This document shows, in pieces, positions 1 to 64,000 of a DNA stretch of 64,000 nucleotides. Position numbers and translations under genes: made by a program. The notes below the pieces were generated by a model, which saw only the letters and a program-made list of their open reading frames with translations, was not told the origin of the DNA and searched no databases. The stretch is from Bacteroidaceae bacterium (GTDB taxonomy: Bacteria; Bacteroidota; Bacteroidia; Bacteroidales; Bacteroidaceae), in NCBI GenBank assembly GCA_024401115.1, contig JAKSLP010000007.1, forward strand, positions 13,869 through 77,868, given 5' to 3'. Positions within the stretch are counted from its first letter, which is position 1. Each line of letters opens with the position of its first letter.

Positions 1-1325
1 GTTTATTTGAAGTAACACAAAAAGTGCGTTCTGTCAATTATGAACGGCGGAAAAAGGCTCCCAATTATGCTTTTACAGGCAAATCATGCAATGATGTGGA
101 GTTGAAGAATCATCCGGAACTGGCCTTGGATTTCATTTCTGCCATTCCCCGGATGGCTTTTTATATCGATTACAGTACCCGCATTTATCAGATTTACCTG
201 AAGTACATTGCCGAGGAGGATATTCATGTCTATTCCATTGACGAGGTGTTTCTGGATGTGACAGACTATCTGAAATCCTATAAGATGAGTGCACACGACT
301 TGGCCATGACCATGATTCGTGATGTGCTGAAACAGACCGGAATAACGGCTACTGCAGGTATAGGTACCAATATGTATCTGGCTAAGATTGCCATGGATAT
401 TGTGGCCAAGCATATTCCTGCGGATAAGGATGGTGTGCGTATCGCGGAACTGGATGAGATGTCGTACCGCAGACAGTTGTGGAACCACAAGCCGCTCACC
501 AGTTTTTGGCGTGTAGGCCGGGGAATTGCCGAGAAACTGGCCCGTTACGGCATTGATACCATGGGCAAGATAGCACGGCAGTCGGTTAAGAATGAGGAAT
601 TGTTCTACCGTCTGTTTGGCGTTAATGCTGAATTACTGATCGACCATGCCTGGGGTTGGGAACCTTGTACGATTAGTGAGATAAAGGCTTATCGTCCTGA
701 AAACAATTCATTCAGCAGCGGACAGGTGCTGACATGCCCGTATGATTTTAAGAAGGCGCGTGTGGTCATACAGGAAATGGCAGATGGTGCAGCCCTGCAT
801 CTGGTTCATCATCGGATGAAGTGCAACCAACTGGTTCTGACTGTCGGTTATGATATTGAGAACCTGTCGGATCCGGATAGAGCAGCTGCCTATTCGGGAG
901 AAATAACCACGGATTATTACGGTCGCCAGGTGCCCAAACCGGCTCATGGCAGCATGAATCTTAACGGATATACCTCTTCCTCCTCCGAAATTATCAGTGC
1001 TGCCGCTTCGTTATTCGACCAGATTGTGGATAGAAGCTTACTCGTCCGCAGGATGTATCTGGTTACGAATCATGTAGTTGATGAGAATAAAGTGCAACAG
1101 GAAAGTTCGGCTCCCGTTCAGCTGGATCTGTTTACTGATTACGATGCCTTGCAAAAGGAAAAAGAGGTTAAGGAAGAGAAACTGGCCAAGGAACGACGGA
1201 TTCAGGAGACTTTACTGGATATCAAGAAGCGTTTTGGAAAAAACGCCATCCTCAAAGGCTTGAATTTTGAGGATGGCGCTACAGCCAAGGACCGCAATCA
1301 GCAGATTGGCGGTCATAAGGCCTGA
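1..1325 (+). CDS. Y-family (UmuC/DinB-like) translesion DNA polymerase, 5' end cut by window edge
   Basis: The frame stays open upstream of the GTG at 24 to the window edge. Motifs YSIDEVFLDVTDY and TATAGIGTNMYLAKIAMD plus a C-terminal LDLF...IKKRFGKNAI tail fit the ImpB/MucB/SamB family. The N-terminal catalytic region is missing. Confidence 0.88.
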   Translation, partial: LFEVTQKVRSVNYERRKKAPNYAFTGKSCNDVELKNHPELALDFISAIPRMAFYIDYSTRIYQIYLKYIAEEDIHVYSIDEVFLDVTDYLKSYKMSAHDLAMTMIRDVLKQTGITATAGIGTNMYLAKIAMDIVAKHIPADKDGVRIAELDEMSYRRQLWNHKPLTSFWRVGRGIAEKLARYGIDTMGKIARQSVKNEELFYRLFGVNAELLIDHAWGWEPCTISEIKAYRPENNSFSSGQVLTCPYDFKKARVVIQEMADGAALHLVHHRMKCNQLVLTVGYDIENLSDPDRAAAYSGEITTDYYGRQVPKPAHGSMNLNGYTSSSSEIISAAASLFDQIVDRSLLVRRMYLVTNHVVDENKVQQESSAPVQLDLFTDYDALQKEKEVKEEKLAKERRIQETLLDIKKRFGKNAILKGLNFEDGATAKDRNQQIGGHKA

Positions 1326-1329
1326 AAAT

Positions 1330-1626
1330 TTATCCGTACATTTCGATTACAGCCTTCAATTCGTGCAGCGGCTGTGCCCCACTCTGTCGCCATACCACCT
1401 TTCCGTCCTTGTATAACATCAGGGTTGGGACTGACTGTACTCGGAATTGCTCTGCTATCTGCTGGTTCCTGTCTACATCCAGTTTGATAATGCGTATGGC
1501 GGTCCCCATGTCTTCTTTCAGATCCTCCAGTATCGGATGCATCTTTTGACAAGGACCGCACCAGGTGGCATAGAAGTCCACCAAAACCAGCGGACTGTTG
1601 CTAATGATTTCATTGAATTTATCCAT
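1330..1626 (-). CDS. trxA: thioredoxin
   Basis: WCGPC active site (FYATWCGPCQ). About 98 aa from MDKFNEI (ATG at 1626); the ORF could extend to 1668. Confidence 0.9.
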   Translation of the reverse strand: MDKFNEIISNSPLVLVDFYATWCGPCQKMHPILEDLKEDMGTAIRIIKLDVDRNQQIAEQFRVQSVPTLMLYKDGKVVWRQSGAQPLHELKAVIEMYG

Positions 1627-1746
1627 ATCTTTCCTTTTATCATAAAGGAAACAAGAGCCGTGCCACATGACAAAATTTCGAAAATTGGCAGTAGGATGAT
1701 GGCCAAAAGGAAATTTTGTCTTATTTTTGTACCTAAATCAGGTCAT

Positions 1747-1956
1747 ATGGAAGATAATTTTGAGGATATCATCAACTTACCCCATCACGTTTCACCCGAT
1801 CATCCACAGATGAGCATGAGAAACCGTGCAGGACAGTTTGCACCCTTTGCAGCCTTGACGGGTCACGACGATGCCATCCGTAAGACCGCCATCCGGCATG
1901 AGGACGATATGATTAAGGAAGAAGAGGATAAAAAAATAAACCCTGAGTATGAGTAA
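1747..1956 (+). CDS. YolD-like small protein (Y-family polymerase accessory)
   Basis: 69 aa from the ATG at 1747. The MSMRNRAGQFAPFAALTGHDDAI motif resembles the YolD-like family. The longer ORF from 1447 runs antisense to trx and is not used. Confidence 0.55.
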   Translation: MEDNFEDIINLPHHVSPDHPQMSMRNRAGQFAPFAALTGHDDAIRKTAIRHEDDMIKEEEDKKINPEYE

Positions 1957-1966
1957 CTCAGGGTTT
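1938..1966. terminator. bidirectional hairpin between the YolD-like and M14 genes
   Basis: AAACCCTGAGT / ACTCAGGGTTT 11-bp stem spanning the stop codon. Confidence 0.55.
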
Positions 1967-1973
1967 AGTGTTC

Positions 1974-4526
1974 TTATCGGATCATATTGCCGAAGAAGAT
2001 GGCATTCATGAACATTCGTGTTCCGGCCAGCCATGAGCTTCGGAAGTTCAGGTCGTCTGCAAAGTTGATGACCGTTCCAGAACCGTTCCTGTTGCAGATA
2101 GCCTCAGGCATGCCCTTCAGTGATTCCTTGTGCTTCTCGCGCAGGAAACCCGACATCAGTGGATTCTGCTTGTCGTACCATACAGGGCATTTGTTAACCT
2201 CCTTAGGCATCTCAAATACCAAAGTGCTGTTCTTCAGTACAGGCATGCTGTTCTGGGTATATCCCCAACCCAATGGATGAGTGGTGTCAACGGTCACTCT
2301 CAGGTCGGTTCCTGGAATGGTGTACATGTCATTCACGTCTGAACGCTTGTCGTATGCCACGTATGCTGCACTATCTGGCTTCTCCAGTGTCTTCACCTTA
2401 ATGTCAGACAGTTTTGCGCGATTGGTAAAGGTATATGCACGGCCGATGGTAATCAGTGTACCGCCTGCCTTAACCCATTCCGCAATCTTCTCTTCCACTT
2501 CCTTGCCGCCGGATGGAGCACTGTCCATAATCAGTACGTTGTAACGGGTCAGATCCATGCGGGCAATAGTGGTAGCATCCAGCAGTGTCGGTTGCATCTG
2601 GAATCGGTAGTTCAATAAGAACCAGATGCTTCCGGTGCTTCCATAGCCATTGGTCAGGATGCCGACTTTTGGCTGTTTAATTGTCTTGTTGTATAGATGT
2701 CCCAGGTCATAGTCGGTCATCTGGCTGGTGCTTACTGAACGGACATTGATACCGGTTTCCTTAGCCAACTTGCTGATAGCGTTATAAATAGAATCCTGAG
2801 AAACCTTCTGTCCTGCTACAGGAACAATCAGCATACCGGGGCCATAGCCGTAACCTGCAGCCGATTTACCTCCCTCGCCGGATACCATAACGCGGATATT
2901 GCCCTCCAACAGGCGGTTTACCATCAGTGGTGCGTAGTATTCCTTGTTGTCGAACAGGTAAGCATAATTGCTTTTTCCGTTAATTACCTGACCTTCAGGG
3001 AATGATGGTGTTTCAATTACATCTCCGCCTAAACCGGCTGCCGACTTCATCTCTGCATAGTTCAAACCGTATGCCTCTGGCATGTTCCATACAGAAAGGT
3101 CGTAGAACAGACTGTCCTTGAACTCGGTGTTGGTGTCGAACAGCGAGCGCAACAGGATGCTGTGCTTCTGCTCTGCCGGTACGAAGAAGGAATTGGCGGT
3201 ATCATAGGTGTGGCCGTTGACTGTAGTGGTCTTTGCCAGCTTGCGTACCTCCAGGTTGTGACTGCGCAGCATCTCGATGAAGTGGAACGATACCGCCTCA
3301 CTGCCGTTGCCGTCGAATACCCAACCCTTTACCGGCATCTTCTTTGCCTCGTTGTAACGCTCCTTGGCAAAGCGGTTCATGTACTCGTTCAGTTTCTCGC
3401 GCATGTCGTATGCCGCATGAATGGTACCAAACGCACAGGTGCTCTGGTTGCGGATGGTTGATGGGAAGGTAACCTCACCGTTTTCTGTATCCTGAACGTG
3501 ACCGCGGCTTGATGGCTGCTCGAACAGCATGGCTACCGAGCCCAGGACATCGCTGTAGACATCGCCGGTTCCCAATGACCAGCTGTCAAACTCGTCCTTG
3601 GAAAGGTACAGGGTACCGATGCGGTCCAATGCCTTCATGTTATACTGAGAAATCTGCAAGGTCAGATCGCGGTTTTCCTGAGGAATGATAGGATTGTAAC
3701 CCACTGGATCGGCAGGCTCCAGGAAGAAGAACTGGTTGGTTCCCTTCTCGTGATGGTCGTCAACGGTATTAGGCATCCAGTCGTGATAAACCTTCAGAAT
3801 GGCCTTCAACTCAGGCTGGGTAACATTAATCCAGTCACGGTTCAGGTCGTGCCAGTAGTGGTTGACGCGGCTGCTAGGGCTATACTCGCGGAACTCAATA
3901 CTCTGAGGGTCGATGACATTTCTCAAACTGCGGTGAGAGTTTACCCATGAGGCAAATCGGGTGATACCGTCAGGGTTCTGTCCCGGAATCAGACAGATGA
4001 CCGTCTTATCCAGCAACTCGTCGATTTCCTGACCCTGAGCAGCTGCAAAGAAATAAGCCAAAGGCAAGGAACTGTTCACGCCGGAAGGCTCATTACCGTG
4101 AATAGACTCCATAATCTCGCACACTACAGGCTGGCTCTTTACGTCAACATTGGCATTAGGATCAGCCAGCTGCTGGTGAGCCTTGCGGATAGATTCCAGG
4201 TTCTGCTGGTTCTTCTCGCTGGTGATTACCACACAGATAATAGGACGGTTCTCGTGTGTGCGTCCGTATTCCTTGATACTGATTCGTGGTGAAACACTGG
4301 CCAGCTTCTGCATGTAATACACTACCTGTTCCCAGATAACATGCTGCTGGCCCACTTCGAATCCCAGTTCCTGCTTTGGAGTAGGAATAGCCGGATTCAA
4401 GGTGTACTGCCACTCTTGAGGCATGTAATAACTCAGTGGCTCGCAGTAGGTTGTAGGCTTAGGCTGAGCCATTGCTGCACCTGTTGAAAGCAGAGCCATT
4501 GAGGCTGCTAAAATCATCTTTTTCAT
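1974..4526 (-). CDS. M14 family zinc carboxypeptidase, secreted
   Basis: N-terminal signal peptide; SIHGNEPSG (HxxE zinc ligand motif of M14); 850 aa. Confidence 0.85.
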   Translation of the reverse strand: MKKMILAASMALLSTGAAMAQPKPTTYCEPLSYYMPQEWQYTLNPAIPTPKQELGFEVGQQHVIWEQVVYYMQKLASVSPRISIKEYGRTHENRPIICVVITSEKNQQNLESIRKAHQQLADPNANVDVKSQPVVCEIMESIHGNEPSGVNSSLPLAYFFAAAQGQEIDELLDKTVICLIPGQNPDGITRFASWVNSHRSLRNVIDPQSIEFREYSPSSRVNHYWHDLNRDWINVTQPELKAILKVYHDWMPNTVDDHHEKGTNQFFFLEPADPVGYNPIIPQENRDLTLQISQYNMKALDRIGTLYLSKDEFDSWSLGTGDVYSDVLGSVAMLFEQPSSRGHVQDTENGEVTFPSTIRNQSTCAFGTIHAAYDMREKLNEYMNRFAKERYNEAKKMPVKGWVFDGNGSEAVSFHFIEMLRSHNLEVRKLAKTTTVNGHTYDTANSFFVPAEQKHSILLRSLFDTNTEFKDSLFYDLSVWNMPEAYGLNYAEMKSAAGLGGDVIETPSFPEGQVINGKSNYAYLFDNKEYYAPLMVNRLLEGNIRVMVSGEGGKSAAGYGYGPGMLIVPVAGQKVSQDSIYNAISKLAKETGINVRSVSTSQMTDYDLGHLYNKTIKQPKVGILTNGYGSTGSIWFLLNYRFQMQPTLLDATTIARMDLTRYNVLIMDSAPSGGKEVEEKIAEWVKAGGTLITIGRAYTFTNRAKLSDIKVKTLEKPDSAAYVAYDKRSDVNDMYTIPGTDLRVTVDTTHPLGWGYTQNSMPVLKNSTLVFEMPKEVNKCPVWYDKQNPLMSGFLREKHKESLKGMPEAICNRNGSGTVINFADDLNFRSSWLAGTRMFMNAIFFGNMIR

Positions 4527-4544
4527 ATACTATATATTGTTATG

Positions 4545-5969
4545 TTACCATTTAAGTGAAACGGCCGAACGCGCCGGAACATGACACTGGAACTGCCGTT
4601 TACCGTCTGCAAAGGTCAGATCCATATCCGAAGTGTTAGCATTATTCAGTACCACAGCCAACGTGCCGTCAGGATTCTTAAAGGCTGAATAAGTCAGTCC
4701 CTCCTGCGTATAGCCACTGGTTCCTACTCTCACTGCATCGGGTAGGATGACACTGCTCAGGTGAGCAATGACATAATAATGGCTGTTACGTGTAATTTTG
4801 GTGTAATCCATGTTGATATCCACGGCACCGTAACACGTCTGGCAGCCACCGGGACGGTTAGGGCCTTTCTCCTCGTCCAGCATCAGGTTCCAGACAATGA
4901 CACCCTTACACCAGCGGTTCAGTGTACCTGTGCCTAATTCCTCCATGTCTTCATTCAGATGGCGCTCCAGGTTGCGACCGTCATTCCAGGTTCCGATACT
5001 AGTCTCTGTAAAGACCAGGTCTTTTCCAGGAGTGGCGTTATGGACGGCTATCAATTCGTCTTTCTTTCCGCCATAGTTATGGAAAGCACCGCCTGCCAGG
5101 TATTTGTTCGCTTCAGGATCCTGGTACATCTTACCCACATAATCCTTCTGCGACTCAATATTATCATAATTATAATTATGGTCGAATGCAAAGATTTTGG
5201 TCTTTAATCCGGCCTTTTCGATTTCAGGTCCCAGGACCTTTACGAAAGCGGCCTCTTCGTCCCATGGCATATAGCATGAGACAGAATTTCCTCTGTTCAG
5301 CGGCTCATTCTGAGGTGTGACGCTATAAATAGGAATACCCGCTTGCTGGAAAGCCTGAATCCACTTAATGAAATAAGTGGCGTAATCTTTGTAAAGATTA
5401 GGATTCAGTGAACCGCTGGTCCATCCGTCCCAAGGTTCCATACTCTGTAAGTCCTTCACCTTCATCCATTTGGGAGGAGTCCATGGTGTACCCATGATTT
5501 TCAGGTTAGGATTGATGCTCAGAATCTGCTGAAGAATAGGGATGACCAGTGTGGTTTCTTCATCAGTCAGGCCAAAGTTCTCAATGCCCGGAGTATCGCA
5601 ACAGGTATATTCATCCAGTGAAAAATCACTGGCACCTATAGATACGCGGCAATAGCTGAATCCATAGCCTGATGAGGGATTGAAAGTCTCTTCCAGGAAA
5701 CGGGTACGGCTCTCGGGAGTCATTCGCATCAGGTTGTAACAGGTGGAACCCGTAATGGCCACTCCAAAACCATCCATGGTCTGATAGGTTTCATTGGGCA
5801 GCAGTTGAATGACGTTGGATCCCTTGGTGGACGAGAACGGCAGACGTGATTCTGCTAGATCCATCTGGCGGTCACTTGTCGTACTGATCATTTTTACATC
5901 CTGAGCCTTTACTGCTGAGGCTAATGCCACTAAGGTGGCAAGTGTCGTGAATCGTAATGTGTGTTTCAT
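4545..5969 (-). CDS. glycoside hydrolase family 30 (glucosylceramidase-like)
   Basis: Signal peptide; motifs GFGVAITGS, TPWTPPKWMK and SVTPQNEP typical of GH30. Confidence 0.82.
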   Translation of the reverse strand: MKHTLRFTTLATLVALASAVKAQDVKMISTTSDRQMDLAESRLPFSSTKGSNVIQLLPNETYQTMDGFGVAITGSTCYNLMRMTPESRTRFLEETFNPSSGYGFSYCRVSIGASDFSLDEYTCCDTPGIENFGLTDEETTLVIPILQQILSINPNLKIMGTPWTPPKWMKVKDLQSMEPWDGWTSGSLNPNLYKDYATYFIKWIQAFQQAGIPIYSVTPQNEPLNRGNSVSCYMPWDEEAAFVKVLGPEIEKAGLKTKIFAFDHNYNYDNIESQKDYVGKMYQDPEANKYLAGGAFHNYGGKKDELIAVHNATPGKDLVFTETSIGTWNDGRNLERHLNEDMEELGTGTLNRWCKGVIVWNLMLDEEKGPNRPGGCQTCYGAVDINMDYTKITRNSHYYVIAHLSSVILPDAVRVGTSGYTQEGLTYSAFKNPDGTLAVVLNNANTSDMDLTFADGKRQFQCHVPARSAVSLKW

Positions 5970-5979
5970 ATTGCAGGAT

Positions 5980-6618
5980 TTATATTTTCAGATAACTCAT
6001 ATATTCATCATAGTCAATGTAACGACCTCCCATCGACTTCAGATGACCAGTTTCCAGTTGACAGTCAATCATATCCCCTCCAAAAGACTCCATCCATCTG
6101 GCCAGGGCGATCAATGCCACCTTGCTGGCACTGGGTTCCAGTGAGAACATGCTCTCACCTATGAATGACTTCTTGATAGTCACGCCGTAAAGTCCGCCTA
6201 CCAGGCGATCGCCGTGCCAAACCTCCACACTGCGGCATAAGCCTAAGCGGTGTAGTTTGGTATATGCCTCGGTCATATCCGTTCCTAGCCATGCACCATC
6301 CTGGTCCTTGCGCAAGTCGCCGCAATGCTTGATCACCCGGTCAAAACATTCATTGAAACTCACTTCATACTTGCCGCTGTTCAGTAGTGTGCGCATGGAG
6401 TGCGAGACATGGATTTCCGAAGGAAAGATTACAAACCGTTTCATCGGGCACCACCACTGAATCTGTCCGTGAGCATAGGCATACCAGGGGAAAATGCCAT
6501 TCATATAGGCCAGAATCAGTCGTTCCGGTGAAAGGTCTCCACCTATAGCCAGCAGACCGTCCTCCTCGCCAAGGTGTGGATCCGGAAAGACTATTTCTTC
6601 ATTAAGCTGAAATATCAT
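5980..6618 (-). CDS. aat: leucyl/phenylalanyl-tRNA--protein transferase
   Basis: LLAIGGDLSPERLILAYMNGIFPWY and FIGESMFS motifs; 4-nt overlap with the clpA stop. Confidence 0.9.
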   Translation of the reverse strand: MIFQLNEEIVFPDPHLGEEDGLLAIGGDLSPERLILAYMNGIFPWYAYAHGQIQWWCPMKRFVIFPSEIHVSHSMRTLLNSGKYEVSFNECFDRVIKHCGDLRKDQDGAWLGTDMTEAYTKLHRLGLCRSVEVWHGDRLVGGLYGVTIKKSFIGESMFSLEPSASKVALIALARWMESFGGDMIDCQLETGHLKSMGGRYIDYDEYMSYLKI

Positions 6619-8819
6619 AGAGTTAATGATCCGTTTACAAGTTTAACATCGGCAGTTCCGCCTTTTTTCAGTTTACCGAACAAGATTTCCTGCATCAGCA
6701 GGCGATTCAGGTTCTGCTGCAGGATTCGGTCCATCTCACGTGCACCATATTCCTTGTTGAAACCTTTCTCCAACAGGTAATTATGTGCCTCTTCACTCAG
6801 GTTCAGCACTACATTCTTGGCGGTGAGCTTGGTTTGCAGTTGCCGCAGTTTCTTGTCCAGAATCATCGAGGCCATGGTGCGGTCCATGTCGTTAAACACT
6901 AAGGTGCCGCTCAGTCGGTTCAGAAATTCCGGCTTGAAACTCTTCTTCACCTGCTTCATCATGGCATCGCCAGCGGTTACCTGACTGGCAAATCCTACAG
7001 ATGCCTGGTTGGCAAACTGTGCACCGGCATTACTGGTCATGATCAGAATCACGTGCCGGAAATCAGCCTTATTACCCTTGCTGTCAGTCAGTTTGGCGTA
7101 ATCCATCACCTGCAGCAGGATGTTAAATACATCCGGATGGGCTTTCTCTATCTCATCCAGCAACAACACACAGTTGGGCGATTTCCGTATGGCGTCCGTC
7201 AGCAGACCGCCGTCATCATAGCCCACATATCCGGCAGGCGATCCGATAAGTTTGGCCACGGTATGGCGCTCGCTATATTCACTCATGTCAAAGCGCACCA
7301 GATTGATTCCCAGCTCATAGGCCAGGACCTTAGCCACCTCGGTCTTTCCCACTCCGGTGGGTCCCACGAACAGCAGACTGGCCATGGGTTTCTCGTCATC
7401 CGATAGACCCGCCTTGGCCATCTGTACGGCCTCGACCAACTGATTTACCGCCATATCCTGACCGTAAATCTTGCTCAGCATACGTTTTGACAGCGTCTTT
7501 AATTCCTGGTTATTAGCCTCTTTCAGTATATTGGCATCTATCTTGCATATCCGTCCCAGCACCTGCGTCAGCATATCCATCGTCACGGTTTTCTTGCCGG
7601 TCTCCATGGCCTGCATCTTACAGAACGTGGCCGTTTCATCCATCAGGTCGATGGCCTTATCCGGTAGGAAGCGGTCACTAATATAGCGTGCGCTCAACTT
7701 AACCACCTCTTCCAGTACTCCCTTCTTGAATTTCACGTCATGGTATTTCTCGAACGACTTGGATAGCTTGGTGATAATCTCTATGGTCTCCTCGATAGAA
7801 GGTTCCGGGATGTCAATCTGCTGGAATCTGCGTACCAATCCCTTGTTTTTGGAGAAATAGCGGTTGTATTCCTCATAGGTAGTGGAACCGATAAATCTGA
7901 TTGAACCGTCTTCCAGATATGGCTTGATGACATTTCCGGCATCCATCGATCCCTCTCCTCCTCCGGCACCTATCAGGTTATGAATGTCATCGATATACAG
8001 AATTACATTCCCCTCGCTTCTGGCACCTTCCATGATGGATTTCAGCCGGCGTTCCATGTCGCCTCTAAACTGCGCTGAGGCCATGATGCTGGCTAAATCC
8101 AGTTCATAGATGGTGCAATCCACCAGTTTGCCCACTTTTTTGGCATCTTTTAAGTGTAAGGCCAGTCCGTGCACTAAGGCAGTTTTTCCCACTCCCGGTT
8201 CACCCAGCAGCAGCGGGTTGTTCTTATTCTTACGGCTCATGACCTGAATGATGCGCTGCATCTCGGCATCACGGCCAAACAGTACATATTTATCCGGTTC
8301 ATTGCTCAGACAGGTAACCAGATGATGCCACGAAGGCTCATTGTCCTCTTCATCCAGATCCACATCAATGCCTTCTGCCTCATAAAACTCATAGGCAGAA
8401 ATCAGGTTCGATGAGAAATCTTCATGAGTCTCATCACTGAAATTCTCTTTCAGTATATCGGCAGCCAGGGAGTGCGGCAACTGCATGATGCTGAATATCA
8501 AGTGCGTACATTCCAACTGATCTACTCCGGCGTTACGGACCATCTGCTCGGCAAGGCCAAAAGTACGTGCCAGTTGTGCCGAGGGTGTCTGCTTTACCTT
8601 CAATCCTTCGGGTATCCTTTCCTGTTGCTCAATTTGCAGCGCAAGCGCCTGCAGCAGCGGTTGGATGTCAATGTTTACATCCGAGGCCGACTCATGAAAC
8701 GGCTTCTGTTGCATAATCACATACAGCAGATGCTCGGGAGTTACATATTCCTGACGCAGTTTCTCTGCCAAGTGGAATGCCTGCGTCAAGGCAGCTGTTA
8801 CAAAAGAACTTTGCGTCAT
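6615..8819 (-). CDS. clpA: ATP-dependent Clp protease ATP-binding subunit ClpA
   Basis: Two AAA+ modules with Walker A GEPGVGKT and GPTGVGKT; Clp N-domain; no long ClpB-type middle domain; directly follows clpS. Confidence 0.93.
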   Translation of the reverse strand: MTQSSFVTAALTQAFHLAEKLRQEYVTPEHLLYVIMQQKPFHESASDVNIDIQPLLQALALQIEQQERIPEGLKVKQTPSAQLARTFGLAEQMVRNAGVDQLECTHLIFSIMQLPHSLAADILKENFSDETHEDFSSNLISAYEFYEAEGIDVDLDEEDNEPSWHHLVTCLSNEPDKYVLFGRDAEMQRIIQVMSRKNKNNPLLLGEPGVGKTALVHGLALHLKDAKKVGKLVDCTIYELDLASIMASAQFRGDMERRLKSIMEGARSEGNVILYIDDIHNLIGAGGGEGSMDAGNVIKPYLEDGSIRFIGSTTYEEYNRYFSKNKGLVRRFQQIDIPEPSIEETIEIITKLSKSFEKYHDVKFKKGVLEEVVKLSARYISDRFLPDKAIDLMDETATFCKMQAMETGKKTVTMDMLTQVLGRICKIDANILKEANNQELKTLSKRMLSKIYGQDMAVNQLVEAVQMAKAGLSDDEKPMASLLFVGPTGVGKTEVAKVLAYELGINLVRFDMSEYSERHTVAKLIGSPAGYVGYDDGGLLTDAIRKSPNCVLLLDEIEKAHPDVFNILLQVMDYAKLTDSKGNKADFRHVILIMTSNAGAQFANQASVGFASQVTAGDAMMKQVKKSFKPEFLNRLSGTLVFNDMDRTMASMILDKKLRQLQTKLTAKNVVLNLSEEAHNYLLEKGFNKEYGAREMDRILQQNLNRLLMQEILFGKLKKGGTADVKLVNGSLTL

Positions 8820-8821
8820 AC

Positions 8822-9124
8822 TTATTCAGGAATTACGGTTAAGCGTAAGGGAAACTGCTCCTCTCGCGCCATACGGGTAGCCTTTGCCACTTTCGATGTG
8901 GCTATATCATATGAATATATACCCACTACAGCCTGTCCGCTCTTGTGAACGGTCATCATCAGTTCCTCTGCTTCCTTTGAGGTCTTATAAAATACGATTT
9001 TCAGTACCGACACCACAAAATCCATTGTAGTGAAGTCGTCATTATATATAATAACTTTGAATCTTTCCGGTTCCATCAGCCGGTCCCGAGTCTGTTTTTT
9101 CCCTCCTGTACTTACTTGCTCCAT
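8822..9124 (-). CDS. clpS: ClpS adaptor protein
   Basis: FKVIIYNDDFTTMDFVVSVL core; 100 aa; 2 nt upstream of clpA. Confidence 0.92.
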   Translation of the reverse strand: MEQVSTGGKKQTRDRLMEPERFKVIIYNDDFTTMDFVVSVLKIVFYKTSKEAEELMMTVHKSGQAVVGIYSYDIATSKVAKATRMAREEQFPLRLTVIPE

Positions 9125-9165
9125 GTTTACTTTTCCGTGTCAGAAGTAAATAATTCTAACAGATG

Positions 9166-9173
9166 CAAAGATA
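9166..9173 (-). promoter_or_regulatory. Bacteroidetes -7 box TATCTTTG for clpS-clpA-aat
   Basis: Exact TAnnTTTG 42 nt upstream of the clpS ATG. Confidence 0.5.
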
Positions 9174-9253
9174 CGAATTATCCTCCCTTTTTCTTTGATA
9201 TATCGGGATTATTTCCGAGATTTGCATGAAATTACTTAATGTTGAGATAAGAA

Positions 9254-9640
9254 ATGAAGAAAATTGTATTAGTTTTAGTGACTTTGCTGATTGCTGCCGG
9301 CGCAGCAATGACATGTCCGGATCAGAAGGCCCACAAGTCTGCTCTGATGGCTACTGCCAATACTTACGTAGATGACAAGGTAGACAGTTCGGTAGGTACC
9401 AAGGGCATTGCCGGTGCCATTGGCCAGGGACTGAAGGCAGTAAAGAAGGCTGTCGGTGCACCTGCTGCCAGCTTATTGTTGGATAAGTATCTGGAAGTAG
9501 ATAATTACGGTATCCTGAGTGTCGGCAAGATTGTAAAGAAAGGCGATTCCAAGACCGTTTCCTTAGGAATTTTCGGTCATGTATTCACCCCTTCTACCGA
9601 GATGATAGACAAGGCATTAAACGAAAAGAGCGATAAATAA
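9254..9640 (+). CDS. hypothetical small secreted protein
   Basis: Signal peptide MKKIVLVLVTLLIAAGAAM; followed by a hairpin terminator; no family recognised. Confidence 0.6.
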   Translation: MKKIVLVLVTLLIAAGAAMTCPDQKAHKSALMATANTYVDDKVDSSVGTKGIAGAIGQGLKAVKKAVGAPAASLLLDKYLEVDNYGILSVGKIVKKGDSKTVSLGIFGHVFTPSTEMIDKALNEKSDK

Positions 9641-9657
9641 TTATCGCTCTTTTTTAT
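9626..9657 (+). terminator. rho-independent terminator
   Basis: AAGAGCGATAA-ATAA-TTATCGCTCTT followed by TTTTATTT. Confidence 0.7.
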
Positions 9658-10527
9658 TTAATAAACTGAAATAGCAATCTCTGCTCCGTTATCCCAGGCG
9701 TTCTTGATCAGGTCGCCGTTCCGGGTTACCTTACAGATGCTGATGTCATCACCCTGAACGTCCAGAACCTGTCCGCTTCCTATATACTGTCGGGCTATGC
9801 GTCCGGCAATCCGTTTTACGGTATACACATCCACCGTTGAATTTCTGAACAGGCGGTCCTGACTGCCCAGGTCGATATAGAACTCCTTCAGCTTCTGCTT
9901 CTTACCCTTCTCGAAACCCTTCTCCAGCATGTGTCCGCGCAGCGGGTATGCGCGTCGCAGTGAACTGGCGGCATCCACCCACAGGTTGTTCAGGGCTGCA
10001 TCGCGCAGGGCAGCCATGGTGTGGAACACACTTAGCCAGGCAGCACCCACCACCTGCTTGTTCACCACCACCTGCTTGGTCTTAGGGTTGGTCAGTGTGA
10101 TGTAAGCCACAATACGTGCCTCCTTATCCATCACCTTGTCATTCAGTCGCTCGGTGACATTACAGAAGATGACTTTACCGGTCAACTGCAGGCAACCCTT
10201 TTCCAGGTTCTCTGCCGATGGCTCACCCGAGAAGATCTGGAAACGGTTCACGTCTCTCAGACAGCCAGCCAGTGACTCCATGGCACCCGCCACCATCGAT
10301 TCATCCTCCACGCTCACCTCGCTGTTCAGCAAGCCGGTGATGACATTGGCGGTCTTCTGTCCCTTGGTCAGGGGCTCGTAGGTAAACTCACCCACATATA
10401 CCGGAATCATAGGGTTCTCGTACACCAGCAACTGCTCCTGTGGGGCATCCACCTCCTTGGGCAGGTCCTGTGCCATGACAGGCAGAACGGCCAAAGCGGC
10501 CAATAGGGTTATCAGTATTTTCTTCAT
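9658..10527 (-). CDS. hypothetical secreted protein (paralogue of 10539-11345)
   Basis: Signal peptide ending VMAQ. The C-terminal block FYIDLGSQDRLFRNSTVDVY...GDDISICKV resembles CYVDMGDGHGLIRDMRAYVL...GDEMSAWKI of the neighbouring gene. Confidence 0.6.
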   Translation of the reverse strand: MKKILITLLAALAVLPVMAQDLPKEVDAPQEQLLVYENPMIPVYVGEFTYEPLTKGQKTANVITGLLNSEVSVEDESMVAGAMESLAGCLRDVNRFQIFSGEPSAENLEKGCLQLTGKVIFCNVTERLNDKVMDKEARIVAYITLTNPKTKQVVVNKQVVGAAWLSVFHTMAALRDAALNNLWVDAASSLRRAYPLRGHMLEKGFEKGKKQKLKEFYIDLGSQDRLFRNSTVDVYTVKRIAGRIARQYIGSGQVLDVQGDDISICKVTRNGDLIKNAWDNGAEIAISVY

Positions 10528-10538
10528 CGTTATTCTTG

Positions 10539-11345
10539 TTACATATCCTTAATCTTCTTTGGCTGTGAGGTCACAGTCAGTGTTTCGCCTTTCTCCAGCG
10601 CCTTGGCTATATCGTTTGAACCGTCGGTAATTTTCCAGGCACTCATCTCATCGCCCATCGATTCCTTCAGTTTCAGCTCACCGATGTACTTGCCATCCTT
10701 CAGCACATACGCGCGCATGTCGCGAATCAGTCCGTGACCGTCACCCATGTCCACATAGCACTGGTTGTCCTTAATCTTACCGTTCTTCTGCTCCACGCCC
10801 TTTTGCAGCACGGTGCCCTTGATAGGCAGCGCCTCCAGAATGAAAAGGCTGATGGCCTTTCTCAGGTGGCTGGCAGCGTATACACGGTGCTCATCTGTAG
10901 AGACATGAGAGGATTCCACGGTTACGGAGTACGATTTCAACAGCTTATGAGCCACCAGCTTGTTGGTGCGCTTGTCAATGATTTCACACTGAGCCTGAAC
11001 CGATACGGCCTCCTGATGGCCATTGGTCTTCTCCAGGTTTATAAACAAACCACGCAACAGGTAATCGGCATCTCCGGTAGTGCTGATGCTGATCCAGGGC
11101 AGATCACTCACACCCTGTACTACCGCTTCCTGCATCTGGGGCTGCATGGACTTGTCCTGAACACTCAGGCTGTTGTTACCGTTCGATGAAGGCACAGCAG
11201 TCAGAAAACCCAATGCCTGTCTCATGACACTTGGCTTCTTATACTCGAACTCAGCCACTTCCATGCTGATGTTCTGGGGCAGAGTCTGCGCATAAACACC
11301 CGTGCACAGCACACACAGGAGTAATGCGGATAACCATCTTTTCAT
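10539..11345 (-). CDS. hypothetical secreted protein
   Basis: Signal peptide ending VYAQ; same two-part layout as 9658-10527; 11 nt from the next gene. Confidence 0.6.
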   Translation of the reverse strand: MKRWLSALLLCVLCTGVYAQTLPQNISMEVAEFEYKKPSVMRQALGFLTAVPSSNGNNSLSVQDKSMQPQMQEAVVQGVSDLPWISISTTGDADYLLRGLFINLEKTNGHQEAVSVQAQCEIIDKRTNKLVAHKLLKSYSVTVESSHVSTDEHRVYAASHLRKAISLFILEALPIKGTVLQKGVEQKNGKIKDNQCYVDMGDGHGLIRDMRAYVLKDGKYIGELKLKESMGDEMSAWKITDGSNDIAKALEKGETLTVTSQPKKIKDM

Positions 11346-11368
11346 AATCGCAACGATTAGTTATATTA

Positions 11369-11929
11369 TTATTTCTTAACGAACTCTGCGCGGTCGCCCT
11401 TCTTTACGAATTCACCGGCAAAGGTAACATTCAGGTATTTCTCCACCTGGTTAAAGTACTGGTCCACATCATCCGATCTCACGCCCTTATTATCAAAGAC
11501 CTGACTGCTTATACCCTGACCTAATACAATCACATCATTGTTAACATTCAGAAAGGCAGGAATGAATGCAGGAGTAGATACTGAAAGGTCGAATTTCTTC
11601 TGGCTGGCTTTGGTTTCCTCGTAGTCAGCTTTCTTGGTCATCTGGAAGACCACCTTTATTTCAATGGGCAACTTATCGCTTCTGTCGTCAATCAGTATCT
11701 CACCTTTTGTATTGGGGGTAATGGTCTTGGTGGTACCGTCCATGCCGGTATAGGTAGCCTTGATATCCACAAATTTCAGGACATCGCCACCAAACTGAGC
11801 AGTAGCGGCAAATAAGGTACTCTTGTATTTATACAGGTCCTCGAATGGATCATCCTTGGAACTGCTGCACGCGGTGAACAGCATGGCAAATGCCAGCATC
11901 ACGCCAACGATAGATAAAAACTTCTTCAT
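11369..11929 (-). CDS. hypothetical lipoprotein
   Basis: Lipobox-like LFTACSSS after the signal peptide; same operon as the two genes downstream. Confidence 0.6.
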   Translation of the reverse strand: MKKFLSIVGVMLAFAMLFTACSSSKDDPFEDLYKYKSTLFAATAQFGGDVLKFVDIKATYTGMDGTTKTITPNTKGEILIDDRSDKLPIEIKVVFQMTKKADYEETKASQKKFDLSVSTPAFIPAFLNVNNDVIVLGQGISSQVFDNKGVRSDDVDQYFNQVEKYLNVTFAGEFVKKGDRAEFVKK

Positions 11930-11964
11930 AATAAGTATTTTAATTAGATTTTAAACCGTTAATT

Positions 11965-12423
11965 TTATCGGGTAAATTCACGTCCGCACTTATTACAGGT
12001 ATACACGTCCCTGTTTCGCGGACGCTGCCAGCGCCACAGTCCTATTACACCGACCAGCGCGACAGAGATGAACCATATTTTGATGAAGGATGCGGCAATG
12101 CTCAGCACGATGATGGTGCACATCAGCAGCATTTCTGCCACAGGGCCATGCTTTTCGCTGACTCTCCGGGCAGTAATCTGGTCGGAACCGCATTCGGGGC
12201 ACCATGGTAGGAAATCCTTCTGTTCCTTCTCGTACTTTTTCAAAACCTCTGTTGCCCTGTCAAAGTCGATATCCTCTACCAGGACCTCTACCGGTACTGT
12301 TCCACCCAGGTAAATCTTGTTCAGACCCTCTTCCCTGGATTCACATCCGATACCCATTTCCTGAAGACGTGCCATCAGGTTTTCTGCGTCAACATTGTTG
12401 TTGCATGAAGTGAGATGTTTCAT
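11965..12423 (-). CDS. DUF2007-like domain plus zinc-ribbon membrane protein
   Basis: N-terminal ENLMARLQEMGIGCE fold-like segment; CPECG...CNKCG cysteine pairs flank two hydrophobic helices. Confidence 0.5.
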   Translation of the reverse strand: MKHLTSCNNNVDAENLMARLQEMGIGCESREEGLNKIYLGGTVPVEVLVEDIDFDRATEVLKKYEKEQKDFLPWCPECGSDQITARRVSEKHGPVAEMLLMCTIIVLSIAASFIKIWFISVALVGVIGLWRWQRPRNRDVYTCNKCGREFTR

Positions 12424-12677
12424 AGTCGAGTCATTTATGTTTCTGTTGCAAATTTACACAAGTAATTCCATCAATTCAAGTATTCCTTTAATTATATTTG
12501 GGATAATCTATAAAAATATGTAATAAGGAATACACCGGGCCATTACATAGTAACCTTGATAATTATCAAAAATACCGCCTTTTGCTGAAAATAGACGTTC
12601 GCCTGACATGGAATGCTTATATTTTTTGTTTAAATTCGCATTCGTTTTACGGGATAATTTATTTTTTTAAGACAACC

Positions 12678-14036
12678 ATGACAGTATTTCCTATGATTAT
12701 CATAGCCTTATTTGTCGTAGGCTATGCATTTATCGCCCTGGAAAGTGTAACCAAGATCAACAAGGCAGCTATTGCCCTGCTGATGTGTGTGTTCTGCTGG
12801 TCTTTCTATGCCATTGGCGGACTGACTGGAATGATTCCCGAGGGCAACCTGTTCGGACAGGGAGGTTTTCAATCGGCAAGTGAATTAGGTAAATTAGTAG
12901 AAGAATGTTTAGGCGAAGCGGGTACAACCCTTTTCTTCCTGATGGGCGCCATGACCGTGGTGGAGATTGTGGACCAGCATGGCGGCTTGAATTTTGTGAG
13001 CGACCTGATTATGTCACGTCATAAACGCAAGCTACTGTGGAGAATGGTATTCATGACCGCACTTCTGTCGGCTGTGCTGGACAACCTTACCACCAGTATC
13101 GTGATGGTGATGATTCTACGCAAGCTTATACCGGACTTGAAGGACCGTCTGTGGTACGATGTGGCGGTGATTCTGGCTGCCAATTCCGGCGGTGCTTTCT
13201 CTCCTATTGGTGATGTGACTACCATCATGCTGTGGAACGGTAAGCAGATTACGGCCGGTGGCGTTATCTCACACGTCATACTGCCTTCATTGATCAGCTT
13301 TGTATTGCCTACCCTCCTCATCTCCCGTCATCTGCACGGGGCATTCGTATTAAGCACCACCAAGGAACAGCGCGCTGCCGCACGCCCCAGTTATTGTACA
13401 CGACGCCAGCGTACGGAGATCTTTATCATTGGCGTTGGCGGATTGTGCCTGGTACCTCTGTTCCATCTGTACACCGAACTGCCTCCATTCATGGGCATCC
13501 TGTTTGTCCTGGGCATGCTGTGGATTGCTACCGAGATTTTCTACCGCAAGAAAGATGAGAACGACCCTATGGCCAAGCGTGTGAGCATGGTGCTGGGAAA
13601 GATAGACCTGACTACCATTCTGTTCTTCCTGGGCATCCTGATGGCTGTCTCTGTTCTTGGACGCATTAATGCGCTCACAACCCTGGGAACATGGCTGAAC
13701 GAGGTGAGCGGAGGTGACAGTTATCTGGTGACCGGTGTTATCGGTATTCTGTCGAGTATCGTGGATAACGTGCCGCTGGTGGCAGCGTCTATGGGTATGT
13801 ATGATGTGACACCCGAGGTGGCTGCTTTTGCACAGGACGGTATTTTCTGGCAACTGCTTGCTTACTGTGCCGGTGTTGGTGGTTCCATGCTTATTATCGG
13901 ATCGGCTGCCGGGGTAGTGGTCATGGGGCTGGAGGAAATCAGTTTCGGTTGGTATATGAAGCATGTCACCTGGATTGCCTTAGTGGGGTATCTGGCAGGT
14001 ATGGCAGTATACGCTCTTCAGACATTTGTTTTCTAA
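12678..14036 (+). CDS. NhaD/ArsB-family Na+/H+ antiporter
   Basis: Polytopic membrane protein; LDNLTTSIVMV and SSIVDNVPLVAA motifs of the NhaD family; start taken at the ATG at 12678 (MTVFPMII). Confidence 0.8.
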   Translation: MTVFPMIIIALFVVGYAFIALESVTKINKAAIALLMCVFCWSFYAIGGLTGMIPEGNLFGQGGFQSASELGKLVEECLGEAGTTLFFLMGAMTVVEIVDQHGGLNFVSDLIMSRHKRKLLWRMVFMTALLSAVLDNLTTSIVMVMILRKLIPDLKDRLWYDVAVILAANSGGAFSPIGDVTTIMLWNGKQITAGGVISHVILPSLISFVLPTLLISRHLHGAFVLSTTKEQRAAARPSYCTRRQRTEIFIIGVGGLCLVPLFHLYTELPPFMGILFVLGMLWIATEIFYRKKDENDPMAKRVSMVLGKIDLTTILFFLGILMAVSVLGRINALTTLGTWLNEVSGGDSYLVTGVIGILSSIVDNVPLVAASMGMYDVTPEVAAFAQDGIFWQLLAYCAGVGGSMLIIGSAAGVVVMGLEEISFGWYMKHVTWIALVGYLAGMAVYALQTFVF

Positions 14037-14302
14037 GTAAACTTTAGAAAGCCTTCTTATGGGCTTTATTTAGGTGATTATTTTCATGTTGACCCCGAAG
14101 GTATTGATTTACTTTCGGGGTCAAATAGTATATTGTTGTCAATATTTATATAGTTGAACATGAAAGTAAAAAATAGCAAATACAATATGTCAAGAACAAA
14201 ATATATGATTCAATTTATAAATAATAAAGGAATATTTGATTTATTAAAATACATATTTTATTTTACATTTTACACAAATTCACAAAAAAATATATAAGCA
14301 AA

Positions 14303-14467
14303 GCGTGACAACGTGACAGCGTGACAGTGATTTTTATGGCACTACTCTATTTCTTAGTCTTTATCAAAATTTATCTATATATATATTATATAATATATAT
14401 ATAAAATTATATTTGAGTTTTTGGGGAGTCGTATAAAATTTGCTGTCACGCTGTCACGTTGTCACGC
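14303..14467. repeat. perfect 25-bp inverted repeat (3 x RCGTGACA per arm) flanking a 115-bp AT-rich core
   Basis: The left arm 14303-14327 (GCGTGACAACGTGACAGCGTGACAG) is the exact reverse complement of 14443-14467. The core contains an ATCTATATATATATTATATAATATATATATA run. Confidence 0.92.
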
Positions 14468-14680
14468 TTCAAAAGTATTTATTGCTGATTATAAGCGTAA
14501 TAAGCATTTTAAGGTAGGATAATCAATAAAAACTCGGAACAAAAAGAAATTATTTTACTGAATATAAAACGTAAGTGCTAAAGTTCGTTCGTCACACCGG
14601 AAACATGAGCAACATTGCAGTAAAATACGATTTTATGGCGGTTTTCTTAAAAATATATTGACTAACCCTTCATTATTTCG

Positions 14681-14688
14681 TAACTTTG
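14681..14688 (+). promoter_or_regulatory. orphan -7 box TAACTTTG with TTG 20 nt upstream
   Basis: Exact TAnnTTTG inside the ORF-free spacer. The only downstream ORF is a 14-codon one at 14691-14735. Confidence 0.35.
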
Positions 14689-14887
14689 CTATGTCAAAAG
14701 AAAACATAGCGATTCATGGCAGTGCCTTGGGATAACAAGCTAGCATGTTGTCCTCTCGGCTTGCACTAGAATAGTATTGTGATTCAAAAAAGAGAGTTTC
14801 TCTTATGTCTGATGGCGGTTTCCTATGATGACTTGGCCCCGAAATCTAAGAAGACTAAAAAAAGGATAAGAAAAACACTCAATGTTT

Positions 14888-14990
14888 GTCATGTTGAGCA
14901 GAGCTCGAGCGCTTCGTTTCACTCAGAATGACAATGGTTGGACAAAGAGAGAGAATGACAAAGGGAAAACAAAAAGAGAAAACTATGGAG
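14888..14990. repeat. GTCAT(T/G)(C/T)TGAGC intergenic hairpin element, copy A
   Basis: gtcatgttgagcagagctcgagcgcttcgtttcactcagaatgac hairpin plus a GACAAAGAGAGAGAATGACAAAGG tail. Confidence 0.75.
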
Positions 14991-15157
14991 TTTTTTCCAA
15001 AACCAACAATCTAACCCGCATGAAAACATAATGCCGAATGGCCGTCTGTTGATGCTTCGCATCCATTTGAACCATCGCCTCGGCATAGTTCAAACAAGTT
15101 TGACTCTGCACTCGACTTAGGCACAAATTGACCGTTGTTAATAAAAATAGACAAAAA

Positions 15158-15186
15158 ATACCGGCTACATTACTGTAGCCGGTATT
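15158..15186. terminator. hairpin terminator downstream of the 15200-16939 gene
   Basis: AATACCGGCTACA-TTA-TGTAGCCGGTATT 13-bp stem. Confidence 0.65.
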
Positions 15187-15199
15187 CTATTGAAATGGA

Positions 15200-16939
15200 T
15201 TATTTTACGTAATCTGCATGACGGAGGAAGAGAGCACTCTCACGAACACCCTTCAGGGCATTTGGAGTGCTGGTGTGGTCGATGTCCACTACATAGTCCT
15301 TCACACCGGCCTTGGCAAAAGCATTGAAGATAGGCTCGAAACCTACCATGCCGCTCTTACCTAAATCGTCCTGATCACTGATGTGTACCAGAGCAAAACG
15401 ACCTGGGTATTTCTGTAGCAGGGCCACAGGGCTCACGCCACCACGAACGGTCCAGAAGGTATCCAACTCGAATGATACCTTGTCCTTATCGGTGTGTTGA
15501 ATCAGATACTCCAGTTTGGTGCTGTCGCCCATTGGGCCTACCTCGTTCATGCCGTTGTGGAAATGGAACGTAATGCCGGCGGCCTTACACTTGTCTCCGA
15601 TGGCATTCAGCAAGTTAGCCAAAGATTTAATCTGGGCCTCGGACTGCACCTCGGGGTTGTTGATGTACACGATATTAGGAATGCCGGCTGCCTTATGCGC
15701 TGCAATGCACTGATCCCACCAGCTCAACGTCTCCTGGAAACGGCCGTTTTCCAAATCGGATGCGCTTGGGGTGTGGCGGCACAATGAGGACATCATGGTC
15801 AGACCTGCCTTCTTCATGATTCCTGCCATCTCGGTTGGCGAATATCCCAGGAACTGACCGTTGTCGTAACCAAACATCTCCACTCCGGTGTAACCCATCT
15901 GGATAAGGCGCTCCAGTACATAAGGATGGTTCTGAGCAAACAGCTCGTGGGTGCCAATCTGATTGTGCAGGACATGCAACTGCAGGTTGATGTTCTTCTT
16001 TGGGGCATTGATCTCGTCCAGCAGACGGTAGCGGATGAACGCAAACTTCTTGCTGTCTGGACTCCAGGAGTTGACATTGATACTTCCCTGACCGCCAAAC
16101 ATTTCCAGCAATGTCTCCGGCTGTCCGCCCTGGGCTGGAATCATGCGCAACTGCACGTTCAAATCGGCCACATGTGAGCCAGGATCTATCTCGTAATCGT
16201 GGTAAGCGATATACACCACCTTCTTGCCGTCGGGACTGATATGTGGGAACCACGAGTTCATATCCTCGTCGAAAGTCATCTGGGTCTGCTCCTTGCCGTT
16301 GGCCTTCATTCGCCAAGCCTGCATACGGCCCGAGCGCACACTGTTGAACCAGATGTACTTGCCGTCCATGCTGTATTCAGGACCGTCATCCAGTCCCGGT
16401 GCATCGGTCAGACGGATTTCCTTACCGCCCTTAACCGGCATCACCCATACATCCTGCTCCTGATTGGGGCCTCGGAATGCGCAATAGGCTGCCCACTTTC
16501 CATCGGGACTGATACCGTGCAGATAGCTTGGGCCTAACGGAGTGATACGGTGGGGTTCGCCACCTTCTACTGGTACAAAATATACATACGAGTTGTAGCG
16601 CTTTTCGTTGGGATCGCTACTGCTCATACCAATCATCTTTCCATCGGCTGAGATGACATGGTCGTTGTTGGCACGATTGATGGTACCGGTATTGACCTCC
16701 TGCAGCTCTCCCTTTCCGTCAGCTGCCAGTTTGTACAGCTTGCCGTTCTTATTCAGCAGCAGCCATTTACCATCGGGCGACCAATTGGGTGCCTCTATCA
16801 CGTCAGAAAATTCCTTGATCACCTGATGCGTTTTGGTCTCTACGTCATAGATTTCCAGGATACTCATCTCTGGATTCGGATGCTGGGCAAATGCCATGAC
16901 TGGCGCCAGCAGTGAAATGCCTAAAAATATGTGCTTCAT
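15200..16939 (-). CDS. TolB-like beta-propeller fused to xylose-isomerase-like TIM-barrel (sugar phosphate isomerase/epimerase) domain
   Basis: Signal peptide; repeated SPDGK PD40 motifs in the N-terminal half; C-terminal half has the TIM-barrel isomerase/epimerase pattern (GYTGVEMF...HFHNG...VHISD). Confidence 0.7.
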   Translation of the reverse strand: MKHIFLGISLLAPVMAFAQHPNPEMSILEIYDVETKTHQVIKEFSDVIEAPNWSPDGKWLLLNKNGKLYKLAADGKGELQEVNTGTINRANNDHVISADGKMIGMSSSDPNEKRYNSYVYFVPVEGGEPHRITPLGPSYLHGISPDGKWAAYCAFRGPNQEQDVWVMPVKGGKEIRLTDAPGLDDGPEYSMDGKYIWFNSVRSGRMQAWRMKANGKEQTQMTFDEDMNSWFPHISPDGKKVVYIAYHDYEIDPGSHVADLNVQLRMIPAQGGQPETLLEMFGGQGSINVNSWSPDSKKFAFIRYRLLDEINAPKKNINLQLHVLHNQIGTHELFAQNHPYVLERLIQMGYTGVEMFGYDNGQFLGYSPTEMAGIMKKAGLTMMSSLCRHTPSASDLENGRFQETLSWWDQCIAAHKAAGIPNIVYINNPEVQSEAQIKSLANLLNAIGDKCKAAGITFHFHNGMNEVGPMGDSTKLEYLIQHTDKDKVSFELDTFWTVRGGVSPVALLQKYPGRFALVHISDQDDLGKSGMVGFEPIFNAFAKAGVKDYVVDIDHTSTPNALKGVRESALFLRHADYVK

Positions 16940-16974
16940 ATTAGGTTTTCTTTGGGATAGTGATTTATCAAAAA

Positions 16975-17946
16975 TTACTTATTCATCTGGGGTGCCTGGT
17001 ACTCTGCTGAAGGCTGATTGCCCAGTACCACTGGCCATCCATCCACCCAGTGAACCTGGTCCATCAGCAGCTTACGGCCCTTGGGATCCTTTACGGATAC
17101 GGCATGATAGAACAGCCAGTCCTGACCTGCTGCATCTGTCACAATCTCGGAATTATGGCCGGTACCCTTGAACTGGTCGTTTCCGGTAATCATCAACTCG
17201 TGGCGGTTTTCCAGCATGGATTTACCCGCCAGGTCTACATAAGGGCCGAACAATGAGGTGGAACGACCCACTACCGTGGCATAGGTGCTGTTTACGCCCT
17301 CGCAACAGGAACCGGTGGATGCAAACAGGTAGTAACAACCGTCACGCTTATGGATATAGGTGCCCTCGTATGCCGTACCAGCCACTTGAACGGGTTTGGC
17401 TCCGGGTTTCAGGTCCAGTCCGTCTTCTGTCAGCTCAACACCGAAGATGCCGTGGAAACTGCCGAAGAACAGATACTTGGAACCGTTGTCCTCTATGTAG
17501 AACGGATCAATGCAATTCTGGATACCTATCTCGCTGCTACGGAATAGTTTACCCTTGTCCTCAAATGGTCCGGTAGGATTGTCGGATACCGCACGACCAA
17601 TTCCAGCCTCCCATTCTCCGCCCCAGGTGGACATGCTGTAGAACAGCACATACTTCCCGCCTATCCGGTTGATGTCTGGAGCCCAGATGCCACCTTTCTC
17701 TACAAAATTGGGACGGGTTTCATTGGTAAATGCAGTCCCCTGTAAATCCCAATGAATCAGGTCGTTCGATTTGTAAATGGGTACATTCCTGATATCTTCG
17801 GTGGAATACAGGTAAAAGGCACCGTCTGCGCCCTTAATGACGGTAGGATCGGGTAAACTACGGTCGATTACCGGATTCTGATAGGTTTGTGCCGTGGCAA
17901 ATGCGGACATCATGCATGCCATAGCCAGGATTACGTGCTTTTTCAT
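16975..17946 (-). CDS. glycoside hydrolase family 43
   Basis: Signal peptide from MKKHVILAMA (ATG at 17946); DPTVIKGADGAFYLYST, GGIWAPD and FYIEDNG motifs. Confidence 0.85.
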   Translation of the reverse strand: MKKHVILAMACMMSAFATAQTYQNPVIDRSLPDPTVIKGADGAFYLYSTEDIRNVPIYKSNDLIHWDLQGTAFTNETRPNFVEKGGIWAPDINRIGGKYVLFYSMSTWGGEWEAGIGRAVSDNPTGPFEDKGKLFRSSEIGIQNCIDPFYIEDNGSKYLFFGSFHGIFGVELTEDGLDLKPGAKPVQVAGTAYEGTYIHKRDGCYYLFASTGSCCEGVNSTYATVVGRSTSLFGPYVDLAGKSMLENRHELMITGNDQFKGTGHNSEIVTDAAGQDWLFYHAVSVKDPKGRKLLMDQVHWVDGWPVVLGNQPSAEYQAPQMNK

Positions 17947-18019
17947 GTCTATTTGTTGTAGATTATCCGCAAAGATAGTAAAAAAAAAGGAAGTGGAAAA
18001 ATCCACTTCCTTTATCTTT

Positions 18020-19366
18020 TTATTCATTGAACCATTCCGGTGTTATCGAATTGCGCTCTGACTTCCACTGCTTGGTAGTTTTCATGGCGATAATCATTGG
18101 AACTTCACCCTGCTTAGGGAATGGAATCTCTACATATCCGCCATTCTTGCCCTGTACGGTAGCTGAGATGTTGTGGGTGTCAGGATTCCAACCTTTGATT
18201 TCTGTGGTCAGATCCATATCCTTACCCAATGCTGGCTCTGTCCAAGGTAATGTGGTGTTCCCGATTTTAACTTGATATGGAAGTGTACCTCCCAGATGCT
18301 TCAACGTTGCCTTTTGAGTCCAATCGCCAATTACAGTCTTTTCAGGGATAAGCTTACCTTCTGCATCATATTCAAAATGTACATGACGGGTTTCATTGAC
18401 ATCGATAACGATATCGTTGAAATCGAAATCATCTGTTGCACCCAGGTCCTCAATCATGTAACGGCATTCCTTTACTTCGTCATAATCCTCGATACGCTCT
18501 GGAGTTGGGATGTCTGGCTTACCGTATACCATGAATACAACATCGTTATAGTCCCAGTCTGAACGGCTCAAATTGGCGTCTTCGCAACCGATGATCATTA
18601 CTTTGCTGCCTTCAGTGATATTGGTTGGATATTTATCAGTTGGAACATTCAGCGCCAGCATCATGTGCTCGATAGAGGTCTGCTTCTTTCCTGTCTTTGC
18701 CCAATTGTCTACACCATAGGTGATGACCAGGTAGAAGTAGAACTCGGTACCCTGAGGAACACCGCTTACGGTGTATTGGATGGCTTCAACCTCATCTGCA
18801 TCCATTGTATGGCTTCCTGCATCAAGGTTAGTCCACTGGCCGTTTATCTTTTGTCTCATGCTTTGTCCCTTTCTCCAGATCAGCACATCCTCGGTGGTCT
18901 TATCTGCTCCTACGGTTACCATGTGCAAATCCCACGTCATTCCGGCCTGACCTACATAGATAGGTACAATGGTGAATGTATTGTTTGGCATGCTCATCTT
19001 AAATGGGTTGCCTAAACCGCTGTTATTCTGACTTTCTTTCAGGGTGTTCTTCATCCATCCCAGTGTTTTTTTGTCTACTCTGTACCAATCGGTACTTGGG
19101 GTAATTGTCGGCTTAGCTACACGTGTAGCCTTGGTAGCGGTCTGTGTTCCTGGCAAAATAGCCTCAGAAGGATTGGTGTAGTCCCAGATTTGGGTTGGGC
19201 TGATGGTTCCAAACTTCTTCACGAAATTAGCAGCGTACTCTGCCTTTACATTCTTCTCGGCTTGTTCAGGATCGTACAGGTTCTTATCGGCTGTACATGA
19301 AGTGATGCTCATTCCTGCCATGGCAGCTACTGCCAGCATGGAAACGCTTTTCATAAAAGTATTCAT
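18020..19366 (-). CDS. LruC-domain lipoprotein
   Basis: Lipoprotein signal (SITSC); duplicated acidic motifs SDWDYNDVVF and DDFDFNDIVIDV characteristic of LruC/DUF4842 proteins. Confidence 0.6.
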   Translation of the reverse strand: MNTFMKSVSMLAVAAMAGMSITSCTADKNLYDPEQAEKNVKAEYAANFVKKFGTISPTQIWDYTNPSEAILPGTQTATKATRVAKPTITPSTDWYRVDKKTLGWMKNTLKESQNNSGLGNPFKMSMPNNTFTIVPIYVGQAGMTWDLHMVTVGADKTTEDVLIWRKGQSMRQKINGQWTNLDAGSHTMDADEVEAIQYTVSGVPQGTEFYFYLVITYGVDNWAKTGKKQTSIEHMMLALNVPTDKYPTNITEGSKVMIIGCEDANLSRSDWDYNDVVFMVYGKPDIPTPERIEDYDEVKECRYMIEDLGATDDFDFNDIVIDVNETRHVHFEYDAEGKLIPEKTVIGDWTQKATLKHLGGTLPYQVKIGNTTLPWTEPALGKDMDLTTEIKGWNPDTHNISATVQGKNGGYVEIPFPKQGEVPMIIAMKTTKQWKSERNSITPEWFNE

Positions 19367-19382
19367 AGTTATTTAGTTTTAG

Positions 19383-20102
19383 TTATTTCCAATCATGATT
19401 TACGGTTACTTCGCTGGTGCTTGCCACTGGCTTTGGGGCGTTGTGCTTGAACTGTGCGGTCTTTACGCCTGAGAATGAATCCCATTCCAGTTCGATGGTT
19501 ACGTCCTTATCATAAGCGGCACGGTCGAACATCTTGAAGGCTACAAATGAATCTCTCTCACGGCCTATCTTGTCACCCTTGGCATCGTGGTACAGGCGGA
19601 ACTTCAACGGATGATCGGCATCGCTTACATTCACCATATTAATATAATGGGTAGCGCCCTGTCCGAAGATGGTGCTGAAGTGCAGGGTCATGTATCCGTC
19701 CTCGGCTACAGTGCACCAGTCGTTGAACAGCTCTACCGGGTCGCTGCCGTAAGCGGTGGCATTCTCTGCGCCCTTGTTCTCGGCCAGATCCTTAGTCAGC
19801 ATGTCGTCCATCCAGGTCACGTTTACATCGGTCATGCCAGCTGAGGTCTGAGTCCCGTTTTTATAATAACGTACGAATGCGCGAACCTCCTTATCGAATG
19901 GAGAATGGGTGATATTGGTTGGATGCAGTACAGTATTCTCGTCCACTCTCAGAGCCATGCCTGCCTGACCGGTGCCGGGAACTACGGTTACTACTGCCAG
20001 ATACTCTGTTGGGTTATCTTCATTCTTACTACAAGATGTCATTGTGGTACCAAGGCCCAGGGCCATCATCAACAATACGAATAAACTGAATAGCTTTTTC
20101 AT
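19383..20102 (-). CDS. NigD-like lipoprotein
   Basis: Lipobox MTSCSKNED; length and layout (AVVTVVP...RAFVRY...) typical of Bacteroidales NigD-like proteins. Confidence 0.55.
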   Translation of the reverse strand: MKKLFSLFVLLMMALGLGTTMTSCSKNEDNPTEYLAVVTVVPGTGQAGMALRVDENTVLHPTNITHSPFDKEVRAFVRYYKNGTQTSAGMTDVNVTWMDDMLTKDLAENKGAENATAYGSDPVELFNDWCTVAEDGYMTLHFSTIFGQGATHYINMVNVSDADHPLKFRLYHDAKGDKIGRERDSFVAFKMFDRAAYDKDVTIELEWDSFSGVKTAQFKHNAPKPVASTSEVTVNHDWK

Positions 20103-20153
20103 AATGGTAAATTTTAATTCTTTTTTATTGAGTATTTAAGTTTTTTGTTGATG

Positions 20154-20161
20154 CAAAGTTA
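20154..20161 (-). promoter_or_regulatory. -7 box TAACTTTG for the NigD-like/LruC/GH43 operon
   Basis: Exact TAnnTTTG 52 nt upstream of the ATG at 20102. Confidence 0.5.
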
Positions 20162-20211
20162 CGTGGACCTATCACCCGAATTATTGTGAAATCGACTTTT
20201 TTATTGCCAAT

Positions 20212-20250
20212 TTCTTGTAAAAATCGTCGTTTTTCATTGTAAAAATCACC
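20212..20250 (-). promoter_or_regulatory. direct-repeat upstream motif GATTTTTACAA-N11-GATTTTTACAAG (copy 1)
   Basis: The minus strand reads GGTGATTTTTACAATGAAAAACGACGATTTTTACAAGAA. It lies 51 nt upstream of the -7 box of the NigD-like operon. Confidence 0.4.
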
Positions 20251-20293
20251 AATTGGGCATAATTACAATGAAATTTCCGGCAAAAAAGGCAAC

Positions 20294-22225
20294 TTATCTG
20301 TTTTTCAGTTGCTCTAATTCCAATTGATAGGTGGTGAGGCAGTAGCGCTCCATTTCCAGCAGATGGGCATCGGGAGTGACATTTTCTACTTGGCCATCGG
20401 GCAGAACACGGTAGTACCGGCGCACATCTTCGATATAATTTAGCAGGAACAGGTTCTCCTGGTCGCGACAGGCCACCCATGATCCGTTGCTGTAGATGAC
20501 ATACGGGCGCTGGTGGTTCAGTAAGTCCACGCTGAGGCTGTTGGTGGTGTAGCTGTGGCCCAACATGGACAGCACGGTGGCGGCAATATCGGTCTGCGAT
20601 GCCATGCCATCGTACTCGCCCGCCTTAATATCCTTACCGAAAATGAGCAGCGGCACATGATTGATCATGTCGGGCAACTCGCATTCCTGCTGTTTCTCCA
20701 TGCTCACTCCATGGTCGCCCACCAGTACGAAAATGGTATTGTCATACCAGGGTTCACGACTGGCCTTCTCAAAAAAATCCCTCAGACACTCATCGGCATA
20801 ACGCACGGAATCATAATCCTCATCGTCATACGTCAAAGGAAAATCGGCTGGCATGTCATAAGGTGGATGATGCGTGATGGTAAGAATGGAGATGAAAATC
20901 GGCCCATCTTTTTGGTTTTCATTCTGATAGCCTAATTCTTTCCGATTAATGGCCTGAATGGCGGCATCAAACAGATAGCCGTCCGGTACGCCCCACATGC
21001 CCACGTACTCCTCTTCCGGATAGTCGTTCTTGGAATAGATGCGACGGATGCCGTTCGATGAGAAGAAGTCATACAATCCGTCATAATTGGGATCGTGTGA
21101 GATGAAACAGGTGGTGGAATACCCCATATCCGACAGTTCGAGCGGCAGACCGCCAAATACAGAAAGGCGATGCTCGCTGGTGATGTTGCGGTTCATGAAC
21201 GATGGCCAGGAGCACAGCACGCCCAGCAGTCCCTGTCCGGTGCGGAAACCGGCACTGTAACAACGACTGAAATGTAGCGACTTATCGTACAACTGATTTA
21301 GAAAAGGTGTGAGAGGCTCCTGCTGACCGAACGCCTGCAGGTAGTGCGAGCTCATGGATTCCATGAAAATCAGCACGATATTGGGCCTCTTTCCGGCAAA
21401 AAGGGCGGAATCGGGAGCGGTTATCTCATGTTTCCAGGGTTCTTTCAAATCGGTAGTACCATAGAATTCCTGCATGTTTTTCTGTAGTTCCTGGGCGGTA
21501 TAGAAGGAGACGGAATTCAGTCGCTGATAGCGGCTTACGGAATTGACAAAGTAGAGGGCCGGACTTTGCGTACACAGGTTGATTTAGTGGTTGCTGGTAA
21601 AATAGGCATTGCTGGAGTTCAGCGCATGACCGGTGACCTTAAAGCCGCGAACGCCCAACAGGAACAGCACGGCAATGATCAGAAAACCGGTGATTATGCT
21701 TTTTCTTTCGGCTTGTTTGTTTAGTGCAACCGGCGCATTACTGATGTGAATCACTCCCCAAATGCACAGCGGAATCATGATCAGCATGACTATACCATAG
21801 GTCAGGAACGACCAGTCACTCAACAACATAGTGAGCACCTCATCGCCATTATCCAACCATTTTAGAGAGGAGATGTCGATGGGGTGCATGTATTCATTGC
21901 AGAACGGAATGTTGGCAATGGCGTGTAAGGGCAATACCGTACAGATAATGCCGTAATAAACACGGAGAAATCGCTGAGCTGACTTCAGGGCCGAATACCG
22001 GTAGCATACATACAGCGAAATCAGGCAGGGTAACAGGCTGACATAGGTCATCACCACATTGTCCAACCTGAGTCCAATATACAGTGATTCAGCGTATTGC
22101 GATATTCCGATACCGGAGGCATCCATGTCGGATCGTAAAACGCCCATGGTTACCAGTCGTATAAACGATAAAAGTGCCAACATGCCCAAATGCATGCGTA
22201 GCACATATAGAAACATTTTTCTCAT
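20294..22225 (-). pseudogene. LTA synthase / sulfatase-family (phosphoglycerol transferase-like) gene interrupted by one in-frame TAA
   Basis: The membrane-domain ORF 21584-22225 and the sulfatase-domain ORF 20294-21475 are in the same frame. The 36 codons between them contain no other stop. The single TAA lies at 21584-21586. Confidence 0.75.
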
Positions 22226-22245
22226 TCAAAAACGTTTGGACTGAA

Positions 22246-22277
22246 AAGTGGCAGGATTACGCTTAATCCTGCCACTT
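22246..22277 (-). terminator. hairpin terminator after the CBAH-family gene
   Basis: AAGTGGCAGGATTA-CGCT-TAATCCTGCCACTT 14-bp stem. Confidence 0.6.
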
Positions 22278-22296
22278 GAAGGAAATGTGAACTGTA

Positions 22297-23580
22297 TTAT
22301 TTTTTATGTTCTAATGGTTTCTCGAAATGAGTGTCGTTCAGGCTTACCTCCATGAAATCCTTCTGCTCATCGCGTCCCTCGTGAATCAGCACGTGGAATT
22401 TGCGGGCTGCCAGATCATATACAGTGGTATGTGTGGTGTACCACAGCGGTGAGCCTGCCACATGCCAGTTGGCCTTATCGTTGAAGTTGGCCTGATTAAC
22501 CTTCATGGCATTGGTATAGGTCTCGTTCTTCCATACATCCGGATTCTTGTACAGGTCCTTGGCAGAAACGTCCTCAACAAACTCGGTAAACCAGAAGTCC
22601 TTACTGCCAATCTCCTTGGTGTAAGCCTTTGAGTACCAAACCTCTTTCAGCAGGTCCTGCATGCCGGTGAATGACTCCTCGGTAGTAGGATAAGCCTCTT
22701 TCAGCAGGTCGTAGCGCTCGTAACCGTTACCGCTGTTCTGCACCAAACCCTTCTCTTCCATCAGCTTGTTGGTGAAGTTGGTCATGATGGTAGCGTATGA
22801 AGGAGCGTTAATATCGGTGGTCTCGCAATAGTAAGGCTTGTTGTCCAGGAACTCCAGTACCACGCTGGTGGTGGCATCGCTGATCAGCCAGTGGAAAGCC
22901 TGTGACGCACCCGGAACAGGGAAACCGTTTGGCTCATACCAGTTGATGCTCTCGATAATCTGCTTGGCATCGGCTACTGACTTGGCGCGATCCAGAATAA
23001 CACGGGCCAGGTAAGTCACGCAATGGGTCTCTTTGGCATCGGGATTGGTGTAAGCTGCACCGTGTCCCCACTTGCCATGCTCCCAGGTGGATTCGTCGAA
23101 CGATGTTTCACCGGTTGGCATCACGTTCACACCTATAAATACACCATTTTCATTGATTCCATCGGTGGTAGCCATAGGTAATGCATTATATAAAGGGCTG
23201 TATTCGCCACTCTTGGCAAACTCGTTGCTGAATACGCTGTTTGCACCAATCATACCAATGGATGCATAGCGTGCATCGCTCTTGTTGATCTTAATAATGG
23301 CTGCGGCATCGGTATTGATGTACCAGTCCAGGTTGCGGCCCACAAAGTTGCCCTTTCTTACCTCAGAACAGGCAGGTGCCGCAGAATTGAAACGCTTGGC
23401 CATAGCCTGTGCAGCTGCGTCAAAATCGTAATCGTCATATTCCACACCATACAGATAATCTGCAATAGGAGTATTACACAGTTCAGGAACTGCTGCGTTG
23501 GCAGCGGTCTTCTCTTTACATCCGGTAAGCACGGTTGCCAGGAAGCAGGCAGAGAGTGCAGTTAAAATCAACTTTTTCAT
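22297..23580 (-). CDS. choloylglycine-hydrolase-family (linear amide C-N hydrolase, Ntn) lipoprotein
   Basis: Start at MKKLILTAL (ATG at 23580); CSEVRKGNFVGRNLDW matches the Cys-nucleophile...GRNxD signature of the CBAH family. Confidence 0.65.
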   Translation of the reverse strand: MKKLILTALSACFLATVLTGCKEKTAANAAVPELCNTPIADYLYGVEYDDYDFDAAAQAMAKRFNSAAPACSEVRKGNFVGRNLDWYINTDAAAIIKINKSDARYASIGMIGANSVFSNEFAKSGEYSPLYNALPMATTDGINENGVFIGVNVMPTGETSFDESTWEHGKWGHGAAYTNPDAKETHCVTYLARVILDRAKSVADAKQIIESINWYEPNGFPVPGASQAFHWLISDATTSVVLEFLDNKPYYCETTDINAPSYATIMTNFTNKLMEEKGLVQNSGNGYERYDLLKEAYPTTEESFTGMQDLLKEVWYSKAYTKEIGSKDFWFTEFVEDVSAKDLYKNPDVWKNETYTNAMKVNQANFNDKANWHVAGSPLWYTTHTTVYDLAARKFHVLIHEGRDEQKDFMEVSLNDTHFEKPLEHKK

Positions 23581-23608
23581 TTTTGATGTTTTTATTGTTT
23601 TGTTGCTG

Positions 23609-23616
23609 CAAATGTA
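23609..23616 (-). promoter_or_regulatory. -7 box TACATTTG for the CBAH-family gene
   Basis: Exact TAnnTTTG 29 nt upstream of the ATG at 23580. Confidence 0.45.
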
Positions 23617-23665
23617 CTCCATCCATGAGTTCTTGCTGTTGTAAAAAACACTTATTTTTTGACAA

Positions 23666-23703
23666 CTTCTTGTAAAAACGCCCATTTTATTATAGAAATC
23701 GCC
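23666..23703 (-). promoter_or_regulatory. direct-repeat upstream motif (copy 2)
   Basis: The minus strand reads GGCGATTTCTATAATAAAATGGGCGTTTTTACAAGAAG. It lies 50 nt upstream of the -7 box of the CBAH-family gene. Confidence 0.4.
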
Positions 23704-23762
23704 AAAAATGGTCAAAAATGCAATAAAAAAAACCGGATGTTTGGGCATCCGGTCTGCATATT

Positions 23763-24173
23763 TTAGTGCTGTTCAATCTTCAGCAGTTCCAAGTCGAAAA
23801 TCAGGGTGGAATGGGCAGGAATATCGCCACATGCGGTTTTCCCGTATCCGTGCTGTGCCGGAATGTACAGTTCCATGCGGTCGCCTTCATGCATCTTGCT
23901 TAGGGCTATCTGCCAACCCATGATGAGGGTGCGCACCACGAAGCATGCCGGAAGGCGCTGTCCCTGTGTGGTGTCGAATACCGTACCGTCGGTCAGGCGT
24001 CCGGTATAGTTCACATACACAATGCTGCTGCCCTTGGGAAAGGGTCCGCCACTTCCCCGCTCTATCCAACGGTACATCACTCCGCTGTCCAGCACGATCA
24101 TACCCTCTTCCTGGGCTTTCTGCTTAAAGAACTCTAACTGCTCTTCCTTGTATATATTCTTCTTTTTCTTCAT
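23763..24173 (-). CDS. FKBP-type peptidyl-prolyl cis-trans isomerase
   Basis: YTGRLTDGTVFDT...GWQIAL...IPAHSTLIFDLELL motifs; ATG at 24173, 5 nt after the NRPS stop. Confidence 0.88.
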   Translation of the reverse strand: MKKKKNIYKEEQLEFFKQKAQEEGMIVLDSGVMYRWIERGSGGPFPKGSSIVYVNYTGRLTDGTVFDTTQGQRLPACFVVRTLIMGWQIALSKMHEGDRMELYIPAQHGYGKTACGDIPAHSTLIFDLELLKIEQH

Positions 24174-24178
24174 TTTCT

Positions 24179-27100
24179 TTACAGGTTCTGGGTAAACGGA
24201 CTGGATTTCATGGTGCTGACCACTTCGGGCAGATAATCTTCCTTCAGCAACTCGAAGTGGTTGATGGGCAGCGTGTGTATCTCGGCATCGGGATAATGGG
24301 TATGCCAGCATTCCCGGTTGTCGATGATGTCCTGCTCCAACGCCTTCCGCTCCTCCTCGGATATCTTACGGTCGGGGAACTCGAACGAGATATGCTGAGG
24401 TGTTACACCTGCCAGTATGATGAGCATAGGCCCCTGATATTCGGGTGGAAAGACTTGTGGCGACAGGGCATTGGATATACGCATACGTTCGGCTACGATG
24501 GGTGATTCCATTTCGTCTATCTCATCGATGCTCTGGGCACGGTGATAGATAGGATCAAACAGTAGCGCCAGTGGTTTCTTGTCCTGCAACTCACAGATAT
24601 CGTGTGCCATAAGTAGTGCCAAATCGGCACCAAAGCACAATCCGGCAACGATATCCACCTGACGTCCATCCAACAGGCGAAGCATGTCACTCTTGTAATC
24701 TTCCATCATTTCCTTTAGGTTGATTTCCTTCTTTTCCCAGAAGTATTCCACAAACGATTCCAGGATCAGGAAGTTGAAACGCTCGCGATAGAATTCCACA
24801 TAATCGGTATAGAGCGGATGCAGGTAGATGTAACCGCAATCCAGTACCACCGTTGGTCGGTCGGTAGGCGGTTCCAGCCAGTAGGCAAATGATTCCTTAT
24901 GATTAGGCAGACGGGTGATGTTCCGGCTGATATGACGGATATTGCGCCACTGATACAGGTCGGATACGTGCAACTGATAGCCTTGTTCCATGGCACAGAA
25001 CGAGAAACGTGCGGCCTGAATGGAGGTGATGCCCAATTCGGTAAACAGGTCTTCTGTCACACTGATGTCCTTTCCTCCGATGACGGTCGACAGGAGTCGC
25101 GCCAGACGGTCCTCGGTAGCGGTTATGGCTGGCATCACCACTTTCTTCTCCTTCTTGCGCTGTGGCTTGGGCAGTCGGGCATAATCTACCTTATCGTTGG
25201 CTTTCAGCGGTATCTCGCTGATAACCTCCAACCAATCGGGAACCATGTATTCCGGCAGACGCTTACTCAGGAACTTGCGAAGAAATTCATTATTGACTGG
25301 TTTGGCAGCGGTATACCACAGGCAGAGCTGGTCGGCTCCATCTACCTTGCATACCTGCGCAACTGCCTGAATCACTTCCGGATAAATAGAGGCGGCTGTC
25401 TCAATCTCACCCAATTCGATGCGGTATCCACGTATCTTTACCTGATTGTCATTGCGTCCCACATATTCCAGTTGGTTGTCAGCATTCCAGCGCACTAAAT
25501 CTCCGGTACGGTACATGGTCTTCCATCCCATTTCGTTGGTGAACGGCATGGGCACAAAGGCCTTCTGTGTCTGTTCCGGCAGGTTGATATAGCCATCGGC
25601 TATCTGTTCACCGGCCAGATACAACTCGCCCACACATCCTTTAGGCAGCATACGGGCATTACCGTCCAATACCATCGCCAAGCTTTGGCTCAAGGGGCGA
25701 CCGATTGGAATATTGGCGGGAACCTGTCCGCTGTGGCATATATAATAGGTGGCATCGACCGTAAATTCGGTAGGACCATAGGTGTTGTATACCGGAAACG
25801 CCAGTCCCTTGGGTATACTGACCAACTTCTCTCCGCCTACAGTCAGGTATCGCAATGGCAAATTGGGTACCAGTTCCAGCAACATGCTGCCTAAGACAGT
25901 GGTGAAATTGCAACCGGTTATGGCATGCTCACGGATATATTGGGCAATGCCGTGGATGTCCTTGGTAAGCGACTGCCTCAGGATATGCATGGTTCCTCCG
26001 CAGGTCAAAATGGGGTATAAATCCTCTACCGATGCATCGAAACTGAATGTTCCCTGACACAGGATGCGGTCGTTTTCGGACAACTGATAGAGTTGTGCCA
26101 TGGAACGGACAAATGAGGTCAGTGCCCGTCGGGATATCATCACGCCCTTAGGTTTGCCGGTTGAACCGGAAGTATAGATAATGTAGGATATTCCACTCTT
26201 TTTTAATGGCTTACCATGTATCTGTTGAATCTCTAATTGACCATTTACCTTACAGCACGCCCCACTGTCCTGACAGATAAAATCCATCCGTTCCTGTGGT
26301 GCATCGGTAGGGATGGGTACATATGTGGCACCCAACATGAGTGTGCCCAATGCGGCCACCATGAACTCTTTTCTTCGAGGCATGAGAAGTGCCACCACAT
26401 CGCTTGGGCCTACTCCACTCTGCTGAAGCTTTTGTGAGAATGCGGTCATGGCGGCATGCAACTGTCCGTAAGTCATCCTACTCTCGCAATCAACAATGGC
26501 TATATGATCCGGATTTTTGTGGCATTGTTCCTGAATAAGATCCAGCACATCTTTACCGGAATGCGCATAGGAAAGCGGTTCACCACTACCCAACTCCAAT
26601 AATTCCTGCTGCTGGGTTTCACTAACCAATGCCACATTTCCTACCGTTGCATCGGGATGAAGAATGATGTTCAGTGCCACCTGCATGATCATATCACACA
26701 TCTGATGCATCTGGGCCTCTGAATACCGGCCTTCGTTATAGCATAGTTCTATGATGTCCTCGCCGGTATCGGGATAGATGACCAGTGAAATATTCTCGGT
26801 GGAAAGCTGTGGCGGCAACTCGCGGATAGGCACCTGTCTGCCGTCCACTTCGATGAAAAGCGACAGCATCTGATAAGAGAACGAGTTGGACGGTTGCCTG
26901 TGCAAATCTCGACAGAAATGAGTAAACGGATAATTAGCGTGCCGCACGTTCTGCATCATCTGATGCTTAAAATGCTGCATCAGTTCCACCACAGGCGTAT
27001 CCGTTTGGGTAAGATCTGCATAAAAAGGTACCGTCTTGACAAACATGCCGTAGGTCTGACGTTGCTTCTTACTCTTTCGGCCATGATTCATTCCCTCGAA

Positions 27101-27862
27101 AGAAACCTTAGGCTCACCACTCAATACGCTCAGTACGATGGCATAAACCGCCATGTAGTACAGATTGGGCGTAATGTTATGGGTGGTACAGAAAGTGCCA
27201 ACTTCCTGTGAAGGCATAATGCGTGTGATGCGCTTCAATGCACCAATGGCACGTGGAGTGGCTGTATCAAGCATCGTCATGCCGTAACCGTTGAAGCATT
27301 GCGCATAGTAATCCTTATCCATCAGATAAGCCGGCGATGACAGATTCTGCATATCGTCGTTCACCACATCGCTGAACGGATAATCCTCTATACCGTCCAG
27401 AGATTCCGTACGGTAGAAGGTATCCAATTCGTGGTGGAAATTCACCCAGGTTCCTGAATCGGCTATGACATGGCTGGTGTCATTGAGCAGGTAAATCTGC
27501 TTTTCAGTCTTCACCACAGCCGAACGGAACAGCACATCTTCCCAAAGATTGAACGGACGGATGAACTGCTCACGGTAATTGGCATACTGCTCCTCACTCA
27601 TGTAAAGCATCGGAACATTTATGCTGATTTCATCGTCAATATATTGGGCTAATTCCCCATCCTTATTTATAATATGTGTCTTGAAGATGGCGTGCTTGGC
27701 GAATACAGTTCTGGCTGAACGGCACAATAGTTCCGCATCCATATCGAGCGGAAAATCGTACTGCACTGAAATGTTGTTCTGGGTGGTATCCGGATGCTGA
27801 ATCCACTCCAGGACAATTCCCATCTGGGATTCGGATAACGGATAGGTATGTTTCAGGCCCAT
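24179..27862 (-). CDS. single-module non-ribosomal peptide synthetase, C-A-T-TE
   Basis: C domain with SHVIADSG (variant of HHxxxDG). A-domain cores YTSGSTGKPKGV, FDAS, NTYGPTE, YRTGDLVRW, QVKIRGYRIELGEIE and NDKVD. Carrier motif LGITSI. C-terminal alpha/beta-hydrolase with GLCFG and INHF. Confidence 0.9.
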   Translation of the reverse strand: MGLKHTYPLSESQMGIVLEWIQHPDTTQNNISVQYDFPLDMDAELLCRSARTVFAKHAIFKTHIINKDGELAQYIDDEISINVPMLYMSEEQYANYREQFIRPFNLWEDVLFRSAVVKTEKQIYLLNDTSHVIADSGTWVNFHHELDTFYRTESLDGIEDYPFSDVVNDDMQNLSSPAYLMDKDYYAQCFNGYGMTMLDTATPRAIGALKRITRIMPSQEVGTFCTTHNITPNLYYMAVYAIVLSVLSGEPKVSFEGMNHGRKSKKQRQTYGMFVKTVPFYADLTQTDTPVVELMQHFKHQMMQNVRHANYPFTHFCRDLHRQPSNSFSYQMLSLFIEVDGRQVPIRELPPQLSTENISLVIYPDTGEDIIELCYNEGRYSEAQMHQMCDMIMQVALNIILHPDATVGNVALVSETQQQELLELGSGEPLSYAHSGKDVLDLIQEQCHKNPDHIAIVDCESRMTYGQLHAAMTAFSQKLQQSGVGPSDVVALLMPRRKEFMVAALGTLMLGATYVPIPTDAPQERMDFICQDSGACCKVNGQLEIQQIHGKPLKKSGISYIIYTSGSTGKPKGVMISRRALTSFVRSMAQLYQLSENDRILCQGTFSFDASVEDLYPILTCGGTMHILRQSLTKDIHGIAQYIREHAITGCNFTTVLGSMLLELVPNLPLRYLTVGGEKLVSIPKGLAFPVYNTYGPTEFTVDATYYICHSGQVPANIPIGRPLSQSLAMVLDGNARMLPKGCVGELYLAGEQIADGYINLPEQTQKAFVPMPFTNEMGWKTMYRTGDLVRWNADNQLEYVGRNDNQVKIRGYRIELGEIETAASIYPEVIQAVAQVCKVDGADQLCLWYTAAKPVNNEFLRKFLSKRLPEYMVPDWLEVISEIPLKANDKVDYARLPKPQRKKEKKVVMPAITATEDRLARLLSTVIGGKDISVTEDLFTELGITSIQAARFSFCAMEQGYQLHVSDLYQWRNIRHISRNITRLPNHKESFAYWLEPPTDRPTVVLDCGYIYLHPLYTDYVEFYRERFNFLILESFVEYFWEKKEINLKEMMEDYKSDMLRLLDGRQVDIVAGLCFGADLALLMAHDICELQDKKPLALLFDPIYHRAQSIDEIDEMESPIVAERMRISNALSPQVFPPEYQGPMLIILAGVTPQHISFEFPDRKISEEERKALEQDIIDNRECWHTHYPDAEIHTLPINHFELLKEDYLPEVVSTMKSSPFTQNL

Positions 27863-27883
27863 TTTCTTCTTACAATTAGTGGT

Positions 27884-30268
27884 TTAGAACTGGTATGAGA
27901 CAGTGGTCAGGAAAGTGCGGCCTTCCTGATAGATAGGAATACGGTCGCCACCCAAACGGTACAGATGATTGAACACGTTCTTCACGTTGCACACCAGTTC
28001 CACTCTCTTCCATTCGTAGCGTGCACCCAGATTCACCAGGCAATAGGTTGGCAAATTCAAGACTTTACCTGCTAAACATTCATCATTCTGATAAACATCC
28101 ACATTATAGAACAGGAATTTCTGGCGTGAAGAGATTCCCATACTTGCATTAACCGACAGTCCCTTGGTCAATTTCTGACTGCCCAGAATGTGGAAAGTCA
28201 CATTAGGTACAGCATAGATGTCATGAGCATCGGCATGATAACCAGAGGATTGCATGGAACGCTGCATATACAGGTTGGCATGAATGTCTGTCCCCTTGTG
28301 CTGGTAGGTAAGGCTATGCTCAAGGCCCATAGATTTCAAACATCCTGAATTTGTATAAGATACAGAAGTGAGGGTGATGAGATCTTCAACATGGTGATAG
28401 AAAGCATTGCCCTGATAGGTGAGATGCAAATCGGGGAATTTGAGGGTGGCGGACAACTGTATATTATCCAGGAACTGAGGATTCAAACTCTCGTTACCGA
28501 TATACATGATGCGTGATGCACGGTAGAAATAGGAGGCATCCTCATAAGAACGGGCATAGGACAGCAGCACGTTAAAGTTGCTGTTGCGCTTCCAGATCAA
28601 TGAGAGTCGGGGTGACAGCACATGCTGGTCCTTTCCTTCAAAGCGATGCTTGTAGTCGTAGCGCAAACCACCGTTGAACAGCCAATGATCATTGAAACTA
28701 TGCTTTAACTGCACAAAGGTAGATGCACCATACTCTCGGTGATTGGAGAAAATGATGGAACGGTCGTTGGCACTGGAAACCAGGATACGGTTGAAGTGAT
28801 CACCAAAGGCCATATCATTGAAATACAGGTTGAAGTAGTTGTACTGAAAACCTGCCAACAGATTTCCCTTTCCGGTTTTTCCTGCACGATAGTCGTACAT
28901 GCCCCGCAATTCGCCTGCCGCTGTATAACTCTTCCAGCTCTGCAACTGAAATACACCACTTTGTATTAAGGTATGTTCTTTATCAAAGGCTTCGTCCTTC
29001 CAGGGCAGCAAACCCAGAATATCCTGACGCTCTTCCGGAATGCTATCGCCCACAATGTTGTAAAGCGAAGCATCCTGCATGCTTAAGGTGGCATTGGCTA
29101 TCAGATGCACGTTCTTTAGGGTATGGCTGTAATTCAGATTACCTATTGTGGCACGCACCGAACGGCCAGGCTTAGTGTTCTGTATGGTTTGGTAGGCATC
29201 ATAATCATAATAGGTAGGAACCAGCATGTTGGTATAGGTATACACACGCTTGCTGTGCTGACGGGTCAGTTGCAGCTTGAAATCCTTCCATCGCAGGGTT
29301 AAGCCAAAATCGTAGGCAGGCTGATTGTTATATCCGTTTACATAGGAATAGGCCTTATAAGGATATGAGCCATAGAAATTCTTGTCGTTTACCGGTATGT
29401 CATGACGGTAACCGCGGGAACTGTAGATGGATGCCCATGCCATGATGTCGGTGTCCAGGAAACTCTTGCCCCACAGGATGTTACCCTTAACGGTATGCAT
29501 ATTTCCCACACCTACGGAAGCCTTAAAGCCATCCAATTCATGGCCTTCCTTGGTGATGATATTCACTACGGCGGTCAGGGAAACCGAACCGTAAAGTGAG
29601 GATGCGGCACCGCGAAGCACCTCGACCTGCTTGATGTTCTCGAGCATGATGCGGTAATCGGGTGCCACAGAATTGGTGACATAACTGTTCAGACGCACAC
29701 CGTTAAGCAGAATCAGGATATTCTCCTGTGAATAGGAATAGACACCACGCATACTCAGGTTACTCTCCTCGCCTTCCACCACATTCATACCCGGAACATA
29801 ATCCACCAGCAGTTCCTGAAGGGTGCGGGCACCGGAAGTGCGTATCATCTCTTCGGTAATCAGCGTTACGGGAACAGGGGCTTCCTCTATACTCTCGGCC
29901 TGCTGAGATGCTGTGGTAATCTGGGCACCGTGACGGTAGGAATTGACCAGATCCACAAAACGCACCGGATCAGTAAAGGCGGTGGTGTAATTGGGATCGT
30001 TCTTAAGAAGCAGTTGCACATACTTTTGTGCATCCTCATCCAAATCCTCGAACAGGGCACAAAGGGTGAGCATGCGGTAGGCACTACTGCGTTGGGAATG
30101 ATCAAAATGATTCATGTTTTCCTGCAGTATCTGGCGGGCATAATCCACTCTACCCTCATTATACGCCTCCTCGGCCTGAATAAATATGGTGCGAACATTG
30201 CTGCCCTGTGCCATCAGGTCCGGGGCAATCAACATCAATAATACTATCAGTAAATATCTCATTTTCAT
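27884..30268 (-). CDS. TonB-dependent receptor-like outer-membrane barrel with N-terminal TPR-like extension
   Basis: Signal peptide MKMRYLLIVLL...MAQ (ATG at 30268 or 30262); plug motifs (VTLITEEMIRTSGARTLQELL, LNGVRLN); C-terminal ...TTVSYQF barrel end. Confidence 0.8.
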   Translation of the reverse strand: MKMRYLLIVLLMLIAPDLMAQGSNVRTIFIQAEEAYNEGRVDYARQILQENMNHFDHSQRSSAYRMLTLCALFEDLDEDAQKYVQLLLKNDPNYTTAFTDPVRFVDLVNSYRHGAQITTASQQAESIEEAPVPVTLITEEMIRTSGARTLQELLVDYVPGMNVVEGEESNLSMRGVYSYSQENILILLNGVRLNSYVTNSVAPDYRIMLENIKQVEVLRGAASSLYGSVSLTAVVNIITKEGHELDGFKASVGVGNMHTVKGNILWGKSFLDTDIMAWASIYSSRGYRHDIPVNDKNFYGSYPYKAYSYVNGYNNQPAYDFGLTLRWKDFKLQLTRQHSKRVYTYTNMLVPTYYDYDAYQTIQNTKPGRSVRATIGNLNYSHTLKNVHLIANATLSMQDASLYNIVGDSIPEERQDILGLLPWKDEAFDKEHTLIQSGVFQLQSWKSYTAAGELRGMYDYRAGKTGKGNLLAGFQYNYFNLYFNDMAFGDHFNRILVSSANDRSIIFSNHREYGASTFVQLKHSFNDHWLFNGGLRYDYKHRFEGKDQHVLSPRLSLIWKRNSNFNVLLSYARSYEDASYFYRASRIMYIGNESLNPQFLDNIQLSATLKFPDLHLTYQGNAFYHHVEDLITLTSVSYTNSGCLKSMGLEHSLTYQHKGTDIHANLYMQRSMQSSGYHADAHDIYAVPNVTFHILGSQKLTKGLSVNASMGISSRQKFLFYNVDVYQNDECLAGKVLNLPTYCLVNLGARYEWKRVELVCNVKNVFNHLYRLGGDRIPIYQEGRTFLTTVSYQF

Positions 30269-30273
30269 AGGCA

Positions 30274-31662
30274 TCATTTCAGTTTTTCGTAAGGAATATC
30301 CTTTCCTACATACGCATTCCACTCCTCTTGGGTAAAGTCGCGCTTCAGGTTGTCGTGGGTTTTCCGTGCCAGCAAGGTGGGTTCCAATACGATACGTGTC
30401 AATGATCCGATACCGTCGGATATCCACTTGTATCTGCCCATGATCAGGAAATCATTAATCCAACGTCCGCCTTCCAACTTGCAGATGGTAAGGGGCTCCA
30501 GAACTTCGGAACTGAGGTTCCATAGCTGAACTGTACAATCATAGCTGCTGGTGTAGAGGAAATTATCACGGAACATCACTTTGCTAATCTGAGATTTGTG
30601 GGCAAACAGTTGATTTTTGATATTGAACTTACTATCAGTCAAATAAATAGAACCGTCCTTCATGCCAAATGCCCATAATCCATCGGCCGATTGTGCCAAT
30701 GCGGTAATCTGTTCTGAGGCTATGCTCCGGGGCAGGGAGCGTTTCAGTTGCTCAATCTGTTTTTCCTGTTTTACGGATGGGAACAACGGCAGGATATTCT
30801 TGGTGTCCGACATCCACACACCGTCCTTCATTACTTCCCTGTTACGGGTAAGTGCATAGATATGTCCGTCCTTATCAATATAGACATCACGGAAATCCTG
30901 TCGGTTGTCGGCATAGAGTGTTTGCGGACGCATCCGTCCCTCGATGTCGCTCCATCGAACCAGTTCACCGTAGCGGCCCACAGTCACCAGTTCATTCCGG
31001 CCAATCATGCCGATGGCATTCAGTCCTGCCTTATGTGGCTGAACGGAATACATCTGACTTCCGGTGAGTTTGATGGCGGCATAGATGGCACGTTGATACT
31101 TGCTCTCGCCATTGCGTTGTGAGAAAACCCATGCCCCATATGATAGCAGGTTGGCCAGCTCCATATTGTCGCTATTGTACAGATTCACAGCCTGATTGGC
31201 CATGGCATGAGCCAGGGATACCTGACTCAAACGTTCGGCTTCGGCCTGACGGTCCTCGGCTACCTGCTTCTGGCGTTTGGCTTCATCGGCATTTCTCCCG
31301 GCTTCTATGGCATTCTGCTCGGCCTGAATACGGGCTTCATTGGCGAGATGCTCCTCGGATTGCGCCTTAGCACGCATCTGATTGGCTAGAACGGTCTGTT
31401 CCTTAGCCAGTTCTGCCTGTTTGATGGCCTCTTCCCTTTCCTTTTCAGAAACCTTCTGCTGTTCACGTGCTATCTCCTCCATCTGCTGACTGACACGCTG
31501 AACCACAATGGTCTGCTTTTCCTCATCGGTCAGACGCTGGTTGTCCTTTACCAGTTCCGCTATGCGTGCAGCATCAGAACGATGCTGAAGGTATAGGAAT
31601 CCGGCACCTGCCAGCAATATGGCCAATAAGCTATATCGTGCTATCTTTCTGATGGGTTTCAT
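30274..31662 (-). CDS. membrane-anchored coiled-coil / WD40-like beta-propeller protein
   Basis: N-terminal TM helix; about 130 aa of E/Q/A/K-rich coiled coil; C-terminal repeats including LYTSSYDCTVQLWNL. Confidence 0.65.
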   Translation of the reverse strand: MKPIRKIARYSLLAILLAGAGFLYLQHRSDAARIAELVKDNQRLTDEEKQTIVVQRVSQQMEEIAREQQKVSEKEREEAIKQAELAKEQTVLANQMRAKAQSEEHLANEARIQAEQNAIEAGRNADEAKRQKQVAEDRQAEAERLSQVSLAHAMANQAVNLYNSDNMELANLLSYGAWVFSQRNGESKYQRAIYAAIKLTGSQMYSVQPHKAGLNAIGMIGRNELVTVGRYGELVRWSDIEGRMRPQTLYADNRQDFRDVYIDKDGHIYALTRNREVMKDGVWMSDTKNILPLFPSVKQEKQIEQLKRSLPRSIASEQITALAQSADGLWAFGMKDGSIYLTDSKFNIKNQLFAHKSQISKVMFRDNFLYTSSYDCTVQLWNLSSEVLEPLTICKLEGGRWINDFLIMGRYKWISDGIGSLTRIVLEPTLLARKTHDNLKRDFTQEEWNAYVGKDIPYEKLK

Positions 31663-34316
31663 GCTTCTACAGGAATTATAACGGTGAATTCGGTAAACTG
31701 GTCTTTCTCAGAGGATAACGTAATGGTTCCACCATGATTCTCAATGATTTCACGGGTCAGGTACATGCCCACACCCGCAGCTTCGGCCGTAGGTTTGGTA
31801 GTAAAGAACGGGTCGAAAATCTTATCCTTGATGCTCTCCTCAATACCAATTCCGTTGTCGCGCAAGGTCAGTTTGGCGTTACGACTTTCGCGGGTAAGTG
31901 TCAGTTTCAATTCGGGCTGATAGCTAGCAGGATGGCGTTCTGCCTTTTTGTTGATGGCATAGATGGCATTGGCTATCATGCTCATAATGGATTTGGTCAG
32001 TTGCTCGTTGATTCCCTGGCACTTGATGTCGGGCTGAACATCCCAATGCAACTGAATATTCCATTGACTGACAGGCTTTTCGAAATACTTGTTGACGTAA
32101 AGTAAGGCCTGCTGGCATATCGAACTCAGGTCAATCTGAACAAACTGTCCGCTCCGGTCCTTCAGCATCTCCTCCATGGATTTCAGGATTCGGGTAGTGC
32201 TCTGTCCGTGTTCCTCAATCTTCTTGAGGTTGGTATTCATCATATCCAGAATTTCTTGGATATCCTCATAATTGTCAGGAGTAATCTTATCCTCATCATC
32301 CTCCAGGTCCTCCTTCAAGTCCTTGGTGAGTCCCAGGGTTAGATGCGAGAAATTATTGATGTAGTTCATCGGGTTCAGGATTCGGTCGATCAAACCCTTA
32401 GTCAGCTGACCTACAGTAGCTTCCTTCTGCTTGCGCAACAGTTCGGCATGGGCTATTTCCAATTCGGCGGTACGGTCCAGTACCAGCAGTTCCAAGCGCT
32501 TCTGCTCCTCTTCCATGCGATGCTGTTCTGCTCTCAGCTTTCTCATCTTACGTGCAGAATAGAAAATAATGAGTGAGCGGACAACATGAGCCAATATCAC
32601 AATATAAATCAGGAAAGCCCACCATTTCATGTAGAAAGGATAAGGTACCTTAAATCGGACGGTAGCCGGTTCCGAGATGTTGTTGAAACCGTCCTGAACA
32701 CGCACACTGAAATTGTAATTGCCATAACTCAACTGAGTCAGTCTCAGTTCCTTATCATCGTCCCAATCCGACCATTCATCCTTATCGCTGAGTCGGTAGC
32801 TGAACAGCACATTATCCAACGGGTCGTATTTGTCGGTAGAAAATGATGCCGTAAAGGTCTGGTCATCAGCATAAAGCGAGCGGATGATGACCTTGGGCAA
32901 ATAAGGCTGGTTCTGGCGAGCCTGTGTGATGTCCACCTTGGCCAACCCGAAAGTACCGCCCAACCATGCTGCATCCTTATCCAGATAGAGAGCCTGAATG
33001 TTATGATTGCGGAAGGAACTGAGCCATACATGAATCTTCGGATCACTTACATTCAGGTGGTCGCCTTTCTCATCCGTATACCAGCTGGTGCCGTCAGCAC
33101 TTTTTAATTCCAGCCAATGATCGGAATCCACTCTCTCCTTTTCCACGAAGTCGAATTTTCCGGTACGGGAATCAGTCTGGTATATCTCACCCTTCTCGTT
33201 CTGAGCGGTAACGATACCGTTGGCATCCATGCTCAGGCTGGAAATAAACTTCAAGTCGGATACCTTGGTGCTGCTGCCACGGGAATCATGCAGGTAGATG
33301 CCATCCAATTCGGCTGACAGCAGGCGATTCTCATCAACGGAAACGGCACATAGGGAATGCGTCATGAACAGTTGAGTGGCTGTCACACCCTGAATCTTGT
33401 AGATACCGTCGCTACAGGATGCTATCAGGGTTCCCTGGGGAGTTTCGGTCAGAGCCCAACACATCTGATCCATGCCGTTGATATGCTCTGCATGTTGCCC
33501 GTTTACCCGATACAGGCCCCTCATGGTACCCACATACAGGATGCCTTTATTGCGGTGAATGCAGGACACATCGCCCAAAAGTCCCTGTTTATCAGTCAGA
33601 ATAGTTAAAACCGGATTCCAGTCGATACGGAACAGTCCCGAATTAGTGGCTCCCCAAACCGAACCCTTGCCATCGGTGGAGATGCTGTTGATGGAATTTC
33701 CGCATAATCCGTCGGCATCGGTAATGCTGTACAGGAACTTGCCGTTGGCATCCTGGGCAATCAGACCGTGATCGGTGGCCACAAAGAAGGTGTTCTTGTC
33801 CAACTGCACACGGTTTTGCTTATCGCCATTGGAATTCAGATAACCGGCCGACTGATTCTCCGTAATCAGCGTTTCACGCCAAATCCGGATCTCTTCAGGA
33901 ATATCCTCTTTGGTGGACGCAACTTTCTCCTCGTTATCACTAATGACCGTATGAAGATCCCATCCCTGAAGGTCGCCTCCGGAAACATAGCCCAAATAAT
34001 TGAAATTATAGGCCCATACTACTCCACTGTTATCGGCCTTAAGGTTGGTGATTCGGGTGATGCGTGGGGTATACAACTTTACCCATTTCACTCCGTCAAA
34101 GATAAGCAAGCCCTCAAAATTGCCCACATACACATGACCGATGGAATCGCAGAGAATATCCAGGTTTACACTGTGGGCATTATAGTCCTGTGCCGTATAG
34201 TTGCGGAATAACGGCAAACCTACTTCCTTGGCTGTGGCCTGTACGGAAAAGAACGACAGGAACAGGAAAAGGAAGCATCCTATTGTGTAACGGATATGTG
34301 CGAACTGACTCATCAT
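31659..34316 (-). CDS. sensor histidine-kinase-like protein with periplasmic two-component-regulator propeller + Y_Y_Y domain
   Basis: The Y_Y_Y segment (YRLSDKDEWSDWD...YGNYNFSVRV) is followed by a TM helix. HATPase_c boxes NAIYAI, DNGIGI, FDPFFTTK and GVGMYL are present. The H-box position reads IDRILNP, with Asp in place of His. Confidence 0.8.
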   Translation of the reverse strand: MMSQFAHIRYTIGCFLFLFLSFFSVQATAKEVGLPLFRNYTAQDYNAHSVNLDILCDSIGHVYVGNFEGLLIFDGVKWVKLYTPRITRITNLKADNSGVVWAYNFNYLGYVSGGDLQGWDLHTVISDNEEKVASTKEDIPEEIRIWRETLITENQSAGYLNSNGDKQNRVQLDKNTFFVATDHGLIAQDANGKFLYSITDADGLCGNSINSISTDGKGSVWGATNSGLFRIDWNPVLTILTDKQGLLGDVSCIHRNKGILYVGTMRGLYRVNGQHAEHINGMDQMCWALTETPQGTLIASCSDGIYKIQGVTATQLFMTHSLCAVSVDENRLLSAELDGIYLHDSRGSSTKVSDLKFISSLSMDANGIVTAQNEKGEIYQTDSRTGKFDFVEKERVDSDHWLELKSADGTSWYTDEKGDHLNVSDPKIHVWLSSFRNHNIQALYLDKDAAWLGGTFGLAKVDITQARQNQPYLPKVIIRSLYADDQTFTASFSTDKYDPLDNVLFSYRLSDKDEWSDWDDDKELRLTQLSYGNYNFSVRVQDGFNNISEPATVRFKVPYPFYMKWWAFLIYIVILAHVVRSLIIFYSARKMRKLRAEQHRMEEEQKRLELLVLDRTAELEIAHAELLRKQKEATVGQLTKGLIDRILNPMNYINNFSHLTLGLTKDLKEDLEDDEDKITPDNYEDIQEILDMMNTNLKKIEEHGQSTTRILKSMEEMLKDRSGQFVQIDLSSICQQALLYVNKYFEKPVSQWNIQLHWDVQPDIKCQGINEQLTKSIMSMIANAIYAINKKAERHPASYQPELKLTLTRESRNAKLTLRDNGIGIEESIKDKIFDPFFTTKPTAEAAGVGMYLTREIIENHGGTITLSSEKDQFTEFTVIIPVEA

Positions 34317-34442
34317 TGTGCAAATTTATTAAAATTGCCATTCAAAAACAAATAAAAACAGAGCCAATTTCGGTGAATTTGCAAAACTCATCATTTTTTC
34401 AAAATGATAGTATATCGATGCATGAAATGATAAAAAAATCAT

Positions 34443-34450
34443 TATCTTTG
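34443..34450 (+). promoter_or_regulatory. -7 box TATCTTTG for the RR-PP2C/kinase operon
   Basis: Exact TAnnTTTG 26 nt upstream of the ATG at 34476. Confidence 0.5.
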
Positions 34451-34475
34451 CAGAAATAGGTTTAAAACACACAAT

Positions 34476-35636
34476 ATGGCAGTTAAAATATTAAGTGTAG
34501 ATGATGAGATGGATTTGGAAGTCCTGCTCACCCAGTATTTCCGCAGAAAGATCCGCAAGGGAGAATATGAGTTTTTCTTTGCCCATAACGGTCTTGAGGC
34601 CCTGGACATACTGCTCAAGAATCCCGATATCGAAATCGTGCTGAGTGACATCAACATGCCCGAGATGGACGGACTGACCATGCTGGCCAAACTGAACGAG
34701 ATGCATAATCCGGCCCTGAAGTGTATCATGGTGTCGGCTTACGGTGATATGGGTAATATCCGTCAGGCAATGAATGGTGGTGCCTTTGATTTTGCCACCA
34801 AGCCTATCGACTTGGACGACCTTTCCGTGACCATTGAGAAGGCCATTGAACAGATAGAATTTGTGCGCAAGTCGCAGGCCGAGCATGCCAAACTGGTAGA
34901 TATTCAGGGAGATTTGGATGCTGCCAGTCAGATTCAGCAAGCCATTCTTCCTAATTATGAGGATTTCCTGAAACAGACGAATTTGCCGGTTTGCCTCTGT
35001 TCCTCGATGAAGGCTGCCAAGGATGTGGGAGGTGATTTCTTCGACTTCTTTGCCTTGGATGATCATCGTATGGCGTTTACCATTGCCGATGTAAGCGGTA
35101 AGGGAATGCCTGCTGCTCTGTTCATGGCCGTGAGCCGAACGGTAATCCGTACCTACGGTATGCAGGGACTGAGTTCGCAGGAATGTATGGCTAATGCCAA
35201 TAAGATGCTTTGCACAGAGAGCCTTAACTCTATGTTTGTCACTACATTCTATGGTATCTATGACACTACCACCGGATTAATCGACTATACCAATGCCGGT
35301 CATAATCCTCCTTATGTGCTGAAAGCCGACGGAAGTGTTCAGGCGCTTCCAATCTGCAAGAACATTGCCCTTGGTGTGTTTGATTTTCCATTTACCAGCA
35401 ATGAACTGCAACTGGAACCTGGTGACACCTTGGTGATGTATACCGATGGAGTAACCGAAGCACACAACAATCAGAAGGGTGATTACGGTGAGGAGCGTCT
35501 GGAAGCATTATTGCCTACACTCAAGGGTAAGAGCAGCAGCGAGATATGTGATGCCATCAAGAAGGATGTAGAGAAATTTGTGGACGGAGATCCTCAGTCT
35601 GACGATATGACTATGCTGATACTGAAGCGTCCTTAA
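34476..35636 (+). CDS. response-regulator receiver fused to PP2C/SpoIIE protein phosphatase
   Basis: Receiver motifs VDDE...LSDINMPEMDG...ATKP; phosphatase motifs GGDFFDF, ADVSGKGMPAALFM and YTDGVTEA. Confidence 0.88.
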   Translation: MAVKILSVDDEMDLEVLLTQYFRRKIRKGEYEFFFAHNGLEALDILLKNPDIEIVLSDINMPEMDGLTMLAKLNEMHNPALKCIMVSAYGDMGNIRQAMNGGAFDFATKPIDLDDLSVTIEKAIEQIEFVRKSQAEHAKLVDIQGDLDAASQIQQAILPNYEDFLKQTNLPVCLCSSMKAAKDVGGDFFDFFALDDHRMAFTIADVSGKGMPAALFMAVSRTVIRTYGMQGLSSQECMANANKMLCTESLNSMFVTTFYGIYDTTTGLIDYTNAGHNPPYVLKADGSVQALPICKNIALGVFDFPFTSNELQLEPGDTLVMYTDGVTEAHNNQKGDYGEERLEALLPTLKGKSSSEICDAIKKDVEKFVDGDPQSDDMTMLILKRP

Positions 35637-35653
35637 CTGAAAATGACTGTACG

Positions 35654-36490
35654 ATGGAAAATGTAGAAAACCTTCACGAGCAGATTGAGAAGTTGCAGAA
35701 GCAACTGGTCAGTCAGGAGAAGATGGCCTCTTTGGGGTTATTGAGTGCGGGAATTGCCCATGAGATTCAGAATCCGCTGAATTTTGTGATCAATTTTTCA
35801 AAGTTGTCCGTAAAGCTGCTGAACGACTTACTGGAAGTGGTAGACGACTGTAAGGATAAGTTGACCGAAGATGAAGCGGCTGATATTGAGGATATTTCAG
35901 CTGATTTGCAATCCAATCTGAAAAAGATTTCCGAACATGGTGAGCGTGCCATCAGCATTATTCAGGGTATTCTGCTGCAGAGCCGGGGAAAGGCTGGCGA
36001 GAAACTGCCGACAGATGTCTGCAAACTGACTCATGAATATGTTTGGCTCTCCTATCATGCCATGAGAGCCCGAAACAACAAGTTCAATATCACTATCCGT
36101 GAGGACTATCCGGACAACCTGAAAATGCAGTTGCTGGTTCCTCAGGATTTCAGTCGCGCTATCCTGAATGTTGTTAATAATGCGTTCTATGCTGTTTGGG
36201 AAAAAGCTCAACAGGAGGTGGAAGTCTATGAACCTATTGTATCGGTTGCCGTAAAACAGGAAGGCAACCAATTGCTTATCCTGATTGCAGATAATGGAAA
36301 CGGTATTTCTGCTGAGATTCAGCAGAAACTGTTCCATGAGGTGATTACCACCAAACCGGTTGGAAAAGGTACAGGCTTGGGCATGAGCATCACCCGCCAG
36401 CTGATGGAGGAGAATCTGGAAGGAAGTATTTCTTTTACAACTGAAATGGGTAGCGGTACTACATTTAAGCTAATTATTCCTTATAAATAA
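35654..36490 (+). CDS. soluble histidine kinase (HisKA + HATPase_c)
   Basis: H-box GIAHEIQNPLNF; N/G boxes NNAFYAV, DNGNGI and GTGLGMS; no TM segments. Confidence 0.85.
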   Translation: MENVENLHEQIEKLQKQLVSQEKMASLGLLSAGIAHEIQNPLNFVINFSKLSVKLLNDLLEVVDDCKDKLTEDEAADIEDISADLQSNLKKISEHGERAISIIQGILLQSRGKAGEKLPTDVCKLTHEYVWLSYHAMRARNNKFNITIREDYPDNLKMQLLVPQDFSRAILNVVNNAFYAVWEKAQQEVEVYEPIVSVAVKQEGNQLLILIADNGNGISAEIQQKLFHEVITTKPVGKGTGLGMSITRQLMEENLEGSISFTTEMGSGTTFKLIIPYK

Positions 36491-36502
36491 AATCCCTTCA
36501 TT

Positions 36503-36660
36503 GTCATTCTGAGCGAAGCGAAGAATCTTTCTATATAAGTAGTGAAAACTTTCATTACTAGCCAGGGAAGATCCTTCGCTTCGCTCAGGATGACAAGTGG
36601 GAGGCTCAGGATGACAAGTGGGAGGCTCAGGATGACAAGAGAGAGAAACTCAGGATGAAA
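36503..36660. repeat. GTCATTCTGAGCGAAGCGAAG hairpin element, copy B, with 21-bp tandem repeat tail
   Basis: Arms 36503-36527 and 36570-36594 are complementary. CTCAGGATGACAAGTGGGAGG is repeated about 3.3 times across 36584-36660. Confidence 0.85.
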
Positions 36661-36670
36661 ATAATCCGTT

Positions 36671-37879
36671 TTATTTCATCCTCTTCATCAATTTCTGTGC
36701 CTTAGCATCTTTCTGCAGCAATTCCGGATTTACTTTACTGTTCTTAATCAAAGAAGTAAGACGTTTATGCCATTCAATATCGCGCCACATGCCTACGAAT
36801 TGAGGACCGCAGAAATTACTGGTGGCAATGGCAACCCACTGTCCGGTGCTGGCTGATTCCTTAACGCCCATCTCGCACAGTTCCTTTACCCAACCCCAAT
36901 CCAGCAAAGGCCAGTCCTTATAGTCGATGATGCCCCAGCATTCGGTGGTGATGAGCGGCATCTGCAACTTTCTGGCCACACCTGCCATGGCGTGAATCTG
37001 ATTCACCAGCATGCCACTCCAGTATTCGGGTTGCGCACGATAGGTCTTCTCTGCATAAGCCACCACATTCTTATACGACTGTGGATCAAAGCGTCCGTTC
37101 TTATAACTGATCACATTATTGAACTCACCGTTATTCTGATTGGCCATCCAGATGTGCTGTTCGATAAGGTCGAAGAAGCTCACATCGGCACGATCATAAC
37201 GTGTCAGATCCTGCGAATCGAGTGAGAACAATAAGGGCATATCAGGATAAGCCTTACGGATGCGTTCGATGGCCCGTTGCATCCACTCCATACTATGTTT
37301 CTCATCCCACTGCCCCCAATACACCTTAGGATACTGCTCATGGAAGAAAGGAGCCCAAATGTCCCCCGGCCATTCGTTGCATAAATCCACATATAGGATG
37401 TTATCCAGCAGACCTGCCTTCTCAATGGTTTTCAATGTGTTGATCCATCGGTCGGCCAGAATCTCAGGGGTACGGATATTCATCTCCTCGTGGGTGATGT
37501 CGGCTCGGAACCAAGTGGAAAGGCCCACCTTGATATCGCGTTGCTTGCATTTCTTCAGGAACTCATTCAAGGCTGGTTGCACACGAACCACATTCTTATC
37601 CGGACTACCCCAGTTCTGCTGGTTCCATACCTCAGTAAGCGTCCATTCCCGTTCCGGATCCAATCCCACCAGATGAGGATAGGCATCGATACGTAGTGCA
37701 TTATAGCCTCGTTCCGTGAAATCGTCCAGCACCTGATCCCAATCCTCATAACCTGCTCCCGGCCACCGGCGTTCCAGCCATGAGAAATCCCACATGGCTA
37801 TGGCACGTGGATGAAAATCATTCTGGGCAAATACGGGAAGAGCCATGAATAAGGCTATCAGTAGGGTAAGTTTCTTCAT
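36671..37879 (-). CDS. clan GH-A (GH5-like cellulase family) glycoside hydrolase
   Basis: Signal peptide from MKKLTLLIAL (ATG at 37879); candidate acid/base DLCNEWPG and nucleophile ITTECWG. Confidence 0.6.
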   Translation of the reverse strand: MKKLTLLIALFMALPVFAQNDFHPRAIAMWDFSWLERRWPGAGYEDWDQVLDDFTERGYNALRIDAYPHLVGLDPEREWTLTEVWNQQNWGSPDKNVVRVQPALNEFLKKCKQRDIKVGLSTWFRADITHEEMNIRTPEILADRWINTLKTIEKAGLLDNILYVDLCNEWPGDIWAPFFHEQYPKVYWGQWDEKHSMEWMQRAIERIRKAYPDMPLLFSLDSQDLTRYDRADVSFFDLIEQHIWMANQNNGEFNNVISYKNGRFDPQSYKNVVAYAEKTYRAQPEYWSGMLVNQIHAMAGVARKLQMPLITTECWGIIDYKDWPLLDWGWVKELCEMGVKESASTGQWVAIATSNFCGPQFVGMWRDIEWHKRLTSLIKNSKVNPELLQKDAKAQKLMKRMK

Positions 37880-37956
37880 GTTTATCGGATGTTTGTATAA
37901 GGTTTTCATTTCCGGATACAAATTAAGCGAAAAACGGGCAAACTACCAAAAACACA

Positions 37957-37991
37957 CCCTTGTAAAAAAGAATTACAGGATAGAAATGACC
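37957..37991 (-). promoter_or_regulatory. direct-repeat upstream motif (copy 3, weaker)
   Basis: The minus strand reads GGTCATTTCTATCCTGTAATTCTTTTTTACAAGGG, between the divergent GH5-like and Sel1 genes. Confidence 0.25.
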
Positions 37992-38010
37992 ATTTATTAT
38001 AAATAATGTG

Positions 38011-38018
38011 TAACTTTG
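38011..38018 (+). promoter_or_regulatory. -7 box TAACTTTG for the Sel1-repeat gene
   Basis: Exact TAnnTTTG 46 nt upstream of the ATG at 38064. Confidence 0.45.
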
Positions 38019-38063
38019 CACCCTGTTATGGCATTAGTTTTTGAAATCAAGGGAAATAAGAAA

Positions 38064-39152
38064 ATGGACAAGGCCCAGTTTGGGCAATATCTGGGTGTGG
38101 AGGACCTGAAGATAGAAGGTCCCTTCCCTATGGATGGTACATTGGTGTGGACATTGATCCGTAAGGATCACTCCACTACCTCTACTGTTTTGGAATATGA
38201 CGGCAAGGATAATTATTCGGTGGTGTTCGACTGTCTGGCCAGTTACGATGATTACCGCTTCCTGCCCTATCTGTTGGATTCTCTTTCCCTGTTCCTGACC
38301 GACAAGCACTATATGGTGCCCGATCCGAACAACTTTAATCCGGACATCATGCGCTTCTTGAATCCCTATGAATTATGCAATGAGGATTGGGTTCAGGAGC
38401 GGATTGGCGATGCCATAGCCTATGCCAAGTGTGTGATGAGCCTGCATTCTCCCTATAACATCGAGATGCCCATAGATTCCATGTGGTATGTCACCGAATC
38501 GGTTCTGAATGAATATGGTGTGGATTTGCATTCCTCCACCCCTCGCATCTATGGCTATATCCAATACCTGTTGCGCAACAAGAAACTGCCTTTTCATGAG
38601 AACCCGCAAGCTGTAGCTGGAAGTTTCGTTCCCGAGGAAGAAATAACCGTCGAGGTACCGGAACATGTCAGTATCGGTACGGTTCAGTCGTGGCAGACAG
38701 ACGGTAGCATCACTACCGAGAGCTTCTGCAGTCAGGATGTGGCCTTGCTCTATAACATTGGCCAGCGCTATTTGGCCGGAGCTCACGTGGATGGAGTGGT
38801 TCTGAATGACATCGGCACCATTTTCCAGGAGGGCATCGGTTTGGAGAAGAATGTGGATATGGCATTGGACTGGTACCGTGATGCCATCAAGAACGGTGAC
38901 CATTGGTTTGCTCCTTCCAGCTTGGGCGATATCTACCGCAAGGGAACCAGCAGCCAGGGTGTGCAGTTGCAGAAGGCCATCGATGCCTACCTGCAGGGAA
39001 ATGACCCGTATGCATGGTTCCGTATCGGCCAGTCGTTCGAGGAGGGATGGGTATCGGAACCTAATCTGGCAGAAGCCTTACGCTGGTATGAAAAGGCAGC
39101 TGCACAAGGTCATCATCTGGCCGTTAAACGATTGGAAACCGGAACATTATAA
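38064..39152 (+). CDS. Sel1-repeat (TPR-like) protein
   Basis: C-terminal Sel1 repeats (ALDWYRDAIKNGD..., ALRWYEKAAAQGHHLA). The start is uncertain: ATG at 38064 is preferred and ATG at 38028 is possible, because the -7 box at 38011-38018 excludes the TTG at 38016. Confidence 0.65.
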   Translation: MDKAQFGQYLGVEDLKIEGPFPMDGTLVWTLIRKDHSTTSTVLEYDGKDNYSVVFDCLASYDDYRFLPYLLDSLSLFLTDKHYMVPDPNNFNPDIMRFLNPYELCNEDWVQERIGDAIAYAKCVMSLHSPYNIEMPIDSMWYVTESVLNEYGVDLHSSTPRIYGYIQYLLRNKKLPFHENPQAVAGSFVPEEEITVEVPEHVSIGTVQSWQTDGSITTESFCSQDVALLYNIGQRYLAGAHVDGVVLNDIGTIFQEGIGLEKNVDMALDWYRDAIKNGDHWFAPSSLGDIYRKGTSSQGVQLQKAIDAYLQGNDPYAWFRIGQSFEEGWVSEPNLAEALRWYEKAAAQGHHLAVKRLETGTL

Positions 39153-39179
39153 TTAAAAGTTAAACTAATAGATAATAAA

Positions 39180-40991
39180 ATGCGTTTGTTAAGAAACATG
39201 CTGATTGGCTGTGTGCTGCTGAGCAGTACCGCCATGGCACAAAACAGGAACGAGCTGAATATGCCTGTGAAGATCAAGGCAAATTTGGACGAGTTTGTAG
39301 TATTGAGCGAGAAAACCGATTTTAAGAAGACCCCTAAGTTTGACGAGACCCGTGATTTCTTCCACCGTCTGGAGGCTGTTTCTCCTATGGTGAAGAACAG
39401 CAGCTTCGGTGTCAGCCCTCAGGGTCGTGAATTGTCGTTGGTGGTTATTGATAAGGATGGCTTGACCACACCCGAGGCTATCCGTGCCAAGGGCCGTATC
39501 ATCATTCTGGTGGAGTCATGTATCCACAGCGGTGAGCCTGACGGTAAGGATGCCTGCATGATTTATTTCCGTGATATGGTGTTGAAGGGTAAGGACAAGG
39601 AACTGCTGGACAACGTGAGCTTTGTTCTGGATCCAGTGTTCAATGTGGATGGTCATGAGGATTTCCGTGCCACCAATCGTATCAACCAGAACGGTCCTGA
39701 CGAGTTGGGAACCCGTAACAATGCGCTTCTGCTCAACCTGAACCGTGACTTCCTGAAGACCGAGTCGCCTGAGATGAAGGACTGGCATCGCATGTACAAC
39801 TATTGGGATCCTGAGTTGTTTATCGACTGCCATGTGACCAATGGTGCTGATTTCCAGTATGTAATGACCTATTCCGTTGAGAATCACGGTGAGGCTATGT
39901 CGCCTGCATTGAAGAAATATGCAACCGACATCTACGATAAGCAGTTGAATGAGCGTATGACTAAGGTGGGTTTCCCTATGTTCCCATACTGCTCATACCG
40001 CAGAAGCTATGCTCCTGAGTTGGGTGCAAGTCTTGACGCTTTCGACCCTCGTTACTCCACCAGCTATGCAGCCTTCCGCAACCGTATCGGTCTGTTGCTG
40101 GAGACTCATATCTACAAACCATACAAGGAGCGTGTGATGAGTACCATTGAGGCTATCCGTCAGAGTGCCTTCATTCTGGCTGAGAGCAAGAAGGAACTTC
40201 GTCAGGCTATCGAGAAGTCGGATGCCTATGTGGCAAGTCCCGAGTTCCGCAAGCAGGCGTTCCCATTGGATTACAAGATTGATCCTACCGACAGTATCAT
40301 GGTGGATTACCTGGGTTGGGAACGTGATACCATCAAGAGTGATTTGAGTGGTGCCGATTGGGTTCGCCACCGTTATGACAAGCCTAAGACCTATCGTATT
40401 CCATTGTTTACCAAGCATGTACCTACTGTTACCGTCAAGGTGCCTAAGGCTTACATCCTGATGCCTCAGTATGCTAACATTGCTGAGATTCTGGAACTGA
40501 ACGGTTTGAAGCTGACCCGTCTGGAGGAGGCTAAGGAAGTGGAAGTGGAGACTTACCGTTATTCCGGTGGTCAGTTGGCTACCCGCCCAAGCGAGAACCG
40601 TGTGCCTGTAGTGAAGACCAACTATACCACTCAGACCGAGAAGTTGGTTTATCCTAAGGGCAGCTACTATCTGGATATGAACCAGCCAAATGCCAAGTTG
40701 GCCATCTATGCACTGGAGCCAAATGCTCCGGGTTCACTGACCTATTGGGGTTACTTCAACGGACATGTATGGCCTGTAGGTGAATTCTGGGTACGCCAGT
40801 CGTATATGGAGGAAAAGGGCCGTGAGATGCTGGCTAATGATCCAGAGCTCAAGAAACGCTTTGAGGAAAAGATGAAGAATCCTGATTTTGCCAAGGATTC
40901 CAATGCCATCCTGAATTTCTTCTATGAGATTGTGCAGAAGCAGTCACATCAGGATAGCGATGTGCATCCTGCTTGGCGTGTTATGGATTAA
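39180..40991 (+). CDS. M14 family metallopeptidase, secreted
   Basis: Signal peptide; CIHSGEPDG (HxxE) zinc motif; 603 aa. Confidence 0.8.
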   Translation: MRLLRNMLIGCVLLSSTAMAQNRNELNMPVKIKANLDEFVVLSEKTDFKKTPKFDETRDFFHRLEAVSPMVKNSSFGVSPQGRELSLVVIDKDGLTTPEAIRAKGRIIILVESCIHSGEPDGKDACMIYFRDMVLKGKDKELLDNVSFVLDPVFNVDGHEDFRATNRINQNGPDELGTRNNALLLNLNRDFLKTESPEMKDWHRMYNYWDPELFIDCHVTNGADFQYVMTYSVENHGEAMSPALKKYATDIYDKQLNERMTKVGFPMFPYCSYRRSYAPELGASLDAFDPRYSTSYAAFRNRIGLLLETHIYKPYKERVMSTIEAIRQSAFILAESKKELRQAIEKSDAYVASPEFRKQAFPLDYKIDPTDSIMVDYLGWERDTIKSDLSGADWVRHRYDKPKTYRIPLFTKHVPTVTVKVPKAYILMPQYANIAEILELNGLKLTRLEEAKEVEVETYRYSGGQLATRPSENRVPVVKTNYTTQTEKLVYPKGSYYLDMNQPNAKLAIYALEPNAPGSLTYWGYFNGHVWPVGEFWVRQSYMEEKGREMLANDPELKKRFEEKMKNPDFAKDSNAILNFFYEIVQKQSHQDSDVHPAWRVMD

Positions 40992-41012
40992 AAATAAATT
41001 ACAATCTCTCAT

Positions 41013-41136
41013 GTCATTCTGAGCGAATGCGAAGCGCTCGAACTTGTTCGCTCTCGTAGTGAAACGGAGAGAGAATCTTACCTCGCGAGTAGTGCCATTC
41101 GGAATAGAAAGATCCTTCGCTAACGCTCAGGATGAC
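41013..41136. repeat. GTCATTCTGAGCGAA(T)GCGAAG hairpin element, copy C
   Basis: The arm starting at 41013 pairs with GATCCTTCGCTAACGCTCAGGATGAC at 41111-41136. The element starts 22 nt after the M14 stop. Confidence 0.8.
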
Positions 41137-41168
41137 AAAGGGGTGGCACGATGATTCATGAGGAAATA

Positions 41169-41197
41169 AAAAAGGTGCATTGAAAATGCACCTTTTT
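41169..41197. terminator. bidirectional terminator between the M14 and acyl-CoA synthetase genes
   Basis: AAAAAGGTGCAT-TGAAA-ATGCACCTTTTT. Confidence 0.75.
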
Positions 41198-41200
41198 TAT

Positions 41201-42919
41201 TTACTTCTTATCCCGAATAGCAACTCTTCGAATCTTTCCGGAAATAGTCTTCGGAAGTTCATCCACAAACTCTATCACGCGAGGATACTTATATGGAGCA
41301 GTCACACGCTTTACATGATCCTGCAGTTCCTTGATAAATACCTCTTTATCCTCAGGAGTAGCAATACGCGACTGGAATCCCTTGCCCAAAACGATGGTAG
41401 CCTTCACCACCTGACCGCGGATCTCGTCAGGCACACCGGTAATGGCACATTCCACTACCGAAGGATGAGTCATTAAGGCACTCTCCACTTCGAAAGGACC
41501 GATGCGGTAACCCGAACTCTTGATTACATCATCAATACGGCCTACAAACCAGTAGAAACCGTCCTCATCTCGCCAAGCCACATCACCCGTATAGTAGATG
41601 TCATCGTGCCATGCCTCGTGAGTCAGTTCCGGATCACGGTAATACTCCTTGAACAGGCCCACAGGCTTGCCCTTTCCGGTACGCACCACAATCTCTCCCT
41701 GCTCACCGTCCTCGGCCGAACGGCCGTCGTTAGTCAGCAAATCAATGTCATACTGAGGGTTAGGCACGCCCATACTTCCCGGTTTCGGATTCATCCATGG
41801 GAATGTACCCAATGTCAGTGTGGTCTCGGTCTGTCCGAATCCCTCCATCAGACGGATACCGGTCAGCTGCAGGAACTTCTCATAAACCGCATGGTTCAAT
41901 GCCTCACCCGCTGTAGTACAGTATTCCAGGGATGACAAATCATATTTGGTCAAATCCTCACGGATCAGGAATCGGTAGATGGTAGGAGGAGCACACAACG
42001 AAGTGATGCGGTAGTGCTGCAGCTTCTGCAGGATATCGGCAGGCGTAAACTTCTCATGGTCATAGACAAACACTACGGCACCAGCCAGCCACTGGCCATA
42101 CAGCTTTCCCCATACGGCCTTACCCCAACCGGTATCGGCAATGGTGAGGTGCAATGAGTTGGGATGCAGATGATGCCAGTATACACCTGTGGCCAGATGC
42201 CCCAGGGCATAGCTGAAATCATGAGCCACCATCTTAGGTTCACCGGTAGTACCGCTGGTGAAATACATCAGCATGGTGTCGCCGGTCTCGTTCTTCGGAG
42301 GACGCACAAAGGCAGGCGCTTGGGCAATACCCTCCTCCAGGTTCTGGAACTTCAGCACCTTGCCGCCGGCAGCTGGAATCTCACGGGTGAACAGGTCGCC
42401 CGACTTCTCGCTGGGCACTACAGGAGGAATGGCACTCAGCAGTTCCACCGAAGGACAATCCTTCATGGCACCACTGATATGATCCACAATCACATCCTCA
42501 CCGGCAGCCAGAATAGCCTTAATGTCGGCAGCCTTACAGCGGTAGATGATATCCTTGGCCGTAAGCAGATGAGTGGCAGGAATAGCCACAGCGGCCAGTT
42601 TATGTAAAGCTAAAATGCTGAACCAGAACTCATAGCGTCTCTTCAGTATCAGCATCACGCAATCACCCTTACCTATTCCCTGCTGCTGCAGGTACGATGC
42701 AGTCTGGTCGGTATAATACTTCAGGTCCTTATACGTAAAACGCACTTCCTTGCCCTGGTCGTTGGTCCACAGCATTGCCAGTTTATCCGGATCCTGTGCA
42801 GCCCATTCGTCCATCACATCATAGGCAAAGTTGAAATGATCAGGAACAATTATCTTAAAATTATCGATAAAGTCCTGCTGTGATGTAAAATCAGTCTGTG
42901 TAACAAATTTCTCAAACAT
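41201..42919 (-). CDS. AMP-binding acyl-CoA synthetase
   Basis: YFTSGTTGEPKMV, GQTET, YYTGD and SGKIRR motifs. The ATG at 42919 is preferred over the TTG at 42937, which would overlap the upstream gene. Confidence 0.88.
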   Translation of the reverse strand: MFEKFVTQTDFTSQQDFIDNFKIIVPDHFNFAYDVMDEWAAQDPDKLAMLWTNDQGKEVRFTYKDLKYYTDQTASYLQQQGIGKGDCVMLILKRRYEFWFSILALHKLAAVAIPATHLLTAKDIIYRCKAADIKAILAAGEDVIVDHISGAMKDCPSVELLSAIPPVVPSEKSGDLFTREIPAAGGKVLKFQNLEEGIAQAPAFVRPPKNETGDTMLMYFTSGTTGEPKMVAHDFSYALGHLATGVYWHHLHPNSLHLTIADTGWGKAVWGKLYGQWLAGAVVFVYDHEKFTPADILQKLQHYRITSLCAPPTIYRFLIREDLTKYDLSSLEYCTTAGEALNHAVYEKFLQLTGIRLMEGFGQTETTLTLGTFPWMNPKPGSMGVPNPQYDIDLLTNDGRSAEDGEQGEIVVRTGKGKPVGLFKEYYRDPELTHEAWHDDIYYTGDVAWRDEDGFYWFVGRIDDVIKSSGYRIGPFEVESALMTHPSVVECAITGVPDEIRGQVVKATIVLGKGFQSRIATPEDKEVFIKELQDHVKRVTAPYKYPRVIEFVDELPKTISGKIRRVAIRDKK

Positions 42920-42926
42920 AAAATTA

Positions 42927-43478
42927 TCAGCAAACAACGGTCAGGAATTTCACTTCCTTACCCCCCAGGGCTCTCATGCCATGAGGTAATTCTGAATTTA
43001 AATAAATGCTGTCCCCTACTTCCAGGATCATCTTCTTCACGCTGACGGTCAGCTCTAGGGTGCCTTCCACCACCATGATGAATTCCTGTCCGGAATGGGT
43101 GTTCAGAGGCACTTCGTCGGTATCCTTAGGGCTTACGGTCACCATAAACGGTTCCATGGTTCTGCCACGGAATCCACTGGCTAAGGATTCATATTTATAG
43201 GCTTTTCTTCGCTCAATGCTCACGCCCGCATTCGCACGGGTCAGGAAATAACTGCTCAACTTCGGTTCCTCGCCAAACATAAGCACCTCCAGTCCTATGC
43301 CGTACTGGCGGGAAATGTTCTGCAGGGCAGCCACCGAAATGTCGGATTCGCCACTCTCCACCAGCGCATATTCCTCGTCTGTATATCCGGCTGTAGCAGC
43401 CACCTCCTGAACGGTAAGACCCAGCACCTCCCTAAGTCCTTTCAGTCGTTCAGCAATCTGTCGGATTTCAGTGTCCAT
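42927..43478 (-). CDS. XRE-family HTH + cupin domain transcriptional regulator
   Basis: N-terminal HTH (LKGLREVLGLTVQEVAATAG); C-terminal cupin (GQEFIMVVEG...LPHGMRALG). Confidence 0.8.
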   Translation of the reverse strand: MDTEIRQIAERLKGLREVLGLTVQEVAATAGYTDEEYALVESGESDISVAALQNISRQYGIGLEVLMFGEEPKLSSYFLTRANAGVSIERRKAYKYESLASGFRGRTMEPFMVTVSPKDTDEVPLNTHSGQEFIMVVEGTLELTVSVKKMILEVGDSIYLNSELPHGMRALGGKEVKFLTVVC

Positions 43479-43515
43479 ATTATTTCATGATATTAATTTC
43501 GTACAAATATAAGAA

Positions 43516-43550
43516 TTTAGCCGCCAATTCGAAAGGAAATGGCGGCTAAA
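43516..43550 (-). terminator. hairpin terminator after the EEP gene
   Basis: TTTAGCCGCCA...TGGCGGCTAAA 11-bp stem; U-rich on the minus strand. Confidence 0.6.
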
Positions 43551-43618
43551 AGAACAATATTGTAATTATTTTAATACTTTTTTGAACAATATTGCACAAA
43601 GCAGAAATGGCTGTGCAA

Positions 43619-44518
43619 TTAGAAAGTGATATTCACCAGCACTGGATTATGGTCGCTCATGAACGGACCTTCTGGTCCCTCGGCCTGTACAGGGATGTAT
43701 GAGCGGTTCACCTTGATGGTAGGAGTCACAAAGATAAAGTCAATCTTGTGACGGTCCTCCAGGGCGTAGCGGTTCCAGTCGTGGAAGCTGTATGCCTGAC
43801 CCTCCACCTTGTCGGCAATCTTGTGCGAGTCCTTGAACACGAACTCACTCTCGGTAAGGGTCTTGTAAGCAGGATCATCGTCGGTAATGTTGAAGTCGCC
43901 GGTCAGAACGGCAGGCTGGTCGCCTACTATCTCCTTGATCTTGTCCATGATCAGCAATGCACCATTGTGACGTGCCTGAACGCCCACATGGTCAAAGTGG
44001 GTGTTGACTGCCATGAAAATCTTGCCGGTCTTCTTGTCCTGCAACTTAGCCCAGGTGGCTGTACGTGGGCACGCACCGTCCCAACCGATATAGCCGATGC
44101 TGTCTGGATATTCCGACAACCAGAACGTATTGGTATCCAGTACGTCAAACTTGTCGGTCTTGAAGAAGATGCACATGGCCTCACCCTTCTTGTCGCCATC
44201 CTCACGGCCCACACCTACATGAGTGTACTCAGGCAGACGCTCTGCCAGATCGGTCAGCTGGTTGTACAGCACCTCCTGCATACCCACGATATCCAGGTCC
44301 TGCGCCTTGATGAAGTTGGCCATCGAGTCACGTCGGTTGGCCCAAACATTAGGACCGTCGCCAGGATTGTCCAGACGCACATTCATGGTTGCCCAGTTCA
44401 GGGTCAGCTCATCGTTAGCCTCGGTTGCAGCCTCATTGGTCGCATTGGTTTTACCGCCACAGGCTACTAAAGCGGCAGTGCTTAAAATTGCCATCAGAGA
44501 GAGAAATGTTTTACGCAT
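43619..44518 (-). CDS. endonuclease/exonuclease/phosphatase family lipoprotein
   Basis: Lipobox LVACGG; EEP motifs DIVGMQEV, NTHFDH, GDFN and SDHNPV. Confidence 0.85.
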   Translation of the reverse strand: MRKTFLSLMAILSTAALVACGGKTNATNEAATEANDELTLNWATMNVRLDNPGDGPNVWANRRDSMANFIKAQDLDIVGMQEVLYNQLTDLAERLPEYTHVGVGREDGDKKGEAMCIFFKTDKFDVLDTNTFWLSEYPDSIGYIGWDGACPRTATWAKLQDKKTGKIFMAVNTHFDHVGVQARHNGALLIMDKIKEIVGDQPAVLTGDFNITDDDPAYKTLTESEFVFKDSHKIADKVEGQAYSFHDWNRYALEDRHKIDFIFVTPTIKVNRSYIPVQAEGPEGPFMSDHNPVLVNITF

Positions 44519-44544
44519 ACTATTAGGTTTTGATTAATCTGGTG

Positions 44545-44552
44545 CAAAGATA
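44545..44552 (-). promoter_or_regulatory. -7 box TATCTTTG for the EEP-family gene
   Basis: Exact TAnnTTTG 27 nt upstream of the ATG at 44518. Confidence 0.45.
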
Positions 44553-44574
44553 GAAAATTTGGAAAAATAATGCG

Positions 44575-44582
44575 TATCTTTG
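44575..44582 (+). promoter_or_regulatory. -7 box TATCTTTG for rhaM
   Basis: Exact TAnnTTTG 29 nt upstream of the ATG at 44611; back-to-back with the box at 44545. Confidence 0.45.
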
Positions 44583-44610
44583 TGGAGTAAAATTACACAT
44601 TATATTATAT

Positions 44611-44988
44611 ATGGAAGGAATATTGGTAAAAAACTACGGCCAGCCGGTAAAGCGATATGTGCAGATCCTGGACTTGCGTAATGACCCCGGGCTGATAGAG
44701 GCCTATAAGTTGCAGCACAGCGAAGCGCACATGTGGCCCGAGATTATGGAGGGAATCAAGAAGGTGGGCATCCTGGAAATGGAACTTTACATTCAAGGCG
44801 ACCGTCTGGTGATGATTGTAGAGACTCCCCTGGACTTTGACTGGGATACCGCCATGGCTGAATTGGCCACACTCCCGCGCCAGCAGGAATGGGAGACCTG
44901 GAATGCCCAATACCAGTTGTGCAACCCCGGTGACACCTCGGATGAGAAGTGGAAACTCATGGAACGTATGTTCCACCTTTATAAATGA
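44611..44988 (+). CDS. rhaM: L-rhamnose mutarotase
   Basis: RYVQILDLRNDPGLIEAYKLQHSEAHMWPEI...QEWETWNAQYQ fits the RhaM/DUF718 pattern. Confidence 0.8.
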   Translation: MEGILVKNYGQPVKRYVQILDLRNDPGLIEAYKLQHSEAHMWPEIMEGIKKVGILEMELYIQGDRLVMIVETPLDFDWDTAMAELATLPRQQEWETWNAQYQLCNPGDTSDEKWKLMERMFHLYK

Positions 44989-45179
44989 CACGAAGAATTC
45001 GGACAAACGCCCGATTTTACGAAATGGAAGACTTGATTTTTTCAAAGTTTTCCATTTTGTTTTGTTAATCGCATGATATACTGCATTTTGTAATTTTTCA
45101 TTCGACCGAAAGTTTTCCAAAACGGAAAAATTCCTAAAAAATAATTCCTTTTTTGCTTGCTTATATCCGCAATAATCTT

Positions 45180-45187
45180 TAGTTTTG
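45180..45187 (+). promoter_or_regulatory. -7 box TAGTTTTG for nrdDG
   Basis: Exact TAnnTTTG 46 nt upstream of the ATG at 45233. Confidence 0.5.
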
Positions 45188-45232
45188 CATCAACAAAAAT
45201 TTCTTAGAAGAGTTTATTTTTCATAATGTACC

Positions 45233-47440
45233 ATGATTCAGACAGTTAAAAAGCGCGATGGCCGTATAGTAGGCTATAACGAGGAGAAAATCAAGGCTGC
45301 CATCCGCAAGGCGATGTTGCAGACAGAAAAGGGAGAGGACGAGAGTTTGATTCAACGTATTGCTGACCGTATCGGCTATAGCGGCCGTGAGCAGATGACC
45401 GTTGAGGAGATTCAGGACTTGGTAGAATACGAGTTGATGAAGAGCCCCCGTAAGGAGGTTGCCAAGAAGTACATTGCTTACCGTGACCAGCGAAGCATTG
45501 CACGTAGAGCTAAGACCCGCGATATTTTCCTCGAGATCATCAATGCTAAAAATAACGACATCACCCGCGAGAATGCCAACATGAATGCGGATTCTCCTGC
45601 CGGTATGATGATGAAGTTTGCCAGCGAGACTACCAAGCCTTTCGTTGACGACTATCTGCTGAGTTCCGAGGTACGTGATGCCGTACGCAACAATCTGCTT
45701 CATATTCATGATAAGGACTATTACCCAACCAAGAGTCTGACCTGTGTTCAGCATCCGTTGGATAAGATCCTGAACTATGGTTTCGTGGCCGGTCATGGCG
45801 AGAGCCGTCCTGCCAAGCGTATCGAGACTGCCAGCGTCATCGCTTGTATCAGCCTGGAGACTGCTCAGAACGAGATGCACGGAGGTCAGGCTATCCCAGC
45901 ATTCGACTTCTATCTGGCTCCTTACGTACGCGCCACCTATAAGGAAGAGGTGAAGTATGTGGAGCAGATTACCGGTTTCGACTTGACCGACCTGTACGAT
46001 GCTGAACTGGAGGATTATATCGTTAAGCCTTTGGAGGGACTGACCGGTAAGGCACGTGCCGAGCAGCATGCCATCAACCGTACCGTTGGTCGTGTTCATC
46101 AGGCCATGGAGGCATTTATCCATAACATGAACACCATCCACAGCCGTGGCGGTAACCAGGTGGTATTCAGCTCTATCAACTATGGTACCGATACCAGTGC
46201 CGAGGGCCGTTGCATCATGCGCGAGATTCTGCTGTCTACCCTGGAGGGTGTAGGAAACGGAGCTACTGCCATCTTCCCTATCCAGATCTGGAAGAAGAAG
46301 CGTGGAATCAGCTACCTGCCTACCGACCGCAACTACGACCTGTATCAGTTGGCTTGTAAGGTAACCGCACGTCGTTTCTTCCCTAACTTCGTGAACCTGG
46401 ATGCTACCTACAACTTCAACGAGAAGTGGGACGTGAACGATCCTCAGCGCTATAAGTATGAGATTGCTACCATGGGTTGCCGTACCCGTGTGTTCGAGAA
46501 CCGTTTCGGTGAGAAGACTTCCATCGGCCGTGGCAACCTGTCGTTCAGCACCATCAACATCGTACGCATGGCTATTGAGTGCAGGGAGATTGAGGATAAG
46601 GAGAAGCGTATCAATGCCTTCTTCGCTAAGCTGGACAACATGCTGGAGGTAACCGCTCAGCAGTTGCACGAGCGCTTCCTGTTCCAGAAGACCGCATTGG
46701 CTAAGCAGTTCCCACTGGTAATGAGCAAGCTGTGGAACGGCTCGGAGAACCTGAATCCAAACGAGACCATCGAGAGCGTGATCAACCAGGGTACCCTGGG
46801 TATCGGCTTCATCGGTTTGGCCGAGTGTCTGATTGCCCTGACCGGCAAGCATCACGGTGAGAGCGAGGAGGCTCAGGAACTGGGTATCCGCATCGTGACC
46901 TACATGCGCGACCGTGCGAACGATTTCAGCACCAAGTTCCAGCACAACTACAGTATCCTGGCTACTCCAGCCGAGGGTCTGTCGGGACGCTTCACCAAGT
47001 ACGACAAGAAGAAGTTCGGTATTATCCCGGGTGTAACCGATAAGGATTACTATACCAACTCTAACCATGTGCCTGTATACTACCACTGCAGCCCACGTCA
47101 TAAGGCTGAGGTAGAGGCTCCATACCATGACCTGACCCGTGGCGGTCACATCTTCTATGTGGAGATTGATGGTGATGCCACTCACAACCCACAGGCTATC
47201 ATGGATATCGTAGACCTGATGGACAAGTACAACATCGGCTATGGCAGTGTTAACCACAACCGCAACCGCTGTATGGATTGCGGCTATGAGGATGCCACCG
47301 AGGGTCTGACCGTATGTCCTAAGTGTGGTGGAACCCACATCGATACTCTCCAGCGTATCACCGGTTATCTGGTAGGTACCACCGACCGTTGGAACAGCGG
47401 TAAGCTGGCTGAGTTGCGTGACCGAGTAGTTCATAAATAA
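45233..47440 (+). CDS. nrdD: anaerobic ribonucleoside-triphosphate reductase
   Basis: N-terminal ATP-cone (VKKRDGRIVGYNEEKI); C-terminal Zn site CMDCGY...CPKCG and glycyl-radical motif RITGYLVG. Confidence 0.95.
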   Translation: MIQTVKKRDGRIVGYNEEKIKAAIRKAMLQTEKGEDESLIQRIADRIGYSGREQMTVEEIQDLVEYELMKSPRKEVAKKYIAYRDQRSIARRAKTRDIFLEIINAKNNDITRENANMNADSPAGMMMKFASETTKPFVDDYLLSSEVRDAVRNNLLHIHDKDYYPTKSLTCVQHPLDKILNYGFVAGHGESRPAKRIETASVIACISLETAQNEMHGGQAIPAFDFYLAPYVRATYKEEVKYVEQITGFDLTDLYDAELEDYIVKPLEGLTGKARAEQHAINRTVGRVHQAMEAFIHNMNTIHSRGGNQVVFSSINYGTDTSAEGRCIMREILLSTLEGVGNGATAIFPIQIWKKKRGISYLPTDRNYDLYQLACKVTARRFFPNFVNLDATYNFNEKWDVNDPQRYKYEIATMGCRTRVFENRFGEKTSIGRGNLSFSTINIVRMAIECREIEDKEKRINAFFAKLDNMLEVTAQQLHERFLFQKTALAKQFPLVMSKLWNGSENLNPNETIESVINQGTLGIGFIGLAECLIALTGKHHGESEEAQELGIRIVTYMRDRANDFSTKFQHNYSILATPAEGLSGRFTKYDKKKFGIIPGVTDKDYYTNSNHVPVYYHCSPRHKAEVEAPYHDLTRGGHIFYVEIDGDATHNPQAIMDIVDLMDKYNIGYGSVNHNRNRCMDCGYEDATEGLTVCPKCGGTHIDTLQRITGYLVGTTDRWNSGKLAELRDRVVHK

Positions 47441-47445
47441 ATAAC

Positions 47446-47477
47446 AATTAATCCCGGGTTAACATCCGGGATTAATT
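47446..47477 (+). other. intercistronic hairpin between nrdD and nrdG
   Basis: AATTAATCCCGG-GTTAACAT-CCGGGATTAATT 12-bp stem. Confidence 0.6.
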
Positions 47478-47491
47478 TTAAGCCTATAATC

Positions 47492-47974
47492 ATGCTGAGA
47501 GTACTGAACATTGCCGAAGGCACTTCCGTGGACGGTCCCGGACTGAGAACCTCCATCTATTTTGCAGGATGCAACCATCATTGCGAGGGCTGCCATAATC
47601 CCCAGTCTTGGGACAGGAACGGCGGAAAGGAATGGAGTGTAGACGAGCTGATGCATGTCATCAACTACAATGATTTCCCTGTCACCTTCACCGGTGGCGA
47701 CCCGTTGCTGCAGATTGACGAACTCATCGTGCTGGCCCGACGCGTCAAGGAAGAGTTAGGAAAGAACATCTGGTGCTACACCGGTTACCTGTGGGAGGAC
47801 GTTATTCAGAACCCCAAGTTCATGGAACTCCTACCCTACATCGATGTCATGGTTGAGGGCCCCTTCATCTTTGCCCAGCGCGACATCACCCTGTTATTCA
47901 AGGGAAGTGCCAACCAGCGCTTGGTCAATGTACAGGAATCATTAAAACAAAATAAAACGATTGAATATGAGTAA
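47492..47974 (+). CDS. nrdG: anaerobic ribonucleotide reductase activating protein (radical SAM)
   Basis: GCNHHCEGCHNPQSW cluster motif; immediately downstream of nrdD. Confidence 0.92.
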   Translation: MLRVLNIAEGTSVDGPGLRTSIYFAGCNHHCEGCHNPQSWDRNGGKEWSVDELMHVINYNDFPVTFTGGDPLLQIDELIVLARRVKEELGKNIWCYTGYLWEDVIQNPKFMELLPYIDVMVEGPFIFAQRDITLLFKGSANQRLVNVQESLKQNKTIEYE

Positions 47975-47997
47975 TATTCAATCGTTTCCTTTTTTTA
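47955..47997. terminator. terminator after nrdG
   Basis: AAACGATTGAATAT-GAGTA-ATATTCAATCGTTT followed by CCTTTTTTT. Confidence 0.75.
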
Positions 47998-48228
47998 TGC
48001 ACCCTCTTCCGCAGAAGCCTCGATTGTGAAATCCCCCTTGGACAGCCGTATGCTCTTCCCCCCGTTCAGGGACTGCATAATCTTCGGCACCTGCGCCACA
48101 ATGGTGAATAGCAGCAACTCCCCCACTGCCGTCAGCACACTTCCGTCAATGATTCCCACCGGAGGCACAAAGAAGCCTCCTACTATCAGGGCGATACTTA
48201 TAACCAGATTGATATAGAAGACTTTCAT
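47995..48228 (-). CDS. hypothetical small membrane protein
   Basis: 77 aa with two predicted TM helices; no recognised family. Confidence 0.45.
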   Translation of the reverse strand: MKVFYINLVISIALIVGGFFVPPVGIIDGSVLTAVGELLLFTIVAQVPKIMQSLNGGKSIRLSKGDFTIEASAEEGA

Positions 48229-48277
48229 AGTACTGAATTATTAATACCCTCTCTTTTGCCATTCCTTGCCCCTCTCT

Positions 48278-48368
48278 GTCATTCTGAGCGAAGCGAAGCG
48301 CTCGAGCTCTGCTCGCTTGCGAAACCAAGCGGAGCAAGAATTGTCAATTGTCAATCATCAATTGTCAC
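48278..48368. repeat. GTCATTCTGAGCGAAGCGAAG element, copy D, followed by AATTGTCA x3
   Basis: Same 21-nt head as copy B; internal GCGCTCGAGC palindrome as in copies A and C; AATTGTCA at 48339, 48346 and 48360. Confidence 0.75.
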
Positions 48369-49064
48369 TTAACCAAAAGCTGGAGGGTTTTGGTTATCAT
48401 CGCCACCGGTCTGGTTATCATTACCGCCAGTCTGCTGGTTTCCGCCATTACCGCCGGATGGAGTCTGTTGACCGTTGTCCGTTGACTGTTGACCATCAGA
48501 TGGAGAACCATCGGGTGTTCCATCTGGATTAGTCAGGTCCACCACATTGCTGCCGGCTTTGATTGCCTTCAGCACAGCCTCCTGAGCCTTACGGCTGGCC
48601 ACCAGATTGAACTCGGCATCGTTCAGCAGGTTCTTGAACTCGGTACCGCAGTCCCAAACCACATTCACACCGGTGATGTTCTGTGCAGAGAACTTTTCAG
48701 CACTCTCAGCACCCTTGCTGGTCAGTGAAACGGAGAAGTCACCCAGGTCGCCCAGACGAATCTTCTTACCCTCCAGCAGCTGCTCACGCATACAGTCCAC
48801 AGCCATATAAAGAATGGCGCTGATGTCCGCACGTGAATAAACGCAGCCGTGGGTAGCGATGTGACGGGCAAACTTCTCGATGGTCATCACGTCAGCATAC
48901 TGAGCGATGGCATAAGCGATCAGCACCTCGCTCTTTACCAGTTCCACATCTGCCTGAGCAGGTGCCACCTTGTCCTTCTCGGCCTGCTTGATGCGAGCCT
49001 TAGCCTGATTGATCTCGAACAGGTTGCTGTTCACTGATCGCATTACGATAGAATAGTTGATCAT
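48369..49064 (-). CDS. Bacteroidales long HU-family DNA-binding protein with low-complexity tail
   Basis: Start at MINYSIVMR (ATG at 49064); HU-like core KKIRLGDLGDFSVSL; G/N/Q/D/T-rich C-terminal tail. Confidence 0.75.
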   Translation of the reverse strand: MINYSIVMRSVNSNLFEINQAKARIKQAEKDKVAPAQADVELVKSEVLIAYAIAQYADVMTIEKFARHIATHGCVYSRADISAILYMAVDCMREQLLEGKKIRLGDLGDFSVSLTSKGAESAEKFSAQNITGVNVVWDCGTEFKNLLNDAEFNLVASRKAQEAVLKAIKAGSNVVDLTNPDGTPDGSPSDGQQSTDNGQQTPSGGNGGNQQTGGNDNQTGGDDNQNPPAFG

Positions 49065-49204
49065 AGTTTTCTCTTTTTTTTTCAAATAAATCGTGCCTTT
49101 GCAAGAGGCTTCCTTTACCCTGTCCGCTGACACGGGTTATCCAGATTTCCAAGGGCCGAAATGGCATAAATTTTAAGGCCCCCATTTCTTGTCCTTTACC
49201 GAAG

Positions 49205-49264
49205 CTTAACTTATGACCTCGCTTGGTCTTATCTTATGACCGACGTCTGTCTTAACTTAAGACC
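49205..49264 (-). repeat. three 14-bp direct repeats (CTTAnCTTAnGACC) at 23-bp spacing in the HU-like gene leader
   Basis: Copies at 49205-49218, 49228-49241 and 49251-49264. They lie between the candidate -7 box (49304-49311) and the ATG at 49064. Confidence 0.8.
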
Positions 49265-49303
49265 GCCAGAATGCACAAGTTGCGCTTCATCTGAATTGCA
49301 CTG

Positions 49304-49311
49304 CAAAGATA
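49304..49311 (-). promoter_or_regulatory. -7 box TATCTTTG for the HU-like gene (implies an approximately 230-nt leader)
   Basis: Exact TAnnTTTG 240 nt upstream of the ATG at 49064. No closer exact box was seen. Confidence 0.35.
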
Positions 49312-49546
49312 CGGCTAATTTGCCCCAAAAAGAAGAGTTGTCACGCCAAACTGACCATCGTGTCACGAGTGTCGTGATATAGCAGACCCATTATTCTTTA
49401 TCACCATTGAGACGAGGATTACTCTTATCGATTAAAAGATATATTTTTACGTCTGCTATTTGCCGATTTTGACTATAAATGCCTTTTTACAACATTAAAA
49501 TTCTACAAATATCATCTTCTTTCTTGCAAAAGAAGAGTTTATTTCA

Positions 49547-49554
49547 TATATTTG
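49547..49554 (+). promoter_or_regulatory. -7 box TATATTTG for the ATPase/RloB operon
   Basis: Exact TAnnTTTG 47 nt upstream of the ATG at 49601. Confidence 0.45.
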
Positions 49555-49600
49555 CACACATATTCAGAATTCAGTAAATCTATAAACAATCCATACTCTT

Positions 49601-50893
49601 ATGATAGAATCAATCAGTTTCAAGAACGTCCTCTCGTTCCGTGACGAAGTAGAACTCAGTTTCGAGGCCGACGACGAGACCGCTACCGGAGCCCACGTCG
49701 CCATCATGCCCAACGGCATGCGCCTCCTTCGCCTTGGCATCGTGCTGGGTGCCAACGCCAGTGGCAAGAGTAACCTGCTCAAAGCCATCGACCGCCTGCG
49801 CTCGTTCTGGTTCCGCGAACCTAAGAACATGGACAGCCGCACACCTATCGAGCCATTCCTTCTCGACCGCGATACGCCCAACCTGCCATCCGAATACAGC
49901 ATCAAGTTCTGGACAAAGGGCATCCGCTACTGGTATCAGCTCAGCGTGACCAGCAACCGTGTCATCAGCGAAAAATTGTCTTACTACAAGACCACCCAGC
50001 CTATTTTCCTCTTCGACCGCCAGTTGGAGGGCGACCAGTCCGTCCTGCGCTTCAATCCCAAGGTACAATCGGTGAGTGCCGAGGAGCAGAAAGCCCTGTC
50101 GCTCTATTGTCTGCCAAACATGTCGTTCTTTGCAGCCCGTGGCAAAGTCAACACGAGCCTAGAATATATAGATGACGCGCGCGACTGGATGCGCGACTCC
50201 ATCATGCCGCTCATCACACCGAAGACCAGCCTCCTGCAAAACGGACACCATATGCTTGCCGAAAATGCAGAATTCAAGGAGCACCTTCTGAGTTTCCTCT
50301 ACGAGGCCGACTTTAACATCACCGGACTTATCAGTCATGTCGAAGAGCGTGCCATCCCAGAATCCATCAGACGAAGCATAATGGAGGATGACGAAGCTCC
50401 CGAGGAACTGAAGCAGCGCATCCTGGAGCGTCACACCATGCCAAGCCGCTCACTGGGCTTCCAGCATACGGTGGAGAATGAACGAGGACGTGAGACCTAC
50501 GAACTCACCTCCGAGCAGCAGAGCGATGGCACACGCCGCACCATGGGCATCGAGGCAGCTGTCTATGAGGCAGCCAAGGGTAATGCCTTCCTCTGTGTCG
50601 ATGAGATGGAGGCATCGCTCCATCCCGATCTTCTGGAGTATATCATCCAGCAGTTCATGCTGCAGGAGGGCGAAGGCCAGCTGCTCTTCACCACTCACTA
50701 CGACCCATTACTCAAGACCATCGACGACCTCATCCGCAAGGACAACGTATGGTTTGTCGAGAAGCAGCCATCGGGCAGCAGCGACCTCTATGCCCTCATC
50801 GAGTTCAAGGGGCTCAACAAGATGTCGGCAGTCAGCATGATGAACGCATACCGCAACGGTCGTTTCGGTGCACTTCCAGAAATCAAAGGTTGA
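49601..50893 (+). CDS. AAA_15/21-type ABC-like ATPase (AbiLi/RloA-like)
   Basis: Walker A GANASGKSNLL; Walker B/D-loop FLCVDEMEASLHPDL; typical MIESISFKNVLSF start. Confidence 0.8.
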   Translation: MIESISFKNVLSFRDEVELSFEADDETATGAHVAIMPNGMRLLRLGIVLGANASGKSNLLKAIDRLRSFWFREPKNMDSRTPIEPFLLDRDTPNLPSEYSIKFWTKGIRYWYQLSVTSNRVISEKLSYYKTTQPIFLFDRQLEGDQSVLRFNPKVQSVSAEEQKALSLYCLPNMSFFAARGKVNTSLEYIDDARDWMRDSIMPLITPKTSLLQNGHHMLAENAEFKEHLLSFLYEADFNITGLISHVEERAIPESIRRSIMEDDEAPEELKQRILERHTMPSRSLGFQHTVENERGRETYELTSEQQSDGTRRTMGIEAAVYEAAKGNAFLCVDEMEASLHPDLLEYIIQQFMLQEGEGQLLFTTHYDPLLKTIDDLIRKDNVWFVEKQPSGSSDLYALIEFKGLNKMSAVSMMNAYRNGRFGALPEIKG

Positions 50894-50899
50894 TTGTAT

Positions 50900-51511
50900 A
50901 TGGCAAGAAAGATAAACAAGCGTGAACAGCGCACACCCAAAGTCCGCATCGTCGGTGCCGGTATCACCGAGTTCTGGTACATGAAGCACCTCAAGTCACT
51001 TTGTGGGTTCAACTACGAGCTCCAGCCACGTGTCTTCGGCAACGAGTCGATGTTTGCCATCAACCGTTTCATCGACGAGGCCGTCAGCGAGCAGCAGCCC
51101 GTCATCTGCCTCTTCGACAATGATGTTGCCCAGTGGAACCAGGCTGAAGCTCAGCGTATGCGTCAGCTTCATCAGACCTACGATGGTAATCCCGATGTCC
51201 TGCTCTGCGATTCCATGCCGAGCATCGAGTACTGGTTTCTGCTCCATTACGAGCACACCAACCGTCACTTTGGCACCTCGGCCGCAGCCGTACAGGCTCT
51301 GCGCAAGTATCAGCCCAAGTTCGACAAAGGGTATCAGTTTCTCCAGAACCCTCGTTGGGTTTCTGAGATGAGCGGCGAAGGCCGCCTGCAGACAGCCCTC
51401 CAGCGTGCCGAGCAGTTCCCACCCGACTCTCCGAGCTACACCCGTATGCCTCTGGCCATACGCAGGTTGGAAGAGGAAAAGCAGAAATCAGAGCGCAATA
51501 AGAACAAATAA
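50900..51511 (+). CDS. RloB-family (AbiLii-like, Toprim-related) protein
   Basis: VICLFDNDV and SMPSIEYWFLLHYE motifs; ATG 6 nt after the ATPase stop. Confidence 0.7.
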   Translation: MARKINKREQRTPKVRIVGAGITEFWYMKHLKSLCGFNYELQPRVFGNESMFAINRFIDEAVSEQQPVICLFDNDVAQWNQAEAQRMRQLHQTYDGNPDVLLCDSMPSIEYWFLLHYEHTNRHFGTSAAAVQALRKYQPKFDKGYQFLQNPRWVSEMSGEGRLQTALQRAEQFPPDSPSYTRMPLAIRRLEEEKQKSERNKNK

Positions 51512-51532
51512 ATATCAAGCATCAAATAAAAT

Positions 51533-52468
51533 ATGACGCAAGCAGAAAGTTTTGAACAGAAGTTCCAAAAGCGTTTATCAGCAATTACATGCGGAGCCCA
51601 GATTGCAGAAATGTCCGCACACTCGTTGAAGGTTCTCACCAACGACTTCGAGGAGAAGTATGTCCTGCAGTTGATATGCAAGTGTAGTACTCCGGCCGAT
51701 CAGCTCACCATACTCGAAGCCATCGAGAAAGCATTTGACGGAGTGCATATCTATACATACGACTTCAATGAGCCTCAATACGACAAGGAGATTCCTGCCT
51801 ATTTCGAGCAATATCGTTTAGACCTGGAACTTGGAGTCTCTATCACTGATGCTGACATAGATATACCTGTTTCTGCCGCAGATTCCAAGTTTGAGGATTT
51901 GTGCAAATCGCTCATTGAACAGAGAAACAAGTTTGTACAACTAAACTCTGTCATGCATGATTTCGTGGGACAAGTACAGAGTGGAAATTCCGCTTACAAG
52001 AAAATCTCAGCCCAACTCAAAGACTACGAAGCCAAATGTAAAGAGTGCGATGATCTCAACAAACTAATCGGCGAACTGTCAGTGCAACTCGACGAAGCAC
52101 AAAAGATGAACAAGAAACTGGCTGAGAAAACCGATGCAAAGGTTGTAGAGCGCATCATTCGCAAATATCTCACTCAGTCAAAGAACAAGAGCACCGCTAA
52201 GAAAGAGCACATCAAGAACATCATTGACGAAATGGTAAATAGCGCCAACATCGAATTACCAGACGACCTGAAGGCTACGCTCGAATCCTTCGACAATGAG
52301 ACCCCTGCGCATATAGACAAAGCCGAGTTCTATGAGTCTGGCAGCTCCAAGAACGAGAACTGCAAGCAGGTGATTGCTGCTTCATTCCCTACTGCTCAGG
52401 CTTTCCCTCTCGAAAACAAAAAAACGTCACCACTACCTTGGGAGACTGATGGCGATCTGCCTTTCTAA
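51533..52468 (+). CDS. hypothetical coiled-coil protein
   Basis: 311 aa with a central K/E-rich helical stretch; same transcription unit as the ATPase/RloB pair; no family recognised. Confidence 0.55.
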   Translation: MTQAESFEQKFQKRLSAITCGAQIAEMSAHSLKVLTNDFEEKYVLQLICKCSTPADQLTILEAIEKAFDGVHIYTYDFNEPQYDKEIPAYFEQYRLDLELGVSITDADIDIPVSAADSKFEDLCKSLIEQRNKFVQLNSVMHDFVGQVQSGNSAYKKISAQLKDYEAKCKECDDLNKLIGELSVQLDEAQKMNKKLAEKTDAKVVERIIRKYLTQSKNKSTAKKEHIKNIIDEMVNSANIELPDDLKATLESFDNETPAHIDKAEFYESGSSKNENCKQVIAASFPTAQAFPLENKKTSPLPWETDGDLPF

Positions 52469-52479
52469 CGTAATAAAGT

Positions 52480-52974
52480 ATGGATACAAAACGATATATC
52501 AACTCCACCCATAACGAGAACTGCCGTCAGGTCTTCATCCAGACCCAAGACCCAGCAGCCCTATTGCGAGACTTTTTCAGAGATGCCGAGGATGCTGAGT
52601 TTGAGGAAGTCAAATCCGGTGAAGCCAGCGTTGAGTCTGAAACACCTCTTTCTATTGACGACAAGTTCTTTAAGGCTCTCAATGCCGTCATCACTGACGG
52701 CCTAATTGTACATTCATACGACTATCACATCATACAGTGGGTGTTTCAGGAGAAGTTCAGTGTTACGTTCAACAACGGCCAGTCATTTGTCGACTATCTC
52801 ACATCTCAGGGCATCACTCATAAACTGCCTTCTGCCGACAGCATCAACAAGAAGCTAAGTGACAGAGAAGGCAAATTCCCGAACTACACGTGGAAGAACA
52901 CTGACCACAACGAAGAGATTCGCCGCATCAACATTGCCAAGCGATTCTTCCGTGAAATGACTATCTTGAGGTAG
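52480..52974 (+). CDS. hypothetical protein
   Basis: 164 aa; shares a short NENC(K/R)QV motif with the C-terminus of the preceding protein; followed by the terminator at 53006-53040. Confidence 0.55.
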   Translation: MDTKRYINSTHNENCRQVFIQTQDPAALLRDFFRDAEDAEFEEVKSGEASVESETPLSIDDKFFKALNAVITDGLIVHSYDYHIIQWVFQEKFSVTFNNGQSFVDYLTSQGITHKLPSADSINKKLSDREGKFPNYTWKNTDHNEEIRRINIAKRFFREMTILR

Positions 52975-53005
52975 TCGTTATCATATAACAGAATTACTCT
53001 ATTTT

Positions 53006-53040
53006 AACCGCAATCCATCATTTGGGTTGCGGTTTTTTTA
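53006..53040 (+). terminator. rho-independent terminator ending the ATPase/RloB transcription unit
   Basis: AACCGCAATCCA...TGGGTTGCGGTT followed by TTTTTT. Confidence 0.7.
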
Positions 53041-53047
53041 TGTCATT

Positions 53048-53098
53048 TTCCGAGTGCCATTCCGAGTGTCGTTCGTATTTTCCGAGCGGCATTCCGAA
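53048..53098 (+). promoter_or_regulatory. four TTCCGA(G/A) repeats upstream of a promoter
   Basis: TTCCGAG at 53048, 53060 and 53080 and TTCCGAA at 53092 form two pairs, each 12 bp apart. They end 38 bp before the TAnnTTTG box at 53136. Confidence 0.4.
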
Positions 53099-53135
53099 TG
53101 GCATTTTTACTATTTTCTCTCTGAATATCAATACG

Positions 53136-53143
53136 TACCTTTG
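53136..53143 (+). promoter_or_regulatory. -7 box TACCTTTG for the 53227-58136 gene string
   Basis: Exact TAnnTTTG 84 nt upstream of the ATG at 53227. Confidence 0.4.
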
Positions 53144-53226
53144 CAGCAACAAAAGAAACAAGCGACTCATAATCAATTGTTTCTTGCGATAAATTCGATC
53201 TTTGACAATTTGAACAGAGCAAGAAA

Positions 53227-53502
53227 ATGAAGAAGTTTATTAACAAAGAGACAAGTGTACCAGGTGCACGTTGTCTCACACCCCAGCAGCAGCTGTGGGA
53301 ACTCATCGATGCATACCAGCAGGATATTATCCGTAAGGTATTCCGCAGATTGAAAAAACGTGATCAAGAGGATTTGTGTTATGCGATGGTGGCTTACATC
53401 CGCTTCCGCATTTTACGGGAATTTACATGCCCGTTCATGCAGACCCTCTTTCTTAGTTTCGTAGATCTGGTCGATGGAAAGTTTACAAACAAAAATGTTT
53501 AA
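53227..53502 (+). CDS. hypothetical protein
   Basis: 91 aa; first ORF after the TAnnTTTG box at 53136-53143. Confidence 0.5.
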   Translation: MKKFINKETSVPGARCLTPQQQLWELIDAYQQDIIRKVFRRLKKRDQEDLCYAMVAYIRFRILREFTCPFMQTLFLSFVDLVDGKFTNKNV

Positions 53503-53520
53503 TCGTAAAATACTTAAACT

Positions 53521-53817
53521 ATGAGAATTATTGATTTTAGTTTGAAGAATCCGGTCCGTATCACTCCGTTGAGTGGACAGACCCGTGTTTCTGTTAGTAC
53601 AAGTGGCGAAGTGGATATCACCGATGCTGTGCCAGGTTCCACCTCACGTGAACGCTCCATTACCCTAGCCGACACCGGTAAGGGTATTCTGAGCCGCTCA
53701 CCTAAAGGATTGAACCGCACCATTAAGATTACCCTTCCACTTGTAGAAGCCTCAGAGATGGAATTCCATCGTCAGGTTGGCATGTTGTTCGAGCTTGCTC
53801 GCATAAACAGCATCTGA
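53521..53817 (+). CDS. hypothetical protein
   Basis: 98 aa; 18 nt after the preceding ORF. Confidence 0.5.
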   Translation: MRIIDFSLKNPVRITPLSGQTRVSVSTSGEVDITDAVPGSTSRERSITLADTGKGILSRSPKGLNRTIKITLPLVEASEMEFHRQVGMLFELARINSI

Positions 53818-53840
53818 CACCTCTGAGAAAAGTGATCAAA

Positions 53841-54005
53841 ACGGTTATACAGTTATACAGTTTGTTTTTGAAGTATGGTTATTTCTGTTTATCTACTTTT
53901 ATATCCTTTATAACTATCTATATATTAATATATTATAAAGCGATAAATGGATATAGAGAAAGATGCACACCCTCCGAGATCTAACTGTATTAACTGTATA
54001 ACCGT
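53841..54005. repeat. 22/23-bp inverted repeat (2 x GTTATACA per arm) flanking a 120-bp AT-rich core
   Basis: The left arm 53841-53862 is ACGGTTATACAGTTATACAGTT. The right arm 53983-54005 is its reverse complement with one extra base. The core contains ATCTATATATTAATATATTATA. Confidence 0.9.
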
Positions 54006-54082
54006 ATATCAGAGTATTATGATTCCGCTTCTACCAATCCTCTCTGAGGTATGGCGCGAAGCGCTTAATTTATTATATTCCT

Positions 54083-55399
54083 ATGAAATACGATTTATTA
54101 TCACAAACTGCACCGCCCATGCCAGAACGCCTTCCGGGGTACGTCAAGCACGCCATCTCGAAGGTTCCCGATTATATGCGTCCGGCGGCTGCAAATGCAC
54201 TGTTTCCGCCCTCAGCGGCACAGATGCACGACGTAACGTTTCGTTTCGTTGACAATGTTCTGCACGAGCCAGGCTCAAAAATGGAGGGCTGTATTGCTCC
54301 CAGCGGCTTTGGCAAGGGTTATCTGGACGCTATGATCGAGGCAATTATCCGAAATCTGCGTCAGCATGACTCCGAATCACAGAAAAAGTTGGCTGAATAC
54401 GCTCGCATCTACAAATCTAAAGGCCAGTCTAAGGACAAGCCCGATAGACCCACCGATGCAGCTATACTTGTGCCCGAACCCGACATGACAAACCCTGCAC
54501 TGATTCTCCTTTTGCAGGATGCAGAACGCGAGGGCAACCGTTCACTATACACCACCATGGCCGAGGTTGACTTGCTTGACCAGTGTTGCGGTGGACACAA
54601 GAAGGTAACGAAGGTCATTCGCCTGAACTATGACACCAAGCGATATGGAGCACAGCGTGCCACGGTCGATGGCATCACCGGCAATCCTTTCCTGCGCTGG
54701 AAATTCAATTTCTCATGTGTTGAGGAAAAGGCTGTGTCATTCTTTAAGGCCAGCATGCTGGATGGTACACTGGGACGAATCGGCATCAGCTACCTCACCA
54801 GGGACTCTAAACGTAAGCGGGGTATCCCCCGTCAGGGCAACTATGATGAAGCCTACATAAAGAAGCTTGATGAGTATTTGATTCGACTTCGTGCTGCAAC
54901 AGGCGAGATTCATGTTCCCAAAATCAATAACCTTATCAACCGTCTCGACAATGAGATGGACGAGATTGCAGACCTTTCTGACTGTGACTTCTTCGAAACA
55001 ATGAACCACAGGTCAGTTAACATTGCATGGCAAAAAGGCTGTCTGCTGTACGTTGCTGAGGGCTATAAATGGAGCAAGGAAATTGCCGACTTTGTGGAGT
55101 GGAGTCTATATTATGATCTCTGGTCGAAGATTGCAGTGTTCGCACCACAGATGAAGAACAGCTGCAACCATATCATCCTTGACCAGCGCAAGTATGGCCC
55201 TGCCAATATGCTGGACATGTTAAGCGATTCGTTCACCGAGGATATGCTCTGCCAGTTGCGCCAGTCGCGTGGCATGTCGGTCTATTGTGCCAACCAGCTC
55301 AACACCTGGCAGTGCCGTGGCTACATTACCTACGACGAAAGTGCCAAGCTCTATACCAAGACCCCCGATTATCTGGCCACACACCCTTCAAAACCTTAA
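54083..55399 (+). CDS. hypothetical replication-associated protein (DUF3987/helicase-like, tentative)
   Basis: 438 aa directly upstream of a primase gene; contains a degenerate P-loop-like APSGFGKG. The family call is tentative. Confidence 0.45.
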   Translation: MKYDLLSQTAPPMPERLPGYVKHAISKVPDYMRPAAANALFPPSAAQMHDVTFRFVDNVLHEPGSKMEGCIAPSGFGKGYLDAMIEAIIRNLRQHDSESQKKLAEYARIYKSKGQSKDKPDRPTDAAILVPEPDMTNPALILLLQDAEREGNRSLYTTMAEVDLLDQCCGGHKKVTKVIRLNYDTKRYGAQRATVDGITGNPFLRWKFNFSCVEEKAVSFFKASMLDGTLGRIGISYLTRDSKRKRGIPRQGNYDEAYIKKLDEYLIRLRAATGEIHVPKINNLINRLDNEMDEIADLSDCDFFETMNHRSVNIAWQKGCLLYVAEGYKWSKEIADFVEWSLYYDLWSKIAVFAPQMKNSCNHIILDQRKYGPANMLDMLSDSFTEDMLCQLRQSRGMSVYCANQLNTWQCRGYITYDESAKLYTKTPDYLATHPSKP

Positions 55400-55405
55400 A
55401 GAGCC

Positions 55406-56374
55406 ATGGAAAGATATGAGATTCAAAAGCTTTGCGAGCTGCCTGTAGAGGCAGCCGCAAGGCGGTTGGGGCTGCAGGTCAGCCGTCACCACTCCCTGTG
55501 TTGCTTTCACGATGACCATTCCCCATCACTCTATTTCAACGTAAAGAAGAACACCTACCGGTGCTTCTCATGTGGAGCGCATGGTGGAGTAATAGATTTG
55601 GCCATGCACATGCTGAACAAGCCGTTTGTTGATGCCTGCCAATGGTTGGCCAATGAAAACAACATTATCCTTACTGAGTACAAACCATTGACCGAGAAAC
55701 CACGGTTGGAACCAAAAGTTGATTTGATTCACTTATCGCGGTTGGTAAGCCAGCCTTACCTGAACCAAGAAGCACAGCAATTCCTCTTTCATGAGCGACA
55801 CATACACCCGGCAGTAGTCCGCTGGTTAGGTCTGAGCAGCATTTCTACTTCAGTACCCATGAGTGGAGCCCCCTGGGAGAAATTCCACTTCAATGCGCCT
55901 TCGCTGCTTATCCCTTATAAGGACACCGATGGTCAACTAATGTCAGTGCAGGCCCGCCACCTTGGGAACAGTGAAAGACAAAACATACCCAGGTTCCAAT
56001 TTCCTAGGGGAAGCAAATGCCACATCTTTAATCTTCCTGTTCTGAAAATGCTGCGTGAAGGCGAGGATCTCTGGATAGCAGAGGGAAGCTCTGACTGTAT
56101 GGCGCTCTTATCCTCAGGAAGAAAGACCATTGCAATTCCATCGGCCACCTTACTGAATCATGAAGATATGCGTATGTTGGCAACATTGCTATCCCCATCG
56201 TCCAAACTCCATATCTTCCCGGATAAAGACCAGGCAGGCGAAAAACTGTACACCGACCTTCTCCGGGTAGCAACTGAAATCAAACGTTGCCTGGTCCGTC
56301 ACGACCTTCCTGAAGGCTGTTATAAGGATTTTGGTGACTATTGGAAGTTAAATTACAACAATCCTTCATTATGA
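55406..56374 (+). CDS. DNA primase-like protein (CHC2 zinc finger + Toprim)
   Basis: CCFHDDHSPSLYFNVKKNTYRCFSCGAHGGVIDL zinc finger; Toprim motifs IAEGSSDCMAL and FPDKDQAGE. Confidence 0.8.
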   Translation: MERYEIQKLCELPVEAAARRLGLQVSRHHSLCCFHDDHSPSLYFNVKKNTYRCFSCGAHGGVIDLAMHMLNKPFVDACQWLANENNIILTEYKPLTEKPRLEPKVDLIHLSRLVSQPYLNQEAQQFLFHERHIHPAVVRWLGLSSISTSVPMSGAPWEKFHFNAPSLLIPYKDTDGQLMSVQARHLGNSERQNIPRFQFPRGSKCHIFNLPVLKMLREGEDLWIAEGSSDCMALLSSGRKTIAIPSATLLNHEDMRMLATLLSPSSKLHIFPDKDQAGEKLYTDLLRVATEIKRCLVRHDLPEGCYKDFGDYWKLNYNNPSL

Positions 56375-56769
56375 TAATTGAAATTCAACGCTATAGAATT
56401 CATGGAGCCTGTTGCGACTCCACATTACACATCGATGGCCAACATGTCTGCGATTGTGCGGAGAATGCTGATTACCGGATACCAACGGGGCTTTATGATG
56501 TGGAGCTGCTATACAGCTCAGAGGCCCATCGTAAGGTTCCTACGCTAATCCCGGCCGATAGCAGTATTCTGGTTAAGTATGGATGCTTGCCTATCTTGAA
56601 GATGGGTAACGGTGTTCACACCAATTGCAAAGGACAGATTATCGTGGGTAAATATTGCATACCGGGTGTGGTCGTCCGTTCCCGTGATGCCTTCATGCCA
56701 CTTTACAACCGCATAAACAACTCCATGCGCCGTGGAAATATTGTTCAACTTAAAATTACTGAATTATGA
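56371..56769 (+). CDS. DUF5675-like protein
   Basis: ATGA overlap with the primase stop. The pattern ...DCAEN...RIPTGLYDVELLYS...VPTLIP...GNGVHTNCKGQIIVG resembles DUF5675 proteins of phage-like islands. Confidence 0.5.
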   Translation: MIIEIQRYRIHGACCDSTLHIDGQHVCDCAENADYRIPTGLYDVELLYSSEAHRKVPTLIPADSSILVKYGCLPILKMGNGVHTNCKGQIIVGKYCIPGVVVRSRDAFMPLYNRINNSMRRGNIVQLKITEL

Positions 56770-57041
56770 AGAACCTTTTCAAAGTAGTGGATCAGAAAGA
56801 GCCATTCCAAGTAACCAAAACTGATGGCACTCGTCTCAATAAGTGCCAGATTATCCTGCAGGAAGTCGGCGGCAAATACGTGAACAGCTATGTCTGCACG
56901 CTCATAGGCAATACCGCAACCTGTAAGTTCTACCCCGATGACCTTGTTTATGCAGCCCTCCGTTTCTCGCACTCCGAGTACCAGGGCAAGTTCTATCAGG
57001 ACATCACCGTACAGGATATCATCAGTTTTACTCATCACTAA
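56766..57041 (+). CDS. DUF3127-like (OB-fold) protein
   Basis: 91 aa; C-terminal SEYQGKFYQDITVQDI resembles the DUF3127 signature; 4-nt overlap with the upstream gene. Confidence 0.5.
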   Translation: MKNLFKVVDQKEPFQVTKTDGTRLNKCQIILQEVGGKYVNSYVCTLIGNTATCKFYPDDLVYAALRFSHSEYQGKFYQDITVQDIISFTHH

Positions 57042-57053
57042 ACTCACCCGCCT

Positions 57054-57458
57054 ATGAAGAAAATCCTTTTAGTCATCGTTACAAGCCTGGTGTGCTGCTC
57101 TTGTGGCAGCACCAAGCAAGTAACTCAGTTGGTGGAACATGTGCAGAAAGATACCATCTATCTCTCTAATGTACAATACGATAGTATCTACATTTACCAG
57201 GATCATCTACTTGACCGTTCTAAAGATACCGTCTATCTTAAAGACGTGTCGGTAGAGTATCGCTATAAGCTTTTGCGTGATACGGTAAGAGTAGTTCAAT
57301 GCGATAGCATTCCGTTCGAAGTGACCGTCACCGAAATAAAGGAAATCACCCGTCCGCTCACTTGGTTTGACCATCTCACCCGATCATGCTTCTGGTGTGT
57401 CATGAGCGCTCTTGGATTCAGCCTTTTTTGTTTTATCATCAAACAACGAAAGCAATGA
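57054..57458 (+). CDS. lipoprotein with C-terminal transmembrane helix (spanin-like architecture)
   Basis: N-terminal signal plus Cys cluster (SLVCCSCGS); C-terminal TM FWCVMSALGFSLFCFII; stop overlaps the amidase ATG (ATGA). Confidence 0.55.
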   Translation: MKKILLVIVTSLVCCSCGSTKQVTQLVEHVQKDTIYLSNVQYDSIYIYQDHLLDRSKDTVYLKDVSVEYRYKLLRDTVRVVQCDSIPFEVTVTEIKEITRPLTWFDHLTRSCFWCVMSALGFSLFCFIIKQRKQ

Positions 57459-57853
57459 GAAAGATAACCGAAATCATTATCCATTGTTCCGCCACCAAGG
57501 AAGGCATGGACTATACCGTTTCTGACATTGACCGCTGGCATCGAGCCCAAGGCTACCGCAAGATTGGCTACCACTTCGTCATCTATCGGGATGGCAGCAT
57601 CCATGTAGGCCGCTCCAAATCCGAAGTTGGAGCCCATTGCATCGGTCACAACTCCATCAGCATCGGCATCTGCTATGTCGGAGGTTTATCAGCCGATGGC
57701 AAGCCCAAAGATACCCGTACACCTCAGCAGAAAGATTCGCTCCTGGCCCTGATTGAGCAGTTGAAAGAAGAGTTCCCTGGAGTGTCAATCCATGGGCACA
57801 ACGAGTTTGCCAATAAGGCATGCCCATGTTTCCGGGTGCCAGAAGAGTTATAA
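57455..57853 (+). CDS. N-acetylmuramoyl-L-alanine amidase (Amidase_2/PGRP type)
   Basis: IIHCSATKEG, IGYHFVIYRDG, GAHCIGHN and NKACPCF motifs. Confidence 0.88.
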   Translation: MRKITEIIIHCSATKEGMDYTVSDIDRWHRAQGYRKIGYHFVIYRDGSIHVGRSKSEVGAHCIGHNSISIGICYVGGLSADGKPKDTRTPQQKDSLLALIEQLKEEFPGVSIHGHNEFANKACPCFRVPEEL

Positions 57854-57866
57854 TCCTAAAATCTAT

Positions 57867-58136
57867 ATGAAAATGAAAAATTGCAAAACCATCCACAACT
57901 GGCTGAAGTTCCAGCCAGAATGCCTCAAGTTTATCGAAACGCTCGCCAATCATCTCGATGAGGAAACCCGCGAGCAAGTCTTCCAACTTCTTGCCGACTA
58001 TTGGCGCTGGGGAGGCTACCCGAAGGATGAGCCATACAGTCAGAGTTCAGATGAAGCCAAGTACATCGCCACCCATCTGATCTACTATATCGAATTCATT
58101 GAAGGACAAAGGACTGAACTGCCAAGAAACTGTTGA
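57867..58136 (+). CDS. hypothetical protein
   Basis: 89 aa from the ATG at 57867. Its last 99 nt are repeated at 59986-60084. Confidence 0.5.
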   Translation: MKMKNCKTIHNWLKFQPECLKFIETLANHLDEETREQVFQLLADYWRWGGYPKDEPYSQSSDEAKYIATHLIYYIEFIEGQRTELPRNC

Positions 58137-58160
58137 TGTTTCAGCCCTTTGACAAAAATA

Positions 58161-58192
58161 ATAGCGGAGATTTTTCTCCGCTATTTCTATTT
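58161..58192. terminator. hairpin terminator after ORF 57867-58136
   Basis: ATAGCGGAGA-TTTTT-TCTCCGCTAT followed by TTCTATTT. Confidence 0.65.
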
Positions 58193-58243
58193 CAAACTAC
58201 ACAGGGAACTTTGTGTACATGGTACATTCTTCGTCTGTTAAAC

Positions 58244-58570
58244 TCATGCAATTATGATTCCTTCCCGTTCAACATTCTTGTAAAAAGGTGTAAACGACTG
58301 CTCTTCCCATTCCTTTTTGGTATACATGATTGGGATGATCATTTCTCCTAATTCCCAACCTAATTCTGTGAATGAGTTAGACACATTGTCATAATCCGAT
58401 TGCTCAATTCTGGCCTTATCCAAAATTACCAGAACATCCCAATCAGAGTCTTCATGCGCATCTCCTCTGGCACGTGATCCAAACAGGATAACATTGCCGG
58501 ATTCAGGAAGGGTGTCTTTTGCCACTCTACGCAATTCATTTATGATTGTATTTGTATCGCACATATTCAT
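58244..58570 (-). CDS. nucleotidyltransferase-domain protein (MNT-like)
   Basis: LFGSRARGDAHEDSDWDVLVIL (GSxxRGD...DxD) motif; 108 aa; no adjacent HEPN ORF. Confidence 0.8.
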   Translation of the reverse strand: MNMCDTNTIINELRRVAKDTLPESGNVILFGSRARGDAHEDSDWDVLVILDKARIEQSDYDNVSNSFTELGWELGEMIIPIMYTKKEWEEQSFTPFYKNVEREGIIIA

Positions 58571-58714
58571 TTACTTTCTTCGTTTGCAAAAATAACAAAT
58601 ACATTCTTACTACCCAAATTTATATTGAAAAAACAACCGTATTAAAGCCATGTACATACCAGTAAACTATAATAAAATTCGCCACCCTTTCGGATGGCGA
58701 GGTAATGTTATAAA

Positions 58715-59827
58715 TTAAAGTTTTTCAATCTCTTCGATAGGAAGATTAAGAGCTATATGAATTTGCTCACTGGAAAGTCCCATTTGCTTTAATGACCTAG
58801 CGCTCTCCATTTTTTCCTGATAGGCTTTAGCTTCACCTTCAGCTAATCCTTCAGCTCTACCTATTGCCTCACCTTCAGCTCTACCTTCAGCCCTACCTTC
58901 AGCGATGCCTTTAGCGATACCTTTAGCTTCACCTATTGCAAAGCCTTTAGCTTCACCTTCAGCTCTTCCTTTTTCTTCTGCCTCCATCTTAGCATAGAGT
59001 AAAGAATGCATATAGGCCATCTCGTTACGACGGTCCAGCTCATAGAGTTCCTGCTCCTCGGGAGTAAGATTGGCAAAACGGGCTTTTTCAGCCAATTGCT
59101 TATAAATTGGCTTGTCTTCCACAAAAGGTATCTGTTCCATATGCTTACTGTTATTAATGATGTAAAGCCATTCCTTCAGTTCGGTGTCGCACTCTTCCCA
59201 ACTCTTCAGCGCCGGAAGTTCCAGGAAGACCAGATGCATCTTGTCACTGAACCTACGATCGCCATCCATGGCATCCGTCAGCCAGATGTCGCGCATCAGG
59301 CGTTCTTCCTTTTCCAGGGAGAAGTTGGTAATAAAAATGCCACAGACCGGATCTATGCGGTACTCTTTCAGCTTTTTCAGCAGCTCCTCCTGCGTACGGG
59401 CGTTGTCTACTTCATCGTCCAACCTCTGCAGCTGGCTGTCTATGTTTCTCGCCACATAGTACAGCGCACGCTCCTTGAAGTAACTCTGAGATGCATACTG
59501 CATCTCTACAATAATAATTTCTCCTGTACTCAACGTACATTTCAGGTCAAAAACTACCTTCTTGCCTATCACGAAACGCGGTAGCGATTCAGTGGGCCGA
59601 TAGGTGATATCCGTAATTTTTTCTGTACGGTTCAGAATGGAATTGAGCAGGGCTATCATGAAGATCTTCTCACTGAAAATCATCTTGAAAGCGGTGTCAT
59701 ATCTCAAATCCAGAGGAGGGTTATTCTCCTCAGAGCCAATCGGGTTGACCATCCCTAGGCCAGTGGTGTCCTCTGATGAGTAAGGCGCCTGTGCCTTCAT
59801 CTCATCTATGGTCTTTCCTTGCACCAT
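58715..59827 (-). CDS. Rpn-family recombination-promoting nuclease / PD-(D/E)XK putative transposase
   Basis: YDTAFKMIFSE, FDLKC and VEMQ motifs; C-terminal (A/G)EG(R/E/K)A repeats; ATG at 59827 preferred over the TTG at 59869. Confidence 0.8.
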   Translation of the reverse strand: MVQGKTIDEMKAQAPYSSEDTTGLGMVNPIGSEENNPPLDLRYDTAFKMIFSEKIFMIALLNSILNRTEKITDITYRPTESLPRFVIGKKVVFDLKCTLSTGEIIIVEMQYASQSYFKERALYYVARNIDSQLQRLDDEVDNARTQEELLKKLKEYRIDPVCGIFITNFSLEKEERLMRDIWLTDAMDGDRRFSDKMHLVFLELPALKSWEECDTELKEWLYIINNSKHMEQIPFVEDKPIYKQLAEKARFANLTPEEQELYELDRRNEMAYMHSLLYAKMEAEEKGRAEGEAKGFAIGEAKGIAKGIAEGRAEGRAEGEAIGRAEGLAEGEAKAYQEKMESARSLKQMGLSSEQIHIALNLPIEEIEKL

Positions 59828-59985
59828 GTATTCTGTTGCGAAAATAGCGCAAGATTTCGGGACTGCCAAATTTTAGGGGGAGAATCTGTGAAAAACAATC
59901 AATTCTACTCTTATTGTCTTCTTTCTGTCTGCTGAGTCTATCGAATATATCAGTGTACACAAGGGGTACACAAGTCCATTTGTGT

Positions 59986-60084
59986 AGTCAGAGTTCAGAG
60001 GATGCCAAGTACATCGCCACCCATCTGATTTTCTACATCCAGTTCATCGAAGGGCAAAGGACGGAACTGCCAAGTAACTACTGA
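59986..60084 (+). pseudogene. 3' fragment of a homologue of ORF 57867-58136
   Basis: 99 nt, about 87% identical by eye to 58038-58136. It would encode SQSSEDAKYIATHLIFYIQFIEGQRTELPSNY* versus SQSSDEAKYIATHLIYYIEFIEGQRTELPRNC*. No upstream coding part is present. Confidence 0.75.
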
Positions 60085-60611
60085 TTTGTGGCAATACTAA
60101 GATTTCCCCACTAACAATCGTGTGAGTGGGGAAATCTTTCAAAATCATTTAGGAAGTATGGTTAACTTATCCTGAATTCTCGACAACAAAGAATCAACAA
60201 TTGGCAATATTGGTTTCAAATAATTGAAAGAATAAATTTAAAGATGAGGGTAATACTAATCTTAATTGCAATTATTCATGTTTTTTTTTGGGTAATTATA
60301 TTATTTTCCATAATTTTGCATTTGTCCTACGGGGAGAAATCCGTGGAGACAAGAAAATGCGTTTTTCTTTTATCTCTGTGTCCGAAATCGCCAATTTTTA
60401 AACAGGGGAATAGAAGCAAAAGACGCTCACATCGATTGTATCTATGTTTTTGCACAAGCAATACTGGTGTGGGTGATTTGTTATATTCATACCTGTGAAG
60501 CGTTTGGCGATGCTTGGACACTACGAAGAAACAAGTCCCCACGCTTTTCTTTTTATATGAAACAATAAATGAACTGATTTAGGGGGCTGATCAATATAAA
60601 AAATATTGAGT

Positions 60612-61736
60612 ATGCCTATCGTTAGGTCAATCTATTGGGAACAAAAAAGTATTGAGGAACTGATTTATAAGTTCCCATTTAATAATCTTGCCACAGGAAG
60701 TGTTCTCACTGTCAATGAAAGCCAAGAGGCATTGTTTTTCAAGAGTGGAGTGCTTATAACCAAATTTGGTCCAGGTAGACATGTATTGTCTACTTCCAAT
60801 TTCCCCATTCTTAGTAAAATCTTAGATAAAGCCATAAGTGGAGGTGATACTACTTTCTTGGCTGAAGTTTGGTTTGTAAGCAAACTGGAAAAAAGAAATA
60901 TCCTTTGGGGGGCAGGAAACTTAAGAGTAATGGACCCCTATTTCCAAATACCAATCAAGTTATCTTCCAGAGGTCAATATGGATTCCGTGTGGATGATGG
61001 GGCTTTATTTGTAAATAAAGTTATAGGAACCATTGGATTTGCCAGTTCAGAATTGATTGAAGAACAGTTTAGGGTAGATGTCATAGAATCATTCAAAGTA
61101 ACTGTGTCATCGTACATGAAAGAGCAGGGAATCAACATTAACGAACTTGCAAGTGAGTACCGTGGTTTAAGTGCATCTGTAAAAAAAGAAATCCAGAATG
61201 CATTTGATGCTTATGGCGTTGAAATCTTGAACTTCAATATCGAAGGTATTGATATTGACGAGGAAGACAAAAACTATCAGACCGTGATGGAAGGTGTAGC
61301 TGAGCAAGCTAAATTGAAGAAACTTGGTGTAAACTATGTCCAGAAACGCCAAATTGATATTGCAGAGACAGCAGCCGGTAACGAAGGAGCTGGTAATTTT
61401 ATGGGTATGGGCATGGGACTCGGTGTCGGTCAGACTATGGGTGGTATGGTAAATAATGCCATCCAACAAAGTAATCTGACGGCATCTGCAGTACCTCCAA
61501 CCCCTCAGTTGCCTTCTTATTACGTCGCTAAGAGTGGTCAGACAACTGGTCCATATAGAATTGATGTTATTCAGGAAATGATAGTTAATCGTGAAGTAAC
61601 TCCTATTACCTATGTTTATAAAGTAGGTGGAACCAACTGGATATTCGCAAAGGATGATCCTGAAATCTCCCAGATTTTAAGCATGCTGACTCCTCCTCCA
61701 CCACCATCTATGCCACCAGCACCACCATCCATGTAA
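60612..61736 (+). CDS. SPFH (band-7, YdjI-like) domain protein with C-terminal GYF_2 domain and proline-rich tail
   Basis: SPFH pattern VLTVNESQEALFFKSGV...GPGRHVL...FLAEVWFV; G/M-rich linker; GYF_2-like YYVAKSGQTTGPYRIDVIQEMI...VGGTNWIFA; PPPPPSMPPAPPSM end. Confidence 0.75.
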   Translation: MPIVRSIYWEQKSIEELIYKFPFNNLATGSVLTVNESQEALFFKSGVLITKFGPGRHVLSTSNFPILSKILDKAISGGDTTFLAEVWFVSKLEKRNILWGAGNLRVMDPYFQIPIKLSSRGQYGFRVDDGALFVNKVIGTIGFASSELIEEQFRVDVIESFKVTVSSYMKEQGININELASEYRGLSASVKKEIQNAFDAYGVEILNFNIEGIDIDEEDKNYQTVMEGVAEQAKLKKLGVNYVQKRQIDIAETAAGNEGAGNFMGMGMGLGVGQTMGGMVNNAIQQSNLTASAVPPTPQLPSYYVAKSGQTTGPYRIDVIQEMIVNREVTPITYVYKVGGTNWIFAKDDPEISQILSMLTPPPPPSMPPAPPSM

Positions 61737-61762
61737 TGTATAACCTTTAACCTTTTCACAAT

Positions 61763-62467
61763 ATGTTTAATCTCAAATTTGCAGGTTCTACCCTATTACT
61801 ACTGGCATGTACCTATTTTATTTTTGAATTAATCTTCCCAGAACACACCACCTTGTTTATCATTGACATGTTGGTGGTAGCAGTTGCTGAGATCATCTGG
61901 CTATGTAACTTGTTTTTCTTTATAAGTAAAGGAACGGGGGACTTATCAAATGTAGCTTTCATGCACTACTTAAGTATAGGTGCTTTCTGCATGGTTGTTT
62001 GGATGGTTATCTACAATATTAACTTTGCAGATACATCTAGTTTCATTACATTCTATGTAGGCTGTTTAATCATTTCAGTACTAACTATTCTTGGAGCATT
62101 ATTTACTTCAACTACCGCCCATGTTGCACAAAAGAAACAGGAGTTTGTACAGACACAGATAAACAGCAAGAAAGATTATAAGGCTGAAATATCTAATTAT
62201 GTCTTTAACACCAAGAAAGCATTGCGTAAATGTACTTTTGATGGCAAAGAAGATATCATCATGAAATTTCAGACTGTAGCAGACAAAGCTTCCACTATTC
62301 CAGCCGATGCACTGAATATAAAAGCAAATGAAGCTGAGGGTGTTTTAATTTCGCTTTCAGAAATTGAAATAATGTGTAACAGTTCAGAATGGTCAAAAGA
62401 AAAGATTGTAGCTCTTGACGAGAAAATCAGTGATTTGACTTTTAGCGTTAAAAATTTAAAATCATAA
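61763..62467 (+). CDS. hypothetical membrane protein (about 4 TM helices + cytoplasmic helical domain)
   Basis: Hydrophobic N-terminal half; 26 nt after the SPFH gene and 4 nt before the next gene. Confidence 0.6.
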   Translation: MFNLKFAGSTLLLLACTYFIFELIFPEHTTLFIIDMLVVAVAEIIWLCNLFFFISKGTGDLSNVAFMHYLSIGAFCMVVWMVIYNINFADTSSFITFYVGCLIISVLTILGALFTSTTAHVAQKKQEFVQTQINSKKDYKAEISNYVFNTKKALRKCTFDGKEDIIMKFQTVADKASTIPADALNIKANEAEGVLISLSEIEIMCNSSEWSKEKIVALDEKISDLTFSVKNLKS

Positions 62468-62471
62468 ATAT

Positions 62472-63074
62472 ATGGCTATTTTAAAATGTAACTCTTGCGG
62501 TGGAAACAAAATGCAAGATTTGGGAAATGGAGTTTATAAATGTCTGTATTGTGGAGCAATTGAAAAAGAGGATATTCAAGAAACTCCTGCTGCTCCACAA
62601 CCACAACAAATTGCACAACCCATTTTTGTGGTTCAGCAACCAATGTATCAAGCCCCAATAGAACCAGCCCATGTAGAACCCGCTCCAGAACATGGAACCA
62701 TGAGCTTTACAGATGCTATAAGAATATGTCTTACCGAAAAATACGCATGTTTCTCTGGACGCGCAACAAGAACAGAATACTGGTTTTATCAGTTATTCTT
62801 CTGGTTGGTATCTATCATTATTTATATTCTTGCTTTTAGCATGAATACTGATACGGTTGGTATTATTGCTTTAATGTTCATGCTAGCATTCATTCTTCCA
62901 GGATTGGGAGTTGCCGTAAGACGCTTGCATGACACTGGCCGTCCTGGAGCATGGGTTCTTTTAGGTCTGATTCCTTTTGTAAATTTTGTTGGCGGTATCA
63001 TCTTATTGATTTTCTATTGCACCGAAAGTGAGCCAAGATCAAATCAATACGGCAACTATGTAATCATGAATTAA
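62472..63074 (+). CDS. zinc-ribbon + DUF805 membrane protein
   Basis: KCNSCGG...KCLYCGA ribbon; P/Q-rich linker; DUF805 signature FSGRATRTEYWFYQLF...VRRLHDTGRPGAW. Confidence 0.78.
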   Translation: MAILKCNSCGGNKMQDLGNGVYKCLYCGAIEKEDIQETPAAPQPQQIAQPIFVVQQPMYQAPIEPAHVEPAPEHGTMSFTDAIRICLTEKYACFSGRATRTEYWFYQLFFWLVSIIIYILAFSMNTDTVGIIALMFMLAFILPGLGVAVRRLHDTGRPGAWVLLGLIPFVNFVGGIILLIFYCTESEPRSNQYGNYVIMN

Positions 63075-63085
63075 AAGGAAATGAC

Positions 63086-63526
63086 ATGGCAATATTGAAA
63101 TGTACTTCTTGTGGAGGAAACAAGATGCAAGCCTATGGTAATGGGGTCTACAAATGTTTATATTGTGGTGCCGTTATGCACGAAGAGCAGCCCAAAACGG
63201 CACCACAGCCACAGCAACAAATAGTGCCACAGCAATTTGTACAAGTTGCACCAATGTTTGCTGCACCTCAACAGCCAGATCGTCAAAGACTACATGACAG
63301 GAATAAGACAACTGCTGCATTACTGTCTTTTTTCTTAGGAACATTTGGCGCACACTGGATCTATTTAGGAAAGATAGGTAAAGGATTGTTATATCCATTG
63401 TTTATCATACTTGGTTTTTGGACAATAACATTACCTATCGGTATATTTATTGCTACACTCGTAGAGGGTATAAAATTCCTTATGATGGACGAAAAAGATT
63501 TTGACGAGAAATACAATTATCAATAA
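63086..63526 (+). CDS. zinc-ribbon + TM2-domain membrane protein
   Basis: KCTSCGG...KCLYCGA ribbon; P/Q-rich linker; TM2 signature NKTTAALLSFFLGTFGAHWIYLGK. Confidence 0.78.
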   Translation: MAILKCTSCGGNKMQAYGNGVYKCLYCGAVMHEEQPKTAPQPQQQIVPQQFVQVAPMFAAPQQPDRQRLHDRNKTTAALLSFFLGTFGAHWIYLGKIGKGLLYPLFIILGFWTITLPIGIFIATLVEGIKFLMMDEKDFDEKYNYQ

Positions 63527-63535
63527 AGTACTTTT

Positions 63536-63570
63536 CACAGTGCAAGCCCATTCAAAAAGGCTTGCACTGT
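63536..63570 (+). terminator. hairpin after the TM2-domain gene
   Basis: CACAGTGCAAGCC...GGCTTGCACTGT 12-bp stem followed by TATAATTATT. Confidence 0.55.
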
Positions 63571-63585
63571 TATAATTATTCAAAA

Positions 63586-64000
63586 ATGGGAAACATTTAT
63601 CAAGAAGCATTAACTCTCTTTCATTCGGGAGACTATGAGGGGGCGTTTGCTATGCTGAAAGATATAGATTCAGATCCACAGGCAACAATTCTGAAATATA
63701 AATGTCTTGTAAATATAGAAAAACAGTATTCTAATCTTATTGAGGATGCAGGCAAACATGGACGAAAAGACGACCAAGACTTACTATATCAAGACTACGT
63801 CAGAAAATATGGAGAGAGTAGTCAATTAGAAAACCTTATGGGTCTTAATCAAAAGAGTTCTCCCAAAGTCAATAATTCTCCAAAAGTGATAGAAGTGGAA
63901 AAGAACTATACCTTTGGCGAACTATTAAGCGAGTATCTAAGCGTTACTATGTTAATGATCAGCTTAGCTACATCAATCATTATCCTTATGATAATATGGG
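63586..64000 (+). CDS. hypothetical protein, 3' end beyond window
   Basis: The ATG at 63586 opens a frame with no stop to the window end (138 codons, checked by hand). It ends in a hydrophobic segment (MLMISLATSIIILMIIW). It is not in the supplied ORF track because it is open-ended. Confidence 0.55.
   Translation, partial: MGNIYQEALTLFHSGDYEGAFAMLKDIDSDPQATILKYKCLVNIEKQYSNLIEDAGKHGRKDDQDLLYQDYVRKYGESSQLENLMGLNQKSSPKVNNSPKVIEVEKNYTFGELLSEYLSVTMLMISLATSIIILMIIW

What the first reader, a model, noticed from the sequence alone, without database searches (positions are those of the whole stretch)
23763..36490. Single-module NRPS embedded in a sensor / outer-membrane operon, facing a receiver-PP2C + kinase pair
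Five minus-strand genes are packed like one operon. The Y_Y_Y sensor (34316-31659) overlaps the coiled-coil/WD40 gene by 4 nt. That gene stops 5 nt before the TonB-type barrel start (30268). 21 nt separate the barrel from the C-A-T-TE NRPS, and 5 nt separate the NRPS from an FKBP isomerase. A receiver-PP2C(SpoIIE) phosphatase sits 159 bp away on the other strand, followed after 17 nt by a soluble histidine kinase. I do not recognise this combination as any described biosynthetic or signalling system. The layout suggests a signal-controlled small aminoacyl or acyl-aminoacyl product that is exported or re-imported through the dedicated barrel. The function is inference only.
Basis: partly seen in the sequence, partly recalled or inferred. 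Interest (0 to 1): 0.72.

Follow-up and report, generated by a model that had tools for sequence, protein, structure and literature searches.

The report
Bacteroidales synthetase–receptor–sensor gene cassette
The single-module peptide synthetase, its outer-membrane receptor and the unusual sensor proteins around it form a gene cassette conserved across gut and rumen Bacteroidales, including Bacteroides fragilis, that nobody appears to have characterised and that probably makes, re-imports and senses a small secreted molecule.

Summary
All seven genes, their spacings and their domain calls hold. The C-terminal "TE" has no Pfam hit, but structure prediction shows a divergent thioesterase with a cysteine nucleophile.

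The gene set is not a chance neighbourhood. Every relative of the synthetase with this TE that I looked up (11) sits beside the same partners. Eighty metagenome loci found through the WD40 gene alone (36 lineages) show one canonical order: receiver-PP2C, optional STAS and RsbW-like genes, membrane-anchored stalked WD40 propeller, Y_Y_Y sensor, small histidine kinase, TonB-dependent receptor, synthetase. The window carries a rearranged version.

New points:
- The Y_Y_Y "kinase" always has Asp in place of the phospho-accepting His (61/61). The small kinase always keeps His (59/59).
- The receptor has a conserved TPR-like N-terminal extension.
- The synthetase varies between lineages (A-T-TE, C-A-T-TE, A-T-C-A-T-TE, different A-domain codes).
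- Some lineages keep the receptor and sensors but lack the synthetase.
- FKBP and the C45 hydrolase are not core parts.
- Bacteroides fragilis carries the cassette.

Best reading, which is inference: a produce, re-import and sense circuit whose output is a partner-switch phosphatase. I found no published characterisation.

The parts
24179..27862 (-). Monomodular NRPS of 1227 aa with C-A-T-TE architecture. C domain is roughly nt 27850-26597 (His131, Asp135). A domain is roughly 26554-25148. T domain is roughly 25108-24923 (Ser947). Cys-type thioesterase is 24910-24182 (Cys1076, Asp1103, His1202).
   Evidence: Pfam gives C, A and T. NCBIfam gives the adenylation domain. Core residues are invariant in the family alignment. 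The TE is assigned by AlphaFold model plus Foldseek. This TE family has only 75 representatives among 1.8 billion proteins, and wherever the listed protein is full-length the match lies at its C-terminus.
27884..30277 (-). TonB-dependent receptor (797 aa from 30277; 794 aa from the alternative start 30268). It has a signal peptide, then a conserved ~100-aa TPR-like N-terminal extension (about nt 30199-29903), then a TonB-box-like 'ITTAS', then plug and barrel.
   Evidence: Pfam gives Plug and TonB_dep_Rec_b-barrel. The N-terminal extension is conserved in all 8 family members aligned. TPR hits are sub-threshold but consistent. PDB sequence similarity covers only the plug, matching CirA, PhuR, BtuB and FepA.
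30274..31662 (-). Membrane-anchored stalked propeller protein (462 aa). It has an N-terminal TM helix, one long helix (residues 14-163, a stalk of about 19 nm), a small helical domain, a WD40-type beta-propeller (205-425) and a conserved C-terminal motif RDFTxEEWxYYIG.
   Evidence: Sequence. Pfam WD40-type hits. Family alignments. AlphaFold model with pLDDT 83. Foldseek returns generic WD40, Ycf48 and RACK1 propellers. The family has at least 142 clusters at 90% identity, all annotated as hypothetical.
31659..34316 (-). Y_Y_Y / Reg_prop propeller sensor (885 aa). It has a signal peptide, a periplasmic sensor domain of about 540 aa, a TM helix at about residue 565, a DHp-like helix in which Asp644 replaces the phospho-acceptor His (nt 32387-32385), and an intact HATPase_c domain.
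   Evidence: Pfam. Sequence. H-box alignment with the small kinase. All 61 complete family members read 'GLIDRI' at this position. Residue numbers.
34476..35636 (+). Receiver-PP2C (SpoIIE-type) phosphatase of 386 aa. The phospho-acceptor Asp58 and the PP2C metal-binding Asp motifs are present.
   Evidence: Pfam Response_reg plus SpoIIE. Best NCBIfam hit is Pseudomonas RssB, below its cut-off. Sequence. In WD40-anchored loci this gene lies directly upstream in 68 of 70 cases.
35654..36490 (+). Small soluble histidine kinase (278 aa) with a canonical H-box (His36, nt 35759-35761) and a CA domain. Its DHp is paralogous to that of the Y_Y_Y sensor.
   Evidence: Pfam HisKA plus HATPase_c. Alignment. 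All 59 family members read 'GIAHE'. It follows the Y_Y_Y sensor in 59 of 59 loci.
23763..24173 (-). Cytoplasmic FKBP-type prolyl isomerase (136 aa) and last gene of the minus-strand unit. It is a lineage-specific passenger, not part of the conserved cassette.
   Evidence: Pfam FKBP_C. No signal peptide. Present only in the window and in the 90%-identical locus L085. Absent from all other loci.
23730..23755 (-). Terminator-like hairpin (10-bp stem followed by a T-run) immediately after FKBP. It is the predicted end of the minus-strand unit.
   Evidence: A TAnnTTTG motif at 23616-23609 (-) lies ahead of the next gene, the C45 lipoprotein.
34317..34475 (.). Divergent 159-bp intergenic region carrying Bacteroidetes-type -7 promoter motifs: TAAATTTG at 34328-34321 (-) and TATCTTTG at 34443-34450 (+).
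   Evidence: These are motif matches only, with no transcript data.

Best explanation
The locus is a rearranged member of a conserved Bacteroidales cassette that links a small synthetase and a dedicated outer-membrane receptor to a trans-envelope sensing pathway.

Shown:
- The cytoplasmic NRPS (C-A-T plus a Cys-nucleophile TE) has all catalytic residues.
- The receptor is a classical TonB-dependent receptor, not SusC-type. It carries a conserved TPR-like periplasmic extension ahead of its TonB box.
- The WD40 protein is anchored in the inner membrane and carries its propeller on a stalk of about 19 nm.
- The Y_Y_Y propeller sensor has lost its phospho-acceptor His but keeps an ATPase domain.
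- A paralogous soluble kinase keeps the His.
- The response regulator is a PP2C phosphatase, not a DNA binder.

Inferred mechanism:
1. The synthetase makes a small aminoacyl-derived compound that leaves the cell. In this lineage it is probably an N-substituted or cyclised amino acid. The A-domain code is DAENLVTVDK and is conserved in the lineage.
2. The cognate receptor brings the compound, or its loaded form, back across the outer membrane.
3. Receptor occupancy or the periplasmic ligand is read by the stalked WD40 propeller and the Y_Y_Y domain.
4. The His-less sensor controls the His-bearing soluble kinase, either through a DHp heterodimer or by trans-phosphorylation.
5. The kinase sets the phosphorylation state of the receiver-PP2C.
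6. The PP2C dephosphorylates a STAS protein in an RsbV/RsbW-type partner switch. That switch is encoded in cis in B. fragilis and other lineages but not within this 64-kb window.

The output is therefore post-translational. It may act on export, because RsbW-like domains are fused to MATE exporters next to related synthetases.

Strains that keep receptor and sensors but lack the synthetase would be listeners or pirates of the same compound. Whether the compound acts as a signal or as a nutrient or metal carrier is not resolved.
For: **Linkage**
- Every look-up of a TE-family synthetase lands in the cassette.
- Eighty loci found through the WD40 gene alone give one order: RR-PP2C, [STAS, RsbW-like], WD40, Y_Y_Y, small HK, TBDR, synthetase.
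- Neighbour counts are 68/70, 72/74, 59/59 and 47/53, spread over 36 lineages.

**Parts**
- TE fold.
- Cys/Ser elbow, Asp and His at the canonical alpha/beta-hydrolase positions.
- His to Asp in 61/61 sensors, against His in 59/59 small kinases.
- Conserved TPR-like extension on the receptor.
- Stalk plus propeller model.
- STAS and HATPase_c_2 genes inside the cassette in other lineages.
- MatE-HATPase_c_2 fusions beside related NRPS genes.

**Product and receptor logic**
- Receptor and sensors are retained intact where the synthetase is cleanly absent between conserved flanks: L156, L121 and L100 compared with L090.
- Tandem receptor duplications occur in L088, L121 and L128.
- Synthetase architecture and A-domain code differ between lineages while the sensors stay homologous.
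Against: - No product, transcript, phosphotransfer or uptake data exist.
- No exporter, inner-membrane importer or DNA-binding regulator is conserved in the cassette.
- This window has no STAS or RsbW-like partner within 64 kb, so the PP2C substrate here is unknown.
- The sensors could respond to an unrelated cue and simply regulate the synthetase and receptor.
- In ten loci, spread over about five lineages, a multi-module NRPS follows the small kinase with no receptor between them. The receptor is therefore not obligatory next to the synthetase.
- The periplasmic location of the WD40 domain rests only on the positive-inside rule.
- The A-domain code was derived by hand from remembered GrsA numbering. 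The substrate guess (a basic amino acid) is weak.
Confidence: 0.45

Rival explanations
1. Metallophore or scarce-nutrient acquisition system. The synthetase makes a chelator or carrier, the TonB-dependent receptor takes up the loaded form, and the sensors provide siderophore-style surface signalling. This is a sub-case of the produce-and-re-import model with a nutritional rather than a signalling purpose.
For: - A synthetase next to a dedicated classical TonB-dependent receptor is the signature of siderophore clusters (established knowledge).
- The best NCBIfam and PDB similarities of the receptor are to siderophore, haem and B12 receptors, not to SusC.
- The N-terminal extension ahead of the TonB box resembles the layout of transducer-type receptors.
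- Synthetase-less loci that keep the receptor look like piracy.
- C-A-T-TE is the architecture of EntF (hit far below cut-off).
Against: - No chelating-group biosynthesis genes (catechol, hydroxamate, thiazoline), no periplasmic binding protein or ABC importer, no reductase, and no ECF sigma/anti-sigma pair occur in any locus.
- The B. fragilis enzyme is only A-T-TE with a hydrophobic-type code, which is hard to reconcile with a metal chelator.
- The N-terminal extension is TPR-like, not an STN domain.
Confidence: 0.2
2. Regulation only. The Y_Y_Y, WD40, kinase and PP2C module senses an external cue unrelated to the synthetase product, such as a glycan, a competitor or envelope stress. The synthetase and receptor are merely the regulated cargo, for example an antagonistic or host-directed metabolite.
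For: - The four-gene signalling module is the invariant core, while the cargo varies: TBDR plus NRPS, NRPS alone, or TBDR alone.
- In Bacteroides, Y_Y_Y/Reg_prop sensors normally bind glycans imported by a neighbouring TonB-dependent transporter (established knowledge of hybrid two-component systems).
- Product chemistry differs between lineages.
Against: - The module has no DNA-binding output and is co-transcribed with its supposed targets in the canonical operon, so simple transcriptional control of cargo is not evident.
- The receptor's family-specific N-terminal extension co-occurs with the sensors (tbNTE hits). That argues the receptor is part of the sensing path rather than cargo.
- No glycan-degrading genes or SusD are conserved in the cassette.
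Confidence: 0.22
3. Envelope modification. The Cys-TE transfers the activated amino acid onto a lipid, glycan or protein acceptor, and the neighbouring envelope proteins monitor or use that modification. Nothing is secreted.
For: - A-T-TE and C-A-T-TE enzymes with no tailoring or export genes are compatible with aminoacyl transfer to a cellular acceptor.
- Cys-nucleophile TEs favour transfer and cyclisation chemistry. ObiF1 and SulM are among the fold hits.
- The cassette is rich in envelope proteins.
Against: - Loci that lack the synthetase but keep the rest are easier to explain with a diffusible compound.
- Multi-module versions and neighbouring MATE exporters point to secreted peptides.
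Confidence: 0.08
4. Chance adjacency. Unrelated genes happen to be packed together in this genome.
For: None beyond the lack of experimental data. FKBP and the C45 hydrolase are indeed unrelated passengers or neighbours.
Against: The same set recurs in 36 lineages at 26-40% protein identity, with fixed order and overlapping stop and start codons.
Confidence: 0.02

Closest known systems
Siderophore NRPS / TonB-dependent transducer / cell-surface signalling systems (pyoverdine FpvA-FpvR-PvdS, FecA-FecR-FecI)
   Same: A synthetase sits next to a dedicated TonB-dependent receptor. The receptor has an extra N-terminal periplasmic domain ahead of the TonB box. An inner-membrane protein is built to reach across the periplasm. 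Receptor-only genotypes exist.
   Different: - The N-terminal domain is TPR-like, not STN.
- There is no ECF sigma/anti-sigma pair. Signalling runs through a His-less Y_Y_Y sensor, a soluble kinase and a receiver-PP2C.
- There are no chelator-building genes and no inner-membrane uptake genes.
- The synthetase can be as small as A-T-TE.
Partner-switching modules with a receiver-PP2C input (RsbU/RsbV/RsbW; Pseudomonas HptB-HsbR-HsbA and RssB; Bordetella BtrU/V/W)
   Same: A REC-PP2C phosphatase is combined, in many lineages of the cassette, with a STAS protein and an RsbW-like HATPase_c_2 protein encoded side by side.
   Different: - No target sigma factor is evident.
- The module is embedded in a synthetase/receptor operon.
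- STAS and RsbW are missing from this window.
- In some loci the RsbW-like domain is fused to a MATE exporter.
Bacteroides hybrid two-component systems with Reg_prop/Y_Y_Y periplasmic sensors that control polysaccharide utilisation loci
   Same: A periplasmic propeller plus Y_Y_Y sensor is encoded next to a TonB-dependent outer-membrane transporter. The logic would be the same: the transporter imports and the periplasmic domain senses.
   Different: - There is no fused receiver or AraC DNA-binding domain.
- The phospho-acceptor His is replaced by Asp.
- The transporter is not SusC-type and has no SusD partner.
- There are no glycan-degrading genes.
Small NRPSs of gut anaerobes with C-A-T-R architecture (dipeptide-aldehyde/pyrazinone family; AusA of Staphylococcus aureus)
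   Same: They are the closest sequence relatives of the C-A-T part (31-33% identity over 80%; best NCBIfam hit AusA). They are also short assembly lines from gut bacteria.
   Different: They release product through a reductase domain instead of this Cys-TE. In the one TE-less relative whose context I inspected (L093) the sensors and receptor are absent. The contexts of the C-A-T-R relatives themselves were not inspected.
Cys-nucleophile thioesterases ObiF1 (obafluorin beta-lactone) and SulM (sulfazecin beta-lactam)
   Same: They are terminal alpha/beta-hydrolase TEs with Cys instead of Ser at the nucleophile elbow. Both appear among the structural matches.
   Different: Sequence identity is about 12-13%. 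The substrates and the reaction catalysed here are unknown.

Membership tests
Non-ribosomal peptide synthetase module (C-A-T-TE) | Condensation domain with the catalytic His of the HHxxxDG motif | tested here: met
   Pfam Condensation E=1.6e-46. The motif reads SHVIADSG. His131 and Asp135 are invariant in 16 family members. The domain is too divergent to assign a subtype: the best PDB hits have E around 1e-7.
Non-ribosomal peptide synthetase module (C-A-T-TE) | Adenylation domain with core motifs, Asp235 and Lys517 equivalents (amino-acid substrate) | tested here: met
   TIGR01733 scores 344 bits against a cut-off of 317. Motifs YTSGSTGxPKG, YGPTE and GRxDxQxKxRGxRIELGEIE are invariant. The code is DAENLVTVDK. 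Residue positions were assigned from remembered GrsA numbering.
Non-ribosomal peptide synthetase module (C-A-T-TE) | Carrier domain with the phosphopantetheine-attachment Ser | tested here: met
   PP-binding scores 27.1 bits against a cut-off of 20.8. Ser947 is invariant.
Non-ribosomal peptide synthetase module (C-A-T-TE) | Terminal thioesterase: alpha/beta-hydrolase fold with a nucleophile-Asp-His triad | tested here: met
   The window protein has no Pfam hit. The AlphaFold model (pLDDT 90) matches NRPS/PKS TE domains first. Cys1076 follows strand 87-91, Asp1103 follows strand 114-118, and His1202 follows strand 210-217. The B. fragilis homologue passes PF00975.
TonB-dependent receptor | Plug domain plus 22-strand barrel | tested here: met
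   Plug scores 69.7 bits and the barrel 85.3 bits, both above cut-off.
TonB-dependent transducer (FecA/FpvA type) | N-terminal STN signalling domain, with a partner anti-sigma factor and ECF sigma factor | tested here: not met
   No STN hit. The extension gives only sub-threshold TPR hits. No sigma or anti-sigma gene occurs in any locus.
SusC/RagA-type transporter of a polysaccharide utilisation locus | CarboxypepD_reg N-terminal domain and an adjacent SusD-family gene | tested here: not met
   Neither was found. PDB similarity is to CirA, BtuB and FepA plugs only.
Siderophore biosynthetic gene cluster | Genes for metal-binding groups, plus periplasmic-binding and inner-membrane uptake components | tested here: not met
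   None occur in the window or in the related loci. Regulation by metals is not testable here.
Histidine kinase (HisKA type), Y_Y_Y sensor 31659-34316 | Phospho-acceptor His in the H-box of the DHp helix | tested here: not met
   Asp644 occupies the His position (GLIDRILNP against GIAHEIQNP in the small kinase). This holds in 61 of 61 family members. The HATPase_c domain is present.
Histidine kinase (HisKA type), small kinase 35654-36490 | H-box His plus a CA domain with N, G1, F and G2 boxes | tested here: met
   HisKA scores 27.9 bits and HATPase_c 63.1 bits. His36 is conserved in 59 of 59 members.
Partner-switching system (RsbU/V/W type) | PP2C phosphatase, STAS antagonist and RsbW-like serine kinase encoded together | tested here: inconclusive
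   The PP2C is present (SpoIIE, 184 bits). STAS and HATPase_c_2 are absent from the 64-kb window. They are present inside the cassette in B. fragilis and other lineages. The target protein is unknown.
Bacteroides hybrid two-component system | Reg_prop/Y_Y_Y sensor fused to HisKA, HATPase, receiver and an AraC-type HTH | tested here: not met
   Only Reg_prop, Y_Y_Y (weak) and HATPase_c were found. There is no receiver and no HTH.
BamJ (Bacteroidota BAM-associated FKBP lipoprotein) | NCBIfam NF053689 score above cut-off, and export to the envelope (signal peptide or lipobox) | tested here: not met
   The score is 109.6 against a cut-off of 100, on the 182-aa ORF. Neither possible N-terminus has a signal peptide or lipobox. 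It is better read as a cytoplasmic FKBP.

The most novel reading that the evidence does not exclude
The cassette is a previously unrecognised, Bacteroidales-specific cell-cell communication or 'public-good sensing' pathway.
- Lineage-specific small peptides or aminoacyl compounds made by Cys-TE synthetases act as extracellular cues.
- A TonB-dependent receptor takes them up. Its TPR-like extension hands the signal to a periplasm-spanning WD40 stalk protein and a His-less Y_Y_Y sensor.
- The output is a post-translational partner switch rather than transcription.
- Synthetase-less strains act as eavesdroppers.

This would be the first self-produced small-molecule signalling circuit described in gut Bacteroides, and a new architecture for trans-envelope signalling.
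Probability: 0.3. Interest if true: 0.9.

Novelty: new variant of a known kind. Interest (0 to 1): 0.74.

Why it matters
Gut Bacteroides are generally held to make no siderophores of their own and to have no self-produced small-molecule signal with a known receptor. This statement rests on my own knowledge.

Here a synthetase, a dedicated receptor and an elaborate sensor chain are inherited together across Prevotella-like and Bacteroidaceae MAGs and in Bacteroides fragilis. In B. fragilis the synthetase clusters hold 1614 and 619 member sequences from metagenomes and genomes. Because B. fragilis is genetically tractable, the question 'what does this molecule do and who listens to it' becomes directly testable.

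The parts are also unusual in their own right:
- a conserved pairing of a His-less sensor with a His-bearing soluble kinase;
- a TonB-dependent receptor with a TPR-like extension;
- an inner-membrane WD40 propeller on a long stalk;
- RsbW-like domains fused to MATE exporters;
- a divergent family of Cys-nucleophile thioesterases that Pfam misses in most members.

Tried and rejected
1. **Genome-contig scan with the whole NRPS alignment.** No family member was returned, so the only scan of that collection was wasted. The organism was identified instead by exact-sequence look-up: a Bacteroidaceae MAG, GCA_024500545.1.
2. **STAS, RsbW-like, DJ-1, MATE and DUF2582 homologues in the window.** Searched with phmmer and none found.
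3. **Nearby AMP-binding gene (41201-42937) as a partner acyl-activating enzyme.** It shares only 27% identity with the AMP-binding gene next to the cassette in L154, so there is no orthology or conserved link.
4. **FKBP and C45/Ntn-hydrolase as cassette members.** Rejected. They occur only in this lineage. A terminator-like hairpin follows FKBP, and a separate promoter motif and lipoprotein start precede the C45 gene.
5. **Genes downstream of the synthetase in other loci.** The 289-aa lipoprotein, the 300-aa membrane protein, the nitroreductase and the glyoxalase are lineage-specific.
6. **L109 against L104 as a within-species presence/absence case.** Identity simply breaks at the 3' end of the receptor gene. 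This could be an assembly join, so it was not used as evidence.
7. **C-domain subtype from PDB similarity.** Too divergent to call.
8. **PADLOC defence models.** No hits.
9. **Sigma-70 promoter and terminator scan.** Counts are at the level of shuffled sequence, so only the one strong hairpin after FKBP was used.
10. **Nine literature searches.** None found a characterisation of the cassette.

Full report
**1. Observation**

On the minus strand:
- The Y_Y_Y sensor (34316-31659) overlaps the WD40 gene (31662-30274) by 4 nt.
- The TonB-dependent receptor starts at 30277 (4-nt overlap, as called in the 90%-identical locus L085) or at 30268 (5-nt gap).
- 21 nt separate the receptor from the NRPS (27862-24179).
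- 5 nt separate the NRPS from an FKBP gene, if FKBP starts at 24173 (136 aa, as in L085).

On the plus strand, 159 bp away, lies a receiver-SpoIIE gene (34476-35636). A small histidine kinase (35654-36490) follows 17 nt later.

A 10-bp hairpin with a T-run follows FKBP at 23755-23730 (-). Bacteroidetes-type -7 motifs (TAnnTTTG) sit in the divergent gap in both orientations. Another precedes the next minus-strand gene, a C45/Ntn-hydrolase lipoprotein that starts at 23580. The predicted units are therefore five genes on the minus strand and two on the plus strand, and the C45 gene stands apart. These are sequence predictions, not transcript data.

The source is a Bacteroidaceae MAG, GCA_024500545.1. 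The NRPS is MCQ2238212.1.

**2. The synthetase**

Residues 1-983 form a complete C-A-T module.
- The catalytic His131 and Asp135 of the C domain are invariant across 16 relatives.
- All adenylation core motifs and the carrier Ser947 are also invariant.

The last 243 residues match no Pfam family and no PDB sequence. The family alignment nevertheless shows a G-x-C/S-x-G elbow, a conserved Asp and an invariant His.
- An AlphaFold model built on that alignment has pLDDT 90.
- It places Cys1076, Asp1103 and His1202 after the strands where alpha/beta-hydrolases carry their triad.
- Foldseek returns NRPS/PKS thioesterase domains first: NocB, pimaricin, Pks13, ObiF1, Vlm2 and SulM.
- The homologous domain of the B. 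fragilis enzyme passes Pfam PF00975.

C-A-T-TE is therefore correct, but the TE is a divergent type. Its nucleophile is Cys in most members. The family has only 75 representatives among 1.8 billion proteins, and in full-length members the domain lies at the end of an NRPS.

The specificity residues, read from the alignment using my recollection of GrsA numbering, are DAENLVTVDK. They are conserved as DAEN[ILVM][VL][ST]VDK in the C-A-T-TE relatives. Two acidic positions hint at a basic amino acid, but this is a weak inference. The C domain is too divergent to classify, so its donor substrate is unknown.

**3. Is the neighbourhood conserved?**

Yes, and strongly so.

*Look-ups starting from the synthetase.* Eleven TE-family synthetases at 32-90% identity all land beside the same partners:
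- the window itself and P0001;
- P0005;
- P0015, on a truncated contig;
- P0016, P0014 and P0021;
- P0009 and P0022;
- P0382 and P0465.

The one relative without these neighbours is a TE-less two-module enzyme inside a large NRPS cluster.

*Look-ups starting from the WD40 gene.* A metagenome scan returned 80 loci in 36 lineages at 80% WD40 identity. HMMs built from the family proteins gave the same co-directional order in all of them: receiver-PP2C, [STAS, RsbW-like], WD40, Y_Y_Y sensor, small kinase, then cargo.

Where enough sequence was present:

| Neighbour | Present / loci with enough sequence |
|---|---|
| Receiver-PP2C directly upstream of WD40 | 68 / 70 |
| Y_Y_Y sensor directly downstream of WD40 | 72 / 74 |
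| Small kinase after the Y_Y_Y sensor | 59 / 59 |
| Receptor or synthetase next | 47 / 53 |

The window and its close relative L085 carry a rearranged version: the sensor comes before WD40, and the PP2C and small kinase are inverted. FKBP occurs only in this lineage.

**4. What the comparison adds**

(a) The Y_Y_Y 'kinase' is not a histidine kinase. Its DHp helix is paralogous to that of the small kinase, but it reads GLIDRILNP where the small kinase reads GIAHEIQNP. Asp replaces His in 61 of 61 sensors, and His is kept in 59 of 59 small kinases. Both keep ATP-binding domains. The pair therefore looks like a split system: a membrane sensor that cannot autophosphorylate on the canonical site, and a soluble partner that can.

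(b) The receptor is a classical TonB-dependent receptor, with no SusC features and no SusD partner. It carries a family-specific extension of about 100 residues between the signal peptide and a TonB-box-like 'T(I/L)(T/V)TAS'. The extension is conserved in all members aligned and gives consistent sub-threshold TPR hits.

(c) The WD40 protein has an N-terminal membrane helix. AlphaFold models residues 14-163 as one continuous helix, followed by a small helical domain and a confident propeller. By the positive-inside rule the bulk of the protein is periplasmic. A stalk of about 19 nm could then reach the inner face of the outer membrane. This is inference.

(d) The output protein is a receiver-PP2C with intact Asp58 and metal-binding motifs. 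In B. fragilis and several other lineages, a STAS gene and an RsbW-like HATPase_c_2 gene sit inside the cassette. In two loci an RsbW-like domain is fused to a MATE exporter beside the synthetase. The window itself has none of these within 64 kb.

(e) The synthetase is the variable element.
- Architectures include A-T-TE (B. fragilis, 809-816 aa), C-A-T-TE, A-T-C-A-T-TE and longer lines.
- A-domain codes differ between lineages: DAENLVTVD here, DALFLFVVL in B. fragilis, and DADTLLGVC and DAWILVAVC elsewhere.
- The Cys-TE motif persists throughout.

(f) Some lineages keep intact receptor and sensors but have no synthetase. In L156, L121 and L100 the flank (AAA_14 and pyruvate:ferredoxin oxidoreductase) is 73-85% identical to that of L090 (85% in L156, 81% in L100, 73% in L121). 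It resumes within about 20 bp of where the L090 synthetase ends. Tandem receptor duplications also occur.

(g) The human-gut lineage is Bacteroides fragilis and B. hominis. Its synthetase clusters hold 1614 and 619 members.

**5. Mechanism**

*Shown:* domain content, catalytic residues, fold of the TE and WD40 proteins, conserved order, the His-to-Asp change, variation of the synthetase, and synthetase-less variants.

*Inferred:* the compound made by the synthetase leaves the cell and is taken up again through the cognate receptor. Receptor occupancy or the periplasmic ligand is read by the WD40 stalk protein and the Y_Y_Y domain. The His-less sensor controls the soluble kinase, which sets the state of the receiver-PP2C. 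The PP2C then drives a STAS/RsbW partner switch whose target may be export.

This follows the established Bacteroides logic that a TonB-dependent transporter imports what a periplasmic Y_Y_Y sensor detects. It also follows the siderophore logic of synthetase plus dedicated receptor plus surface signalling. The wiring, however, has not been described.

I put about 0.45 on this circuit. Whether the compound is a signal or a nutrient carrier stays open.

*Rivals:*
- A metallophore system (0.2). It is weakened by the absence of chelator, binding-protein and importer genes, and by the A-T-TE form in B. fragilis.
- A sensor module responding to an unrelated cue with the synthetase and receptor as cargo (0.22). 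It is weakened by the lack of a DNA-binding output and by the receptor's family-specific extension.
- Envelope aminoacylation (0.08).
- Chance adjacency, which the comparative data exclude.

**6. Comparison with known systems and novelty**

No defining-feature test places the cassette in a described system:
- It is not a FecA-type transducer system, because it has no STN domain and no sigma/anti-sigma pair.
- It is not a polysaccharide utilisation locus or hybrid two-component system.
- It is not a recognisable siderophore cluster.
- It is only partly a partner-switching system in this window.

The FKBP scores just above the BamJ cut-off but lacks any export signal.

Nine literature searches found no characterisation. 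A preprint of August 2026 (doi 10.64898/2026.08.08.743306) lists the B. fragilis A-T-TE cluster as 'NRPS-like 2', with no similarity to known clusters, and set it aside.

I rate the cassette a new variant of known kinds: a synthetase-receptor pair and a receiver-PP2C partner switch, joined by novel sensor parts. There is roughly a 0.3 chance that it represents a new class of trans-envelope signalling or communication in Bacteroidales.

**7. Verdict**

Functional linkage is strongly supported. The composition of the unit and the nature of the 'kinases' need correction. The function remains inferred.
- Interest is high, because the cassette is widespread, uncharacterised and present in a tractable, medically relevant species.

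Noticed in passing
window 20294-22225 (-): A sulfatase / LTA-synthase-like gene is split into two same-frame ORFs (21584-22225 and 20294-21475) by an in-frame stop. In the related locus L085 it is one 647-aa gene, which aligns end to end at 84% identity in a single frame. This is either a pseudogene or a sequencing error.
   Followed up: partly
window 22297-23580 (-): A C45 / choloylglycine-hydrolase-family (Ntn hydrolase) lipoprotein lies directly downstream of the FKBP gene. It has its own -7 promoter motif (23616-23609) and follows a terminator-like hairpin. It is conserved only in the close relative L085 and is not part of the cassette.
   Followed up: yes
window 36671-37921 (-): A 'sugar-binding cellulase-like' gene (PF12876, E=3e-152) sits between the small kinase and the Sel1-repeat gene. 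It is absent at that position in the 90%-identical locus L085, which suggests a recent insertion or deletion.
   Followed up: no
L088 13785-15554; L093 8245-9993: Proteins that fuse a MATE (MatE) efflux transporter to an RsbW-like HATPase_c_2 domain are encoded next to NRPS genes in two unrelated Bacteroidales loci. This hints that export may be under partner-switch control.
   Followed up: partly
L156, L121, L100 compared with L090: The synthetase is cleanly absent between the receptor gene and a conserved AAA_14/PFOR flank. The flank is 73-85% identical to L090 (85% in L156), whereas the cassette genes are only 64-73% identical. The cassette may therefore evolve faster than its surroundings.
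   Followed up: partly
L001 351-911; L087 1448-2029; L174 1515-2075: A DJ-1/PfpI-family gene is conserved next to the RsbW-like gene in three lineages of the cassette. In L001 and L174 a nitroreductase and a glyoxalase-fold gene follow the synthetase. Their roles are unknown.
   Followed up: no
window 23763-24311 (-): The FKBP ORF scores above the curated cut-off of the NCBIfam BamJ model (109.6 against 100) although it has no signal peptide or lipobox. An automatic annotation as BamJ would probably be wrong.
   Followed up: yes
window 45221-47440: The anaerobic ribonucleotide reductase gene nrdD (45233-47440, +) is mirrored by a 737-aa antisense ORF (45221-47434, -) with no family hit. The antisense ORF is almost certainly an artefact.
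   Followed up: partly
window 49600-64000: G+C content falls to 36-43% in parts of this stretch (52-54 kb and 58-64 kb). The stretch holds an AbiEii-like AAA_21 ATPase, a DnaG-like primase (CHC2 zinc finger plus Toprim), a PD-(D/E)XK transposase-family gene and SPFH/DUF805 genes. It looks like a mobile or horizontally acquired island.
   Followed up: no
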